Below are positions 1 through 54,015 of a stretch of DNA of 54,015 bases, piece by piece (positions within the stretch are counted from its first letter, which is position 1; each line of letters begins with the position of its first letter). Source of the stretch: Candidatus Moranbacteria bacterium GW2011_GWE2_35_2- (GTDB lineage Bacteria > Patescibacteriota > Minisyncoccia > Moranbacterales > UBA9337). Both the position numbers and the translations under genes were made by a program. A model generated the notes under the pieces. It saw only the letters and a program-made list of their open reading frames with translations. It was not told the origin of the DNA and made no database searches. The DNA is taken from assembly GCA_000990585.1 (NCBI GenBank), contig LBQD01000002.1, positions 1-54,015 of the forward strand, read 5' to 3'.

Positions 1-96
1 TTCAGTTTCAAGCCACCACGCACGCGGGGCGTGCGATTAGTCGGAATCAGGATTATCAGCAAAATACATTCGAACTTTGTTTAATACACACCGCCA

Positions 97-137
97 AAAA
101 CAAAAAACCGTCCCGATGTGGAACGGTTTTTTGTTTT
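97..137. terminator. Intrinsic (probably bidirectional) terminator downstream of rnj
   Basis: Inverted repeat aaaacaaaaaaccgtccc / ggaacggttttttgtttt with A/T tails, 12 nt past the rnj stop. Confidence 0.75.
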
Positions 138-149
138 CAGATATAACTT

Positions 150-2036
150 CTACACTTCAATCACTACCGGCAAGACCATAGGCCTTCTTTCAGTTTTTTG
201 AAAAAGAAAAGACCCTACTGATTCACGAATATTTTTCTTTACCAAATCCCAGTTAATACTGGTATCTCGAGAAGTATTTTCTTTAATTACTTTTTTGACC
301 ACATTTTTGGTTGAATTTACTAAATCAAAATTCTCTTTAACATAAATAAACCCTCTAGAAGTAATTTGAATGTTTCCGACAATTTCCTTGGTCTTGCCAT
401 CAACAATTACTGTTATTACAAACATTCCGTCTTCCGCCAAAACTTGACGATCACGCAAAACCACTTGCCCGACATCACCCACTCCCAATCCATCGATAAA
501 AACATAATTCGTATCCACCTTGTTTTTTTCCAATTCGGGAATCTTTCCAACATCAAATTTCAAGACATTTCCATTATCTAGAATAAAAATATTTTTCTCT
601 GGAAATCCTGTTTCCGCCACCACCTTCTTTGCTTCTTTAAGAAAATAATGATTGGCATATACCGGAAGAACATAGGTTGGCTGCACTTGTCGTACTAATT
701 CCTTGATTGCTTGAATATTGTTGTGTCCGCTCACGTGAACATCCATAAGTTCATTATGAATAACATTATCGCATTTGCGATACAGATTGTCCTTAAGCCG
801 TTGAATAGTTCTTTCATTTCCAGGAATCACCGATGATGAAAAAATAATCGTATCGGTTTTTTTCAATTTAACAAAACGATGATTTTCCGTAACAATTCTT
901 GAGAGTACCGCATTAACTTCTCCTTGCGCTCCGGTACAAACTATCAAAACCTTACTATCTGGATAATCATGAATACGATTAATTTCAATCATTGTATCTT
1001 TACTGGCCTTAATATATCCCAACTGTTTAGCAACTTCCACATTCGCTTTCATACTAAATCCATCCAAGGCCACTTTTTTACCTACACTTTCAGCATAATT
1101 GATAATATCCTTAATTCTTTTTACTTGTGAAGAAAAGGTTCCGATAATCAATCTTCCAGGAGCTCCATCGATAATTTTTCTCAAATTAATCCACATATCT
1201 TCGTCGCTCACTATCGGACGATTATTAAGAGCTCCTAAGCTTTCCATCATCAAAATTGACGGTTTTGGCAAATTGCGCAAAAATTCATATGACAATGTTC
1301 CTTCTTTTTTATTTGCTCCTGTATCCATCGTCCAATCCCCCATATGCACCACACTCCCACTCGGAGAAAAAAGAACTACTCCGATCGAATCCATAATCGA
1401 ATGCTCGACATCAAAAAATTTCAATTGAAAATTTCCCAACCGCACTTTTTCTTGTCCGGTTTTTATGGAAACAGTTTTAAGGCGCACGGATGATCCGGGT
1501 TCCTGATCTTCCATTTTTCGCTTAACCAAAGCTAATGTAAGTTCTCTTCCAATTACTGGAGGATAACCCAATTCATTAAGCAATATTGGAGCGGCACCAA
1601 TATGATCCAGATGTCCGTGAGTAAAAACCACAGCACGAATACGCTTTTCTTTCCCTTTCAAATAGCTCACATTTGGAATAATATAATCAATTCCAGGCAT
1701 ATCTTCTTCGGGAAATTGCACACCCATATCCACTAAGACAATATCTTCTCCATACTCAAAAACAGTCATATTGCGTCCGACTTCTTCTTGCCCTCCGAGA
1801 GGAATTATTCTAAGTTTGTTTTCTATTACCGCGGGCGCCGCTTGAGTTTTTCTTCTCGCCGCTCCCTCATGCGAAACCATTTGTCCGACACGACTCGGCA
1901 TCGTTCGTCCATCGGTTTTTCTTCTTCCGCCTTTGCGGGATTTTGCCGAAGACCCATCAGGTCTTCTTTTTTTCGAGCTCGACACGACTCTTCCTTTTTC
2001 AGAAGAACGCTCGCGCTCTTTCTTGTTATCAGTCAT
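150..2036 (-). CDS. rnj: Ribonuclease J (metallo-beta-lactamase/beta-CASP) with a basic N-terminal extension
   Basis: Motifs IIPLGGQEEVGRNM, THGHLDHIG, CTGAQGE, SSSVIPGNE, HVSGH and C-terminal RRPMVLPVVIEV. Confidence 0.96.
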   Translation of the reverse strand: MTDNKKERERSSEKGRVVSSSKKRRPDGSSAKSRKGGRRKTDGRTMPSRVGQMVSHEGAARRKTQAAPAVIENKLRIIPLGGQEEVGRNMTVFEYGEDIVLVDMGVQFPEEDMPGIDYIIPNVSYLKGKEKRIRAVVFTHGHLDHIGAAPILLNELGYPPVIGRELTLALVKRKMEDQEPGSSVRLKTVSIKTGQEKVRLGNFQLKFFDVEHSIMDSIGVVLFSPSGSVVHMGDWTMDTGANKKEGTLSYEFLRNLPKPSILMMESLGALNNRPIVSDEDMWINLRKIIDGAPGRLIIGTFSSQVKRIKDIINYAESVGKKVALDGFSMKANVEVAKQLGYIKASKDTMIEINRIHDYPDSKVLIVCTGAQGEVNAVLSRIVTENHRFVKLKKTDTIIFSSSVIPGNERTIQRLKDNLYRKCDNVIHNELMDVHVSGHNNIQAIKELVRQVQPTYVLPVYANHYFLKEAKKVVAETGFPEKNIFILDNGNVLKFDVGKIPELEKNKVDTNYVFIDGLGVGDVGQVVLRDRQVLAEDGMFVITVIVDGKTKEIVGNIQITSRGFIYVKENFDLVNSTKNVVKKVIKENTSRDTSINWDLVKKNIRESVGSFLFQKTERRPMVLPVVIEV

Positions 2037-2172
2037 TTTTTTGTTGTCCTACAAATTACACATTCTTGTTAATTATGATTTTTTTCAAAATAAAAAAATC
2101 AAACTATAAAGTAAACAAACACAAAGAATGTTTATAGGATATTATTAAGTTATATTTTATATCTAAAAAGAT

Positions 2173-3198
2173 TTAGAGTATTTTTTTCAAATCCTCTACC
2201 AAATCAACCGGCGTCGGATCCTGTCCGTATTCCAGAGCTAGATAATATGACATCCAATCCCCCAGATAAAGAGCGGAGAACATTTTATAAAAAACACTTC
2301 CTTTTTCCATATCAATAATTTCCACCGGAATATTTTTATTTTTCAGAATGTCTGCAGTCACATCGAATCTTTTTTGATTTTGCGAATTATCATCTTTATC
2401 CCTAAGCATCAAAACAATAAAATTTGCTTGCGGATTTGTAAACCCAACCATCTCATTGTGATTAAGTTCCGGAAAAAAATTCCAAAATGCCGGTGTCTTG
2501 GCGTTTTCATTTATCTTTATCTTCCAAATCATCGCTACTGGCTTGTATTTTGTGCTTGAATATACTACCGGCGTCCTTCCCTTTATCTTATTTGCCAAAA
2601 CTTTTCCAATATTTTCAATCTCTTTTGTCTTCTCCCTCAGATTATTTGCCATTTTAAGTAATTCCGCTGATGCGTCTTCAATTAATCCGGCATTAATCAA
2701 AATTTGAAATATTGAAGCAAAAAAATATCCGATTGCCATTCTTGGTTGAAAATTTTCATACGGAATAGGTAATTTCACAAAAGGAACGCCATATTCCTTG
2801 CACATCTGCTCAATTTTTCCTCCGCTGGAAATGCCGACGCATTTAAGGTTATTGCGCAGTGCTTCATCAAAAGAAGCAACAGTTTCTTCTGTGTTACCGG
2901 AAAATGAACAAATAATGTTCAGAGAATTTTCATACGCTTCCGGAGGAAGAGAATAAAAACGATTTTGATATACCGCCAATCTTTCCTTTTCCTCGGAATT
3001 TCTTTTGCACAAATCATTGATAAAAACTCGTAAAATATTTCCCGGCAACGCACTACCGCCCATTCCAGACAAAGTAATTGATTTGAATTCCCCTTCAATT
3101 TTTATATCTTTGGCAATTTTCAGCCCTTCTTCAAATTGATTAGCTTCATCGAGAATAACTTTTCTTAAATTTGATTTGTCAATTTTATTTATTTCCAT
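2173..3198 (-). CDS. Bifunctional phosphoglucose/phosphomannose isomerase (SIS domain)
   Basis: Motifs SGMGGSA, SFSGNTEET, QPRMA, KINENAK, FPELNHNE and DPTPVDLVEDLK. Confidence 0.92.
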   Translation of the reverse strand: MEINKIDKSNLRKVILDEANQFEEGLKIAKDIKIEGEFKSITLSGMGGSALPGNILRVFINDLCKRNSEEKERLAVYQNRFYSLPPEAYENSLNIICSFSGNTEETVASFDEALRNNLKCVGISSGGKIEQMCKEYGVPFVKLPIPYENFQPRMAIGYFFASIFQILINAGLIEDASAELLKMANNLREKTKEIENIGKVLANKIKGRTPVVYSSTKYKPVAMIWKIKINENAKTPAFWNFFPELNHNEMVGFTNPQANFIVLMLRDKDDNSQNQKRFDVTADILKNKNIPVEIIDMEKGSVFYKMFSALYLGDWMSYYLALEYGQDPTPVDLVEDLKKIL

Positions 3199-4846
3199 TG
3201 TTTTTAAAAATTCTTTTTGTTTTTACGTACCACTTATTAATATTAGAAAATCGATATTGAGAACTGCTAATATTTTCAATATCAACCCCTTTAACTTGAT
3301 TTCCTATTGGATAAAGATAATTTCTGCTGTATAAAAACACGGCTGGAACTTCCGCAAGCAAAATCTTATTAAACTCGCGATATTTTTCAATTCTTTTATT
3401 TCTATCAAATTCTTCCCGTATTTCTCCTAAAATCTTGTCAGCTTGCTCATTATCAAATTTTGACAAATTAAGTCCCGGATCGGATTTCTTACTGGAATGC
3501 CAAAAAGAATATATATCAGGATCAAAACTTGTGGCTTGACCAAAAAGCAAAGCGTCATATTCCCTTGGACGAACATAATTTTGCTGTAAATCTGAAATAG
3601 TCAAAATCTGGACATTTACCTTAACTCCGATTTTTCGCCATTGATCAGCAAGAATTTGAGCAGTTTGCGAAAGTTCCGGCCAATCAGTAGTAAAGAGATT
3701 GAATTCAAGTTTGTTTCCATCTTTTTCTCGAATACCATCGTCTTTTATTTCCCAACCGCTATCACTAAGAATTTTATTTCCTTTTTCTAAATCAAAAGTA
3801 TGATACTCTATGCCTTCTCCTTGACTTTCCTGCATTTGAGGCAAGAAAGGAGAATAGAGAATATTAGCCTTGGTAAAAAGAACCTTTTCGATTATTTCAT
3901 TTCTATCAGTCGCAAAATCCAAAGCCTGACGAACTTCATCATTTGCCAATGATACGCTCTTGCTTTGATTAAAAAAAACGGCAAAATAACGCGGCATATT
4001 GAACTCATGCACATTGGTACTTTTTATCAAGCTGATATCTTTCACTTCAGCCGGAGAAATACTGCTAATTCCATTAATCTCCTTCTTTTTATATGCATTC
4101 AACAAAGATGCCTCGTCTAAATAAAAATTGAAAAATACTTTTGAAATATAGGCAGGTCCCTCAAAATATTCAGGAAAAGAAACTAAATTATAGGATAAGA
4201 TATTTCCTCCGGAATCTTTTTGATAATCAGAAAATCGGTATGGTCCCGATCCGATCGGATTCAAATTATATTCAGCCAAAGAAAATTTTTCCGGAGCAAT
4301 ATTTTCCCAAATATGTTTTGGAAGAATTCCCACAGTCAAATTTTCCAAAAAACCGAAGTATGGATTTTCCAAAATAAATTTGATTGAATGTGAATCGATT
4401 TGCTCTATTTTTACTCCTTGCCAATTTTGCCTGATCGGACTTTTATACGCCGCGTCTTGCAAAATATTTATAGTAAAAACGATATCATCCGCCAACAACT
4501 CGTGTCCGTCATGCCACTTGATTCCTTCTTTGAGATAAAAAATATATTCTTTGCGATCTTCGGAAATTTCATAGTTAGAAGCCAAATCATTGGTAATGTT
4601 GCCATTCTTGTCATATTTAAGTAATCCATTATAGATTATTTGCGTCAAACCGGCATCTGCTTCACTGGTTTGCGAAAGCAATGGATTGACATATAAAGGT
4701 TGTCCAACCATCCCTTCTTTATAGCTTCCGCCAAAATCAGCAACAGGATCAGTAAAAGAAATATATACATATCCCGTCCAAAATATCAGAGCGCCGAATG
4801 CAATCAACACCAAAAGAAGCGAGATGAGCTTCTCTTTTAAATTCAA
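3185..4846 (-). CDS. Family 5 extracellular solute-binding protein (OppA/DppA-like) with N-terminal membrane anchor
   Basis: IYNGLLKYD, FYLKEGIKWHDG, PIGSGPYRF, VRQAL; the start codon is uncertain because the frame stays open about 22 codons upstream of the TTG. Confidence 0.88.
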   Translation of the reverse strand: MNLKEKLISLLLVLIAFGALIFWTGYVYISFTDPVADFGGSYKEGMVGQPLYVNPLLSQTSEADAGLTQIIYNGLLKYDKNGNITNDLASNYEISEDRKEYIFYLKEGIKWHDGHELLADDIVFTINILQDAAYKSPIRQNWQGVKIEQIDSHSIKFILENPYFGFLENLTVGILPKHIWENIAPEKFSLAEYNLNPIGSGPYRFSDYQKDSGGNILSYNLVSFPEYFEGPAYISKVFFNFYLDEASLLNAYKKKEINGISSISPAEVKDISLIKSTNVHEFNMPRYFAVFFNQSKSVSLANDEVRQALDFATDRNEIIEKVLFTKANILYSPFLPQMQESQGEGIEYHTFDLEKGNKILSDSGWEIKDDGIREKDGNKLEFNLFTTDWPELSQTAQILADQWRKIGVKVNVQILTISDLQQNYVRPREYDALLFGQATSFDPDIYSFWHSSKKSDPGLNLSKFDNEQADKILGEIREEFDRNKRIEKYREFNKILLAEVPAVFLYSRNYLYPIGNQVKGVDIENISSSQYRFSNINKWYVKTKRIFKNNGNK

Positions 4847-4923
4847 AGTTTTATTAATATACTGCCAGTTTCCCGGCAGAATTAATTTTATTTTCTCGAT
4901 ACTAATATTTTTTTATTAACTAC

Positions 4924-5145
4924 TTACTTGGCGCCAATAAAAACATTCAGAGCTGCCAATAGCATAAAAAGAATAGCTAAAGCTACGGAAAAATAAACTA
5001 AAAATTTCTCAAATCCTCTTTTGGCGTAATATCCACCCATATCTCCTCCAAAAGCGGCGCCTAATCCAGAACCTCTATTTTGCAACAAAATAGAAATTAT
5101 CAATAAAATTGACGTTATTATTTGCAAAATACTAATCCATTTCAT
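4924..5145 (-). CDS. secG: Preprotein translocase subunit SecG
   Basis: Two TM helices flanking ILLQNRGSGLGAAFGG...KRGFEKFL. Confidence 0.93.
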   Translation of the reverse strand: MKWISILQIITSILLIISILLQNRGSGLGAAFGGDMGGYYAKRGFEKFLVYFSVALAILFMLLAALNVFIGAK

Positions 5146-5182
5146 AAATCCTCGAATTTAGTCTTTTTTTCATTACTCAAAC

Positions 5183-5211
5183 ATCCTACACGAAAAACCT
5201 CTAAAAGTCAA
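5183..5211 (-). promoter_or_regulatory. Sigma70-type promoter for secG
   Basis: TTGACT-17 bp-TAGGAT on the minus strand. Confidence 0.55.
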
Positions 5212-5242
5212 TGGCATATTTTTTTCTTTAATCCTTAGTCAT

Positions 5243-5271
5243 TTGACAGGAATATCTTACTTTGCTATATT
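5243..5271 (+). promoter_or_regulatory. Sigma70-type promoter for the DHH gene (possibly also pilB)
   Basis: TTGACA-17 bp-TATATT with extended -10 TG. Confidence 0.7.
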
Positions 5272-5326
5272 TGGGGACTGATTTGTTTATTATACATTAA
5301 CCCCTTTAATCTTAAAATCCACTACT

Positions 5327-6457
5327 ATGGGAACAGAACTTGTTCAGCAGTTAGAAGAAATTCTAAAAAAATCCAAGGATATTCTTATTCTTATCCCCCA
5401 AAACCCGGATGGAGATTCAATTGGAGCCGCTTGGGCTTTTTATTTTTTTCTCACTAAACAAAACTTAAATCCTGCTATCGCCGTAAGTGATCCATTTGAA
5501 AATATTTCTCGTTTTGATTTTCTTCCTCATCCTAAGAATTTATCCGATAATTTATCCGGCGCGCGCGACTTTATCCTTTCATTCAACACCAAGCACAATG
5601 AAATAACGGACGTACGCACTGAAAGAAATGAAAATGAGCTGCGCATCTATATAACTCCTCGCCAAGGATCCATTGATCCGCGGGATTTTTCATTTATTCC
5701 GGCAAAATTCAAATATGATCTTATAATTGCACTCAACTCATCTGACAAAGAAACACTAGGAAAAATATATGAAGAAAATCCGGATATTTTTTATGAAGTT
5801 CCAATTGTAAATATCGATCACCACATCAATAATGATAAATTCGGTCAAATCAATATTATTGATATCACCGCATCTTCGACTTGCGAAATTCTTTCCGGAC
5901 TTATATCTTCGGAAATTGATGAAAATATTTCCAATTGTCTGCTCAGTGGAATAATTAGTGCAACCGAAAGCTTTCAAAACAAACATACTACACCGAAAGC
6001 ACTGCAAATTTCAGCTAATTTAATGGACAAAGGGGCTAACCAACAAAATATTATCCGACATCTGTACAAAACTCAGCCTTTTAATTTATTGAAATTATGG
6101 GGTCGCATTATGGCTCAGCTCAAATGGAACGAAGATCTCAAATTAGCATGGTCATCGGTTTCTATTGAAGATTTCGTACAAAGCCGCAGTAAACCCGAAG
6201 ATATCCCTTTCATTATCAAGAAAATACAAGAGAATTATTCATCCGGAAAAATATTTCTTGTTCTTTACAATGAATCGGAAGAAAAAATCAAAGGTTTGAT
6301 CAAATTTTCCGAGACGGAAAAAATCAAGAATGCTGCACTAATTTTTCCCGGCGGAGAAATTCGAGGTGATATATACGAATTTGTTTCAGAAAATAAAAAT
6401 ATTGGGGATATCGAAAAAGAAATAATTTCCAACTTGCACAAACAATCAATATTTTAA
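5327..6457 (+). CDS. DHH family phosphoesterase (NrnA-like)
   Basis: NPDGDSIG, IVNIDHH, SSTCEIL, LLSGII; the first-motif His appears replaced. Confidence 0.85.
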   Translation: MGTELVQQLEEILKKSKDILILIPQNPDGDSIGAAWAFYFFLTKQNLNPAIAVSDPFENISRFDFLPHPKNLSDNLSGARDFILSFNTKHNEITDVRTERNENELRIYITPRQGSIDPRDFSFIPAKFKYDLIIALNSSDKETLGKIYEENPDIFYEVPIVNIDHHINNDKFGQINIIDITASSTCEILSGLISSEIDENISNCLLSGIISATESFQNKHTTPKALQISANLMDKGANQQNIIRHLYKTQPFNLLKLWGRIMAQLKWNEDLKLAWSSVSIEDFVQSRSKPEDIPFIIKKIQENYSSGKIFLVLYNESEEKIKGLIKFSETEKIKNAALIFPGGEIRGDIYEFVSENKNIGDIEKEIISNLHKQSIF

Positions 6458-6586
6458 TTACCGGATATAACATTATACAAAAAAATTAACAGATCTTACT
6501 TTTGGTCTGTTTTTTTGCTATTAACCAGAAAATGCGATAAAATAGAGATGTTATCACATATATTAAAATTATTTTTTATAAATTTT

Positions 6587-9500
6587 ATGGTTAAAGTTCT
6601 AAAAAAATCAATAGAAGAAGAAAAAGAAAAAGATTTAGCCACTCAAAAAGTGCTTGACGAAATGAAAAAGAAATCAGAAGAAGACCAGGCCGTACATCAG
6701 GCAAAACAAGTTGGTCTTCCTTATGCCGATCTTAATATTTTTCCTATTGATGAAAATGACATAAGAATAATTCCAGAAGAAGACGCTAAAAAACACCTGA
6801 TTGCTATTTTTAATAAATCAGGGAAAAAAATTCGTATCGGAATGGTTGATCCTAAAAATGATGCCGCTAAAAAATATATAGAAAATTTTAAAAATGATCA
6901 GGATTATTTTATAGAAATATACGTCATATCTCTTTCTTCTGCTAACCGAGTCTGGGAAAAATATAAAAAAATTTCTTTTTTGGAAAATCTGGATCTGCTT
7001 CGCATATCTCTAAATGGAGAAGATTTGGAAAAATTTGAAGAAAATTTTAGCGAACTCTTACAATTAAAAAATAAACTAACAAAAACTTCCACGACCGATA
7101 TTATCGATATAATAATGTCCGGTGCTATAAAAATGAAAGCTAGTGATGTTCACTTTGAACCGCAAGAGGCTGAGGTTCGTTTGCGGTATCGTATTGATGG
7201 AGTACTTCAAGATATTGGAAATTTTCCCCATAAAAACTATCAATCTATCATATCTCGCGTAAAAATGATGGGAGGAATGAAACTAAACATCCGTGATATT
7301 GCCCAAGACGGACATTTTCCTATTGATATCGACAATGGGAAAATAGACATTCGCGTTAATATAATTCCGGGAAATTACGGGGAAAGCATTGTAATGAGAA
7401 TTTTAAACCAAGCAAGTATTCTTTTGAGTATCGAAGACTTGGGGATGCGTGGACTTTCTTTCGAACAACTCAAAAAAGAAATTTCCAAACCCAACGGAAT
7501 GATTCTCACTACTGGACCGACCGGATCGGGAAAAACAACTACACTCTATGCAATTATTAATAAACTCAACAAATCTGACACAAAAATAATCACTATTGAA
7601 GATCCTGTTGAATACGAACTTAAAGGAATTTCTCAAACTCAGGTTGTCAAAAAAAAATACACCTTTGCCGAAGGATTAAGAGCTATCGTCCGTCAAGATC
7701 CGGATATTATTATGGTAGGTGAAATTCGCGATGAAGAAACTGCGGGAATAGCCGTAAACGCCGCTCTTACTGGACATTTGGTCTTATCAACATTGCACAC
7801 CAATAATGCTCCTGCTTCTATTCCAAGACTTGTTGAAATGGGAGTAAAATCATCCCTTATCCCTTCATCTGTAAATATTTTTATTGCGCAGCGTCTTTTG
7901 CGAAAACTGTGCCCTTACTGCAAAGAAAAATACAAGCCGGCAAAAGAAACCTTCGATTCAATAAAAAAAATGTTATCTATAATATCTCCGAAATCCAAGG
8001 TGGAAGCTTCTGTGAATGCGGATTTTCTCTATAGACCCAAAGGATGTCCGAAATGTCATCAGATCGGATATCAAGGAAGAATAGGAATATTTGAAGTGTT
8101 AACTATCAGTAAAAATGTTGAAAAATTAATTTATGAAGGCGCCAGTGAAAACGCTATTACTCAGGCGGCGCTGGAGGACGGCATGATCACAATGACACAA
8201 GATGGGATTCTGAAATCACTGGAAGGAATCGTTTCGATGGAAGAAGTTTGGAGAGTTACCGGACAAACAGATTTCTTGGAACAACTTTATGAAAATTTAA
8301 TGGATCAATCACTTTCCAGATCAATTCCTATTTCTGAAGAAGATTTAATTTTAGTATCAAAAAATAAAAATTCTTTTGAAAAAATCAGTTCTCTTTTGCA
8401 AAAAACCGCCCCGGAAAAACTAGTTGAAGTTATTTTTTCCAGCGCTCTTATCCTGCAAGCAGGAGATATTCATATCGAACCAAAAAAAGATGCTGTGAGT
8501 ATTCGCTTTCGTATAGATGGAATATTGCAAGAAATTGGAAATGTACCTCTTTCAACTTATCCGACATTGTTAGGTCGAATAAAATTACTCAGCGGACTAA
8601 AAACTGGAACAAGAGTCGGAGTAGCCGATAGCCGATTTAGTATTTCATTGGAAAAACCATTTGAAAACATTAGCCAAGAATCCACTGATGTTCGTGTTTC
8701 TATAATCACTGGAGGATTCGGAGAAACAGTTGTAATGAGATTACTGAATAAATCCGCCGTTTCTTTGGATATAGAAAATTTAGGAATCAGAAAAGAAAAT
8801 CTACAAAAAATAATTCACGAAGTCAGTAAGCCTAATGGTTTTTTTATTAACACCGGCCCTACAGGATCAGGAAAAACCACTACGCTCTACAGCATTTTAA
8901 GCAAGCTTAATAAATCTGCGGTAAAAATAATCACAGTTGAAGATCCGATTGAATATCAACTTGAAGGAATTCTACAAACTCAAACTAACAAAGAAGAAAA
9001 TTATGATTTCCCTACAGCGCTCAAATCTCTAATGCGCCAAAATCCGGATATTATTATGGTAGGTGAAATTCGCGACAATGATACAGCGAATATTGCACTG
9101 CAAGCTTCTTTAACGGGACATCTAGTCCTTTCAACATTGCACACAAATGACAGCGCTGGAACAATCACGCGATTACTAAATATGAACATACGTCCCGATG
9201 ATTTAGCTACCGCCTCCAATGCTTTTATGGCGCAAAGATTAGTACGCAAACTTTGTGATTGCAAAGAAGAATCTGCACCGACTGAAAAAGAAAAAAAAGA
9301 AATTGAAAACATTATCAATTCTATTTCAGAAAAATCCGGTATAAATAAGACAGACTATTCTGCTATGAAAATTTATAAACCAAAGGGTTGCGCTAAATGC
9401 AACAACATTGGTTATTCAGGAAGAACAACTGTCAGTGAAGTTCTTGTTATTGACCGCGATATTCAAGATCTTATCAATAAAAATGCTCTTTCCTCGGAAA

Positions 9501-9625
9501 TAAAAGAAAAAGCTATTGAAAATGGTATGATTACTATGCTTCAAGACGGAATATTAACCGCATTAGAAGGAAAAACTTCATTGGAAGAAGTCTGGAGAAC
9601 GATAGGAGAAGATGATGGAAAATAA
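6587..9625 (+). CDS. Type IV pilus/type II secretion assembly ATPase (PilB/GspE family) with two tandem ATPase modules
   Basis: Two copies each of D(V/I)H(F/I)EP, RIDG, GPTGSGKTT, EDP(V/I)EY, PDIIMVGEIRD, TGHLVLSTLHTN and Cys zinc motifs; ATG at 6587 preferred over the TTG at 6515. Confidence 0.92.
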   Translation: MVKVLKKSIEEEKEKDLATQKVLDEMKKKSEEDQAVHQAKQVGLPYADLNIFPIDENDIRIIPEEDAKKHLIAIFNKSGKKIRIGMVDPKNDAAKKYIENFKNDQDYFIEIYVISLSSANRVWEKYKKISFLENLDLLRISLNGEDLEKFEENFSELLQLKNKLTKTSTTDIIDIIMSGAIKMKASDVHFEPQEAEVRLRYRIDGVLQDIGNFPHKNYQSIISRVKMMGGMKLNIRDIAQDGHFPIDIDNGKIDIRVNIIPGNYGESIVMRILNQASILLSIEDLGMRGLSFEQLKKEISKPNGMILTTGPTGSGKTTTLYAIINKLNKSDTKIITIEDPVEYELKGISQTQVVKKKYTFAEGLRAIVRQDPDIIMVGEIRDEETAGIAVNAALTGHLVLSTLHTNNAPASIPRLVEMGVKSSLIPSSVNIFIAQRLLRKLCPYCKEKYKPAKETFDSIKKMLSIISPKSKVEASVNADFLYRPKGCPKCHQIGYQGRIGIFEVLTISKNVEKLIYEGASENAITQAALEDGMITMTQDGILKSLEGIVSMEEVWRVTGQTDFLEQLYENLMDQSLSRSIPISEEDLILVSKNKNSFEKISSLLQKTAPEKLVEVIFSSALILQAGDIHIEPKKDAVSIRFRIDGILQEIGNVPLSTYPTLLGRIKLLSGLKTGTRVGVADSRFSISLEKPFENISQESTDVRVSIITGGFGETVVMRLLNKSAVSLDIENLGIRKENLQKIIHEVSKPNGFFINTGPTGSGKTTTLYSILSKLNKSAVKIITVEDPIEYQLEGILQTQTNKEENYDFPTALKSLMRQNPDIIMVGEIRDNDTANIALQASLTGHLVLSTLHTNDSAGTITRLLNMNIRPDDLATASNAFMAQRLVRKLCDCKEESAPTEKEKKEIENIINSISEKSGINKTDYSAMKIYKPKGCAKCNNIGYSGRTTVSEVLVIDRDIQDLINKNALSSEIKEKAIENGMITMLQDGILTALEGKTSLEEVWRTIGEDDGK

Positions 9626-9630
9626 AAAAA

Positions 9631-9805
9631 GTTGTTTTTATTAACCTGCAGACACGCCCGAAACAATAACAATTGATTTGGGAAGAAAGCAGTGCCGAGG
9701 AACGCCACAGCCGAAACCGGTGCGCCCATATCTGGGCAAAAAAGCTTCCATAATTGAGGACAAAAGATAGAAGTCCCCAATCGTCTACAGATTAATAAAA
9801 ACAAC
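9631..9805 (-). ncRNA. Putative structured ncRNA with 6S RNA-like architecture
   Basis: 23-bp closing stem (9631-9653 with 9783-9805) and internal stems; mismatches become G.U pairs on the minus strand; GC-richer than the flanks; upstream promoter present. Confidence 0.55.
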
Positions 9806-9848
9806 CTCACAAAACAGCCTGTCTATTTATCAATTCTCATGAAATTCT

Positions 9849-9877
9849 ATGTTAGCATAGCTTTATTTTTTTGTCAA
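9849..9877 (-). promoter_or_regulatory. Sigma70-type promoter pointing at the putative ncRNA
   Basis: TTGACA-17 bp-TAACAT with extended -10 TG on the minus strand. Confidence 0.6.
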
Positions 9878-9894
9878 GTAATGTTATAATCAGA

Positions 9895-9973
9895 TAACAT
9901 AAAGCACACAATATAAAGCATAGAACATAACAATTTTAATTGTTTAATGTTTCATGTTTTATACCTCTTACAT
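9895..9973. repeat. Degenerate 7-nt periodic repeat (NA(A/G)CATA x5) followed by inverted copies
   Basis: taacata aagcaca caatata aagcata gaacata ... attgttt aatgttt catgttt. Confidence 0.6.
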
Positions 9974-9974
9974 A

Positions 9975-10976
9975 ATGGCTATTACAAACTCTAAGGAACA
10001 ATTTGAAGATAAAAAATTAGATATTACTTTACGTCCGCAAAGCTTCAATGATTATATTGGACAAGAAAAGACCAAAAGAAACCTAAAAATTCTCATAGAA
10101 GCCGCACAAAAAAGAAAAGAATCTATTGAACACGTTCTTCTTTATGGTCCGGCAGGACTTGGAAAAACCACCCTTTCACATATTATCGCCAAAGAATTGG
10201 GAGTAGGAATAAAAATTACTTCCGGACCGGCGATTGAACGTGTCGGTGATCTCGGGTCTATTCTCACAAATTTACAAGACGGAGATATTCTTTTTATCGA
10301 TGAAATCCACCGTCTCAACAAACTCATCGAAGAAGTTCTTTATCCAGCTATGGAAGATTACAAATTAGATATTATCGTCGGTAAAGGTCCGTCAGCCAGA
10401 ACACTCCAACTTGACTTACCTAAATTCACTTTGATAGGAGCCACTACCCGCCTCGGGTCAATCTCTAATCCTCTTCGCAACAGGTTCGGCGCAATTCACC
10501 GCTTGGAATTTTATTCTCCCGAAGAAATTAAAAAAATAATCAAGCGTTCGAGTACGATATTAGGAATTCCAATTAATGAAAAAGGATCTGAAATTATAGC
10601 TTCTTGCAGTCGACAGACGCCTCGCATCGCAAATCGAATTCTCAAAAGAGTCCGCGACTTAGCGCAAATACAAGACAAAGAAATTATCTGTGATAGTGTA
10701 GCCAAAGAAACATTACAAATGCTGGAAGTTGATCACGTTGGACTTGAACCGACCGATAGAATAATAATGAAAACAATTATTGAAAAATTCGACGGAGGAC
10801 CGGTTGGAATTGGAACTATTGCTGCTGCCACCTCTGAAGAAATACAAACAATTGAAGATGTCTATGAGCCCTACTTAATTCAACTTGGTTTTCTTGTGCG
10901 TACTCCACGCGGAAGAATGATAACTGAAAGAGGACTGCACCACTTAGGCTATGCACCAAAAAAAATAGATTTGTGA
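9975..10976 (+). CDS. ruvB: Holliday junction branch migration helicase RuvB
   Basis: [47 protein letters not shown]; start could be 9954 or 9975. Confidence 0.97.
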
Positions 10977-11016
10977 TATAATAATATCAATCACTTATTT
11001 TTAAATTTTTGAGAAA

Positions 11017-11268
11017 ATGTTTGCAATAATAAATATTCTTTATTTTATTGTTTTTATTAGCTATCTTTTGGCTTTTTCTTTTATTGTTTTTCATATTCTT
11101 CGCTACTCCATTAATTGGAAAAAATCCGCCATAATGCTTTTGGTTTTTATTCCAATTTTCTTTTTACTTCTTTCCTTCAATGTGGCTTCTTTTTCTTCTA
11201 TCGATTTTAGTGAATTTATAAATATTAATTTTGATGGATTTTCTGGATATAATAGATTTCCTTTATAA
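11017..11268 (+). CDS. Small two-TM membrane protein of unknown function
   Basis: 83-aa ORF with two hydrophobic helices, 2 nt upstream of the next gene. Confidence 0.7.
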   Translation: MFAIINILYFIVFISYLLAFSFIVFHILRYSINWKKSAIMLLVFIPIFFLLLSFNVASFSSIDFSEFININFDGFSGYNRFPL

Positions 11269-11270
11269 TA

Positions 11271-11810
11271 ATGAAAAGATTTTCAAATTATCATTTCAAT
11301 GGTCAACATAAAAACGAACAAATAATAAAAGTTGTTCGCCGCCATTGGTTCAATATTCTTCAGCAATTTTTGCTTTTTTTCGCTATTATCTTGATCATGT
11401 TCGTATCATTCGCATTGATTCCTTTTTTTTCACAAGATTTCACGAATACAGAATTTTCCGATTTATTTATATTTATTGAAAGTACTGTTGCGATGTTTGT
11501 CTGGCTTTTTATGTTTTTTGTTTGGATCGATTATTACTTTGACGTCTGGATTATTACAAATGAAAGAATTGTCAACATTGAACAAAAAGGCTTATTTTCG
11601 CGCTCCGTGAGTGAATTGGAATTTTCCAAAATCCAAGACGTCTCCACGGATGTAAAAGGAGTTATTCCCACGATACTCAATTTTGGAGAGGTTTATGTTC
11701 AAACAGCAGGAACTGCCGGAAAATTTATTTTCCACAAAATACCCGATCCTTACCACATAAAATCTATCATAATGACTTTACAAAAAAGAACAATACCAAA
11801 ACAAAATTAA
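11271..11810 (+). CDS. Membrane protein with a bacterial PH domain (bPH_2-like)
   Basis: Two TMs followed by WIITNERIVNIEQKGLF...IQDVS...FGEVYVQTAG. Confidence 0.85.
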   Translation: MKRFSNYHFNGQHKNEQIIKVVRRHWFNILQQFLLFFAIILIMFVSFALIPFFSQDFTNTEFSDLFIFIESTVAMFVWLFMFFVWIDYYFDVWIITNERIVNIEQKGLFSRSVSELEFSKIQDVSTDVKGVIPTILNFGEVYVQTAGTAGKFIFHKIPDPYHIKSIIMTLQKRTIPKQN

Positions 11811-11821
11811 TTATAATTTTA

Positions 11822-11850
11822 AAAAACTCCGGCATTATGCCGGAGTTTTT
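11822..11850. terminator. Bidirectional intrinsic terminator
   Basis: Perfect inverted repeat aaaaactccggcat-t-atgccggagttttt between convergent genes. Confidence 0.85.
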
Positions 11851-11887
11851 ATTTAACAAAACACAAATATGAACACGATCTAAAAAT

Positions 11888-14467
11888 CTAAAAATTCACA
11901 GAAACACTTTTAGACTCCGTATCAATATTGCCATTTTTATCTTCCACTTTTGCCTCAATTTTAATTGTTGTATTGTTTTTTTCTGTTGGAATATTATATA
12001 CAAAACTCAAAGATTTATTACTAGTGGATTTCACTTCACTTCCATCAATATCTATTTTAAGTTTCTTTATTCCATAAGGCACATTGGCAGATACTGATAT
12101 TTTCAATTTAGACATATCCCCTTCGGAAATTGAAAGGCTGATATTTGGAAGATATTTTTCAAAATCATCCTCCTTGCACTCATTTTTGGGAATTTCACCT
12201 ATAATATATTTCTTAGTTTCTTTGTTATTTTCATACCAATTTTTCACTCCTTTTTCCCAGCGATTAAATTGCGGATCATCTTCGGGATTCTTAGGAAAAT
12301 CTCCCTGCGGATCATCACGCTTCACATACCACAAGATACTATGTGCATCGACAAAGTCTTTTTCTTTAATATCGCTATCTTTGCAATATTTATTTGCTAA
12401 ACAATATTCATCCTTTTTTCCTGGAATCTCACAAACTTTCACATTTTTATCCACTTCAATATCTCCCTTCAATATTCCCTTTTTAATATCTTTCAAAAAT
12501 TCCTCAGGTTTATATTCTGGAAATTTTTCAACATTATAATTTCCCAGCACTTGATCCATAAAACTTCTCCAAATCGGAGCCGCCACATAACTTCCATCTG
12601 CTCCTTTTATCATAGGAGAATTATCATTATTTCCCGCCCAAACCCCCACCGCCAAAGATGGCGCATATCCCATTGTCCAACCATCTCGCCATTCATTAGT
12701 GGTTCCGGTTTTTGCCGCTACAGGACGATTATCAAATCGGAGCGGATTATTTTCACCAAAAACTGGTGCCCTGAATTTATTATTTGAAATGACATAATCA
12801 AGCATTGCCACATATTTTTCATCCACCACTTTTTCACCTTCCGTATCTTTATATTCTTCTACAATATTTCCTTTACTATCTTCAATTCGTAAGATTGCAT
12901 TTTTCGATTTGCGAACCCCTCCGTTTGCAAGCGTAGAAAAAGCCGCTGTATGATCCAATAATTTAACCTCTCCTCCACCCAAAACCAAAGAAAGCCCGTA
13001 CCTATCAGGATAATTTAATCCGGTTATTCCTAATTTTTTCGCCATTTCAGTTGCTTCTTTTACTCCAACCAAATAAAGAGTTTTTACCGCAGGAATATTA
13101 AGCGACATTCCCAATGCGTCCTGCATTTGGAGCGGACCTCGAAAATTTCCATCATAATTTTGCGGAGTATATTCTTTATCTGTTCCCGTATCAAAATTAG
13201 TTTCTACATCAAAAAGGGTTGTTTCCGGAAAATATCCCTTAGAGAAAGCAGTCAGATACACATAAGGCTTGAATGATGACCCAGGCTGACGATCACGAAT
13301 AGCCACATTTACATTACCATCAAATTTGCAGGTCTTTCCGGTAATACATCCTTCCGGAAAAGATTTTCCGAAATAATCTTTTGATCCGACCATTGCTAAA
13401 ATTTGACCGGTTTTTGGATCTATCGCCACCAAAGACGCATTCGCCGCACCGTACTTTTCTTGATTACTTTGCGCGCCTTCCGCCACCACCTTCTCGGCTA
13501 TTTGTTGTTTATTCCAGTCTAAAGTTGTATATACCTTCAATCCATCCTGTTCCAATGATTGATCGCCATATTTTGATTCGAGATATTCTTTAATATACAT
13601 CACAAAGTGCGGCGCAGAAATATTTTCCCTATTCGGAGTAAGTTTAGCAAAAACATCCGTTTGTTTTGCTTGACCAGCTTGTTCTGCAGTTATATATCCA
13701 ATCGTAGTCATTCTATCCAATGCCAATTCTTGTCGAGATTTTAAAGCTTCAACATGTGATCCATATGGAGAATAATATGTCGGGGCGTTAGGAAGGGCTG
13801 CAAGCATCGCCGCTTCATCCAAAGAAAGTTCGCGAGCTGATTTTCCGAAAAATGTCTGCGCGGCTGATTCAACCCCATAAGCATTCGAACCGTAAGGAAT
13901 TTCATTAAGATACATTCCTAATATTTCATCTTTGGAAAATTTTTGTTCAATTTCAAGAGATAAAATAACTTCTTTGATTTTTCGCGTATAGGTTTTTTCG
14001 GTTGTCAAAATTGAATTTTTAACAAATTGCTGAGTAATTGTCGATCCTCCTTGCGCTTTTCCACGATGCAAAAAATCTTTGAGAGCACTGCGAGCGATTG
14101 AACTCAATTTTATCCCATAATGAGTATAAAAATCTTGATCCTCAAGAGAAATAGCGGCATATTTAATACTATCGGGCATCTCAGAAAAAGGAATCAGGGT
14201 TCTTTTTTCTTCTCCGTGCACGTCATACAAAAGATGTTCGCCGGTGCGATCATATATTTTTGTTGATTCCGCCACTACTCTTTTGTTTATTTTTCCCGGA
14301 TCCGGCAAATCTTTGGAATAATAAATAAAAACTCCCGCCACAAATAAAATACCGACGACACTAAGGATTAGACCGGTTTTCCAAAAAATTTTCCACCAAT
14401 CACGCCATTTACCGCTTCTTGCGTCAGAATCTTTTTTAAAATTGTTACTTGTAAAGATATTTCTCAT
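11888..14467 (-). CDS. Class A penicillin-binding protein (PBP1A family) with a C-terminal Ig-like extension
   Basis: Glycosyltransferase motifs EDQDFYTH, GGSTITQQ, RKIKE; transpeptidase motifs SSFK, SLN, KTGT. Confidence 0.95.
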   Translation of the reverse strand: MRNIFTSNNFKKDSDARSGKWRDWWKIFWKTGLILSVVGILFVAGVFIYYSKDLPDPGKINKRVVAESTKIYDRTGEHLLYDVHGEEKRTLIPFSEMPDSIKYAAISLEDQDFYTHYGIKLSSIARSALKDFLHRGKAQGGSTITQQFVKNSILTTEKTYTRKIKEVILSLEIEQKFSKDEILGMYLNEIPYGSNAYGVESAAQTFFGKSARELSLDEAAMLAALPNAPTYYSPYGSHVEALKSRQELALDRMTTIGYITAEQAGQAKQTDVFAKLTPNRENISAPHFVMYIKEYLESKYGDQSLEQDGLKVYTTLDWNKQQIAEKVVAEGAQSNQEKYGAANASLVAIDPKTGQILAMVGSKDYFGKSFPEGCITGKTCKFDGNVNVAIRDRQPGSSFKPYVYLTAFSKGYFPETTLFDVETNFDTGTDKEYTPQNYDGNFRGPLQMQDALGMSLNIPAVKTLYLVGVKEATEMAKKLGITGLNYPDRYGLSLVLGGGEVKLLDHTAAFSTLANGGVRKSKNAILRIEDSKGNIVEEYKDTEGEKVVDEKYVAMLDYVISNNKFRAPVFGENNPLRFDNRPVAAKTGTTNEWRDGWTMGYAPSLAVGVWAGNNDNSPMIKGADGSYVAAPIWRSFMDQVLGNYNVEKFPEYKPEEFLKDIKKGILKGDIEVDKNVKVCEIPGKKDEYCLANKYCKDSDIKEKDFVDAHSILWYVKRDDPQGDFPKNPEDDPQFNRWEKGVKNWYENNKETKKYIIGEIPKNECKEDDFEKYLPNISLSISEGDMSKLKISVSANVPYGIKKLKIDIDGSEVKSTSNKSLSFVYNIPTEKNNTTIKIEAKVEDKNGNIDTESKSVSVNF

Positions 14468-14748
14468 TGCCTATTATATACGTATTATTTGCTTTTTATA
14501 ATATCATTAGGTGCCCACAATGATAGCACAAAAAAGCTCTTCCAGCAATAATATCATTTTACCATATTCAAAACCCTTAGTAAAAGCAAAAAACAAACTC
14601 GCTATTGAGTCTGTTTTTCATCATTTTCTTTTATTTTATATCCATGCCGAATTTTTCAAAAATCATTTTCTATTAAAAGCTCGGGGATTATTTACGTTAA
14701 AAAAATAAATAAATTATTTAACAATTTTTTAAATTTATTCACAATAAA

Positions 14749-15756
14749 TTAAGAAAAAAGATAATTCATTAAATTTGGAATCAAATAAATTGATTCTCCT
14801 TGAGTCGGATTACCATGAAATTGAACGGAGGGAAATGTTCCGTTTATTTCTATGATAATACCATCATTTTCAGTTAAAGGTTTTCGTATGTCAGGAGATA
14901 TTATATCTATTCCCACTATAGGAAGACCCAGAGTAGAAACAATATCTTTCCCCATTTTTACAAAATAAGGATGAATTTCATTTGTTACATTTATATATTC
15001 TCCGCCATCAAATCCACTAAAACACAGTGGAATTTTTTTATCTTCTTCTAGTACAGAGTCAAGGTTGTAATTTTCGGAAGCCAGTAATCGCTCAGTTTTT
15101 TCTGATATACTGATTTTTTTAAGTCTTCCTCCTTTTTGTCTTTCTTTATTGATTTTATTTTCAGTTTTAATAAGCTCTCTAATTGTTTTTTTCCCGTTTC
15201 CGGTAATATAAGCTGGTAAATTTTTCGTTGCAGCATATGATCCATCTGCTATATAAGTTATTCTATAATAATCTCCGGGAATATATTTTTCTATCAAAAT
15301 TTTTTTATCAAACTTTTTAGCCACCTTAAATGAATCTACTAATAATTTTTTATTATTAATATTTATAGTTATTCCCTCCCCTTCTGCGGAGCCCAGTGGC
15401 TTCACTACAACAGGAAAAGAAATTTTTTTGATTGCATCGACTAACTCTTTTTCACTATAAATTATCATCCCATCCGCCACCGGATATTCAAGTTTTTTCA
15501 GAAATTCCTTCGCTAAATGTTTATTTTTTGCAATACTCACACCAATAGGATTAGTTTTTGATGTTAACGCTCTATTTATCCAAAAATAATTAGATTCTTT
15601 TTTAAATATAAATATATTCTTTTTATCAAAAACTCTGTATATATCTAATTTATTCTCTATCGCATATCGCAATATTTCCCTGGATGTTCCTTGACCCATT
15701 TTTTTAAAATCATCAACTCCCATTTTCTTCAAATTTTTTATTATAGATAATTCCAT
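14749..15756 (-). CDS. Stand-alone ATP-grasp ligase of the cyanophycin synthetase/GshAB type
   Basis: KNKHLAK, FPVVVKP..S.EGEGI, IEKYIPG..YR, PAYITGNGKKTIRELI, GIDII, IIEING; no Mur-ligase domain. Confidence 0.8.
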   Translation of the reverse strand: MELSIIKNLKKMGVDDFKKMGQGTSREILRYAIENKLDIYRVFDKKNIFIFKKESNYFWINRALTSKTNPIGVSIAKNKHLAKEFLKKLEYPVADGMIIYSEKELVDAIKKISFPVVVKPLGSAEGEGITININNKKLLVDSFKVAKKFDKKILIEKYIPGDYYRITYIADGSYAATKNLPAYITGNGKKTIRELIKTENKINKERQKGGRLKKISISEKTERLLASENYNLDSVLEEDKKIPLCFSGFDGGEYINVTNEIHPYFVKMGKDIVSTLGLPIVGIDIISPDIRKPLTENDGIIIEINGTFPSVQFHGNPTQGESIYLIPNLMNYLFS

Positions 15757-15779
15757 CTAAATTATTTTTTTAATATTAA

Positions 15780-17552
15780 TTATTTACCTATATATGGAGA
15801 ACTTGCCATTAGATACAGAACATTTCTATGTTCAGAGCCCGCAAAACTATTTCTAGCATCAGGTGACGTTTTTTTATTTAATGTATCAACAAGAAAATTT
15901 CCATCAAAAGAAAAAGATCTACCCGCCTCTTCAAAAATATTTTTTTCAGAGGAAGCACTATAATTACAAAGCTTGGCACAAACAAGAAACTCAAATTTAT
16001 TATCCAAAGAAATATCATCGTATTTTTCCATTATAAGTTCGTCCATAAAATCTAACATTTTTTTATAGATAGGAATTTCTTCTAAAGGTATTTCATGACT
16101 ATAAAAACCAGAAGCTCCTATTATACAGTGCGTATAGAAATATATCTGCAGGGTTAATGCTTGCTCCCCTCCTTCATCTTGATAAAATTTACCTATTTTA
16201 TAAAGTTTCTTAATATCAATAATACAGGAAGATCCCAAATATTCTCTTACTAAATAGAAATAATTTATGGCATGCGTCGAAAGAATTCTTAACGCTTCGT
16301 CGTCATTTTCCAGATCTGTTTTAAGTTGAAGTAAATCATTATCAGAAACAAGTTTACTAATTTCATTTTTTACGTCTTTCTCATATAAAGAAAGTGCAAA
16401 AAGATATTTGAACAAAATCCCGAGAAAATTTTCTAGTTTATTATATTTTTTAAAAATAACCATGCGCTCCTCTCTGGCCACCATTTTTTCTCCATGTTCA
16501 CGAGTTTTCAAAAAAATATTTCTAAGATTAGACTCTAGTTCATAATCACTTTTCCCAAGATAAAAACTTTTTAGTTTATCCAATCCGGCTCTATAAAATT
16601 CTTCTTTATTCCAAAGATACATCCTGGAAAAATAATGGAATTTTTTATCCCATAAAAATTCTACATTTGAGTTATAAAAATCTAAAACACATTTTCTTGT
16701 GTCATTTTTTCCTCGTTTCATTAACTCTTGACAATGCAATAAAATTTCTTTTGCAACATCAACCCCTGTTGCAGCTTGAAATCCTTTCCACTGAGGAACA
16801 GTATTCACTTCCAAGAAAAAATATCTTTTCTGATTCTCATCATATATTACATCAACACCGCATAACGTAAGCTTAAAAATAGATGCCACAGTAGATCCTA
16901 TATGATGAAGTGGTTTTAAAATATCTGGATCGGTAATGTGCAAAGCGCTTCCTCCTTTAGAAATATTGTTGAGAAATCCCCCATCTTTTGCAATTCTCTT
17001 CATTACGCCAAGAACTTTTCCTCCCATCATAAAAACACGATAATCTCCTGAATTTTTAATAAAATTTTGATATACATTTCCTTTTGTAGAGACTATCTTT
17101 TTTTCAAGCTCATCTTTATTCCCGATAAGCTCCACGCCTTCTCCTTTCGATCCCTTAACTGGTTTCTGTATGAAGGGAAATTTAATTCTTTCATTAATAA
17201 TAGCCCTTAGCAAATCCTCTTTGGTTTCAAATAAAAACGAATCTATAGTATTAACAGTATTGGTACTTTTTCTCACATATTCTTGTTGAAAAAACTTATT
17301 TGTAGCGTTAGGAAAAATTGCCAAGCATTTATTTATAAGAATTCGAGATTTCATAATTTCTTCCATCACAGACTTTCTTTTAGAACCAGATCCGAGAGAT
17401 GAAGATCTCCACAATATTATATCACCTAAATTCTCTATTTCTTTCTTACTTGAAATATCTCTGACTTCCAAATCAAAAGAAAAATCAGCTGCAGCTTCTT
17501 TGAGTTTTTCAACTTGCCATTCAGTTGTTTTACATATAATAGATAGTTTCAT
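15780..17552 (-). CDS. RimK-like ATP-grasp ligase fused to a C-terminal DUF3541-like helical domain
   Basis: N-half: FPFIQKPVKGSKGEGV, QNFI..DYRV, NNISKGG, GVDVI, LEVNTVP; C-half: FHYFSRMYLW, YFYTHCII, EHRNVL. Confidence 0.8.
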   Translation of the reverse strand: MKLSIICKTTEWQVEKLKEAAADFSFDLEVRDISSKKEIENLGDIILWRSSSLGSGSKRKSVMEEIMKSRILINKCLAIFPNATNKFFQQEYVRKSTNTVNTIDSFLFETKEDLLRAIINERIKFPFIQKPVKGSKGEGVELIGNKDELEKKIVSTKGNVYQNFIKNSGDYRVFMMGGKVLGVMKRIAKDGGFLNNISKGGSALHITDPDILKPLHHIGSTVASIFKLTLCGVDVIYDENQKRYFFLEVNTVPQWKGFQAATGVDVAKEILLHCQELMKRGKNDTRKCVLDFYNSNVEFLWDKKFHYFSRMYLWNKEEFYRAGLDKLKSFYLGKSDYELESNLRNIFLKTREHGEKMVAREERMVIFKKYNKLENFLGILFKYLFALSLYEKDVKNEISKLVSDNDLLQLKTDLENDDEALRILSTHAINYFYLVREYLGSSCIIDIKKLYKIGKFYQDEGGEQALTLQIYFYTHCIIGASGFYSHEIPLEEIPIYKKMLDFMDELIMEKYDDISLDNKFEFLVCAKLCNYSASSEKNIFEEAGRSFSFDGNFLVDTLNKKTSPDARNSFAGSEHRNVLYLMASSPYIGK

Positions 17553-17568
17553 TATTTTTTAAAAATTA

Positions 17569-18975
17569 TTATTTATTAACATCCACCAAAAATCTTCCTA
17601 GATTCCTTTTTCCAATAATAGCTTGAAATTTTAATTCCTCTCTTTTTATTACATTAACACTTGCCGGGATTATTAAACTATCCATAATAAAATTTATTTT
17701 TATTGCTGGTCTTATAGAAACACCGTGAGAAGAATAAACAATATTGATATTGTCTAAATCAGAATGACCTGTTAAATATTTTTTTCGAAGTTCCTTCTCT
17801 ATTTTCGCAGCATCTTCTCGGGAAAAATTCTGTGGAAATTCTATTTTTTCAAAATAATTTAAAGCTTCTTCAAATCCCAGTTCTCTAGCCAGCTCTACAT
17901 CAATCGATGTCGACATAGCCCCGGTATCAATTTTCGCTTCGACTTCGACTTCTTTTCCATTTTTTCCAATGAGTTTTACTTTTTCCACGGTGCCGATCAC
18001 TCTTCGCCCGGAAATTTCTTCCAATTCCTCTTCAATCTCCCCTCCAAACAAATCCATTCCCACGCGTACTCCGCGCTTGATCGTTTTTATTTTAAGCCCC
18101 TCCACTCTTTCCAATCTTCCACGCAATCCCGCCAGATTGGCAATTTGAATGGAAAGTCCGGCGCGCGCATTAATCTCCACAAAAACCGGGCCTTTTTCCT
18201 TGTCAATCGCCACATCCGCGCCCAAAAAACCCAATCCGGAAATTTCTTGCGCTTTTACCGCCAATTCCAAGATATCTTTCCAGTAAGGAATTTTGATTCC
18301 GGAAAGCAAGAGTCTTGTTCCGGGAACATATTCAACAATTTTTGATTTTCCCTGGACGGCAGTAGTGGTGACTCCTGTTGCCAAATCAATTCCCAACCCA
18401 ATTCCTCCTTGTTGCAGATTGGCTTTTCCGCCGGATTCTTTTGTCGGGAGTCTAAGCATTGCCATTACTGGAACCTTGTTAAAAACAATCACGCGAATAT
18501 CGGGAATTCCCTTATAAGCATAAGTTTTAAATAATTTTAATAGCCTCAATCTTTCTTCAAAAAATGCAATGTCTCCTTCTCCGGAAATTGAAAAGTTTCC
18601 ATCCAAGATATTACGAATATGGTTTTTAATATCTTCAATGGTAATAATCGAGCCATCAGCTTTTACCCATGCATCATCCCATCCTTTTTTTCTTCCATAG
18701 ACGACCAGAATTCCTTCCCCCCCTAACCCTCTATTGGGTTTGAGAGCAAACCCAGATGGCAATTTACTCCAATCGAAATTGTCTAATTCTTTATGTGAAG
18801 AAATTTTTGCCAACAAATCAGGCACAGGAATTCCGCCTTTTTTCAAAACTCTTTTACTCAAAATTTTGTCGTCCGCCAATCTAATAGCTTTTTTTCTATT
18901 GTTAGGACGGATGTATTTGAGATTTCGGGAATTCATCCCTAAAATTTTGCGACTATTTTTTATAAATCTAAACAT
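17569..18975 (-). CDS. Alpha-L-glutamate ligase-like ATP-grasp (ATPgrasp_ST type) fused to a retropepsin-like (RimB-type) aspartic peptidase
   Basis: LGMNSRN, ADDK, KPNRGLGGEGI, GIPDIRVI, AMLRLPT.ES.GKANL.QG, EINARAGLSIQIAN; C-terminal AKIDTGAMSTSID and IIGKRNL. Confidence 0.88.
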   Translation of the reverse strand: MFRFIKNSRKILGMNSRNLKYIRPNNRKKAIRLADDKILSKRVLKKGGIPVPDLLAKISSHKELDNFDWSKLPSGFALKPNRGLGGEGILVVYGRKKGWDDAWVKADGSIITIEDIKNHIRNILDGNFSISGEGDIAFFEERLRLLKLFKTYAYKGIPDIRVIVFNKVPVMAMLRLPTKESGGKANLQQGGIGLGIDLATGVTTTAVQGKSKIVEYVPGTRLLLSGIKIPYWKDILELAVKAQEISGLGFLGADVAIDKEKGPVFVEINARAGLSIQIANLAGLRGRLERVEGLKIKTIKRGVRVGMDLFGGEIEEELEEISGRRVIGTVEKVKLIGKNGKEVEVEAKIDTGAMSTSIDVELARELGFEEALNYFEKIEFPQNFSREDAAKIEKELRKKYLTGHSDLDNINIVYSSHGVSIRPAIKINFIMDSLIIPASVNVIKREELKFQAIIGKRNLGRFLVDVNK

Positions 18976-19048
18976 GAATCATTAAGCATAGAACACACGA
19001 CATAAAAACATAAAAAATACGTTTCGTTATGTATTACTATATTGAAAA

Positions 19049-19717
19049 TTACATCCCCTTAAACACTTCTCGAAATCGATAGTACTCGCTAAATCGCAAT
19101 CCAGTCCATTTACCAAGAAAAAAATTAATCGGAATTGTCAAAAGAACTACCCATGGATGATATATAATCATATTGATGATTATATTCAGTCCGACCAAAT
19201 AGAAACAGACCAGGGAAATCATCAATGTTTCCAAGGCTAAAAGCACAGCTGTTCGATTTCCCTTCTCAATCTGCGTTGCCACAAATTTCTCCACAATCGC
19301 AATCATAATTAGAAGTGGAAAAATAGAAACAGAGGCCAATCCTGTTCGTTGCAAAGATCCTCCGAAAACTAAAATTGCCAAAATTGCAAATGAAACGATT
19401 GTAAGTGTTATTGCCACACGAGGAAGATACAATAAGCGCAATTTTTTAAGTAAATAACGCGCAATCATCCCAGCTATAATAACGCTTATAAAAATTATCG
19501 TTCCATATTTTACTCCGGAAAATCCATTATTATTATTGATTCTCATCGCCATAAAAGCCAACGTAACAATCATTGGAGTATAAATTCCAAAAGCTTTTAT
19601 CCCGAAAACCTGGCGAAAAAAAGCAATTATAGTGGCGATTATCGGAAACATCAAAATCAATATAACAGTCTCCAACGGAACGCCTTGATGAACAAAATAG
19701 TTTATTATCGGATGCAT
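19049..19717 (-). CDS. Multi-pass membrane protein of the 7TM_transglut type (membrane domain only)
   Basis: FFRQVFGIKAFGIYTP, LLYLPR, FPLLIM, GKWTGLRFSEYYRFR; sits directly upstream of the ATP-grasp gene as expected for this family. Confidence 0.85.
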   Translation of the reverse strand: MHPIINYFVHQGVPLETVILILMFPIIATIIAFFRQVFGIKAFGIYTPMIVTLAFMAMRINNNNGFSGVKYGTIIFISVIIAGMIARYLLKKLRLLYLPRVAITLTIVSFAILAILVFGGSLQRTGLASVSIFPLLIMIAIVEKFVATQIEKGNRTAVLLALETLMISLVCFYLVGLNIIINMIIYHPWVVLLTIPINFFLGKWTGLRFSEYYRFREVFKGM

Positions 19718-19817
19718 GGATTAAAATTTCTAATTTATAATTTCTAATTTCTGAACAATATAAAATGATGAAATTTTGAAATTAAAAACTTAGATTTTAT
19801 TTATAAAATTATAAAAT

Positions 19818-20303
19818 TTAAAAATTATTCATTTTTCGACTATTAAGATGGCAGATAGCGATGGCGATAGCATCGGCAGTGTCGTCCGGCTTAGGGATTT
19901 CTTTTAATTTCAAAATACTTTTCACCATAATCTGGATTTGTTTTTTTTCCGCCCGCCCGTATCCCGTGAGCGCCTGTTTTACTTGAAGCGGAGTATATTC
20001 AAAAATTTTCAATCCCATTTTTTCCAATGCTAACAATATTCCTCCACGAGACTGACTCACTTTCATTACCGTTTTAATATTTTTAAAAAAAAACAAATCT
20101 TCTACCACCCCTTCAGTCGGACTATATTTCCGAATAATGTTTTCAATATCATCTGCCACTTCCTTGATTCTTTCAGACGTACTGCGTTTTGGCGAAGTGG
20201 AAATATGACCGTATGCAATCGGAACTATTTTTCCATCATCCTCTTCTAAAATCGCCCATCCAGTTGTTGCCGTCCCAGGATCTATGCCTAAAATGCGTAA
20301 CAT
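19818..20303 (-). CDS. ruvC: Holliday junction endodeoxyribonuclease RuvC
   Basis: ILGIDPG, EDLFF, YTPLQVKQALTGYGRAEK, PDDTADAIAIAICH. Confidence 0.96.
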   Translation of the reverse strand: MLRILGIDPGTATTGWAILEEDDGKIVPIAYGHISTSPKRSTSERIKEVADDIENIIRKYSPTEGVVEDLFFFKNIKTVMKVSQSRGGILLALEKMGLKIFEYTPLQVKQALTGYGRAEKKQIQIMVKSILKLKEIPKPDDTADAIAIAICHLNSRKMNNF

Positions 20304-20305
20304 TA

Positions 20306-20333
20306 AATTTCTAATTTCTAATTTCTAATTTCT
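20306..20333. repeat. Tandem heptamer (AATTTCT)x4
   Basis: Four perfect copies directly upstream of the ruvC start; a related degenerate array lies at about 19723-19752. Confidence 0.8.
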
Positions 20334-20390
20334 AAATAATTTCAAAATTAAAAAATCAAAACTTATTTAAAAATTACAAAACTCAAAATT

Positions 20391-21110
20391 TTATGTGATG
20401 TTATCGTATATTTCTTGCACATCATCATTTTCATCCAATTGTTCAAATAATTTTTCATAATCCAATTTTGTGTTTTCATCCAATTCAACTTTTTGCAACG
20501 CGTCATAGACCAATTCGGCGTTTTCCACGGAAATTCCGACTTTTTCCAAATTTTCTTTGACCGCTTTCAATTCAACGGCTTTAGTATAAATCGTCAATAC
20601 GTTGTCCCAATAAATCGTATCTTCTGCTCCGGCCTCAATCGCTTTCATTTCCATTTCATCCAAATTTTCCGAATTGGCGGAAATATTAATATTTCCCACT
20701 AATCTGAAAGAATGCATTACTCCGCCAGCGCTAGCCATTTTTCCGCCGCTTTTTGTGATAATATTTTTTATTTCCCCTAATGTTCGATTTTTGTTGTCAG
20801 TAGCAGTTTTAATCAACATCGCCACTCCGCCCGGACCAAAAGCCTCATATATTATTTCTTCGATTTCCGCTCCGTCCTTAAGCTCTCCGGTTCCCTTTTT
20901 GATTGCCCGTTCAATATTATCTTTGGGCATATTCACCCGCCTTGCCTGTTCAACAGCAAATTTGAGTTTCATATTGGATTCAGAATTGCCACCGCCTTCT
21001 TTAGCGGAAAGGGAAATCAAGCGGCTGATTTTCGTAAAAGCATTTGCCCGCTTGGCATCTTGTGCACCTTTTCGATGTTTTATTCCCGACCATTTGTTGT
21101 GTCCAGACAT
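20391..21110 (-). CDS. yebC: YebC/PmpR family protein
   Basis: MSGHNKWSGIKHRK, NMPKDNIERAI, YEAFGPGG, TDNKNRT, DDVQEIYDN. Confidence 0.95.
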   Translation of the reverse strand: MSGHNKWSGIKHRKGAQDAKRANAFTKISRLISLSAKEGGGNSESNMKLKFAVEQARRVNMPKDNIERAIKKGTGELKDGAEIEEIIYEAFGPGGVAMLIKTATDNKNRTLGEIKNIITKSGGKMASAGGVMHSFRLVGNINISANSENLDEMEMKAIEAGAEDTIYWDNVLTIYTKAVELKAVKENLEKVGISVENAELVYDALQKVELDENTKLDYEKLFEQLDENDDVQEIYDNIT

Positions 21111-21207
21111 AAGCATTATGAAACATAAACCTCATAGTATAAACAAAATATCTTCTGCTATGTGTTTGCATTGTATGTTTTATATTTTCATCCTACCATC
21201 TTTGTCT

Positions 21208-21957
21208 TTATTTTTCAAGGCTTTTTCCTTTTTCCCACGCCAATTCGAAAAGCGGTTTCATCGATCGCACCAACTCTTCCGATTCGATCACTACGATAAA
21301 AGGATTATCTTCCAGCGAAGTAATTGCTAATTTATTATCATAAATTGTAAAGTCCATATGCGAATCCTTGAGCTCAGGTAAAATCCGCACCGTTTGATTA
21401 ACCGCCATAAATTTTTTCGCCAATTCAATTTCATACGGGCTATCCGAAATCAAATGGCGGAAACCTGATTTAATGATTCCTTTTCGGGCTTTTTTTATCC
21501 ATTCATCAATTTTTCCCGAAAATCGGTCGTCAATCCTTTGATAAGAAGAAATAAAAAAAGCCTCTTTTGCGTTGTTCATTTCTCCATCCCAAATACGGAG
21601 GATTCCTTCTTTAGTATCATAATACCTGATTTTCGGTTTCTTGCCGCTTTTATTTCCCAAAGTCCGCAAAATCGGCAACATTTCGGAAAAATTCCGAGTA
21701 ATCCCCCGCAACTGCCCCAAAATAACCAAGGGATCGGTGGCTTGATATGTGTTAATTTTTCGCCCCAAAAGCTCACTCACATATCCCCGCTTGATCAATC
21801 CCTCCAAAAGCACATAAATTATCGGCCGCTTCAAATCGGAAATCTTGGCAATCTCCGTTACATTCCCCTGTCCCAATTCAAGCAAAGCCAAATACACCCG
21901 CGCCTCCTTGCCGGTAAATCCCGATTCTTCAAGTAATTTTATCAAATCTAAATCCAT
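21208..21957 (-). CDS. TrmB family transcriptional regulator
   Basis: GFTGKEARVYLALLELG winged HTH, RPIIYVLLEGL, C-terminal IYDNKLAI...FELAWE. Confidence 0.9.
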   Translation of the reverse strand: MDLDLIKLLEESGFTGKEARVYLALLELGQGNVTEIAKISDLKRPIIYVLLEGLIKRGYVSELLGRKINTYQATDPLVILGQLRGITRNFSEMLPILRTLGNKSGKKPKIRYYDTKEGILRIWDGEMNNAKEAFFISSYQRIDDRFSGKIDEWIKKARKGIIKSGFRHLISDSPYEIELAKKFMAVNQTVRILPELKDSHMDFTIYDNKLAITSLEDNPFIVVIESEELVRSMKPLFELAWEKGKSLEK

Positions 21958-22013
21958 ACTCTTTATTTGTCATTCCCGAAAAGGCGGGAATATAGTCAAC
22001 ATATCTACTCAAC

Positions 22014-22042
22014 AGTTTAACAATTATTTCTGTTTTTGTCAA
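22014..22042 (-). promoter_or_regulatory. Promoter for the TrmB gene
   Basis: TTGACA-17 bp-TAAACT with extended -10 TG. Confidence 0.6.
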
Positions 22043-22112
22043 TATTTTTGATAAATAATCATTTAAAACCCATAATTTCAGCCAATTTATTGGATTTATT
22101 TATATTTTACGA

Positions 22113-22141
22113 TTGACATTTTGCCATAAAAATCATATCAT
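22113..22141 (+). promoter_or_regulatory. Promoter for the divergent two-gene cassette
   Basis: TTGACA-17 bp-TATCAT; AAGGAGG lies upstream of ATG 22201. Confidence 0.65.
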
Positions 22142-22200
22142 CATCTATTCTAGCAATGGAAGGCTGTTTAAAAATTCAATAAATAAAAAGGAGGAAATCA

Positions 22201-22641
22201 ATGAAAGCTATCGCACGCTGGCTAAAAGAATTTTTTATGGAATATATCTTGCCATCTATTTTGGTGATACTGGCCATATTTCTTTTCTCTTGGATATTGT
22301 CTCATTTTAATCCGGCACTTCCAAAAGAAGAAATAATCAAAAAACAACTTACCTACTTTCAAGGTGGGAGTTACGTTTTTGAAAAATTTCCAGATAACGA
22401 GATTTTTATTATTCGCACGAAACCAATGCCGATTCCGGAGCTGGGGCTTGATTTTTCTTTTGCAGAAAGAACAAGCGATGGAATATTGTTTAATGTTTTA
22501 ATTCCTGTCGGGAGAAATTTGGAGCCAAAAGATGAGGTGCTTTTATTTCGGTTTCAAAGCAGAAGAACCGCCTATGCCCAATTCAATGAATTTTTAATCG
22601 CAATACCTAAAAAGAATAACGAGGTGAAAAATCATGAATGA
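22201..22641 (+). CDS. Hypothetical single-TM protein
   Basis: Strong SD (AGGAGG), N-terminal TM, beta-rich soluble part. Confidence 0.75.
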   Translation: MKAIARWLKEFFMEYILPSILVILAIFLFSWILSHFNPALPKEEIIKKQLTYFQGGSYVFEKFPDNEIFIIRTKPMPIPELGLDFSFAERTSDGILFNVLIPVGRNLEPKDEVLLFRFQSRRTAYAQFNEFLIAIPKKNNEVKNHE

Positions 22642-22918
22642 AGATATATTTATCCCTTGGATGCTTCCCATTGTCACTATGGAGGTTTATCTTGTGTGTC
22701 GGATGATAAGAGGGGAAGAAGGGAGTAGCTACTCCTTTTGGATGTTTAAGGCAATGTTTCTTGCCTCGTGCATGATGGGGTTGCTTGTGACAAATAAGGC
22801 TATTAAAAATATGAGCTTAATATTTGAAAATGATCTACTGATTATCGGCACGAGCAGTTGGCTTCTTGTGGCGCTGATGGGATTGATAAAAATTAATTCT
22901 CGCAATCGCAAAAAATAA
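22634..22918 (+). CDS. Hypothetical three-TM protein
   Basis: SD GAGGTG, overlaps the previous stop, hydrophobic. Confidence 0.7.
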   Translation: MNEDIFIPWMLPIVTMEVYLVCRMIRGEEGSSYSFWMFKAMFLASCMMGLLVTNKAIKNMSLIFENDLLIIGTSSWLLVALMGLIKINSRNRKK

Positions 22919-22926
22919 GATCTTTG

Positions 22927-22966
22927 CAAAAACGGACAACCAAAAAAATCCGCTGTCCGTTTTTTA
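22927..22966 (+). terminator. Intrinsic terminator
   Basis: aaaaacggaca ... tgtccgtttttt stem with T tail after the cassette. Confidence 0.6.
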
Positions 22967-23128
22967 TTTTTCAAAAAAGACACCTTTAAAGGTGTTTGAG
23001 AAAAAATTAATTGAGTTTTAGTTAAAAAAACTTGTCAAATATACGCATATGCGATTGAAAGACAATTTATTGTTTTAGTGAAATAAAAAAACAGCAGAAA
23101 GGGAAAATGAGATAAGAGAATAGGTATT

Positions 23129-25111
23129 TTAAATGAATAATGAATTCAGGAAAGTGTTTATTTTTTGCAGTAGCTGCTCGAGGAATTTTTTGGCGTAATG
23201 CTCAGAAAAGGCTGTTTTGGCGGTAAAGAAATATTTTCCATTTTCTTGGCGAATGGAAAAATTTTGAATTTTGTCTATATTGAAATCTTCAACCGCTTTT
23301 GAAAGCTTTCGGTGCATCTCCGGACTAATTTCGATTTCGATCGGTTTTTGAGTGATTTTTCCGGCATAAACACTGCTACTGTCTTCATCATTTGTCATTT
23401 TTTGCCCATCATTTTCAGCAATCGGAATTATTGAAACGCTTCCACTACTTTCAGTGGTTTGCGTATTTTTGCTATTTACAGAATTTTTATCATCTTCAAT
23501 TTCATCAACAATCCACTCCCATTTCTTTCCTTTTTCTTTTTGCAAAATACTATTGTTTTTGATGGATTCTTTTTCTTTGTATTTCAAGGAATATGCAACC
23601 TTTCCATCTGGATATCGAAGTTCAATGTAAGCCTCTTTATTTCCAAGAGAAAAATACGAATCTTTTCTTGTGATTCTTCTCTCACCTCCCGATTTTATTT
23701 TAATTGAGTTGTAAATCGGATGATTAACAAGCTTATCCTTTGATGCTCCGCTTGCCACGCTCCATCCTTTCAAATTTACTGTCTTTTTTGAATCATTTTT
23801 CACCGTTATATATTCATTTTCACTGTCCAATCCGGAAGGATTTGGCATAATTTCCACGATTTTCACCTCGCGGCGCGGATATTTTTCAACATTGATTGCA
23901 AAACTTCTTACTATATCCTCGCTTCCGTCAAAAACTTTCACGCTAACAAAATAATTTCCCTCTTTTTCGTATTTGTGCCTAGTTTTTTCCAAATAGCTTT
24001 TGTGTCCATCTCCGAAATCCCAAGCTATTTTCAACTTGTCTTTATCTTTATCTTTTGCCTCCACTTCAAAATCCGCATAAATATTCTTATAAACATCTTC
24101 ATCAATTTTTAATTTTACTTCTGGAAGATTGTTAAATTTATTTTCTTCTCCTGGGGTCAAAAATTTACTCTGCCGCCATTTTTTTCCATCAAAATTCCAT
24201 GAAATGTTTTTATTTGATCCTAAATATTTCATCTTTGAAACTTCTTTTCCATTTGGATTGAAAAGATAAACAGATTCATTTCCAGAATTATTCAATGAAA
24301 ATTTGAAAAATTTTTCGTCATCTTCTTTTTCTTTTTTATAAACAACAAAATAATCGCCAGCTTTTATGATTGAATCATTCGGGAAAACATATTTTCCCGT
24401 TTTTGATTCATCTTTTAATATCCAACCAGAAAGATCCTCATTTTTCTTGGAAAAATTATACAATTCAATATATTCTGTTTTTCCTTTTTCCGGATTAGGA
24501 AAAATCTCGTTAATTTCAATCTCCGAAAAATATTTTTTTGGCTCAGATTTTTTCTCCCCCGGCGTTCCGCCAAGAATCCAACTTTTTTTCCATCTATTAC
24601 CCTTTTCATCCCATTCAATACTATATCCTTTCTCACTATTTTCCGTGCTTTCATATAAAATTTCAGTCTCCCAATTTTTACAACCTTCAAAACTTATCTT
24701 TATCTCTCCATCTTTTTTTAGAGAAAAACTTGAATCTACGATTTTTCCCTCATATTTACATTTTTCCTTTCCTTTGCAAAAATTTTCTTCAAATTGTTTT
24801 TTATCACTAACTACAACAACATATTCATTAGGATCTATTTCCAAATCATCATTGGATTTATGACAAACACCACTGTTTTCAACTATTTTTAAATTTTTCT
24901 TTTCTACTATAATTTTCTTGTCAGAATTATTATAAATTTCAAACCAATCTCCTTTCTGCCCTCCATTAATCGGATCAAACATTATTTCTGTAATAATAAG
25001 TCCTTCATCTTCTGCTTTTATTTTTTGCACACATAAAAAACAAAAAGCGCTAAAAATAAAAATTAGCGCTCCTGTTTTTAAAAATACTTTTTTCTTTTTA
25101 GAAAAAATCAT
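23129..25111 (-). CDS. Secreted protein with three lamin-tail (LTD)-like domains and a PKD domain
   Basis: Signal peptide; three I(T/N/V)EI(M/F)(F/P)(D/N)P...E.Y/KN motifs; WDFGDG..H.YEKEGNY PKD motif. Confidence 0.85.
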   Translation of the reverse strand: MIFSKKKKVFLKTGALIFIFSAFCFLCVQKIKAEDEGLIITEIMFDPINGGQKGDWFEIYNNSDKKIIVEKKNLKIVENSGVCHKSNDDLEIDPNEYVVVVSDKKQFEENFCKGKEKCKYEGKIVDSSFSLKKDGEIKISFEGCKNWETEILYESTENSEKGYSIEWDEKGNRWKKSWILGGTPGEKKSEPKKYFSEIEINEIFPNPEKGKTEYIELYNFSKKNEDLSGWILKDESKTGKYVFPNDSIIKAGDYFVVYKKEKEDDEKFFKFSLNNSGNESVYLFNPNGKEVSKMKYLGSNKNISWNFDGKKWRQSKFLTPGEENKFNNLPEVKLKIDEDVYKNIYADFEVEAKDKDKDKLKIAWDFGDGHKSYLEKTRHKYEKEGNYFVSVKVFDGSEDIVRSFAINVEKYPRREVKIVEIMPNPSGLDSENEYITVKNDSKKTVNLKGWSVASGASKDKLVNHPIYNSIKIKSGGERRITRKDSYFSLGNKEAYIELRYPDGKVAYSLKYKEKESIKNNSILQKEKGKKWEWIVDEIEDDKNSVNSKNTQTTESSGSVSIIPIAENDGQKMTNDEDSSSVYAGKITQKPIEIEISPEMHRKLSKAVEDFNIDKIQNFSIRQENGKYFFTAKTAFSEHYAKKFLEQLLQKINTFLNSLFI

Positions 25112-25124
25112 CTCTCAAAAAAGA

Positions 25125-25535
25125 TTAGACTATTTTTCTTTGGGAAGAAGTTATTCTCAATATCTCGTTAACGACGCCAACCAATTGTTTTGGCGTAATA
25201 TTTGCTTTAACAAAATATTTTTTCGCCCCCAAAGCCAGTGCGGCATCTCTATCACCGTTTTGATTGAGATTGGTCAAAATAATAATCGGAATTTTCGCAT
25301 ATTCATCATTGAAATGAATTTTTTCCAATAAATCAAATCCGTCCATTTTCGGCATTATAATATCCGAAATTATCAAATCAACAGCATTAAAATTATTTTT
25401 AATATGTTGCCACGCCTCTTTTCCATCTTTGGCTATTGCCACATCAAAATTTTCTCTTTTGAAAGCTTGCGTATATATCTCTAAAAGATCATGATCATCT
25501 TCGACAATCAAAATCGTGCGTTTTTTTGTCTGCAT
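25125..25535 (-). CDS. Single-domain response regulator (receiver only)
   Basis: ILIVEDD, DLIISDIIMPKMDG, ILTN, YFVK; start at MQTKK preferred. Confidence 0.9.
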   Translation of the reverse strand: MQTKKRTILIVEDDHDLLEIYTQAFKRENFDVAIAKDGKEAWQHIKNNFNAVDLIISDIIMPKMDGFDLLEKIHFNDEYAKIPIIILTNLNQNGDRDAALALGAKKYFVKANITPKQLVGVVNEILRITSSQRKIV

Positions 25536-25569
25536 AATTTCTTTTTTATTGAAGTTTTCAGGCAAAATA

Positions 25570-28500
25570 CTACATTCCAATATTACTTGTCCAGCTAAAA
25601 ATATTTTGAAAATTATTAGTAATCACCTGAATAATATTTTTTCGATCCTTGGGTGTAAGAACTCCCCTGTCTTGTTCCAATTTTGTATTTCCGGATTTAT
25701 CCACCGCCTTAGCATTGAAATAATAGGCAGTTCCCTGTTCAAGCGTTGTAATAATAGCAGTATGTTTGACAGTATAATTTTCATCCACAACTACTTCTTT
25801 TTTATTACCTCCGATACCTTGACGATAAATAAACATTGTTTTTGCCGGCTCATCAGTATCCCACGAAAGAATCGTTTGCACTTTTCCATTTTGAGTAAGC
25901 GCCGAAGTAGTACGTAAATTACTAATTACAGGAGGATTTTCATCCTTAGCAGTTGTATATTTGTCAATTTCTTTTTCCGTAGTATTACCCTCCTTATCTC
26001 TAACTTTAACTGACAGTTTATAGGTGGCACCGGAATCCAAATTACCAACTTCCAGAGAGTGTTCGGTTTTCTGCTCTGGTGATCCCTGAAAATGCTGTTC
26101 GTCTTCTTTTTCGGAGTTAGTAAGTGTAATAAACGCATCTGTTTCAATACTAGTTCTAAATGAAACCTTGATATTATGCTCGTCTATTGAATCAACCTTG
26201 AAATCTTGCACCTCCGGAGGAGCAGGAGTAGAAAAAGCATACTCGGACGAAGAATAAATATTCGAAGATGAATCTTCTCCTTTAATACGGAAATAATATT
26301 TCGTCCCAGCATCCAAACTGGTCAAGTTTATCGCGTGTGCCTTAGATCGGTCGCCATCTTTGGTAATTTCTTTGTCCATTTCCCTGCTTTTTCCATATTC
26401 CAATTGTGATGTAGTGTTAGCGGATGTTTCCCATGAAATGGTAGCACTATCATAACTCACATCAATCACTTCTACATTAAAGATGTCTGAAACCGCCGAA
26501 GTTGTGAATGTATCTGTATCCGATTGTCCGGTATTTCCCAATGAATCGACACTTTTTACATAAAAAGTATATTTTGTATTAGGAGACAAATCATTAATTG
26601 TAATCTCATGATTAGTAGTAAGAGTGGTTGTGTCTCCTTGATCCTTATAATTTCCTCCTTCCGGCTTATATACAACAACAGAGGTCGCCTCTTTGTCTGT
26701 TTTCCAAGAAACCGTAACACTATTAGACAATGTTTTAGAAACCGAAGCACTGGCAGAAGAAATATCCGGTGCGGTATATGCCCCCGTAATAAACCCTGCC
26801 AAATCCGTATCTTCCGTTGCCGCTCCTAATGTTTTGAAAGTATAATCCCCCGATTCATCGGAATTAGCGGAAGCATCTTTGGAAACAACTTGGTAATGAT
26901 ATGTCGTTCCAGAATCCAAGTCTTCCAATAACACATTATGATTAGTGACCATATCGGTATTTTCAGTCATAGTGCTGGAATAGTTTTCGGTTTTTCCATA
27001 TCTCACCTTTGAGGTTGAAACTTCATTTGTAGTCCAATTGATCAACGCTTGGTTTTTTCCAATCAATACTGCTTGAATACTAGAAATATCCGGCGCTTGG
27101 CTATCAACTCCCTCTCCAAGAGTCGAACATTCTTCAATATCCGACGCGCTCACTCCACCCTCGACATTTTCAGAAATAATCTGATAATAATATTTCACCT
27201 GTGGCAACAAGCTTCCGATAGTAATACTATGATCTTCTTTTTTCTCATCCTCACCTTTTTTAAAATAATCCGCCAAATCATCATCCTCGGAATAAATCAC
27301 ATAAGCATCCGCATCTTCGTCCGTGTCCCATGAAATCGTCAATTGATTATTTCCGGAAGAACAATCCGGACCGTCAGAAATATTCGGACCGGATACCGTT
27401 TCAAAAGTATAATAAACACCTCCATTGTCATACAAATTATAATTTCCATTTTCATCCTGCAATTTTATTTTAAAATAATAGGTTCTTCCTTGACTCAAAT
27501 TTTTCAAATTTATCGAATGAGTGGTTGTAAAAGATTTACTGGAAGATTTTTCTTCATAGTCATCGGAGATAAAATCATCCGTACTATCAGAATAATAAAT
27601 CGAAACTATTGAGTCACTGTCCGAAACCACAGAAATTTCTGCACTATCAGAAGAAGTATCCGAAACGGAATATGTGCTCAATCCCGGAGCGAACGAATCC
27701 GCCAATGATTCCGTCGTAAATTTTATCATCGAACTGTCAGCGGTGTAAAAATATATATCATTATTAACAGAATCAATCAATTTGATTCGGTAATAATAAA
27801 CTTGGTTGGATTGCAGATTTTCCAAATAAAACACGTGAGTGATTGAAGCAGTGTCGTCATCTTTATAATTATCACAGGTATCCACGTCGCTGATTTGACT
27901 TGTTTCATAACAAAGTTTGGCAGTCGTCTGCGTGTTTCCGGAAAAATAAATCACCGCCTCGGTCTCACTGGTCATCAAAACGTTAGCATTAGTCGGATTA
28001 TCAGGAGCAATCAAATCCGGATGATCTTCTTGCTTTGCCAAAGTAGAAAAAGTGAATTCGTCCGATTCGCTTTGGTTTCCATTAATATCTATGGTTTGGA
28101 TTTTGTAAATATACGTAGTGTTTCGGGAAAGATTATCCAAAACCACTGCTCGTTCCATTGTATATGTCTGACTCCAGCTTGGATCATTATATGAATCACC
28201 GGATTCTTTGTGTAAAACCCGACTCACTGCCTTCTTATCGGTTATCCATTTAATTACCGCCTTAGTGTCGGTTTTTATTATCGGAGCGCCAAAAACAGCA
28301 TCGTTTGGAATAATTATTGGAGCCGCCTGATCATTATCCGTTCGAAAATTAAAATAGCGAATCACTCCGCGCTCAGGATTCTTATCCGTATCATTGTCCG
28401 CTTCAACATAAAAATAATATTTAGTATTAACAGAAAGTCCGGAAATATCCACTCGGCAAATCAAAGTATCACCATCACATTCCGCCGACTGATTATCCGA

Positions 28501-31500
28501 CGAAGAAAAATCCGGAACATCACCACTTATTTGACTTGTATAATAAATTTTTGCCGCAGTCGGATTTTCGCTCACCGCCCATCTGACAACTACTTGAGTG
28601 TTATATATTTCCGGAATTATCACACTACTGATTTGAGCGCCTGAATTGGTCGATTCGATCACATCATCCGTATCGCTATTACCATCAAGATTGGAAGATT
28701 TGGCACGAAAATTATACTCGGCTCCGACATCCAATCCAGTAATCACCACTTCATGATATTCTCCCATTGTCGCCACCGTCACCGACGGACTAGTTCCTTC
28801 ATTAATAATGCCGGTAGAATAATATACTTTTGAATCCGAAGCTACACTACTAGTATTCCAAGTCAATTTAACCCAAGTTGTTCCCTTGTCCGCCACCGAC
28901 AAGTTTGTGATACTAGGAGTAGAGGTAATCCCCGATCCTCCTGATCCGTCAGGAATAGTAGAATCAATCGAACTGTAAGATGAAATATTGGCAATATCGT
29001 CCTCACAAGTCAAGCGGTAATAATATCGATGATTTTCATCAACAGTCATATCGACATAATAGTTAATCAGATTATCAATACTTTCATCATAAACCACCTC
29101 TGCCCAATCGGAAACCGCATCCGAATCATTCACTGTATTGACAGTGCTTCCGCGATACAAATGATACTGAACAAAATCATTATTCAAATCGGCATTGACT
29201 TCCCATGAAACAAAAGTTCTATTTTCAATCGGAGTAATATTATCATTGCTGGCGTCCTGCGCTTTTACTCCATTTGGAGTACCTGGAGAATTAGTATCAT
29301 ATACGATCGCATCAGAAGCAGTAGTTGAAATATTTCCATTGGCATCGCGAAATTGTGCATAGACAGTTTTACTTCCATCACCAATAGTTCCTCCATAAGT
29401 CGCGTCAAGAATATCCCATTGGGTTTTTGAAACGGTATAATCTTCCCAGCTTGTCCAGTCGCTACCATTATTTGAAAACCTCATTTGATACCCGCTCTGA
29501 TTATCTTCAGTTGTACTAATAATCAAATTTTCGGTATTATCATTAGTTTTGTTCGCATTTGTTGTTGATGAATCAACCGAGAAAGAATTGATTGTTGGAT
29601 TTTTCGTATCAATAGGAAATCCTGCCACATTCGATTCTCCGGTTCCGACTTGATTGGCGGCATTTCCGTCATTTGCCGAAATCATTATTCTGGCAGATCC
29701 ATAATATACATTCGGCAAATCGGTTTTAATTGTCCAAGAAACAGTTTTTCCACTTCCATTATCAATTCCCGTACCAACATCTCCGGCAGTAGAAACACCC
29801 TTAAACCAAATTGTTTCTCCACTAAGATGACTTGTTAAGCGAGTACTATTGACACCTCGAGTAATGCCGGTCAAATCATTTCCGGATTTTCCGGCATATT
29901 CAATTTGTTCTTTTTCAATTTGAATCGTTCCACTATTTGGCAAATTTGCTGTATTGGAAACAGTAATCGCCGTCGAATCTCCCGCTATCAAATCTTCCTC
30001 AAGAGCTATTCCCAAATCCGCCAAAACGGAAATAGTTTGCGTAGACGTGTCCGAATCCGCAATATCATAGGAAACATTAACAATGCCGAGAGCGTCTTGC
30101 GAAGCAATCACGCTACCAACCAAAGGCGCGACATTTACCACATACTGCAACTCGGCACTGGTTACTGCTGGCGTTTGGTTTCCATTGTCCGTGCTAAGAA
30201 TTATTTTATATTGCATCCATTGATCATCTGTTCCGTCTCCAATATTTATTTCCGCGGGAATAGCACAGCTTACCATTCTGATTCCAGCGCTTACAGATGA
30301 AGAACAATTTATCTCGTCATTGCTTTGAAAATAGCTCGAAGCGGTTCCATCCGGTCCGACAAATCCGGTAGCCGAGGCAGTTTCCGGTGCGTCATTTCCG
30401 TTATTGGTCGGTGCAGTCTGTGCCTGAAATTTGACATTTGTTCCTTGCGGCAATGTCTCCTGCTCATTCCAAATAATTCCAGTAAGTGCATTGGTTTCAT
30501 CATCCGCATTATACCAAGAACCGGTAAGAGTTTGTATTATCGGACTACCGGAAAATCCGGAGATTCTTTCAAATTGAATTGTCACATCACTGAGCGTCGG
30601 AGTTTGCGTTTGATCGGTTGATGACGTAAGTGTCGCTTGATACTGAACATATCGCTCTCCATCCGTCACACAACTATTTGCAGAAATATCCACTCCACTG
30701 GAAACCGCTTCACAACTTGCCCAATCAGTTGCTCCGCTCATATCCGAATTATCGGAGGTTCGCGCTTTCACAGAAACAGATGAACCGAACGGTGTTATAT
30801 TGGCGGTATATGTCAAATCTCCAAAAGAAATATTTCCCAGAGTATCATAGATTGAAGAAATATAACTTCCTGTCATTTGATAATTACTTATATCGACACT
30901 CACATTTACTTGATCCAGTGTCGGCGTATTAGCGCTATCGGGAGTGGTGAGTGTCGCTTCATACCAAAGATACGAATCATTTGGATTGGCGCAAGTGGAA
31001 TTCAAGGCAATAGGAGACGCGCTTCCATCGCAAGTGTCCGCCGCAAAACTCGGCGGAGTTACGGCACTGCTTCCCGATTTGACCTTCACGGTAATATCCC
31101 CGCCATTTAATGTTTCATTCCAAGCAAAAGAATTCCATGTCCTACCAATAGTGCTTCCGGAGGAAACATATGAAACGTAAGTTCCGGAAGAGTTATATCC
31201 AGAAATAGCAGAACAAGCACATAAAATTTGAAATGAGTTAGTGCAAACAGATGTGCCTACAGCCACCCAATCACCAGTAACACTTGGATTATATCCTCTA
31301 TATCCATTCCCTGTCGTAGAAGAAAAGCCACTACAATTATAAATTGAGCCGATACCGGCCCATGTCGACCCGGACCACCAAGATATAGCAAAACCACCAT
31401 CATCAATATTCCCCTGCGCTTTATTCAAGATTCCCCCATTCAACATCGATGCCCAATCATTATCAATTATTGTAAAAGTATTTGTTCCTTTTTTATACCA

Positions 31501-32418
31501 ATATATAGGGGTACTACTGTTGTATCCGTAGTTACTCGGCATATCCCTCAACTCATCCGTTGTTGAATTTATACTTAAAAAACCATGCTCGGTGCCTGTT
31601 GCGCAATTCGGTTTATTGGCGCTAGCGCTGCACTTTGCATCTACACCACTTCTTCCTCCTACTGCGGCACCCGTATAGCCAGTATAGGGATTTCCTTCCA
31701 AATACACAGATGTTTGATATGGCAAAGGACTTAATTTCACACTCGCAGCACTACCTGTCCCATTTTTTTCCGTGCTGGAATATATTTTTCCGCTCGCATC
31801 CCATCCTCCTTGCGTTCCCGGGGTAGCGACAGTTGCCGTGTCGTCAGTTTGCACAACAGAATAATTTGTCGCAAACGTATCCAATTGAACAAACCCCTCC
31901 GCTTCGCTTCCGCTTACTATTGTTTGACTATTGCTTCCACCAGAAAAATCTACATCTGTGGTTTGCGTCCATGAAACATTTTCCGAAGATAATCTAACTC
32001 CACTATTATCGGCAATAATTCCTCCTTCTTTAGAGTCATATTTATCCCAATTGGAAATCGGAGTGGTTTGGTGTGTCACATATTCATTTGGAAAAGCCCC
32101 ACCCGTCCAACTGTTCTGTTGCCAATTAAAAGTTGCCGCTTGAGATTTGAAAACCGGCAAAATCAACTGAATAATTAAAGTAGAAATCACAATAACTGAA
32201 ACCGCCGAGGACAAACTCAATGTCACTCGGCGCACTTTTTTCTGGTATTTTTTTAGCGCAATATATGAATCAAAATAAATATCACATCTCACTTCCCCAT
32301 CTGGATTCTGATGGCACTGCTGAATACGAAAATGATTATCCTTGGCACTGCGGAAAATCAAATTAAAATAATCTTTAAATTTTATTTTTATTTTCTCTGA
32401 ATTTTGTTTTAATTCCAT
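25570..32418 (-). CDS. Giant surface protein (2282 aa) with many FN3/purple-acid-phosphatase-N-like repeats and a DUF1554-like lectin domain
   Basis: Repeated W.T...(S/A).V.YG...H.V.L..L..GT.YYF units in the C-terminal half; TM/signal segment at about aa 65-93. Confidence 0.88.
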   Translation of the reverse strand: MELKQNSEKIKIKFKDYFNLIFRSAKDNHFRIQQCHQNPDGEVRCDIYFDSYIALKKYQKKVRRVTLSLSSAVSVIVISTLIIQLILPVFKSQAATFNWQQNSWTGGAFPNEYVTHQTTPISNWDKYDSKEGGIIADNSGVRLSSENVSWTQTTDVDFSGGSNSQTIVSGSEAEGFVQLDTFATNYSVVQTDDTATVATPGTQGGWDASGKIYSSTEKNGTGSAASVKLSPLPYQTSVYLEGNPYTGYTGAAVGGRSGVDAKCSASANKPNCATGTEHGFLSINSTTDELRDMPSNYGYNSSTPIYWYKKGTNTFTIIDNDWASMLNGGILNKAQGNIDDGGFAISWWSGSTWAGIGSIYNCSGFSSTTGNGYRGYNPSVTGDWVAVGTSVCTNSFQILCACSAISGYNSSGTYVSYVSSGSTIGRTWNSFAWNETLNGGDITVKVKSGSSAVTPPSFAADTCDGSASPIALNSTCANPNDSYLWYEATLTTPDSANTPTLDQVNVSVDISNYQMTGSYISSIYDTLGNISFGDLTYTANITPFGSSVSVKARTSDNSDMSGATDWASCEAVSSGVDISANSCVTDGERYVQYQATLTSSTDQTQTPTLSDVTIQFERISGFSGSPIIQTLTGSWYNADDETNALTGIIWNEQETLPQGTNVKFQAQTAPTNNGNDAPETASATGFVGPDGTASSYFQSNDEINCSSSVSAGIRMVSCAIPAEINIGDGTDDQWMQYKIILSTDNGNQTPAVTSAELQYVVNVAPLVGSVIASQDALGIVNVSYDIADSDTSTQTISVLADLGIALEEDLIAGDSTAITVSNTANLPNSGTIQIEKEQIEYAGKSGNDLTGITRGVNSTRLTSHLSGETIWFKGVSTAGDVGTGIDNGSGKTVSWTIKTDLPNVYYGSARIMISANDGNAANQVGTGESNVAGFPIDTKNPTINSFSVDSSTTNANKTNDNTENLIISTTEDNQSGYQMRFSNNGSDWTSWEDYTVSKTQWDILDATYGGTIGDGSKTVYAQFRDANGNISTTASDAIVYDTNSPGTPNGVKAQDASNDNITPIENRTFVSWEVNADLNNDFVQYHLYRGSTVNTVNDSDAVSDWAEVVYDESIDNLINYYVDMTVDENHRYYYRLTCEDDIANISSYSSIDSTIPDGSGGSGITSTPSITNLSVADKGTTWVKLTWNTSSVASDSKVYYSTGIINEGTSPSVTVATMGEYHEVVITGLDVGAEYNFRAKSSNLDGNSDTDDVIESTNSGAQISSVIIPEIYNTQVVVRWAVSENPTAAKIYYTSQISGDVPDFSSSDNQSAECDGDTLICRVDISGLSVNTKYYFYVEADNDTDKNPERGVIRYFNFRTDNDQAAPIIIPNDAVFGAPIIKTDTKAVIKWITDKKAVSRVLHKESGDSYNDPSWSQTYTMERAVVLDNLSRNTTYIYKIQTIDINGNQSESDEFTFSTLAKQEDHPDLIAPDNPTNANVLMTSETEAVIYFSGNTQTTAKLCYETSQISDVDTCDNYKDDDTASITHVFYLENLQSNQVYYYRIKLIDSVNNDIYFYTADSSMIKFTTESLADSFAPGLSTYSVSDTSSDSAEISVVSDSDSIVSIYYSDSTDDFISDDYEEKSSSKSFTTTHSINLKNLSQGRTYYFKIKLQDENGNYNLYDNGGVYYTFETVSGPNISDGPDCSSGNNQLTISWDTDEDADAYVIYSEDDDLADYFKKGEDEKKEDHSITIGSLLPQVKYYYQIISENVEGGVSASDIEECSTLGEGVDSQAPDISSIQAVLIGKNQALINWTTNEVSTSKVRYGKTENYSSTMTENTDMVTNHNVLLEDLDSGTTYHYQVVSKDASANSDESGDYTFKTLGAATEDTDLAGFITGAYTAPDISSASASVSKTLSNSVTVSWKTDKEATSVVVYKPEGGNYKDQGDTTTLTTNHEITINDLSPNTKYTFYVKSVDSLGNTGQSDTDTFTTSAVSDIFNVEVIDVSYDSATISWETSANTTSQLEYGKSREMDKEITKDGDRSKAHAINLTSLDAGTKYYFRIKGEDSSSNIYSSSEYAFSTPAPPEVQDFKVDSIDEHNIKVSFRTSIETDAFITLTNSEKEDEQHFQGSPEQKTEHSLEVGNLDSGATYKLSVKVRDKEGNTTEKEIDKYTTAKDENPPVISNLRTTSALTQNGKVQTILSWDTDEPAKTMFIYRQGIGGNKKEVVVDENYTVKHTAIITTLEQGTAYYFNAKAVDKSGNTKLEQDRGVLTPKDRKNIIQVITNNFQNIFSWTSNIGM

Positions 32419-32487
32419 TATTGAGTGGAAAATAATTACTCTTGAAAGTATATCATATTTTTTTATTTTACCTAAATTTTCATTCTT

Positions 32488-32778
32488 TTATTTTTTTATC
32501 ACAATCTCAATTATTTCTTTTCCTCCCAATTCCCGGTTTATTTTTTCGGTTATTCTTTTTCTATCCAAAAAAACTTCGCTCGCCCATGCCGAGCTTTGTG
32601 TTTTGACAAACAATTTTCCATTTTTAAAATAATCCGGTCTAACCCTGACACTTCCAATCAAGCCATATTCACTTTTTATAATTTTATCAAAAATATAAAA
32701 AACAGTCTTATCATCCAAAACAATATCCGTAACAACCTTCTTGTTTCTTTTCTTAATAAGACTGCTTAAATCTTTCAT
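32488..32778 (-). CDS. DciA (DUF721) family helicase-loader protein
   Basis: KNGKLFVKTQSSAWASEV...KINRELG..I.EI; located directly downstream of dnaN. Confidence 0.75.
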   Translation of the reverse strand: MKDLSSLIKKRNKKVVTDIVLDDKTVFYIFDKIIKSEYGLIGSVRVRPDYFKNGKLFVKTQSSAWASEVFLDRKRITEKINRELGGKEIIEIVIKK

Positions 32779-32789
32779 TTATATATATA

Positions 32790-33935
32790 CTAATTTTTCA
32801 CCGGCATTACAATATACACATATCCATCTTCAACCGTTCCATCTTTTTCACTAATAGATTTGAGCCCCACGGGAGAATGACTATTATTAATCAAAATCGC
32901 CACCTGAGTGGAGTGTATTGTGCCAAGTCCATCCATAACATAACGTGGGTTCAAGACGATTTCTTGATCGGGACCAACAATATCTTCTTCAAAAATTGCT
33001 TCATTTTCCCCATAACTTTGCGAGTAAGAATTGATCGTAAGTTTTTTTTCATTTATTTTAATTTTCATCTCTCCACTGCGATTATCCGTAAAAATTCCGG
33101 CTATTTTAGTTGCTCTTAAAATATCATTTTTTTTCATCACAACTCTTGTTTCAAAACTTTTTGGAAGAATTTGTCTATAATCTGGATACTTTCCATTAAT
33201 TAATCTTGAAACGAGCTGAATTCCGTCCAATTCAAAAAATATTTGATTTTCCTCTATAAAAATTTTCACTTCTCTTTCTTCATTTCCAATAATTCTCAGC
33301 AATTCAAACATTGTTCCGGAAGGAATAATTATCGAATTTTCTTTTTCAATAAAATCCCGGTACTCATTTCCCAAACCGCTCTCATTTAAAGCAATCACTA
33401 CCTCCGCCAATCGAAAACTATCCGTTGCTGCAAGAGAAATTTCCCTCTCCCCAAAAGACATATTAATCCCTGTAAATTCAAGGCGTGTTTCACCAAACGC
33501 AATACATGATGATACTTTAGAAATCGCTTCTTTTATTTTGGCGGAATTTATTAATAACAAAAAATTACCCTTCGGCTCCGGAATGATAGGAAATTCCTCA
33601 CTGTCAAATCCATTAATTTTTGCTTGATACCGCCCGCTAGAAATAATCAAAATCTGTCCCGACACTTCAAGACTCACACTTTCCGAAGACGCAAGATTAG
33701 CGGCAAAATTGCTCAATATTTTTGCCGGAACAGTAATTTTTCCCTCTCTTTCGATTTTAGCGCCGATACTTGAAAAAACTCCGATTTCCAAATTAGTCGC
33801 CAAAAAACGCAATCGCCCTTTACTTGTTTCAATTAAAATATTATTTAAAATAGGCAATGTCGCTTGTTTACCGGTAACTTTTTCCGTATTGAAAACCGCT
33901 TTTTTGAAATTTTCCTGGGTACAAATAACTTTCAT
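32790..33935 (-). CDS. dnaN: DNA polymerase III beta clamp
   Basis: LPILNNILI, ATNLEIG, ATDSFRLAE, SRLINGKYPDY, YIVMPV. Confidence 0.97.
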   Translation of the reverse strand: MKVICTQENFKKAVFNTEKVTGKQATLPILNNILIETSKGRLRFLATNLEIGVFSSIGAKIEREGKITVPAKILSNFAANLASSESVSLEVSGQILIISSGRYQAKINGFDSEEFPIIPEPKGNFLLLINSAKIKEAISKVSSCIAFGETRLEFTGINMSFGEREISLAATDSFRLAEVVIALNESGLGNEYRDFIEKENSIIIPSGTMFELLRIIGNEEREVKIFIEENQIFFELDGIQLVSRLINGKYPDYRQILPKSFETRVVMKKNDILRATKIAGIFTDNRSGEMKIKINEKKLTINSYSQSYGENEAIFEEDIVGPDQEIVLNPRYVMDGLGTIHSTQVAILINNSHSPVGLKSISEKDGTVEDGYVYIVMPVKN

Positions 33936-33946
33936 ATTTTTGAAAT

Positions 33947-35341
33947 TTAATTAAAACTGAAAATCTTATTTTTTAATATTTTTATATCTTCTGCCATTTT
34001 TTCATCCTCTTTTAATTGTTTATCGATTTTTTTGAAAGCATGCAGAGCTGTAGTATGATCTCTTCCGCCAAAAAGCTCACCAATTCCAGGATACGATACA
34101 TCCAATTCCGTTCTAATTAAATACATTGCTATTTGCCTAGGAACCGCAATTCTCTTTTTTCTACCCTTATTTGCAATCTCCTTTTCATCTATTCCATAAA
34201 ATTCCGCCACTGTTTTAATAACGTCCGTATGATTAATTCCCTTCTTTTTGCGACTAGAAATAATATCCGACAAAATCTCTTTCACATAACTCATAGAAGG
34301 CGTTTTTTTGTTCAAATCACAACTCGCCATCACCCGATTAAGCGCTCCTTCTAATTCGCGAATATTATTTTTTATATTTTCTGCAATAAATCTTACTACA
34401 TCCTCTTCAAGAAAAAAATTCTTTTCAGAAGATTTTGCCCGCAAAATAGCCATTCTTGTTTCTAAATCAGGACTACACACATCCACAATCATTCCCCCTT
34501 CAAAACGACTGCGCAATCGATCTTCCAAAACCTGTATTTCTCGCGGCGGCCTGTCGCTACTAATTACTATTTGCTTATTCAATTGATAAAGAAAATTGAA
34601 AATATGGAAGAAAATGTCCTGCGTTTTTTCTTTTCCGGAAATAAACTGAATATCGTCTATTATCAACAAGCTTATTTTTTGATATTTCTCCTTAAATTGG
34701 TCAATTTTTTGATTTTTAATTGAATCCACTAATTCCGTTGTAAATCTTTCTGATGAAATATAAATAATATTTTTCTCGGGATTTTTTTTAATCACCTCGT
34801 TTCCAATTGCTTGCAACAAGTGAGTCTTCCCTAATCCAACTCCTCCATAAATAAATAAGGGGTTATAAGTATTTCCCAGTTCTTGAGAAACAGCATAACA
34901 AGCCGCTCTTGCCAACTCATTATTTTCCCCTACAATAAAATTTTCAAACGTATAGCGCTGATTTATTTGATAAAAAGATTGCTTTTGTTGTGTAATATTT
35001 TGAATACTTACCGAATTATTTAAATCAACAGTCTTTGCCATTTGAGAAGGCTTTTTCACCATATCAATACTTTTTCCGGATGTATTTTTTTCCTGAGGAC
35101 CATAAATAGTACAAGTGAGCTCGCGGATATCTTCCTGAAAGTTCCGAATTGCCTTAACAATATTGGCATTAAATTTATTCTCCAACCACTCCTTGGCAAA
35201 TCCATTCGGAACACCAACAACCACCTTGCCATTTTCATTAGAAAGAATAACCGTGTCCTTAAACCACGTAATGAATTGAGCTTTGGATATTGACAATTCT
35301 ATTTCCCCTAAAACAGCTTGCCAAAGTTCTTCATTATTCAT
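33947..35341 (-). CDS. dnaA: Chromosomal replication initiator DnaA
   Basis: YTFENFIVG, NPLFIYGGVGLGKTHL, IDDIQF, RLRSRF, RELEGAL, GGRDHTT. Confidence 0.98.
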   Translation of the reverse strand: MNNEELWQAVLGEIELSISKAQFITWFKDTVILSNENGKVVVGVPNGFAKEWLENKFNANIVKAIRNFQEDIRELTCTIYGPQEKNTSGKSIDMVKKPSQMAKTVDLNNSVSIQNITQQKQSFYQINQRYTFENFIVGENNELARAACYAVSQELGNTYNPLFIYGGVGLGKTHLLQAIGNEVIKKNPEKNIIYISSERFTTELVDSIKNQKIDQFKEKYQKISLLIIDDIQFISGKEKTQDIFFHIFNFLYQLNKQIVISSDRPPREIQVLEDRLRSRFEGGMIVDVCSPDLETRMAILRAKSSEKNFFLEEDVVRFIAENIKNNIRELEGALNRVMASCDLNKKTPSMSYVKEILSDIISSRKKKGINHTDVIKTVAEFYGIDEKEIANKGRKKRIAVPRQIAMYLIRTELDVSYPGIGELFGGRDHTTALHAFKKIDKQLKEDEKMAEDIKILKNKIFSFN

Positions 35342-35655
35342 TTTGATTTATAAGATTATATAAAAAAATTATTCCGACATACTCTGTTCAAAAGCCTTCT
35401 TTTATCTCCGGTAGCAAAAATTATATCACAATAGAGTTATCCACACCACATTTTATGTGAATAATTATGTGGATAAATTGTGGGAAACTTTTATCTATCC
35501 CCTATTTTAATACTCAAACTACTATGCTTAGAAAAATATTTTAGTAATATTCATCAGTATATTGACCTTTTTCATTTATATTGATACACTACATATTAGT
35601 CATAAACATAATCCACAGTCATATTGTTAATAGACTGTTTTAATAAATTAAAAAA
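35342..35655. other. Replication origin region (oriC) with a DnaA-box cluster
   Basis: TTATCCACA 35437-35445, TGTGAATAA 35456-35464, TGTGGATAA 35468-35476, TGTGGGAAA 35479-35487, TAATCCACA 35609-35617; AT-rich; lies between dnaA and rpmH. Confidence 0.85.
35562..35590 (+). promoter_or_regulatory. rpmH operon promoter
   Basis: TTGACC-17 bp-TACACT with extended -10 TG. Confidence 0.65.
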
Positions 35656-35796
35656 ATGTCCACAAAAAGAACTTACCAACCAAAAAAACTGCGCCGAAAA
35701 AGAAGACATGGCTTCACAAAAAGAATGTCTACTAAAAACGGGCAGGAAGTAATCAAAAGAAGACGCCAAAAAGGAAGAAAAAAACTTACCGCGTAG
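35656..35796 (+). CDS. rpmH: 50S ribosomal protein L34 (46 aa, missing from the ORF track)
   Basis: Translates to [46 protein letters not shown]. Confidence 0.97.
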
Positions 35797-35892
35797 ATTT
35801 AATAAGTAATAAATTTTCATCGAATTTACAAAATTATCTATATTTTTAATTTAAAAGAATAAATTGTAAATTGAAAATTGAGAATCCTCAAA

Positions 35893-36243
35893 ATGCTTCC
35901 AAAGAAGAATCGTCTAACAAAAAAAGGGGATTTTGAAAGAGTTTCCTCTAAGGGAAACTATTTTTCTTTTCAAAATATCTCCCTCAAAACGACTTCCAAC
36001 AATTCTTCTTTCCCCCGAATAGGATTCTCGATTGGGAAAAAAATTTCAGTTAAAGCAATAAATCGCAATCAAATCAAAAGAGTACTTCGCGAATCTTTCC
36101 AAGAACACCTACCGAAGATTGCCGAAGGTGTTGATATTGTGGTATATTTCAAAAAAGATAATCAATCTGAAAAATTAATTGATTCAAAAAAAACCGCTGC
36201 GCGAGTAGAAAAATTGCTGAAAAAAGCAAACCTAATACAATAA
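35893..36243 (+). CDS. rnpA: Ribonuclease P protein component
   Basis: MLPKKNRL..K.DF, RIGFSIGKK...AINRNQIKRVLRE. Confidence 0.93.
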   Translation: MLPKKNRLTKKGDFERVSSKGNYFSFQNISLKTTSNNSSFPRIGFSIGKKISVKAINRNQIKRVLRESFQEHLPKIAEGVDIVVYFKKDNQSEKLIDSKKTAARVEKLLKKANLIQ

Positions 36244-36252
36244 TAAAAATAA

Positions 36253-36969
36253 ATGACATCCATTTTCAACATTTTTGTTAATGATCCCATATTTAATACT
36301 TTGGTTTTTTTGTACAACGCAATTCCCTTACAAGATTTTGGAATTGCAATTATTCTCACAACCATAATTCTCAAATCAGTTTTACTTCCTATTTCCAAAA
36401 AACAAATCGAATCGCAAAAAAAATTGCAAGATTTACAGCCAAAAATAAAGGAATTGCAAGAAAAACACAAAGACAATAAAGAAAGACAAGCAAAGGAGCT
36501 GATGCAATTTTACAAGGATAATAAAGTCAATCCATTTGGTGGATGTTTACCGCTAATCATACAGTTAATATTCTTGATTGCTATTTACCGCATAATCATT
36601 CAAATTTCCGATGCCGGATTTGTTGTGGAAAGCCAAAAGCTTTATTCTTTTATCACTAATCCCGGAAATATAAATCATTTTTTTATCGGCTTAATAGACT
36701 TAACCAAGCCCAACATTCCACTAGCTATTTTAGCGGCAGCGGCTCAATTTTGGCAAACAAAAATGCTTATGCAAAGCCAACCCAAAGTCGCGTCTCAAAA
36801 AGATGGATCTCCTGATTTTGCCCAGATAATGACCAAACAAATGCTTTTTCTTGGTCCATTGATGACTCTTTTCATTGGAATAAAATTTGCTGCCGGATTA
36901 GCGCTTTATTGGCTTATTTCAACTCTTTTTGCTATATTTCAACAATTATATATCTTTAAGAAAAAATAA
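36253..36969 (+). CDS. yidC: Membrane protein insertase YidC/Oxa1 (short form)
   Basis: FGIAII, LQPKIKELQEK, NPFGGCLPLIIQ, GLALYW. Confidence 0.95.
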   Translation: MTSIFNIFVNDPIFNTLVFLYNAIPLQDFGIAIILTTIILKSVLLPISKKQIESQKKLQDLQPKIKELQEKHKDNKERQAKELMQFYKDNKVNPFGGCLPLIIQLIFLIAIYRIIIQISDAGFVVESQKLYSFITNPGNINHFFIGLIDLTKPNIPLAILAAAAQFWQTKMLMQSQPKVASQKDGSPDFAQIMTKQMLFLGPLMTLFIGIKFAAGLALYWLISTLFAIFQQLYIFKKK

Positions 36970-36996
36970 ATCAAAATAGCCTAATTGCACATCATA

Positions 36997-37029
36997 AAAA
37001 GCTTCGGGTATTCCCTTTCCGGAGCTTTT
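36997..37029 (+). terminator. Probable intrinsic terminator after yidC
   Basis: aaaagcttcggg ... tccggagctttt. Confidence 0.55.
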
Positions 37030-37072
37030 CTGTTATCATACGAAATAGAAATTAACCATTTTTTAAATACCT

Positions 37073-37549
37073 ATGAATAAAACTAACGATCAAATTATCC
37101 ATGATTCAGTAAAAAAAATTCTTCTTTTAATGGGTTTTGATTGCCAAATAGAAGTTAAAATAGAACATATTGATGATCAAGAAAGTATTATTTGCAATAT
37201 ATCGGCAGGAGAAGATTCCAATTTTCTTATTGGACAGCACGGAATAAATCTCCAATCACTTCAACATATCGCACGCCTAGTAGTAAGAAAAAAAATTCAA
37301 GACAAATTGAGGTTCGTTTTAGATGTCAACTCTTATCGTCAACAAAAAAATCAAAACATTATAGAACAAGCGAAAGAAATAGCCAAACAAGCGATAAAAG
37401 AAAAAAAATCAATTATTATGCGTCCGATGTCGGCTTATGAAAGAAGATTGATACATATAGAGCTAGCTTCAAATGAGCAAATAATAACAGAGAGTATTGG
37501 AGAAGGAGAAGAAAAGAAGATTATCGTAAAGCCTTCTTTGGAAATTTAA
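37073..37549 (+). CDS. Jag/KhpB-like RNA-binding protein (KH + R3H)
   Basis: LIGQHGINLQSLQ, LDVNSYR, PMSAYERRLIH, ESIGEG. Confidence 0.9.
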   Translation: MNKTNDQIIHDSVKKILLLMGFDCQIEVKIEHIDDQESIICNISAGEDSNFLIGQHGINLQSLQHIARLVVRKKIQDKLRFVLDVNSYRQQKNQNIIEQAKEIAKQAIKEKKSIIMRPMSAYERRLIHIELASNEQIITESIGEGEEKKIIVKPSLEI

Positions 37550-37552
37550 AAA

Positions 37553-37641
37553 AAATCAGGAATTAAGAATTATAAACTAACATAAGCATGTTATATTAGG
37601 ATTCCTTAATTCTTAATTTTTAATTCTTAATTTTTAATTCC
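37553..37641. repeat. Heptamer-periodic inverted repeat (GAATTAA / TTCTTAA-TTTTTAA)
   Basis: ggaattaagaatta ... ttccttaattcttaatttttaattcttaatttttaattcc. Confidence 0.65.
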
Positions 37642-37647
37642 AAACAA

Positions 37648-39066
37648 TTGATTGCTAGAAAAATCGCTTATAATGTAGTTTTTAATGCTACAGCCAAAGT
37701 TCTCTCTACGATCTTGGCACTTGTCGGAATTGGCTTTATTACCCGCTATCTAGGACAAGAAGGATTCGGAGAATATGCTACAGCTTTAGCGTTTTTTTCT
37801 TTTTTCGGAGCGCTAGCTGATTTAGGGCTTTATTCTGTTGCCACTCGAGAAATATCACGAGAAGGAGCCAATGAAGAAGAAATCATTGGAAATGTTTTTT
37901 CACTTCGCGTTTTCACCTCTCTCTTGATTTTTATTATTGCACCCTTAATTGTTTATTTTTTTCCCTATCCGCCTGAAGTAAAAAAGGCTATTCTTCTTAC
38001 TGCCGCTGCTTTTGTTTTTTCTTCCAGTTATATGGTTCTCAATGGAGTTTTTCAGAAAAACCTAGCGATGGACAAAGTAGCAATAGTCGAATTAATTGGA
38101 AAAGTCATTCAAACTGCTATTATAATTTTAGCAGCCACTAATGATTGGGGATTTTTGGCAATCATTTCATCGATTTTGTTTTATATGATTTTCAATTTTT
38201 CTCTGATTTTGCTTTTTAGTCGAAAGTATGTCAAATTCCATTTACATTTTAATTTTATTTATTGGAAAAAATTCCTAAAAATGTCCGCTCCAATGGGAAT
38301 TTCAGTTATTATCACATTCTTATATTTCAAAATGGATACGATTTTACTTTCAGTTATCAAAGGAAGCGCGGATGTTGGAATTTATAACGCTGCCTACAAA
38401 ATTATTGAAAATATCACCTTTTTTCCAGCAATGATTGTTGGTCTTACTCTTCCACTCACCTCCCAATTTATTTTTTCCCAAAAAGAAAGATTCCGCGAAA
38501 TATCCGACAAAACCGCCAAAGTTTTTTTTCTGTTAATTATTCCGCTATTTATTGCAGTTATGTTTCTAGCTAATGACATAATGCTCTTAATTGGAGGCAG
38601 TGAATTTGCAGTTTCCGCCAACACTTTGCGCATTCTGATTATAGCGTTGGCCTTTATTTTCTTTGGAAATTTTTTCAATAATATTCTCCTTGCCGGCAAC
38701 TTACAAAAGAAAATGATGCTCGCACTGGGATTTTGTGCTATTTTCAATATTAGCGCTAATCTTGTGATGATTCCGCTCTATTCCTATACCGGAGCCGCCA
38801 TCACTTCCGCCATCACCGAAATGTTGGTTATTGCCATTACTTCTTTTTTAACTTATAAATATTTAGATTATGTTCCTAAAATAGAAAACTGGGCGCGCTT
38901 TGTTTTCTCAGGAATGGCAATGGCATTTTTCCTTTTCATTTTTCAAGGTCAAAATTTTTTCTTCCTCGCCCTCGGCTCCAGCGCCATCTATTTCATCTTC
39001 CTCTGGCTAACCAAAGCCATCACCGCCACCGAACTAAAAAGCATCATGCAAAAAGATGTTGCGTGA
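37648..39066 (+). CDS. Wzx/MOP-family oligosaccharide flippase
   Basis: About 14 TMs; TRYLGQEGFGEY, DLGL, MDTILLS, VGIYNAAY, GAAITS. Confidence 0.9.
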   Translation: MIARKIAYNVVFNATAKVLSTILALVGIGFITRYLGQEGFGEYATALAFFSFFGALADLGLYSVATREISREGANEEEIIGNVFSLRVFTSLLIFIIAPLIVYFFPYPPEVKKAILLTAAAFVFSSSYMVLNGVFQKNLAMDKVAIVELIGKVIQTAIIILAATNDWGFLAIISSILFYMIFNFSLILLFSRKYVKFHLHFNFIYWKKFLKMSAPMGISVIITFLYFKMDTILLSVIKGSADVGIYNAAYKIIENITFFPAMIVGLTLPLTSQFIFSQKERFREISDKTAKVFFLLIIPLFIAVMFLANDIMLLIGGSEFAVSANTLRILIIALAFIFFGNFFNNILLAGNLQKKMMLALGFCAIFNISANLVMIPLYSYTGAAITSAITEMLVIAITSFLTYKYLDYVPKIENWARFVFSGMAMAFFLFIFQGQNFFFLALGSSAIYFIFLWLTKAITATELKSIMQKDVA

Positions 39067-39088
39067 AATATACGAAAAAATCAATTTA

Positions 39089-39118
39089 AAAAGCCTAGGA
39101 AAATTTTCCTAGGCTTTT
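39089..39118. terminator. Bidirectional terminator (perfect 30-bp palindrome)
   Basis: aaaagcctaggaaaa|ttttcctaggctttt between convergent genes. Confidence 0.85.
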
Positions 39119-39137
39119 GTATGTCTCACGGCAGTGC

Positions 39138-39416
39138 TTAATTGCGAGTTATTTCGACAAATCTGCTCGTGCATTTTTCAAATTCATCTGAATTCAAATA
39201 TTTACCAAAAATTTTTAACATCTCTGAAATAAAGCTATCCTTGTGCACATCAATTGCAATACTAAAAGCCAAATCTGAACTTCCTGTAAAATTTTTGGCA
39301 CAATGCGCAAAACCAACAGAATAAGCCAAAGCCACACCAACCCTCTCCTTCTGCTGGCAACTCTCAAACATTTCACCCAACACCTTCATCTCTCTCTTAA
39401 ACTTAGACCTAGCCAT
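39138..39416 (-). CDS. Hypothetical protein (92 aa)
   Basis: SD AAGGAG before the ATG; lies directly downstream of a TrmB gene and ends at a terminator. Confidence 0.65.
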   Translation of the reverse strand: MARSKFKREMKVLGEMFESCQQKERVGVALAYSVGFAHCAKNFTGSSDLAFSIAIDVHKDSFISEMLKIFGKYLNSDEFEKCTSRFVEITRN

Positions 39417-39434
39417 GACAAATCTCCTTTTGTG

Positions 39435-40214
39435 TTATTTTTCCAACATCCCCCACATCATCTCAAAATATTGCCGATGGGTTTCGGCGAAGTCCCTACT
39501 TTCAATTACGACTACAATATTTTCCTCCTTAGTTGAGAACATGGCGATCTTGTTTCCGAAAATTATTTCCGTTGAAGGAAATTGGAATTCTTTTGGAGCA
39601 AAACGCGTTTCTCGGTTATACTTCAAATCTATTCTTTGAAGCTTTTGCGCCGACTGCGAATCTTCATTAATAGCGCGGCTGGAAAAACCCAGACGAACTT
39701 TCTTTTTTTGAATCTCTTCCAAAAAATTTTCACCCGCAAATTCAATGAATGTTTCAATACGAGCCAAACTCAAAAAGTTTTTGTCCTTGGAAGAAAAAAT
39801 TTCATCCCAGACTTTTCTAAAACCGTTTTCGCCTTCATAAACTTTGATTTGAGGCTTAAAATTATCCCTCTGATCGAGAGCCTTAAGAGTGGGGATAATT
39901 TTTTCTGCTATATTTTTCACCTTTTGAAACTTCGCATGTTCATCATCCAGAAAGGAATAAATCCTATTGGTCGGATTTTCCGCAAGCAATTTTCTTTTCT
40001 TGCCTTTTTTAATTTCTGCAATAAAACCTTTTTTCTTAAGCTTTTCAGTGACATCATAAACTGTTCCGCGGCTCAGTCCAGTATTCACAGAAATTGAAGG
40101 AATGGTTGATTCGCCATTTTCCAAGACCGACAAATACACGATGGCTTCTTTATCGCTTAATTCTAATTGTAAAAGACCGCTCATTGCTTCCTCTTTTTGA
40201 ATTCTGTTTAACAT
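39435..40214 (-). CDS. TrmB family transcriptional regulator (true start may be 40184)
   Basis: LSDKEAIVYLSVLE, SRGTVYD, IFGNKIA...FEMMW; GAGG precedes the Met at 40184. Confidence 0.9.
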   Translation of the reverse strand: MLNRIQKEEAMSGLLQLELSDKEAIVYLSVLENGESTIPSISVNTGLSRGTVYDVTEKLKKKGFIAEIKKGKKRKLLAENPTNRIYSFLDDEHAKFQKVKNIAEKIIPTLKALDQRDNFKPQIKVYEGENGFRKVWDEIFSSKDKNFLSLARIETFIEFAGENFLEEIQKKKVRLGFSSRAINEDSQSAQKLQRIDLKYNRETRFAPKEFQFPSTEIIFGNKIAMFSTKEENIVVVIESRDFAETHRQYFEMMWGMLEK

Positions 40215-40312
40215 AAAATTATAGCGTTAATTTTTATTAAAATCAATAGCATCCGTCGTAAATCAAACAACTTTTGGAATTTATCCTTATTTTAAAGTAA
40301 AATAGTTGCAAT

Positions 40313-40338
40313 AAAAAATGACGACTGCTATCGTCATT
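40313..40338 (-). terminator. Intrinsic terminator between the two TrmB genes
   Basis: Minus strand AATGACGA-tagcag-TCGTCATT followed by a T run. Confidence 0.6.
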
Positions 40339-40435
40339 ATACGAGTTACTACAATAAATGCAAGGTAACCGCGCCAAAATAAACAGGCGAGACTTACCAT
40401 GAACCCCGATATTTTTAAATAAAAAACATATACCT

Positions 40436-41176
40436 TTATAATTTTTCCGCCCCTTTCCAAGCCAGTTCAAAAATCGCTTTTTGAGCATTAGCGATTTCTG
40501 TCGATTCAATAATCATTCCAAACATTTCCGCTCCATAACTGGCGATAGCGACTTTGTTGGCATAAATATTAGTTTCGTTTTTTACGGGAAACTCTTTTTT
40601 ACTCAAAACCCTCGCCTCTCTCAACTGCTCTTTATTTTTGCGCATATATCCACCAATACTTTCACTCTCTATATAAATCCCCCTTGTTCTTACTCCCTTT
40701 TCCACTCGGCGCTTCACATAATCTGAAATATAATCAGGAATATTGTTCAGTATATCTTCTCCGACATAAGCCAAGATTTCATCCCCTTTTTTGAGGCTTT
40801 TCAAGCTGTCATCATACATCGCTTTGATACCCTCACTACCTTCGAAATAACGGATAAAAGGTTTGGTTTTAGGAGAATTGTATAAATTTTGGAGACTGGG
40901 CATTATTTGCCGGATATTTACTTCTTTTTGATGCAATTTTCTGATCAACAATTCAGGATCAGCCGGGGAATAATATTTGATATTACCCTTGATCGTCTTG
41001 TGCACCAATCCCTCTTTCATCAATTGATTGATAATATCATAGACCGTCGGGCGTTTGAGTCCGACTTTTTTGGCAATCAAATAGGCCGTCGCCCCGCCCA
41101 TCTCAAGACAAGACAGATACACATCCGCTTTTTTACCAGCTATCCCGATTTGTTCCAATGCTTGTTTTATTTCCAT
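40436..41176 (-). CDS. TrmB family transcriptional regulator
   Basis: KADVYLSCLEMG, KRPTVYD, RYFEGSEGI, IYANKVAI...FELAW. Confidence 0.9.
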   Translation of the reverse strand: MEIKQALEQIGIAGKKADVYLSCLEMGGATAYLIAKKVGLKRPTVYDIINQLMKEGLVHKTIKGNIKYYSPADPELLIRKLHQKEVNIRQIMPSLQNLYNSPKTKPFIRYFEGSEGIKAMYDDSLKSLKKGDEILAYVGEDILNNIPDYISDYVKRRVEKGVRTRGIYIESESIGGYMRKNKEQLREARVLSKKEFPVKNETNIYANKVAIASYGAEMFGMIIESTEIANAQKAIFELAWKGAEKL

Positions 41177-41206
41177 ATTATTCGTAATTTTCCGACTACT
41201 GAATAT

Positions 41207-41234
41207 ATCTTACCAAAAACACTGTATTTGTCAA
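41207..41234 (-). promoter_or_regulatory. Promoter for the TrmB gene at 40436-41176
   Basis: TTGACA-16 bp-TAAGAT with extended -10 TG. Confidence 0.55.
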
Positions 41235-41371
41235 CAAACAAAGGATTTCTTGGTTTATCGAAAATTTTATATATCCAATTTTAACGGAATATATTGAATA
41301 TATTTCCAAAAAGCGCATACTGATTTATTACAGTTATTTAACAATAAAATACGAAAACAAGAGGTGAAATT

Positions 41372-41545
41372 ATGAAATATATCGCATTGGGAGTATCGCT
41401 AATGTTTATATTGTTTGCCATTGGAGGAATGCTAGAAATAATAGTCAAGAAGCCACAGGGTGCAGAAAGAAAGAATATCTATATCGCTATTGTTGTATTT
41501 ATTTTGTCAGCACTATGGTATGGATCCGCATACTTCATCCCCTAA
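41372..41545 (+). CDS. Small two-TM protein (57 aa, missing from the ORF track)
   Basis: SD GAGGTG; MKYIALGVSLMFILFAIGGMLEIIVKKPQGAERKNIYIAIVVFILSALWYGSAYFIP. Confidence 0.75.
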   Translation: MKYIALGVSLMFILFAIGGMLEIIVKKPQGAERKNIYIAIVVFILSALWYGSAYFIP

Positions 41546-41578
41546 ATTCTTTCCCTATTTCCCTAAAGGAGAAAAATT

Positions 41579-41797
41579 ATGAAACCTATACTAATAGCAG
41601 GATTGATAATTACATGGGGTATAACTATTGGAATTACGTTTTTCATCAACAAGATACTTTTTTCCATACTTGTTATAGGAGAAATAATCGGAGCGCTAAA
41701 TAGATATTCATTCTATGAAAGCCATTCCGTAAGGGAACGCGCCAAGCGATTCTTGTTATTTGCCCTAAGCGTACTGAGCATAATCCTTATTCCTTAA
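41579..41797 (+). CDS. Small membrane protein (72 aa)
   Basis: SD AAGGAG; hydrophobic helices. Confidence 0.7.
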   Translation: MKPILIAGLIITWGITIGITFFINKILFSILVIGEIIGALNRYSFYESHSVRERAKRFLLFALSVLSIILIP

Positions 41798-41812
41798 TAA
41801 AGGAGAGAAATC

Positions 41813-42466
41813 ATGGAAACACAATTATTCTGGGAACCCCTCTGGCTATCTGTACCACTAGGCATGTTATGTTTAACTGGCATCGCAATTATGTTATTTC
41901 TTATTTTCAATATCAACAAGAAAATACGAAACATGAAGGGGATATATCGCGTCGATGATGATTTTTTCACCAGTAGTCACTGGAATGGATATTACCTTAC
42001 AACAGATCGATACAGAAAAGCCAAACGATTCGGCGCCGAGGTGAAACTTGAGAAGGGCGATAAACTCTTCAAGATCCATATTTCTAGAGATAGGTATCTA
42101 TCCACGCACCATCTTTCATCCATTGACAAATTAATAGAAAAAGAAATGCCACTGTTTAAGGTATCTATCGAGCTAATTTTCGAATTCAGCATTTCCGAAG
42201 AATTTAATCCGCAGATAGCGCTTGAAATTCTAGCCTTGCCAGAAATCACAATCGAAGACTACATGGATATTATCTTAAACGAAGAAATTAGGAGGATAAC
42301 CACCAACCAAGAGCTCTATAATCTCCTGGAAAAACTGACTCACGGAAAGACGAATGAGGTTGGCTTGCGATATCAGATCAGAAGAATGATCAATCTTCCA
42401 GAAATTCCTTTCAAAAATATCCAGCCTGCAGGAATCTCTGTAGGTGCAATAACCCTGACTGTCTGA
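41813..42466 (+). CDS. Single-TM protein with a possible divergent SPFH/band-7 domain
   Basis: SD AAGGAG; TM then VSIELIFEFSI, EDYMDIILNEEIRRITTNQELYNLLE, GISVGAITL pattern. Confidence 0.6.
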   Translation: METQLFWEPLWLSVPLGMLCLTGIAIMLFLIFNINKKIRNMKGIYRVDDDFFTSSHWNGYYLTTDRYRKAKRFGAEVKLEKGDKLFKIHISRDRYLSTHHLSSIDKLIEKEMPLFKVSIELIFEFSISEEFNPQIALEILALPEITIEDYMDIILNEEIRRITTNQELYNLLEKLTHGKTNEVGLRYQIRRMINLPEIPFKNIQPAGISVGAITLTV

Positions 42467-42502
42467 AAAATTTATGCTCCACGTGATTACACCAACAATT
42501 TT

Positions 42503-42533
42503 ACCCTGAACCCAGCGCGGTTCAGGGTTTTTT
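42503..42533 (+). terminator. Intrinsic terminator
   Basis: accctgaacc-cagcgc-ggttcagggt followed by a T run. Confidence 0.85.
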
Positions 42534-42704
42534 CAAAAAACCACTTTTACCATTTACATACGACCGTTTCTTAATGGCAATTTTTATGCGATTCGGGTAT
42601 ATAAATAAGTTTCGTATGGATTTTTATTTTTAGCAATCGACAACTTAATTCTTCTCGACTTCACAATAGCTGACTTTTTTCTTATTTTTTGCTAGAATTA
42701 GAAT

Positions 42705-43583
42705 ATGGAAAAATATCCCAAGATATTTGTTGTTGTGCTTAATTACAATGGAAAACGAACGCTAATGGAATGCTTGCGGTCGGTTTTTGACTGCGATTAT
42801 TCCAATTTTGAAGTTGTTTTGGTGGATAATAATTCAACTGACGGATCGTTTGAAACCGCCAAAGCAAAATATCCAAAAATTCACTTTATCAAAAACAACA
42901 AGAACATCGGCTTTGGAGCGGGAAATAATATCGGAATCCGCTTTGCTCTAGAAAAAATGGCAGATTTCGTGTTCCTGCTTAACAATGACGCCTACCTAGA
43001 AAAATCAACCCTATCCATATTAACAGAAGAAGCACAAAAAAATCCATCTTCAGGCATCTTAAATCCACTCATCTTAAATAAAAGCGACGACAGTATTTGG
43101 TTTTCTGGAGGAAAAATAAACTGGTTCAAAATGCGCACATACCATCTTCACACGCCACAGGAGACGCTCAGTACGTTTAAAACCGATTGTGCTACTGGAT
43201 GCGCGATGATGATAAAAAAAGACGTACATCGCAAAATAGGACTTTTTGATGAAGACTTTTTTCTATATTACGAAGATGCGGATTTATCCGTTCGAGCGAA
43301 AAGAAATGGATTTGATCTACTAATAGCTCCCACGGCAACAGTTTGGCATGATGAACAAAGTTCCGCCAGTTCGGAAAAACTATATTGGCTAATCCTGTCC
43401 GGAGTTTTATTCTTTAAAAAAAACACTCCTTGCTTTATAAAACCTTGGTTTTATTTTTATCTTTGGCTAAGAAAAATAAAAAATCGTAAAGATTTAAAAA
43501 AAAACAAAAACAATGAATCAGCAAAGCAAATTGCGCGCGCATTTTCCAATTCTAAAAATAGTGTTGCGCAAATGCGAAAATAA
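42705..43583 (+). CDS. Glycosyltransferase family 2
   Basis: VVVLNYNG, VDNNSTDGS, GFGAGNN, LLNND, FDEDFFLYYEDADL. Confidence 0.93.
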   Translation: MEKYPKIFVVVLNYNGKRTLMECLRSVFDCDYSNFEVVLVDNNSTDGSFETAKAKYPKIHFIKNNKNIGFGAGNNIGIRFALEKMADFVFLLNNDAYLEKSTLSILTEEAQKNPSSGILNPLILNKSDDSIWFSGGKINWFKMRTYHLHTPQETLSTFKTDCATGCAMMIKKDVHRKIGLFDEDFFLYYEDADLSVRAKRNGFDLLIAPTATVWHDEQSSASSEKLYWLILSGVLFFKKNTPCFIKPWFYFYLWLRKIKNRKDLKKNKNNESAKQIARAFSNSKNSVAQMRK

Positions 43584-43591
43584 CAAAAAAT

Positions 43592-44863
43592 ATGCTTCAC
43601 AAATTACTCTATATTTTCGCACTATATTTACCCTTCCAAATTGCCATAAACCCCGTTCCGGGGATAGACTTGGCTTCAATAAGAATTTTTTCTTTGATTA
43701 TTTTTTTTATTTGGCTAGCAAGCAGTCTACAAAGTAAATCAATCTACATACCAAATAAGTTTCTAACTTTTTTAATTACTTCTTTTTTATTTTTTTGTTT
43801 TTTTTCAACCCTAACAGCAGAAAATATCTGGTGGTCGGCACGCAAACTACTCTTTTTACTGTCATTTATTCCTCTTTTTCTTGTTATCAATGGCATTTCT
43901 TGGAATAAAAATAAATTACAAACTTTTTGCTCTTATTTAGTTCTGGGAGCGGGTATTTCAGCCTCAATTGGAATATTTCAATTTATTCTCCAATTTTTTA
44001 TAGGAGTTAGAAATACAACAATATTTTGGTTTGACGCAACAATGCCTTTTTTAGGAAAAACATTTTCTATGGCAGTTTTTCAATACAATAGCTGGCTAGT
44101 TGAAATTGGAGACACAACTCTTATGCGCGCAATCTCTTTTTTTCCCGATCCGCATATGTTTTCCTTTTATTTAAGCATGATTTTTCCAGTTTCTTTGGCT
44201 CTATACTTCCTAACCTACAAAAAGCAATATTTTTTTATTTCTATACTTATACTAATCGCCAACTTTCTTTCATTTTCTCGTGGAGGTTATCTTGGATTTT
44301 TATCCGGATTATTATTTTTTTTAATATTAATTTCTACAAAAAAGATGGAAAAATTTCAAAACCTGAAATATTATGTTGGAATATTTTCCACTTTATTATT
44401 ATTGATAATTTTTATTCCAAATCCAATCAATCAAAGATTTCTTTCCAGTTTTAATATCAACGAAGGCTCTAATTCGGAAAGAATTCAAATTTGGTCTCAA
44501 GCTCTACACATAATCAAAGAAAATCCGTTTTTTGGTGTTGGAATTGGAAATTATTCCTCAGCAACTAACTCAAACTCGGACTATCGCACGCCAATATATG
44601 CCCACAACACATACCTTGACATTGCTGTTGAAACTGGGATTATCAGTGCCATAATATGGATCACTCTTATCTTATGGTCAATAATAAAATTAGCCCGCAA
44701 TAAATCAAATATTCTTTTTTTTGGATTTAGTGCGGGAATTATCGCTTTTTCAGTTCATTCATTTTTCGATACGGCAATTTTTTCTGTCCATATTCTGCCT
44801 GTTTTGATATTTTTTTCTTCTTTTGCAATAATTAAATATGACTCAAATACTTCAATTTTATAA
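43592..44863 (+). CDS. O-antigen ligase/Wzy_C family membrane protein
   Basis: RAISFFPDPH, SFSRGG, RIQIW, GVGIGN, AHNTYL. Confidence 0.88.
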   Translation: MLHKLLYIFALYLPFQIAINPVPGIDLASIRIFSLIIFFIWLASSLQSKSIYIPNKFLTFLITSFLFFCFFSTLTAENIWWSARKLLFLLSFIPLFLVINGISWNKNKLQTFCSYLVLGAGISASIGIFQFILQFFIGVRNTTIFWFDATMPFLGKTFSMAVFQYNSWLVEIGDTTLMRAISFFPDPHMFSFYLSMIFPVSLALYFLTYKKQYFFISILILIANFLSFSRGGYLGFLSGLLFFLILISTKKMEKFQNLKYYVGIFSTLLLLIIFIPNPINQRFLSSFNINEGSNSERIQIWSQALHIIKENPFFGVGIGNYSSATNSNSDYRTPIYAHNTYLDIAVETGIISAIIWITLILWSIIKLARNKSNILFFGFSAGIIAFSVHSFFDTAIFSVHILPVLIFFSSFAIIKYDSNTSIL

Positions 44864-46052
44864 AAAATACTCCGATTATAATAACTTCCTTGCTATAATC
44901 ATCTTTCTGGCTCCATTATATTTGCTTCGTTTTTCTATTTTTAATATTCCCACAAATTTTCTTGAAATTTCAATTTTAATTGTCTTGTTTTTTTATTTAA
45001 TTTTCAGCCAAAACAACAAAACGAAAATACAAATTGAAAAAAAATATCTCATTCTAATCGCATTTCTTTTTTTAGGCTTAATTTCTTCTGCTTTCTATAA
45101 TCAAAACTTAATGCAAGAATTTGGAATTATCAAAAGTTGGTTTGTTTTTCCCCTTATCTTTTCTTTTTTACTAATCAAAAATGTAAAAAACATACAAAAT
45201 GCGGACAAAATACTAAAAGCTTATTTTTTCTCAGCATCAATAATATCCTTACTTGGATTATTTTTCATCGCAACTAATCGTCTTACTTTTGACGGAAGAC
45301 TAGAAATTTTCTATACTTCTCCGAATTATCTGGCAATGTTTCTTGCTTCGGCTGTTTTAATCGGATTTTATTTTTTGCACAGCAAACCCGCTTCAAAAAC
45401 ACTCTTGATTATTCAGATAATAATTTTAATAAATTTATATTTTACCTATTCATATTCAGCTTGGATAGCAATTATATTTAGCACAATTTTATTTTTTCTT
45501 ATCATAAATAAAAATATATTTGATAAGAAAAAAATTATTTTTTTCTCGCTTTTAATCCTTCTGCTCACTGCTTTTCAAATTAATAATCAAAAAATACAAG
45601 ATATATTTAATCCAAAAAATCACTCCTCATTAGAATCTCGCTTTGTCATTTGGCATTCAACAACTAAAATAATCACAGATAATTTTTGGCTAGGAATCGG
45701 ACCAGGAAATTTTCAAGAAAAATATTTGGAATATCAGAAATATTTTCCTCCTTATCCAGAATGGGCAGTCCCTCATCCGCATAATATTTTTCTAGCTTTT
45801 TGGCTACAATCCGGACTAATTGGATTAGTGTCTTTTGTTTTGCTGATTATATTTTGGCTACAGTCTGTTTTTTCAAAAACATCCAAACAAAAAAACGCTT
45901 CACAAAAAAGACTAGGAGCGTTTCTTATTATAGTTATATTGTATTTTTTAATACATGGAATGATTGACACTACTTATTGGAAAAATGATCTATCGCTTTA
46001 CTTTTGGATCTTTTTTTCACTTGGAATATTTTTCACCAACATTAAAGATTAA
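44838..46052 (+). CDS. O-antigen ligase/Wzy_C family membrane protein (second paralogue)
   Basis: GRLEIFYTSPNYL, TYSYSAW, SRFVIW, GIGPGNF, HPHNIFL, HGMIDT. Confidence 0.88.
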   Translation: MTQILQFYKKYSDYNNFLAIIIFLAPLYLLRFSIFNIPTNFLEISILIVLFFYLIFSQNNKTKIQIEKKYLILIAFLFLGLISSAFYNQNLMQEFGIIKSWFVFPLIFSFLLIKNVKNIQNADKILKAYFFSASIISLLGLFFIATNRLTFDGRLEIFYTSPNYLAMFLASAVLIGFYFLHSKPASKTLLIIQIIILINLYFTYSYSAWIAIIFSTILFFLIINKNIFDKKKIIFFSLLILLLTAFQINNQKIQDIFNPKNHSSLESRFVIWHSTTKIITDNFWLGIGPGNFQEKYLEYQKYFPPYPEWAVPHPHNIFLAFWLQSGLIGLVSFVLLIIFWLQSVFSKTSKQKNASQKRLGAFLIIVILYFLIHGMIDTTYWKNDLSLYFWIFFSLGIFFTNIKD

Positions 46053-47199
46053 TTCGATATAGCCTATTATCAATTCTATTTGTAAAAAACAACGCATCTT
46101 CCGATGGAGAAAGAAATAATTTATCCGCATCATAATCCTCCTTTATATCATTTAATTCAACCAGCCGAACTCTTTCACCTGTCTGAGTATTTACCTTCCA
46201 GAAGATATCTTTTGTGAAAAATTTACCTGTCCGATAATCATTTGGCATCACCACGCTGGGCTCAATAGCAGTCGGTACAGCACAAAAAATAAAAGAATCA
46301 TCTTTTGACCACACGCATTTAGAAACGAGAGTTGGAATATTCAGGTCCTCATATTTTTCACCGTGCTCATTTGAAATTCCCAGCTTCATTCCGCTGCCAT
46401 TTGCATCAGAAACAGAGCTAATTAAAATTCTACTTCCATCATTTGACCAAAGATAATCCGCTCCATAGCGCTCAGTTTCTTTACTAATAATTTCTGCTTC
46501 ATTAGCGCTGTTTCCGGAAATACCGATAACGGACGCTTTTTTCAGCTGTGTTTTTTCATTTGCCACTGGAAGATTCCAAAAAAAGATACTGTTTTTATTT
46601 TTAACTGAAGCAATTGATATCATTTTCCATGGAATATCGGCAATTTTTCTTTCATTTTTTCCATCCGCTTGGGCAATCATAAGTGAACGCGTTCCATCCG
46701 CTTGATTATATTTTTTATATACAATACGACTATCTGATCCTGCCCAAACCGCATAATCCATTAGTTGTTCATATTCTTTTATCTCCCCTTTTTTATACTC
46801 ATACAAAACATATCTTTTATTTTTGTTTTCATCTTCCAATAACACAATTGCCTTATCTCTTTCTGGAGACCAATCAAAATCTTTGATTATTGTAATCGCA
46901 CTTCTATTGAAATTCTTTTTTAATGTTCCAAGAAATGAAATGGAAAATAATTCCCCTTTTTCGGAAAAATAAATCAGTTTTTCATTATTTTGATCAATTT
47001 GAGAAAAAAACATTTTTTCATTCCCGATTGAAAAAATTTTTTTATCTTCCTCCTCCTTGTTTTTTATCTTAGAATTTTCATCCTCAATAACTGCAACATC
47101 ATCTTTTTCCATAGGAGAACGAAAAGATATATTATAAGCGACAAAAAAAATAAAAACAAAAACAAGCGCTGATAGAGAAAATGCAAATACTTTTTTCAT
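46042..47199 (-). CDS. Membrane-anchored beta-propeller-like protein
   Basis: N-terminal TM; repeated WSP/WSND/WSKD/LSPSE blade-like motifs. Confidence 0.7.
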   Translation of the reverse strand: MKKVFAFSLSALVFVFIFFVAYNISFRSPMEKDDVAVIEDENSKIKNKEEEDKKIFSIGNEKMFFSQIDQNNEKLIYFSEKGELFSISFLGTLKKNFNRSAITIIKDFDWSPERDKAIVLLEDENKNKRYVLYEYKKGEIKEYEQLMDYAVWAGSDSRIVYKKYNQADGTRSLMIAQADGKNERKIADIPWKMISIASVKNKNSIFFWNLPVANEKTQLKKASVIGISGNSANEAEIISKETERYGADYLWSNDGSRILISSVSDANGSGMKLGISNEHGEKYEDLNIPTLVSKCVWSKDDSFIFCAVPTAIEPSVVMPNDYRTGKFFTKDIFWKVNTQTGERVRLVELNDIKEDYDADKLFLSPSEDALFFTNRIDNRLYRINL

Positions 47200-47211
47200 G
47201 TTTTTAAAATT

Positions 47212-50022
47212 TTAGTTCTTTTTTTTCATTTCACTCGGATAAAATCCAAACACAATACCCGCGGTTGCAATCAAGACAAAGCCGGTTAATATTATTCTTA
47301 ATAAAAATACAAATTCTCCAGATAAATTAGCAGCAAGAGTGGCGAATACACCTTTTACGCCTTCTTTTTTTGCCATAACATCACCATCTTCAATTTCAAT
47401 CTGAACAGACTCACTTATTATTTCCTCGATGGTTTTTTCTTGTTGTACCCCCCAAAACTCCTGCAAAGCCTTTCTTACAGCTATTGGTTGAGAATATGCA
47501 GCCTCGATTGAAACATTGTACACACTTCCTATTGACTTATTGGCTGTAAAAAATATTCGCTCAGTAGAAACATCGGCCTGCTCAATACCATCTATAAACC
47601 ATTTTATCGTTGAATCGCTCTCAATAAACTCCGGATGAAATTCCCCAAGAATTGAGATTCCACTTCCAGGAGTACTTATAAACAAATTTTCACTATAATT
47701 AACCAAATCTTCTGGAGGAGTATTACCAGTTATATCAACATAACTTCCTAAAACCTTTCTTTCGGATCCCGCTTCTGGAATAAGTTTTAAATATGGGTTA
47801 ACAATCTCAAATCTTCTCATAAGATTAATTCCCATGCTACCCTCTCTCGAACTTCCATCAATGTCATTTGCAACCAAACTAAGATCAAATGTCTTTCCCG
47901 CCTCTCCGACAACGGGAAAAAATGTAATATTTGTTTGCTTTGTATCTTGACAACTTGCGCTCATATTCTGATTACATTGCAAATCTGATCCATCTACTTC
48001 CCATGAATAATTCGACAAATCATCCGACTCAATTCTCGCACCGATAATTTGACCGGTAGCCACATAACAAGTTTTATCTTCTGCGCATATCTCGTCATTT
48101 AAAGACATTTCCAATGTATTCGGATTTACGTCGACATTATATAGGCTAATGCGGTCAGAGCTTGAGGTAACTCGAATGATTACATCTGAACGTCCCGCCC
48201 TAGTTAAACCAGAATCAAAAACTTCTTCAACTTCAACATAAATTCTCAAGTACCCAACACCTCTATTATTAAATATTGCATTATAATTATTACTATTATT
48301 TGCAACATTCAAGTTAAACTTAAGCTCAGAGATATTATTACCCTCAAGCAAGCTCATTTCCGTTTCTTGACGAAAACTCGATAAAACGGAAATACTTTCC
48401 CAATCATCCAGATCCAAGCTCATTCTTTTATTTGGAGTATTTAGTCTTTTCACATCCCATCTATAATAAGTTTGACTGGTATCATGATCCCCGTTCATAG
48501 AAACAGCCTGAACAAAAACCATATCTCCCATTTTTCTTCCACTGGCATCATTATTAGGAGAGTCTGGTCCATATTCCAATGAAACTTCAAGATTGGTTGG
48601 CTGTCCACCCTCAACAGGATCAACTAAATTATCCTCGAGGCAATCGTTTATATCCATAGTTGCAGTAGGAATAGTTACAGGATATCCCTTGATTGTTTTT
48701 TGATAACTTCCTATGTTTTGTACGTCGCATTTATTTTTTGGAAGTGCCCACATAATCATCATCGAAGCATTATCATGTTTAGTTGGAATAATAGATTTTC
48801 CCTCTACCACAACACCCACCTTATCTCCGGGCATATAATTCCATGTGAATCCATCAACTCCCAGTCCGGCAATTGTTGCTTCGTCATTCTGTCCTCTATC
48901 TGCAGTATCAGGATCTCTAGGATTTGTTCCCCAAAATTCTTCCTCGGTTGTACCAAAACTATTATTGCCCGTTATATTACTATCTGAATTTGGAAATAAA
49001 TGCTCACAAGCGCTTGTTATCGTTGAACTAGCTAATTGATCCGCCCTACAATAAGTTATCGGGGTTCCCGAAGCTGAACAAGATAAAGATCCACCCTCAA
49101 GATCAGTACAACTCGGATCTAAAAAAGTATCAGAAATACAATAAGGCTGCGTTCCTAATGGACAGCTCGCGGTACAAATATCTTCCCCGGGATTGCTCGG
49201 ATCAGAATAGCATTGCGAAAGATTGCAATAAGCATCAAATCCCGAATCGGTACAAGCATCATATTCAGTAAATAATCCACTAATTATACCTCCCGAAAAT
49301 TCTCCGTCGCTGGAACACGTTTCAACATAATCTTTAACACACGCCACATTTTGAGAAGGACAACTACTAAGTGTATTTGGCGCTATTGCTCCAGTAAGAA
49401 AGCTCGTGTCTTCATCATTTCCCCCGCTATCTACCAATTCATAATTATCTCCATTTGAAAAACTATGCACATAACAATATGCCGGAGATAAATTATTATC
49501 CCCACCAAAACGAGCGCGATATCCATCCTTATCCCACGATCCTCGCGTATTTATCCGATCATCAAATCCATTTTGAGCAATAATTCTACTTGCCTCAACT
49601 TTCCAATCCTCTTCATTTACCCTATTGTCATCATTAACATCACAAGATGATTGATAGTCAGAACTTCCTTGTGAAGCAATTTCACATCCTTCATGCTTTA
49701 TATACCAAGTAAAATACAATGATTCCTTTTGATTGCTAAAATAAGATGGCAATGCTTTGGCAATTATCTTTTCTCCGGGCTTAGGATTGGATGGTGAAAA
49801 TGATAACATGACTTCTGGCGGAGTTGTTTTCCCATCTGCGACATTTAAACCTTCTCCTATGCTTTGAACGGAAGCACTGTTTATATGATATCTTTGCTCC
49901 AAATCAGCCGCAACCTCATTGGCTGATGGAATATGCAGAGCCATAACAGGATATGAACTAAAAAGAAAAAGCTCAATGACTACCCACAATAAAACAATAT
50001 TATTTTTTTTATGTTTTTTCAT
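47212..50022 (-). CDS. Large secreted Cys-rich protein with Ig-like segments and a C-terminal TM
   Basis: Signal peptide, Cys-rich central block, EEEFWGTNPRDPDT motif, C-terminal TM followed by KKKN. Confidence 0.8.
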   Translation of the reverse strand: MKKHKKNNIVLLWVVIELFLFSSYPVMALHIPSANEVAADLEQRYHINSASVQSIGEGLNVADGKTTPPEVMLSFSPSNPKPGEKIIAKALPSYFSNQKESLYFTWYIKHEGCEIASQGSSDYQSSCDVNDDNRVNEEDWKVEASRIIAQNGFDDRINTRGSWDKDGYRARFGGDNNLSPAYCYVHSFSNGDNYELVDSGGNDEDTSFLTGAIAPNTLSSCPSQNVACVKDYVETCSSDGEFSGGIISGLFTEYDACTDSGFDAYCNLSQCYSDPSNPGEDICTASCPLGTQPYCISDTFLDPSCTDLEGGSLSCSASGTPITYCRADQLASSTITSACEHLFPNSDSNITGNNSFGTTEEEFWGTNPRDPDTADRGQNDEATIAGLGVDGFTWNYMPGDKVGVVVEGKSIIPTKHDNASMMIMWALPKNKCDVQNIGSYQKTIKGYPVTIPTATMDINDCLEDNLVDPVEGGQPTNLEVSLEYGPDSPNNDASGRKMGDMVFVQAVSMNGDHDTSQTYYRWDVKRLNTPNKRMSLDLDDWESISVLSSFRQETEMSLLEGNNISELKFNLNVANNSNNYNAIFNNRGVGYLRIYVEVEEVFDSGLTRAGRSDVIIRVTSSSDRISLYNVDVNPNTLEMSLNDEICAEDKTCYVATGQIIGARIESDDLSNYSWEVDGSDLQCNQNMSASCQDTKQTNITFFPVVGEAGKTFDLSLVANDIDGSSREGSMGINLMRRFEIVNPYLKLIPEAGSERKVLGSYVDITGNTPPEDLVNYSENLFISTPGSGISILGEFHPEFIESDSTIKWFIDGIEQADVSTERIFFTANKSIGSVYNVSIEAAYSQPIAVRKALQEFWGVQQEKTIEEIISESVQIEIEDGDVMAKKEGVKGVFATLAANLSGEFVFLLRIILTGFVLIATAGIVFGFYPSEMKKKN

Positions 50023-50063
50023 ATTTTTAAAATTTCTTTAAAAAGTTTATTTCAAATATTTAT

Positions 50064-50711
50064 CTACATTTTTGTTATTCTAAGAAAGATCATATCCAGT
50101 AAAATAATAGCTATCCAGCCAAAAGTAAATGAATACCAAATCGATCGACTCTTATAAACAATCCACCCTCCAAGTAAATTTATTATCATATATGGGAAAA
50201 AATTCCAATTAAAATTACTCGTTAAGACTAAAAATACAACGAAAACAATAAATTGAAATATAACAGAAAATATTCCGAAATATCTCCTAAGAAAACCCAT
50301 TATCCATCCATGAAAAAAGAATTCATACAAAAAAAGAAAAAAGCCGACCAAAAAGAATTCGTAACCAACAAATATCCAAAAATTTTCCCTGACTATTTTT
50401 AATAATACATAATTACTAAAAAAATCAAAATATCGATAGGAAAAATAAATAGTCAAAAGAAAGAAAAAGAAAGAAAAAATCATCCAAAAAAATCCCTCTG
50501 CTTTTCTCCCTAATTGAACTCCATAATCTTTTATAGATTCATCTAATACTATTCTAATATATAACCATGGAACAATAAGAAAGAAAAATGCCCCTAAAAT
50601 GAAAACTTGAAAACCATCCTCTCTGGGAAAGGTTCCCGCCAAAAACAAACAAGCTACTGCAATAATCACACTCACTATAAATTCTTTTTCAAAAAAAAAT
50701 TTTTTCATCAT
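50064..50711 (-). CDS. CPBP (CAAX protease/Abi)-like membrane protein, probably degenerate
   Basis: YEFFFHGWI and GWIVYKSRSIWYS motifs; the canonical EE, FxxxH and HxxxN residues are not all present. Confidence 0.7.
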   Translation of the reverse strand: MMKKFFFEKEFIVSVIIAVACLFLAGTFPREDGFQVFILGAFFFLIVPWLYIRIVLDESIKDYGVQLGRKAEGFFWMIFSFFFFLLTIYFSYRYFDFFSNYVLLKIVRENFWIFVGYEFFLVGFFLFLYEFFFHGWIMGFLRRYFGIFSVIFQFIVFVVFLVLTSNFNWNFFPYMIINLLGGWIVYKSRSIWYSFTFGWIAIILLDMIFLRITKM

Positions 50712-50753
50712 TTTTTCATTTTAATAATATTCCACAGCATAATAATATTCCAT

Positions 50754-51188
50754 TTAATATCTTTTTTCCGCTGCAAGTAATCGCATCTCTGCTATTTTTT
50801 CTTTTCTTATAATACGATACAAAACAATTACAGTAACCGTTTCAATGGGCAAAAAATTCAAACCAAACAATAAACTTTCCACTACCGTTCCGCCGCCAAG
50901 AGTTACTAACTTTTTTGTCAAACTTTTAACCCTGTTTCTTTTTTTATTCCCTGATCCGGCGATAAAAACCATCAAACCTATAACAAATGAAATACAAATT
51001 GTTACAATATATCCGATAGCAGGCAATGAACCTATCCCGGCAAAATCCAACAAATCTTTTAACATCGCCACTATTAAAGCAATTAACATTGCCACTCTCC
51101 ACATATTTTTATATTTTAAACTATCCCCTTTTAATTCAATTTTTCTTTCAGAGATTATTTTCTGCCAGTTCTTTTTTGGCGTTTTCAA
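50754..51188 (-). CDS. Hypothetical membrane protein
   Basis: Hydrophobic segments; co-oriented with and overlapping the end of the VirB4-like gene. Confidence 0.7.
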   Translation of the reverse strand: MKTPKKNWQKIISERKIELKGDSLKYKNMWRVAMLIALIVAMLKDLLDFAGIGSLPAIGYIVTICISFVIGLMVFIAGSGNKKRNRVKSLTKKLVTLGGGTVVESLLFGLNFLPIETVTVIVLYRIIRKEKIAEMRLLAAEKRY

Positions 51189-52953
51189 TTTCTAATAACT
51201 GTCGAGGATCAGAGGTAATAATCTGATCTTCGCTATATGATGCAATCACCCGAATTGCCACATGTTTATTTCCGGCAAAAAATATTCCTTCTCCGACATT
51301 ACTTTCCAAAAGTAAAAATTTTTCTTGATCTGTTAAATAAAAAGTTTCCGCAATAGTGTTAATTGAAGCTGGAGATTGCTTGAGCAAAAGCTGAATAGAT
51401 GAGTTAGTAATGATAGGTTTTCCATACTGCGAAGAAATAAAATCATTAATATCCTGAGTTATTGTTGTAAGTCCAGTGTAATATTTTCGACAACGTTTAG
51501 CAATTCCAAACAAAAACGACGCCGCATCTTCGTTTTTCATCATTATCCACGCCTCATCCACCACTACCAATCTCTTTTTGAGATTACTTCTCATTTCATT
51601 CCAAATAAAATGCAGCACGATATACATTGCAATCGGGCGCAATTCTTCTTCTAAATCTCTAATATTAAATACCACTAATTGGCTATCTATTTTGATATTT
51701 GTCGGTTTATTTAAAAATCCGGAAAAAAGACCAATGGTATACTTTTCCATCCTCATCACTAGCGACTCAGCTCCCTCCATATTTCTCAAAACTTCATATA
51801 AATCAGAAAGAACCGGAAAATCATCGGGAGTAAGTATTGAAAAATCGCTTTGCGGAGTAATGTCTCTTATAGCATATGTTTCATGAATACCTCTCTCTAG
51901 AATCGAGTCTTCTTCCGGGGTAATATCTTTCAACATCAAGTGCAGTAATCCCATTAAATTAGCCGCATTACTCCTCATTACTTCCTCAGGATCTTCGTCT
52001 TGCCCTATTTTTGGAATATCAAAAGGGTTTATATGCGACTTTGAGTTAAGGGATATTGAAACAAAAGATCCCCCTACGGTCTCACATAAGTGTTTATATT
52101 CATTTTCCGGATCAATTACAATCACATCCGCATCCATCATCAATGATCTCAATATCTCCAACTTTATCGTATAGCTTTTTCCTGCTCCAGATTTAGCAAA
52201 AACCGTCATATTAGCATTTTCCATTTCAAAACGATCAAAAAGAATTAAGCTATTATTATGCCTATTTATACCATAAAGAATTCCCTTATTAGAAGTTAGA
52301 TCAGAAGAAACAAATGGAAAACTGGTTGATAAAGGTGACGTATTTAAATTATTCGCAACATCTAGCTCGTCATTTGCCAATGGAATGGTTGAGGAGATTC
52401 CTTGTTCCATCCTAAAAATAGCTGGTTTTACATAAACCAATTGAGCTTCTAATATAGCTTCAATGCTGTCACTTATTTTATTCACTTCATCAACACTCGC
52501 TCCATAGACTGTCATATATACACTAAAACGAAAAAATTTCTCACTGCCTTCTTGTAATTTATTGCGCAATTCTTCAATATTTTCCAGAGCTGACTCTAAT
52601 ATTGGATCTCTGATTTTACCCTTTTCGCTTTCTATTGAAATTTCCGACATTACCTGTGTTGCTTTTTTCCTCAAATTTTTAAGCACATCCGCTGTATCCA
52701 TTGGATGAATAAATATGCTTGTATCCATTGAAAAATCAGCATTTATAATAGGTGAAAACCAGTTTGTACTGAGAAATTTCGGGAAAGCAAATACAAAAAG
52801 AGTTTTTGCATAGACATCTCCGATTTCAATATAACTAGGACTTACCTTGAGTGCAGAAGGGGCAATCAAATCTTTTACTGTTGCTAATCCCTCTTGATAT
52901 ATATACTCGTCACCTAACTCAGTTTTATTGTTTTTTTTATTAATTCCAAACAT
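51148..52953 (-). CDS. VirB4/TraC-like conjugative (type IV secretion) ATPase
   Basis: YGINRHN, Walker A AKSGAGKS, IDPENEY, INPFD, VVDEAW, RKYYTG...TQDINDF. Confidence 0.92.
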   Translation of the reverse strand: MFGINKKNNKTELGDEYIYQEGLATVKDLIAPSALKVSPSYIEIGDVYAKTLFVFAFPKFLSTNWFSPIINADFSMDTSIFIHPMDTADVLKNLRKKATQVMSEISIESEKGKIRDPILESALENIEELRNKLQEGSEKFFRFSVYMTVYGASVDEVNKISDSIEAILEAQLVYVKPAIFRMEQGISSTIPLANDELDVANNLNTSPLSTSFPFVSSDLTSNKGILYGINRHNNSLILFDRFEMENANMTVFAKSGAGKSYTIKLEILRSLMMDADVIVIDPENEYKHLCETVGGSFVSISLNSKSHINPFDIPKIGQDEDPEEVMRSNAANLMGLLHLMLKDITPEEDSILERGIHETYAIRDITPQSDFSILTPDDFPVLSDLYEVLRNMEGAESLVMRMEKYTIGLFSGFLNKPTNIKIDSQLVVFNIRDLEEELRPIAMYIVLHFIWNEMRSNLKKRLVVVDEAWIMMKNEDAASFLFGIAKRCRKYYTGLTTITQDINDFISSQYGKPIITNSSIQLLLKQSPASINTIAETFYLTDQEKFLLLESNVGEGIFFAGNKHVAIRVIASYSEDQIITSDPRQLLEIENAKKELAENNL

Positions 52954-52959
52954 ATTTTT

Positions 52960-53640
52960 TTATTCCAATTCCAAACTTTCAACTTCTTTTATTATAGTAT
53001 TAACATTTAAACTGGGGTTATATGAATTATAAAATAGCTCTATAAGCTCTTGTGTTCCCAAAGGTGTCATTTTCAACCCCGCCCCGCTGAGTGCTGCCTC
53101 AACTTGTCGCGCCCGTTGCCACAATTGACTTATTTGCGCTTCAAGAAACTCTTTTCTAACCGCCATTTGTTGATTGGGATTAAACGTATTCATCATTTTT
53201 GCAAAAAATCCTTCTTTCTTACTTTCAATTGGAGAAAATGGTACTACTATGTAGAAAAACTTAGACATTATCTTAGTTGAATCCGTAAGTCTTTTTATAA
53301 AATTACTATATTCCGCTATTTGCATTCGAAGCAATTCATTTTTTTGCACTTTTTCTTTTTCTTTTATTATTTCCAAATAAGGATTGATGTTAAATTTTCT
53401 TGAACTAACTACTATTTGTACGGGAAAATCAAGAGAATTGAGAAAATTCTGATATTGAGAAATGATAGCATCTTGTTCATCAGTAGACTTGAGATCAAAA
53501 TTTATCGATGACACCAAAAGTACTGTTCGCAAAGATCCGTTTTTCATAACAATAACGCCGTTTTTTATCTCTTTGATATCAACGTATTTTTGCGAACTAT
53601 TATCGCTTTTGTTTTTCTTTTTTTCATGCAGTAGCTCCAT
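52960..53640 (-). CDS. VirB4-associated protein (resembles the N-terminal part of TraC/TcpF-type ATPases)
   Basis: SINFDLKSTDEQ...FLNSLDFPVQI...FYIVVP...ELFYNSYNP; sits between the PrgI-like and VirB4-like genes. Confidence 0.75.
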   Translation of the reverse strand: MELLHEKKKNKSDNSSQKYVDIKEIKNGVIVMKNGSLRTVLLVSSINFDLKSTDEQDAIISQYQNFLNSLDFPVQIVVSSRKFNINPYLEIIKEKEKVQKNELLRMQIAEYSNFIKRLTDSTKIMSKFFYIVVPFSPIESKKEGFFAKMMNTFNPNQQMAVRKEFLEAQISQLWQRARQVEAALSGAGLKMTPLGTQELIELFYNSYNPSLNVNTIIKEVESLELE

Positions 53641-53650
53641 TTTGTTTTTT

Positions 53651-54015
53651 TTAGTTTCTCTTATCTAATATCTCAGCCAACTTTTTTATTTTTTCCTGAT
53701 TTATTTCTTTTTTTTCTTTCGGTGCTTTTGTTTTTAAGATATCCTCTTGAACACTCCTCTTAATAATTCTACCTTCTTTTTTCCAAATATATACCTTCGG
53801 ACGAAAGAAAAAAAATCCAGCCGAAAGAATAAAATTCGCAAATGGCTGATTATATGGACGGTAAAAAGCCAGCGCCAGAAAAAATAATCCAAGAGGAATC
53901 GCGACGACGAAAAAAACCCCCGTACTTACAATATTCCATAAAATCAAAAGAATAGCTCCTAATATAAACATCCAAAGCAGGGCCTTTCCTGTAAAAGGTC
54001 CGACAATTTTATCTT
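53651..54015 (-). CDS. PrgI family (VirB3-like) membrane protein, 5' end outside the window
   Basis: The frame is open to the window edge and reads DKIVGPFTGKALLWMFILG..., then two TMs and RPKVYIWKK. Confidence 0.8.
   Translation of the reverse strand, partial: DKIVGPFTGKALLWMFILGAILLILWNIVSTGVFFVVAIPLGLFFLALAFYRPYNQPFANFILSAGFFFFRPKVYIWKKEGRIIKRSVQEDILKTKAPKEKKEINQEKIKKLAEILDKRN

Follow-up and report, generated by a model that had tools for sequence, protein, structure and literature searches.

Analyses of the window, the whole 54,015-nucleotide stretch of DNA, identified four co-oriented genes (g1 to g4) that probably build and trim an acidic peptide at the cell membrane. On balance, we lean toward the locus being one functional unit, a Patescibacterial, fused version of a template-free system of the Rlo/RimK type that ligates peptides and trims them. 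Based on their sequences, the core pair, g1 and g2, would correspond to the Patescibacterial form of the RloABC system of Pseudomonas. The four open reading frames exactly fill positions 14749–19717 of the minus strand, and the intergenic gaps of 73 nt (g1–g2), 16 nt (g2–g3) and 23 nt (g3–g4) are too small for a precursor peptide gene (Table 1). A preliminary description had reported four tightly spaced, co-oriented genes encoding a membrane protein and three ATP-grasp ligases, and both this layout and its domain assignments were borne out by the open reading frame list and by HMM searches of Pfam and NCBIfam. Its reading of the genes as an operon is consistent with a terminator-like hairpin, a consensus match, 3' of g4; seven terminator-like sites were found in the region, as consensus matches only, versus 3.1 ± 1.9 in shuffles. 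The E-values of the domain matches and the recurrence of these genes in other genomes far exceed chance.

Table 1. Positions of the g1–g4 genes, their domains and the downstream hairpin in the window.
Feature	Position	Strand	Description
g1	19717..19049	-	222 aa; short RloB-like 7TM membrane protein without extracytoplasmic domain
g2	18975..17569	-	468 aa; ATP-grasp ligase (ATPgrasp_ST / TIGR02291 type) + retropepsin-like aspartic peptidase
g2 ATP-grasp domain, residues 17-292	18100..18927	-	PF14397, E 2.1e-69
g2 retropepsin domain, residues 326-467	17575..18000	-	PF05618, 27.3 bits
g2 D350-T351-G352 motif	17920-17928	-	in retropepsin domain
g3	17552..15780	-	590 aa; RimK-type ligase + divergent DUF3541
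g3 RimK-type ATP-grasp domain, residues 1-280	16713..17552	-	PF08443, E 4.8e-25; TIGR00768, 117 bits
g3 C-terminal (alpha/alpha)6-toroid domain, residues 286-590	15783..16697	-	divergent DUF3541; model + hhalign
g4	15756..14749	-	335 aa; stand-alone ATP-grasp, cyanophycin synthetase G-domain-like (TIGR02068)
Terminator-like hairpin	14587..14620	-	14-pair stem, T-run; ~130 nt past g4 stop, before PBP1A gene

The g1 protein matched the Pfam family 7TM_transglut (PF14402) with an E-value of 2.2e-26 and 93.3 bits (cut-off 25), and the C-terminal 7TM part (positions 305–507 of 508) of the NCBIfam RloB model at 72.8 bits, well below the cut-off of 900. Its AlphaFold model (pLDDT 93.8) has seven long helices, and an N-out/C-in topology is indicated by the K/R-rich loop at residues 87–100 and the C-terminal tail. 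Across 55 homologs, the positions that never vary fall within loop 1 and the C-terminal "GLR..EY.RFR" tail. Whereas RloB has a periplasmic inactive transglutaminase domain, g1 starts with its first membrane helix and has neither that domain nor any other extracytoplasmic one. Such short forms make up 48 of 119 7TM proteins in the phylum sample described below. Both of the long forms that were scanned (n=2) carry PKD domains, and neither gave a transglutaminase match at E ≤ 1e-3.

The g2 protein is a ligase-peptidase fusion. Its N-terminal part matched ATPgrasp_ST at 234 bits (Pfam) and, over residues 8–293, TIGR02291 at 294 bits, just below the curated cut-off of 314.2 (NCBIfam); the likeness of g2 to RloC, drawn through these two family models, is tentative. 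Among 55 homologs the metal-ligand positions D254 and E267-x-N269 vary little or not at all, and the profile of this family matched RimK structures. The C-terminal part matched the Pfam Zn_protease family at a score close to its cut-off of 27 bits, and the NCBIfam RloA1 and RloA3 models weakly (E 3.1e-4 for RloA3), well below their cut-offs. The family profile also matched the solved PF05618-type domains 9g59_A (E 6.5e-8), 9g58_A and 2pma_A, the last of which is called RloA-like by Lormand et al. (PMC12239564). The DTG motif is kept in 99 of 102 ligase-peptidase fusions of the phylum sample. RloA is secreted with a signal peptide, whereas no N-terminal hydrophobic segment or signal peptide was found in g2. 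Because of this, and because it is fused to a cytoplasmic ligase, the window peptidase is taken to be intracellular, like RimB.

The preliminary description had proposed the system as a candidate undescribed one. This needs amending for the core trio, which is of the kind of the RloABC operon reported from Pseudomonas aeruginosa (Lormand et al., mBio 2025; PMC12239564), and otherwise holds. As described in that report, polyglutamate is cut by RloA and by RimB, poly-alpha-glutamate being the product of RimK, and a triple rloA mutant is rescued by loss of rloB or rloC; the rlo phenotypes in Pseudomonas concern hypo-osmotic tolerance, biofilm and antibiotic tolerance. RloABC and the window locus appear alike in combining, in one operon, a 7TM_transglut-type membrane protein, a RimK-related ATP-grasp and a PF05618 DTG peptidase. 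What is found here is in part known. It departs from RloABC in having the peptidase fused to a ligase and in carrying a second and a third ligase as well as a toroid domain. The hosts also differ, as 96% of RloB matches are in Proteobacteria (PMC12239564), whereas the window comes from a monoderm-like CPR cell.

The N-terminal domain of g3 is RimK-type (88.7 bits to PF08443 over residues 100–271, cut-off 21), although its score to rimK_fam (TIGR00768) is under the cut-off of 143.4 bits. In a comparison of 156 RimK-class domains, K130, R172 and D234 (g3 numbering) occurred in 156 or 155, E248 in 154 and N250 in 137, and all five residues, which include the E-x-N motif, are present in g3. As with RimK/RimB, a cytoplasmic retropepsin is encoded alongside, in the adjoining g2. 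Unlike RimK, g3 bears a 305-residue C-terminal domain that is, in its predicted structure (pLDDT 94.8), an (alpha/alpha)6 toroid; its best VIA-align match was 8car_A (Z 12.1, rmsd 4.5, 263 residues aligned). The Pfam score of this domain to DUF3541 (PF12060) is below threshold (16.5–18.2 bits, cut-off 28.2), yet hhalign aligned it over 269 columns, with 96% probability and an E-value of 4.7e-9, to a true DUF3541 protein, a family member scoring E 5.8e-46 on PF12060, and 22 of 30 members of the g3 domain family matched PF12060. Ten residues (H306, R310, R363, Y471, T474, H475, Y484, D517, E521 and H575) are invariant in 80 toroid-domain sequences. The orphan DUF3541 domain is now placed beside RimK-type ligases and retropepsins.

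The Pfam scan of g4 gave generic ATP-grasp matches only. Against NCBIfam it matched positions 155–471 of the 862-position cyanophycin synthetase model TIGR02068 (E 1.3e-70), and HMMER aligned it over the whole G domain with PDB 7lgn/7wac (E about 1e-38). Its closest known counterparts are the CphA1 G domain and the ATP-grasp module of GshF. CphA1 has an N-G-M architecture, whereas g4 covers the G domain alone, without the N or M domain. The residues named for TeCphA1 in PMC9427784 were compared by hand on the HMMER alignment. All five ATP/Mg/acyl-phosphate residues (K220, K261, R309, D431 and E450, TeCphA1 numbering) are kept, and none of the seven primer/aspartate contacts is: E215 is replaced by S, H267 by E, R323 by N, S396 by F, G456 by S and R458 by Q, and N394 is unaligned. 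The "CphA/GshAB-type" label given to g4 in the preliminary description is sound as a fold class, but the aspartate- and primer-binding residues of CphA1 are lacking. In a set of 88 ligases of this kind from CPR genomes, the catalytic positions do not vary, whereas those of the CphA substrate pocket do.

These matches bear on whether the ligases make a storage polymer, either polyglutamate or a cyanophycin-like reserve, from scavenged amino acids that the peptidase would free again. Most amino acids are beyond the CPR cells' own synthesis, and the nearest sequences to g4 are the G domains of cyanophycin synthetases. Full-length CphA-like genes lie in the same ligase islands in two genomes (L048 and L154), and in a single Saccharimonadia genus 5 of 21 genomes are reported to have cyanophycin synthetase genes (bioRxiv 10.64898/2026.09.16.751625). 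However, the primer and aspartate contacts are absent from g4, profile searches turned up no M domain of the CphA type close to the cluster and, genome-wide, nothing beyond a MurF-like housekeeping set, and storage gives no reason for a membrane protein as constant as this one (119 of 127 genomes). A storage role is decidedly improbable on this evidence.

As judged from their sequences, all three ligases and the peptidase keep intact catalytic motifs, and a division of labor may be proposed for the favored ligase-and-trimmer system. The g1 protein would present a conserved cytoplasmic face, formed by loop 1 and the C-terminal tail, as the working site for the soluble enzymes. The ATP-grasp domain of g2 would convert a carboxylate to an acyl phosphate and then add amino acids, most likely glutamate, starting or extending a short acidic alpha-peptide on a putative acceptor. 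The RimK-type domain of g3 would extend the chain with glutamate, and its DUF3541 toroid domain may hold the chain or alter it chemically. Since its specificity pocket is unlike that of CphA, g4 would add a different residue. Finally, the intracellular retropepsin domain of g2 would cut Glu-rich stretches, and in this way limit or recycle the chain. The mixed or branched polymer or protein tag suggested in the preliminary description is a hypothetical product, and a single chain shared by all three ligases is likewise conjectural.

To place the locus in the phylum we used a sample of 401 Patescibacteria genomes, in which a g2 relative, counted at E ≤ 1e-20, was found in 127. In 119 of these genomes the next gene upstream, in the same orientation, encodes a 7TM protein, and 114 carry the peptidase fusion. 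The preliminary description had made its proposal depend on the linkage of the downstream ligases to the upstream pair, and this linkage recurs: in 63 of the 127 genomes the pair is immediately followed, in the same orientation, by between one and five extra ATP-grasp ligases, with at least two in 47 genomes and at least three in 27. The co-oriented downstream run holds 140 extra ligase domains, and 17 more lie outside it but within ±9 kb. The median gap is 1 nt from the 7TM gene to the ligase, 8.5 nt from there to the first of the extra ligases (n=56) and 6 nt from one ligase to the next (n=68). In the remaining 64 of 127 genomes the core pair has no added ligase in its run; g3 and g4 are thus accessory and could have other purposes. 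Roughly one in three of the sampled Patescibacteria devotes 3–8 kb of a 1-Mb genome to the system, which is therefore likely to matter for the envelope or for life on hosts.

Four side-by-side genes with separate functions are conceivable in a compact genome, and there is some variation of the kind that this would predict. The add-on genes differ between lineages, and the slot of g4 is not filled by orthologs even among close relatives, given 29% identity to the gene in the same place in G376 and a tree that separates g4 from its counterparts in the closest relatives. The conserved neighbors of the cluster also include YebC-RuvC upstream and PBP1A downstream, so that some of the synteny reflects no more than conserved gene order. 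However, in 25 of the 45 families extra ligases cluster right behind the core pair. Moreover, 50 of 78 g4-like matches (E ≤ 1e-25; 34 of 60 genomes), in genomes of about 1 Mb, were no more than about 6 kb from the g2 relative, proximity being determined by hand comparison of match tables. Single-chain fusions tell the same way, as RimK, toroid and retropepsin form one chain in 17 of 247 family proteins. Among 80 loci holding the toroid domain, it is fused to RimK in 32, and fused to or at most two genes from RimK in 73; a retropepsin is fused to it or at most four genes off in 58. All four window components recur together in 8 of the 80, which supports the four-component grouping first described, and the window's own gene order in one (L173). 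In 34 loci, mostly a Saccharibacteria cassette, the g3 relative has no 7TM or ATPgrasp_ST gene and a retropepsin near or fused. A chance assembly of unrelated neighbors is already disfavored, and we consider it very improbable.

The same 7TM and ATPgrasp_ST core, with the same variable ligase islands, occurs in a MATCAP/QEGLA-fused subtype of the CPR system, in which the ligase is joined to a MATCAP-type carboxypeptidase (23 of 127 genomes). In that subtype the retropepsin motif has often decayed (DTG in 4 of 12), unlike the intact DTG of the window. Its 7TM proteins end in D or E in 10 of 10 cases, mostly -EE, and E. coli RimK is reported to glutamylate the -EE end of S6 (PMC12239564). These two points would suit a tagging cycle, resembling that of tubulin tyrosination, in which residues are added to the C-terminal tail of the 7TM protein or of S6 and removed by the peptidase. 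Against such a cycle, g1 ends in -FKGM rather than -EE, the genome's S6 (191 aa) in -NEILNI rather than Glu-Glu, and a profile search of the genome found no MATCAP-type gene. In addition, only 11 of 96 7TM proteins of the ligase-retropepsin subtype end in D or E. The tagging of protein tails accordingly has a low probability.

The ATP-grasp fold includes the D-aspartate ligases of Gram-positive cell walls, and the ligases, rather than making a free peptide, might amidate envelope precursors. Amino acids would be added to a carboxylate on a cell-wall precursor (the stem or bridge of peptidoglycan) or on a surface glycopolymer that the 7TM protein holds at the membrane, and the peptidase would edit the result. 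Here a PBP1A gene lies behind the cluster, as it does in 23 of 127 genomes (4 families), and one is found in 19 of 80 toroid loci, and the runs of other lineages include MurF-like ligases, GT2/GT4 glycosyltransferases and a GalT-like gene. According to Lormand et al., Pseudomonas rlo mutants have cell-shape, beta-lactam and hypo-osmotic defects, and in Vibrio the rlo genes are responsive to VxrAB, a cell-wall regulator (PMC12239564). However, neighbors are weak evidence in compact CPR genomes, and one family supplies 19 of the 23 PBP cases. In the window, g4 and the PBP1A gene are divided by the terminator-like hairpin and a 281-nt gap, the largest of 23 measured. An endopeptidase specific for Glu-rich stretches would also be more at home with a peptide chain than with one added residue, and we judge envelope amidation to be unlikely.

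The CPR versions are natural experiments on Rlo, a system that influences how Pseudomonas tolerates antibiotics, forms biofilms and keeps its cell shape. In them the peptidase is fused to a ligase, the outer domain of the membrane protein is dispensable, and accessory ligases have conserved catalytic residues and varied specificity pockets. They also provide small soluble proteins for expression and testable predictions of the residues joined.

We speculate further that the islands represent a third, template-free way of making defined peptides, in which ATP-grasp ligases docked at the membrane act in series, one step each and with interchangeable specificities, much as in the Mur ligase pathway, and that the RimK-fused DUF3541 toroid is a peptide epimerase; this combined proposal is unlikely. 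By features, the nearest clusters to the g3 toroid domain in the protein atlas were those of DUF6895 (PF21836; score 0.96, 225 of 256 features shared), and the title of a 2026 ACS Catalysis paper presents a DUF6895 enzyme as a lasso-peptide epimerase. HMMER gave no link of the toroid-domain family to DUF6895 among the matches listed (25 of 34 families). If this speculation is correct, the product would be a protease-resistant acidic peptide that contains D-residues and is bound for the CPR cell envelope; DUF3541 would gain a function, and it would be suggested what Rlo systems make. The g3 protein also matched the graspetide-type maturase model TIGR04187 weakly (E 0.0048, 16.2 bits, cut-off 350).

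ORF analysis bore out the claim in the preliminary description of four tightly spaced, co-oriented genes: g1 to g4 fill 14749-19717, with gaps of 73, 16 and 23 nt, and their upstream neighbours encode RuvC, YebC and a TrmB-type regulator. The products are a 7TM protein (g1), an ATP-grasp ligase fused to a retropepsin (g2), a RimK-type ligase with a C-terminal toroid domain (g3) and a ligase resembling the G domain of CphA (g4). Conserved linkage, gene fusions and catalytic sites that are all intact make us lean towards the four genes constituting one pathway, which would build and trim an acidic peptide at the inner membrane face, its product, acceptor and step order being inferred. The genome (923,070 bases, 6 contigs) has a completeness of 96.55%, and the records of its closest relatives carry the labels Moranbacteria/Moraniibacteriota, Paceibacteria or Minisyncoccota.

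Features of the four-gene cluster and the region immediately downstream
Feature	Coordinates	Strand	Description
g1	19717..19049	minus	ORF, 222 aa
g2	18975..17569	minus	ORF, 468 aa
g3	17552..15780	minus	ORF, 590 aa
g4	15756..14749	minus	ORF, 335 aa
Terminator-like hairpin	14620..14587	minus	after g4; 14-pair stem, T-run; consensus match only
PBP1A gene	14467..11888	minus	281 nt downstream of g4

To place the cluster in the phylum, 401 evenly drawn genomes were searched, and relatives of g2 were identified in 127 of them (95 of 320 genera). Synteny was read from the DNA within 9 kb on either side of the best g2 match in each genome, with ORFs classed by profiles that were seeded with the window's proteins and refined by iteration over the loci. 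These class labels proved sound for 77 proteins compared with NCBIfam and a further 29 compared with Pfam: "CPH" proteins matched CphA positions ~160-475, "RIMK" proteins matched rimK_fam and "QEGLA" proteins matched Pfam MATCAP. A 7TM gene was directly upstream of the g2 relative in 119 of the 127 genomes, and in four of the other eight the ligase starts the fetched contig. The fusion partner of the ligase was a retropepsin in 114 genomes, a MATCAP-type (carboxypeptidase-type) domain in 23 and neither in two.

The further proposal, that additional ligases belong with this pair, was supported by about half of the genomes with a g2 relative: at least one extra ATP-grasp gene followed in the co-oriented run in 63/127 genomes (25 of 45 families). 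In the other 64/127 the run has no extra ligase, which counts against the proposal. The run held at least two extra ligases in 47 genomes and at least three in 27; in 30 genomes, representing 12 families, it combined RimK-class with CphA-class ligases. Across all of the fetched DNA, 140 extra ligase domains were in the downstream run versus 17 elsewhere. Median gaps were 1 nt between the 7TM and ligase genes, 8.5 nt to the first extra ligase and 6 nt between ligases, values that are approximate because starts were set by a longest-ORF rule. Set beside these counts, adjacency of the four genes by mere chance appears highly improbable. In some lineages the ligase islands contain other genes (L066:11604-13442, L037:5371-6108 and L038:13631-14656), which encode an FGase-type (N-formylglutamate amidohydrolase) protein, an Amidohydro_2 protein and GH130-like mannoside phosphorylases.

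The YebC and RuvC genes (19818-21116) sit just upstream of the 7TM gene in the window, and a co-oriented gene of 145-210 aa occupies this position in 55/127 genomes, so the gene order looks old within the phylum. Three TrmB-family regulators are encoded on the minus strand of the 54-kb window (21208-21957, 39435-40214 and 40436-41176), one of them two genes upstream of RuvC. On the other side of the cluster, a PBP1A gene follows in 23 of the 127 genomes, 19 of these in one family. A role of the ligases in amidation of envelope precursors would fit such a neighbour, and we regard it as unlikely. In the window a promoter-like site with a TG extension, again a consensus match only, lies after the hairpin and before the PBP1A gene. 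Promoter-like sites were not enriched over shuffles (31 vs 28.4 +/- 6.5), none of six sequencing runs retrieved was listed as RNA, and no tRNA genes or Rfam matches were found in the window.

The g1 product is a 7TM_transglut protein (Pfam E 2.2e-26) whose alignment with RloB in NCBIfam is confined to the 7TM part at the C-terminal end of that model. Its structure model (pLDDT 93.8), together with the K/R-rich loops, predicts an N-out/C-in topology. Residues invariant among 55 homologs are located in loop 1 and the C-terminal tail, R214 and F215 of the tail being two of them, and from this we infer that the conserved side is probably the cytoplasmic one. Foldseek searches with the 7TM model returned nothing at E <= 1e-3. 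A named fold was dropped since the best VIA-align rows (Z 10.0 to a helical part of Cas10d, Z 8-9 to RnfE/RnfA/NqrE) were within the range expected of helical bundles. Long CPR forms of the 7TM protein (~520 aa; L037:10570-12129 and L077:10227-11792) have N-terminal PKD domains, and neither had a transglutaminase Pfam match at E <= 1e-3.

The ligase part of g2 is of the ATPgrasp_ST / TIGR02291 type (234 and 294 bits) and is fused to a PF05618 retropepsin with the motif D350-T351-G352. The g2-family profile matched RimK in its solved structures, as well as 9g59, 9g58 and 2pma, which are structures of the PF05618 type; 2pma is named as RloA-like in PMC12239564. An N-terminal hydrophobic segment is absent from g2, g3 and g4, which suggests that all three should be cytoplasmic.

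In g3, the RimK-type domain has K130, R172, D234, E248 and N250 in place and is followed by 305 further residues, modeled as an all-helical toroid (pLDDT 94.8) that we assign by sequence as a putative divergent DUF3541. The highest VIA-align match was to 8car_A (Z 12.1), an (alpha/alpha)6 toroid, with terpene cyclases, GH88/105 and AGE-type epimerases at Z 9-11; these top rows, LanC-like proteins included, have Z 9-12 with rmsd >4 and denote a fold class only. Foldseek found nothing for the toroid model at E <= 1e-3, and a PDB sequence search matched the ATP-grasp part alone, with none to the toroid. Ten toroid residues are invariant among 80 sequences, and the three His among them are H306, H475 and H575; a LanC-type zinc site is unlikely, as there is a single nearly invariant Cys. 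A search of 1.84 billion representatives gave 695 family members at E <= 1e-3, of which the best 150 matches were listed. DUF6895 clusters were nearest to the toroid by features in a protein atlas, and a link between the two was not seen with HMMER among the 25 of 34 matched families that were listed. The title of a 2026 ACS Catalysis article by Shi et al. calls a DUF6895 protein a lasso-peptide epimerase, which we treat as a lead to the toroid's activity and not as a result.

The 247 toroid-family proteins comprised 130 RimK+toroid fusions, 17 RimK+toroid+retropepsin fusions and 100 stand-alone forms. In a sample of 80 toroid loci, on contigs from one genome per species, RimK was fused to the toroid or within two genes in 73, and 58 had a retropepsin either fused or at most four genes away. 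Within four genes, 23 of the loci had a 7TM gene and 26 an ATPgrasp_ST gene, and 34 had a retropepsin nearby or fused with neither of these genes within that distance. All four components were present at eight loci, one of which, L164, seems identical to the contig of genome G376; L173 shares the window's gene order, and in the seven others the CphA-like gene precedes the one for RimK-toroid. In Saccharibacteria-labelled loci (L184-L241) the cassette is a different one, conserved as RimK(~301 aa) < retropepsin(~161 aa) < stand-alone DUF3541-like toroid (~312 aa) > RimK(~300 aa), from which 7TM and ATPgrasp_ST genes are absent.

The g4 product corresponds by alignment to the cyanophycin synthetase G domain. 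Compared with TeCphA1, whose residues were taken from PMC9427784, it keeps K220, K261, R309, D431 and E450, but E215, H267, R323, N394, S396, G456 and R458 are replaced by S, E, N, a gap, F, S and Q, respectively (HMMER alignment, positions counted by hand). When 88 g4-type domains were aligned with MAFFT, an alignment in which loop columns may be imprecise, the catalytic positions were invariant (88/88) and the pocket positions varied. That the cluster makes a storage polymer, as the resemblance to this enzyme might imply, is in our estimate improbable. Genes like g4 (E <= 1e-25) were in 61 of the 401 genomes. By hand comparison, 50 of the 78 matches outside the window's own genome were on the same contig as a g2 relative and <= ~6 kb from it; 28 were not near one, 17 of them in genomes with no g2 match at threshold. 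The best relatives of g1, g2 and g3 are all at L173 (61, 69 and 57% identity), and the best matches of g4 are only 35% identical and from other families. In a FastTree analysis of the 88 domains, g4 clustered with those of L066, L048 and L049 (support 0.97; one tree, midpoint root), far from the same-slot genes of its closest relatives. By these matches and the tree position, the g4 slot was kept and its occupant exchanged.

Tagging of a protein tail we likewise hold to be improbable. Two acceptors were considered and rejected, the S6 tail (-NEILNI in this genome) and the 7TM tail (-FKGM in the window's protein). In the phylum sample (loci L034-L160) the 7TM C-terminus tracks the type of trimming domain: it was D/E, mostly -EE, in 10/10 with ligase+MATCAP fusions, in 5/11 with ligase+retropepsin+MATCAP and in 11/96 with ligase+retropepsin, the window's subtype, such that D/E ends are the rule only in the MATCAP-only subtype. 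The retropepsin DTG was kept in 99/102 ligase+retropepsin fusions versus 4/12 triple fusions. Profile searches of the window's genome identified no MATCAP-type gene or "BC-like" ligase, and just one other ATP-grasp gene, which is Ddl-like.

Trios of this kind were reportedly first predicted by Iyer et al. in 2009, and no publication on such clusters in Patescibacteria (CPR) came up in our literature searches. The rloABC operon of Pseudomonas aeruginosa encodes a secreted retropepsin that cuts Glu-rich peptides (RloA), an inactive transglutaminase fused to 7TM helices (RloB) and a cytoplasmic ATP-grasp protein with 24% identity to RimK (RloC); a triple rloA mutant was rescued by deletion of rloB or rloC, and 96% of RloB matches were in Proteobacteria (PMC12239564). 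Compared with rloABC, the cluster in the window is predicted to combine these three activities in another arrangement, and it adds two ligases and the toroid.

Elsewhere in the window, T2SSE (type II/IV secretion ATPase) sequence occurs in two stretches of a 1036-aa protein (6515-9625, plus strand), which is thus a tandem-fused ATPase. A 2282-aa protein with FN3 / purple-acid-phosphatase-N-like repeats (23129-32418, minus strand) adjoins a stand-alone response regulator and a 660-aa LTD + PKD protein. The DciA, DnaN, DnaA, RnpA and YidC genes at 32488-36969 make up a chromosomal origin region, yet the cumulative GC skew goes on falling across it (2-kb resolution). The minus strand at 46042-53640 may encode a secretion or transfer module: a TraG-like P-loop protein (51148-52953) is accompanied there by five large ORFs, one of 936 aa, for which Pfam gave no match.
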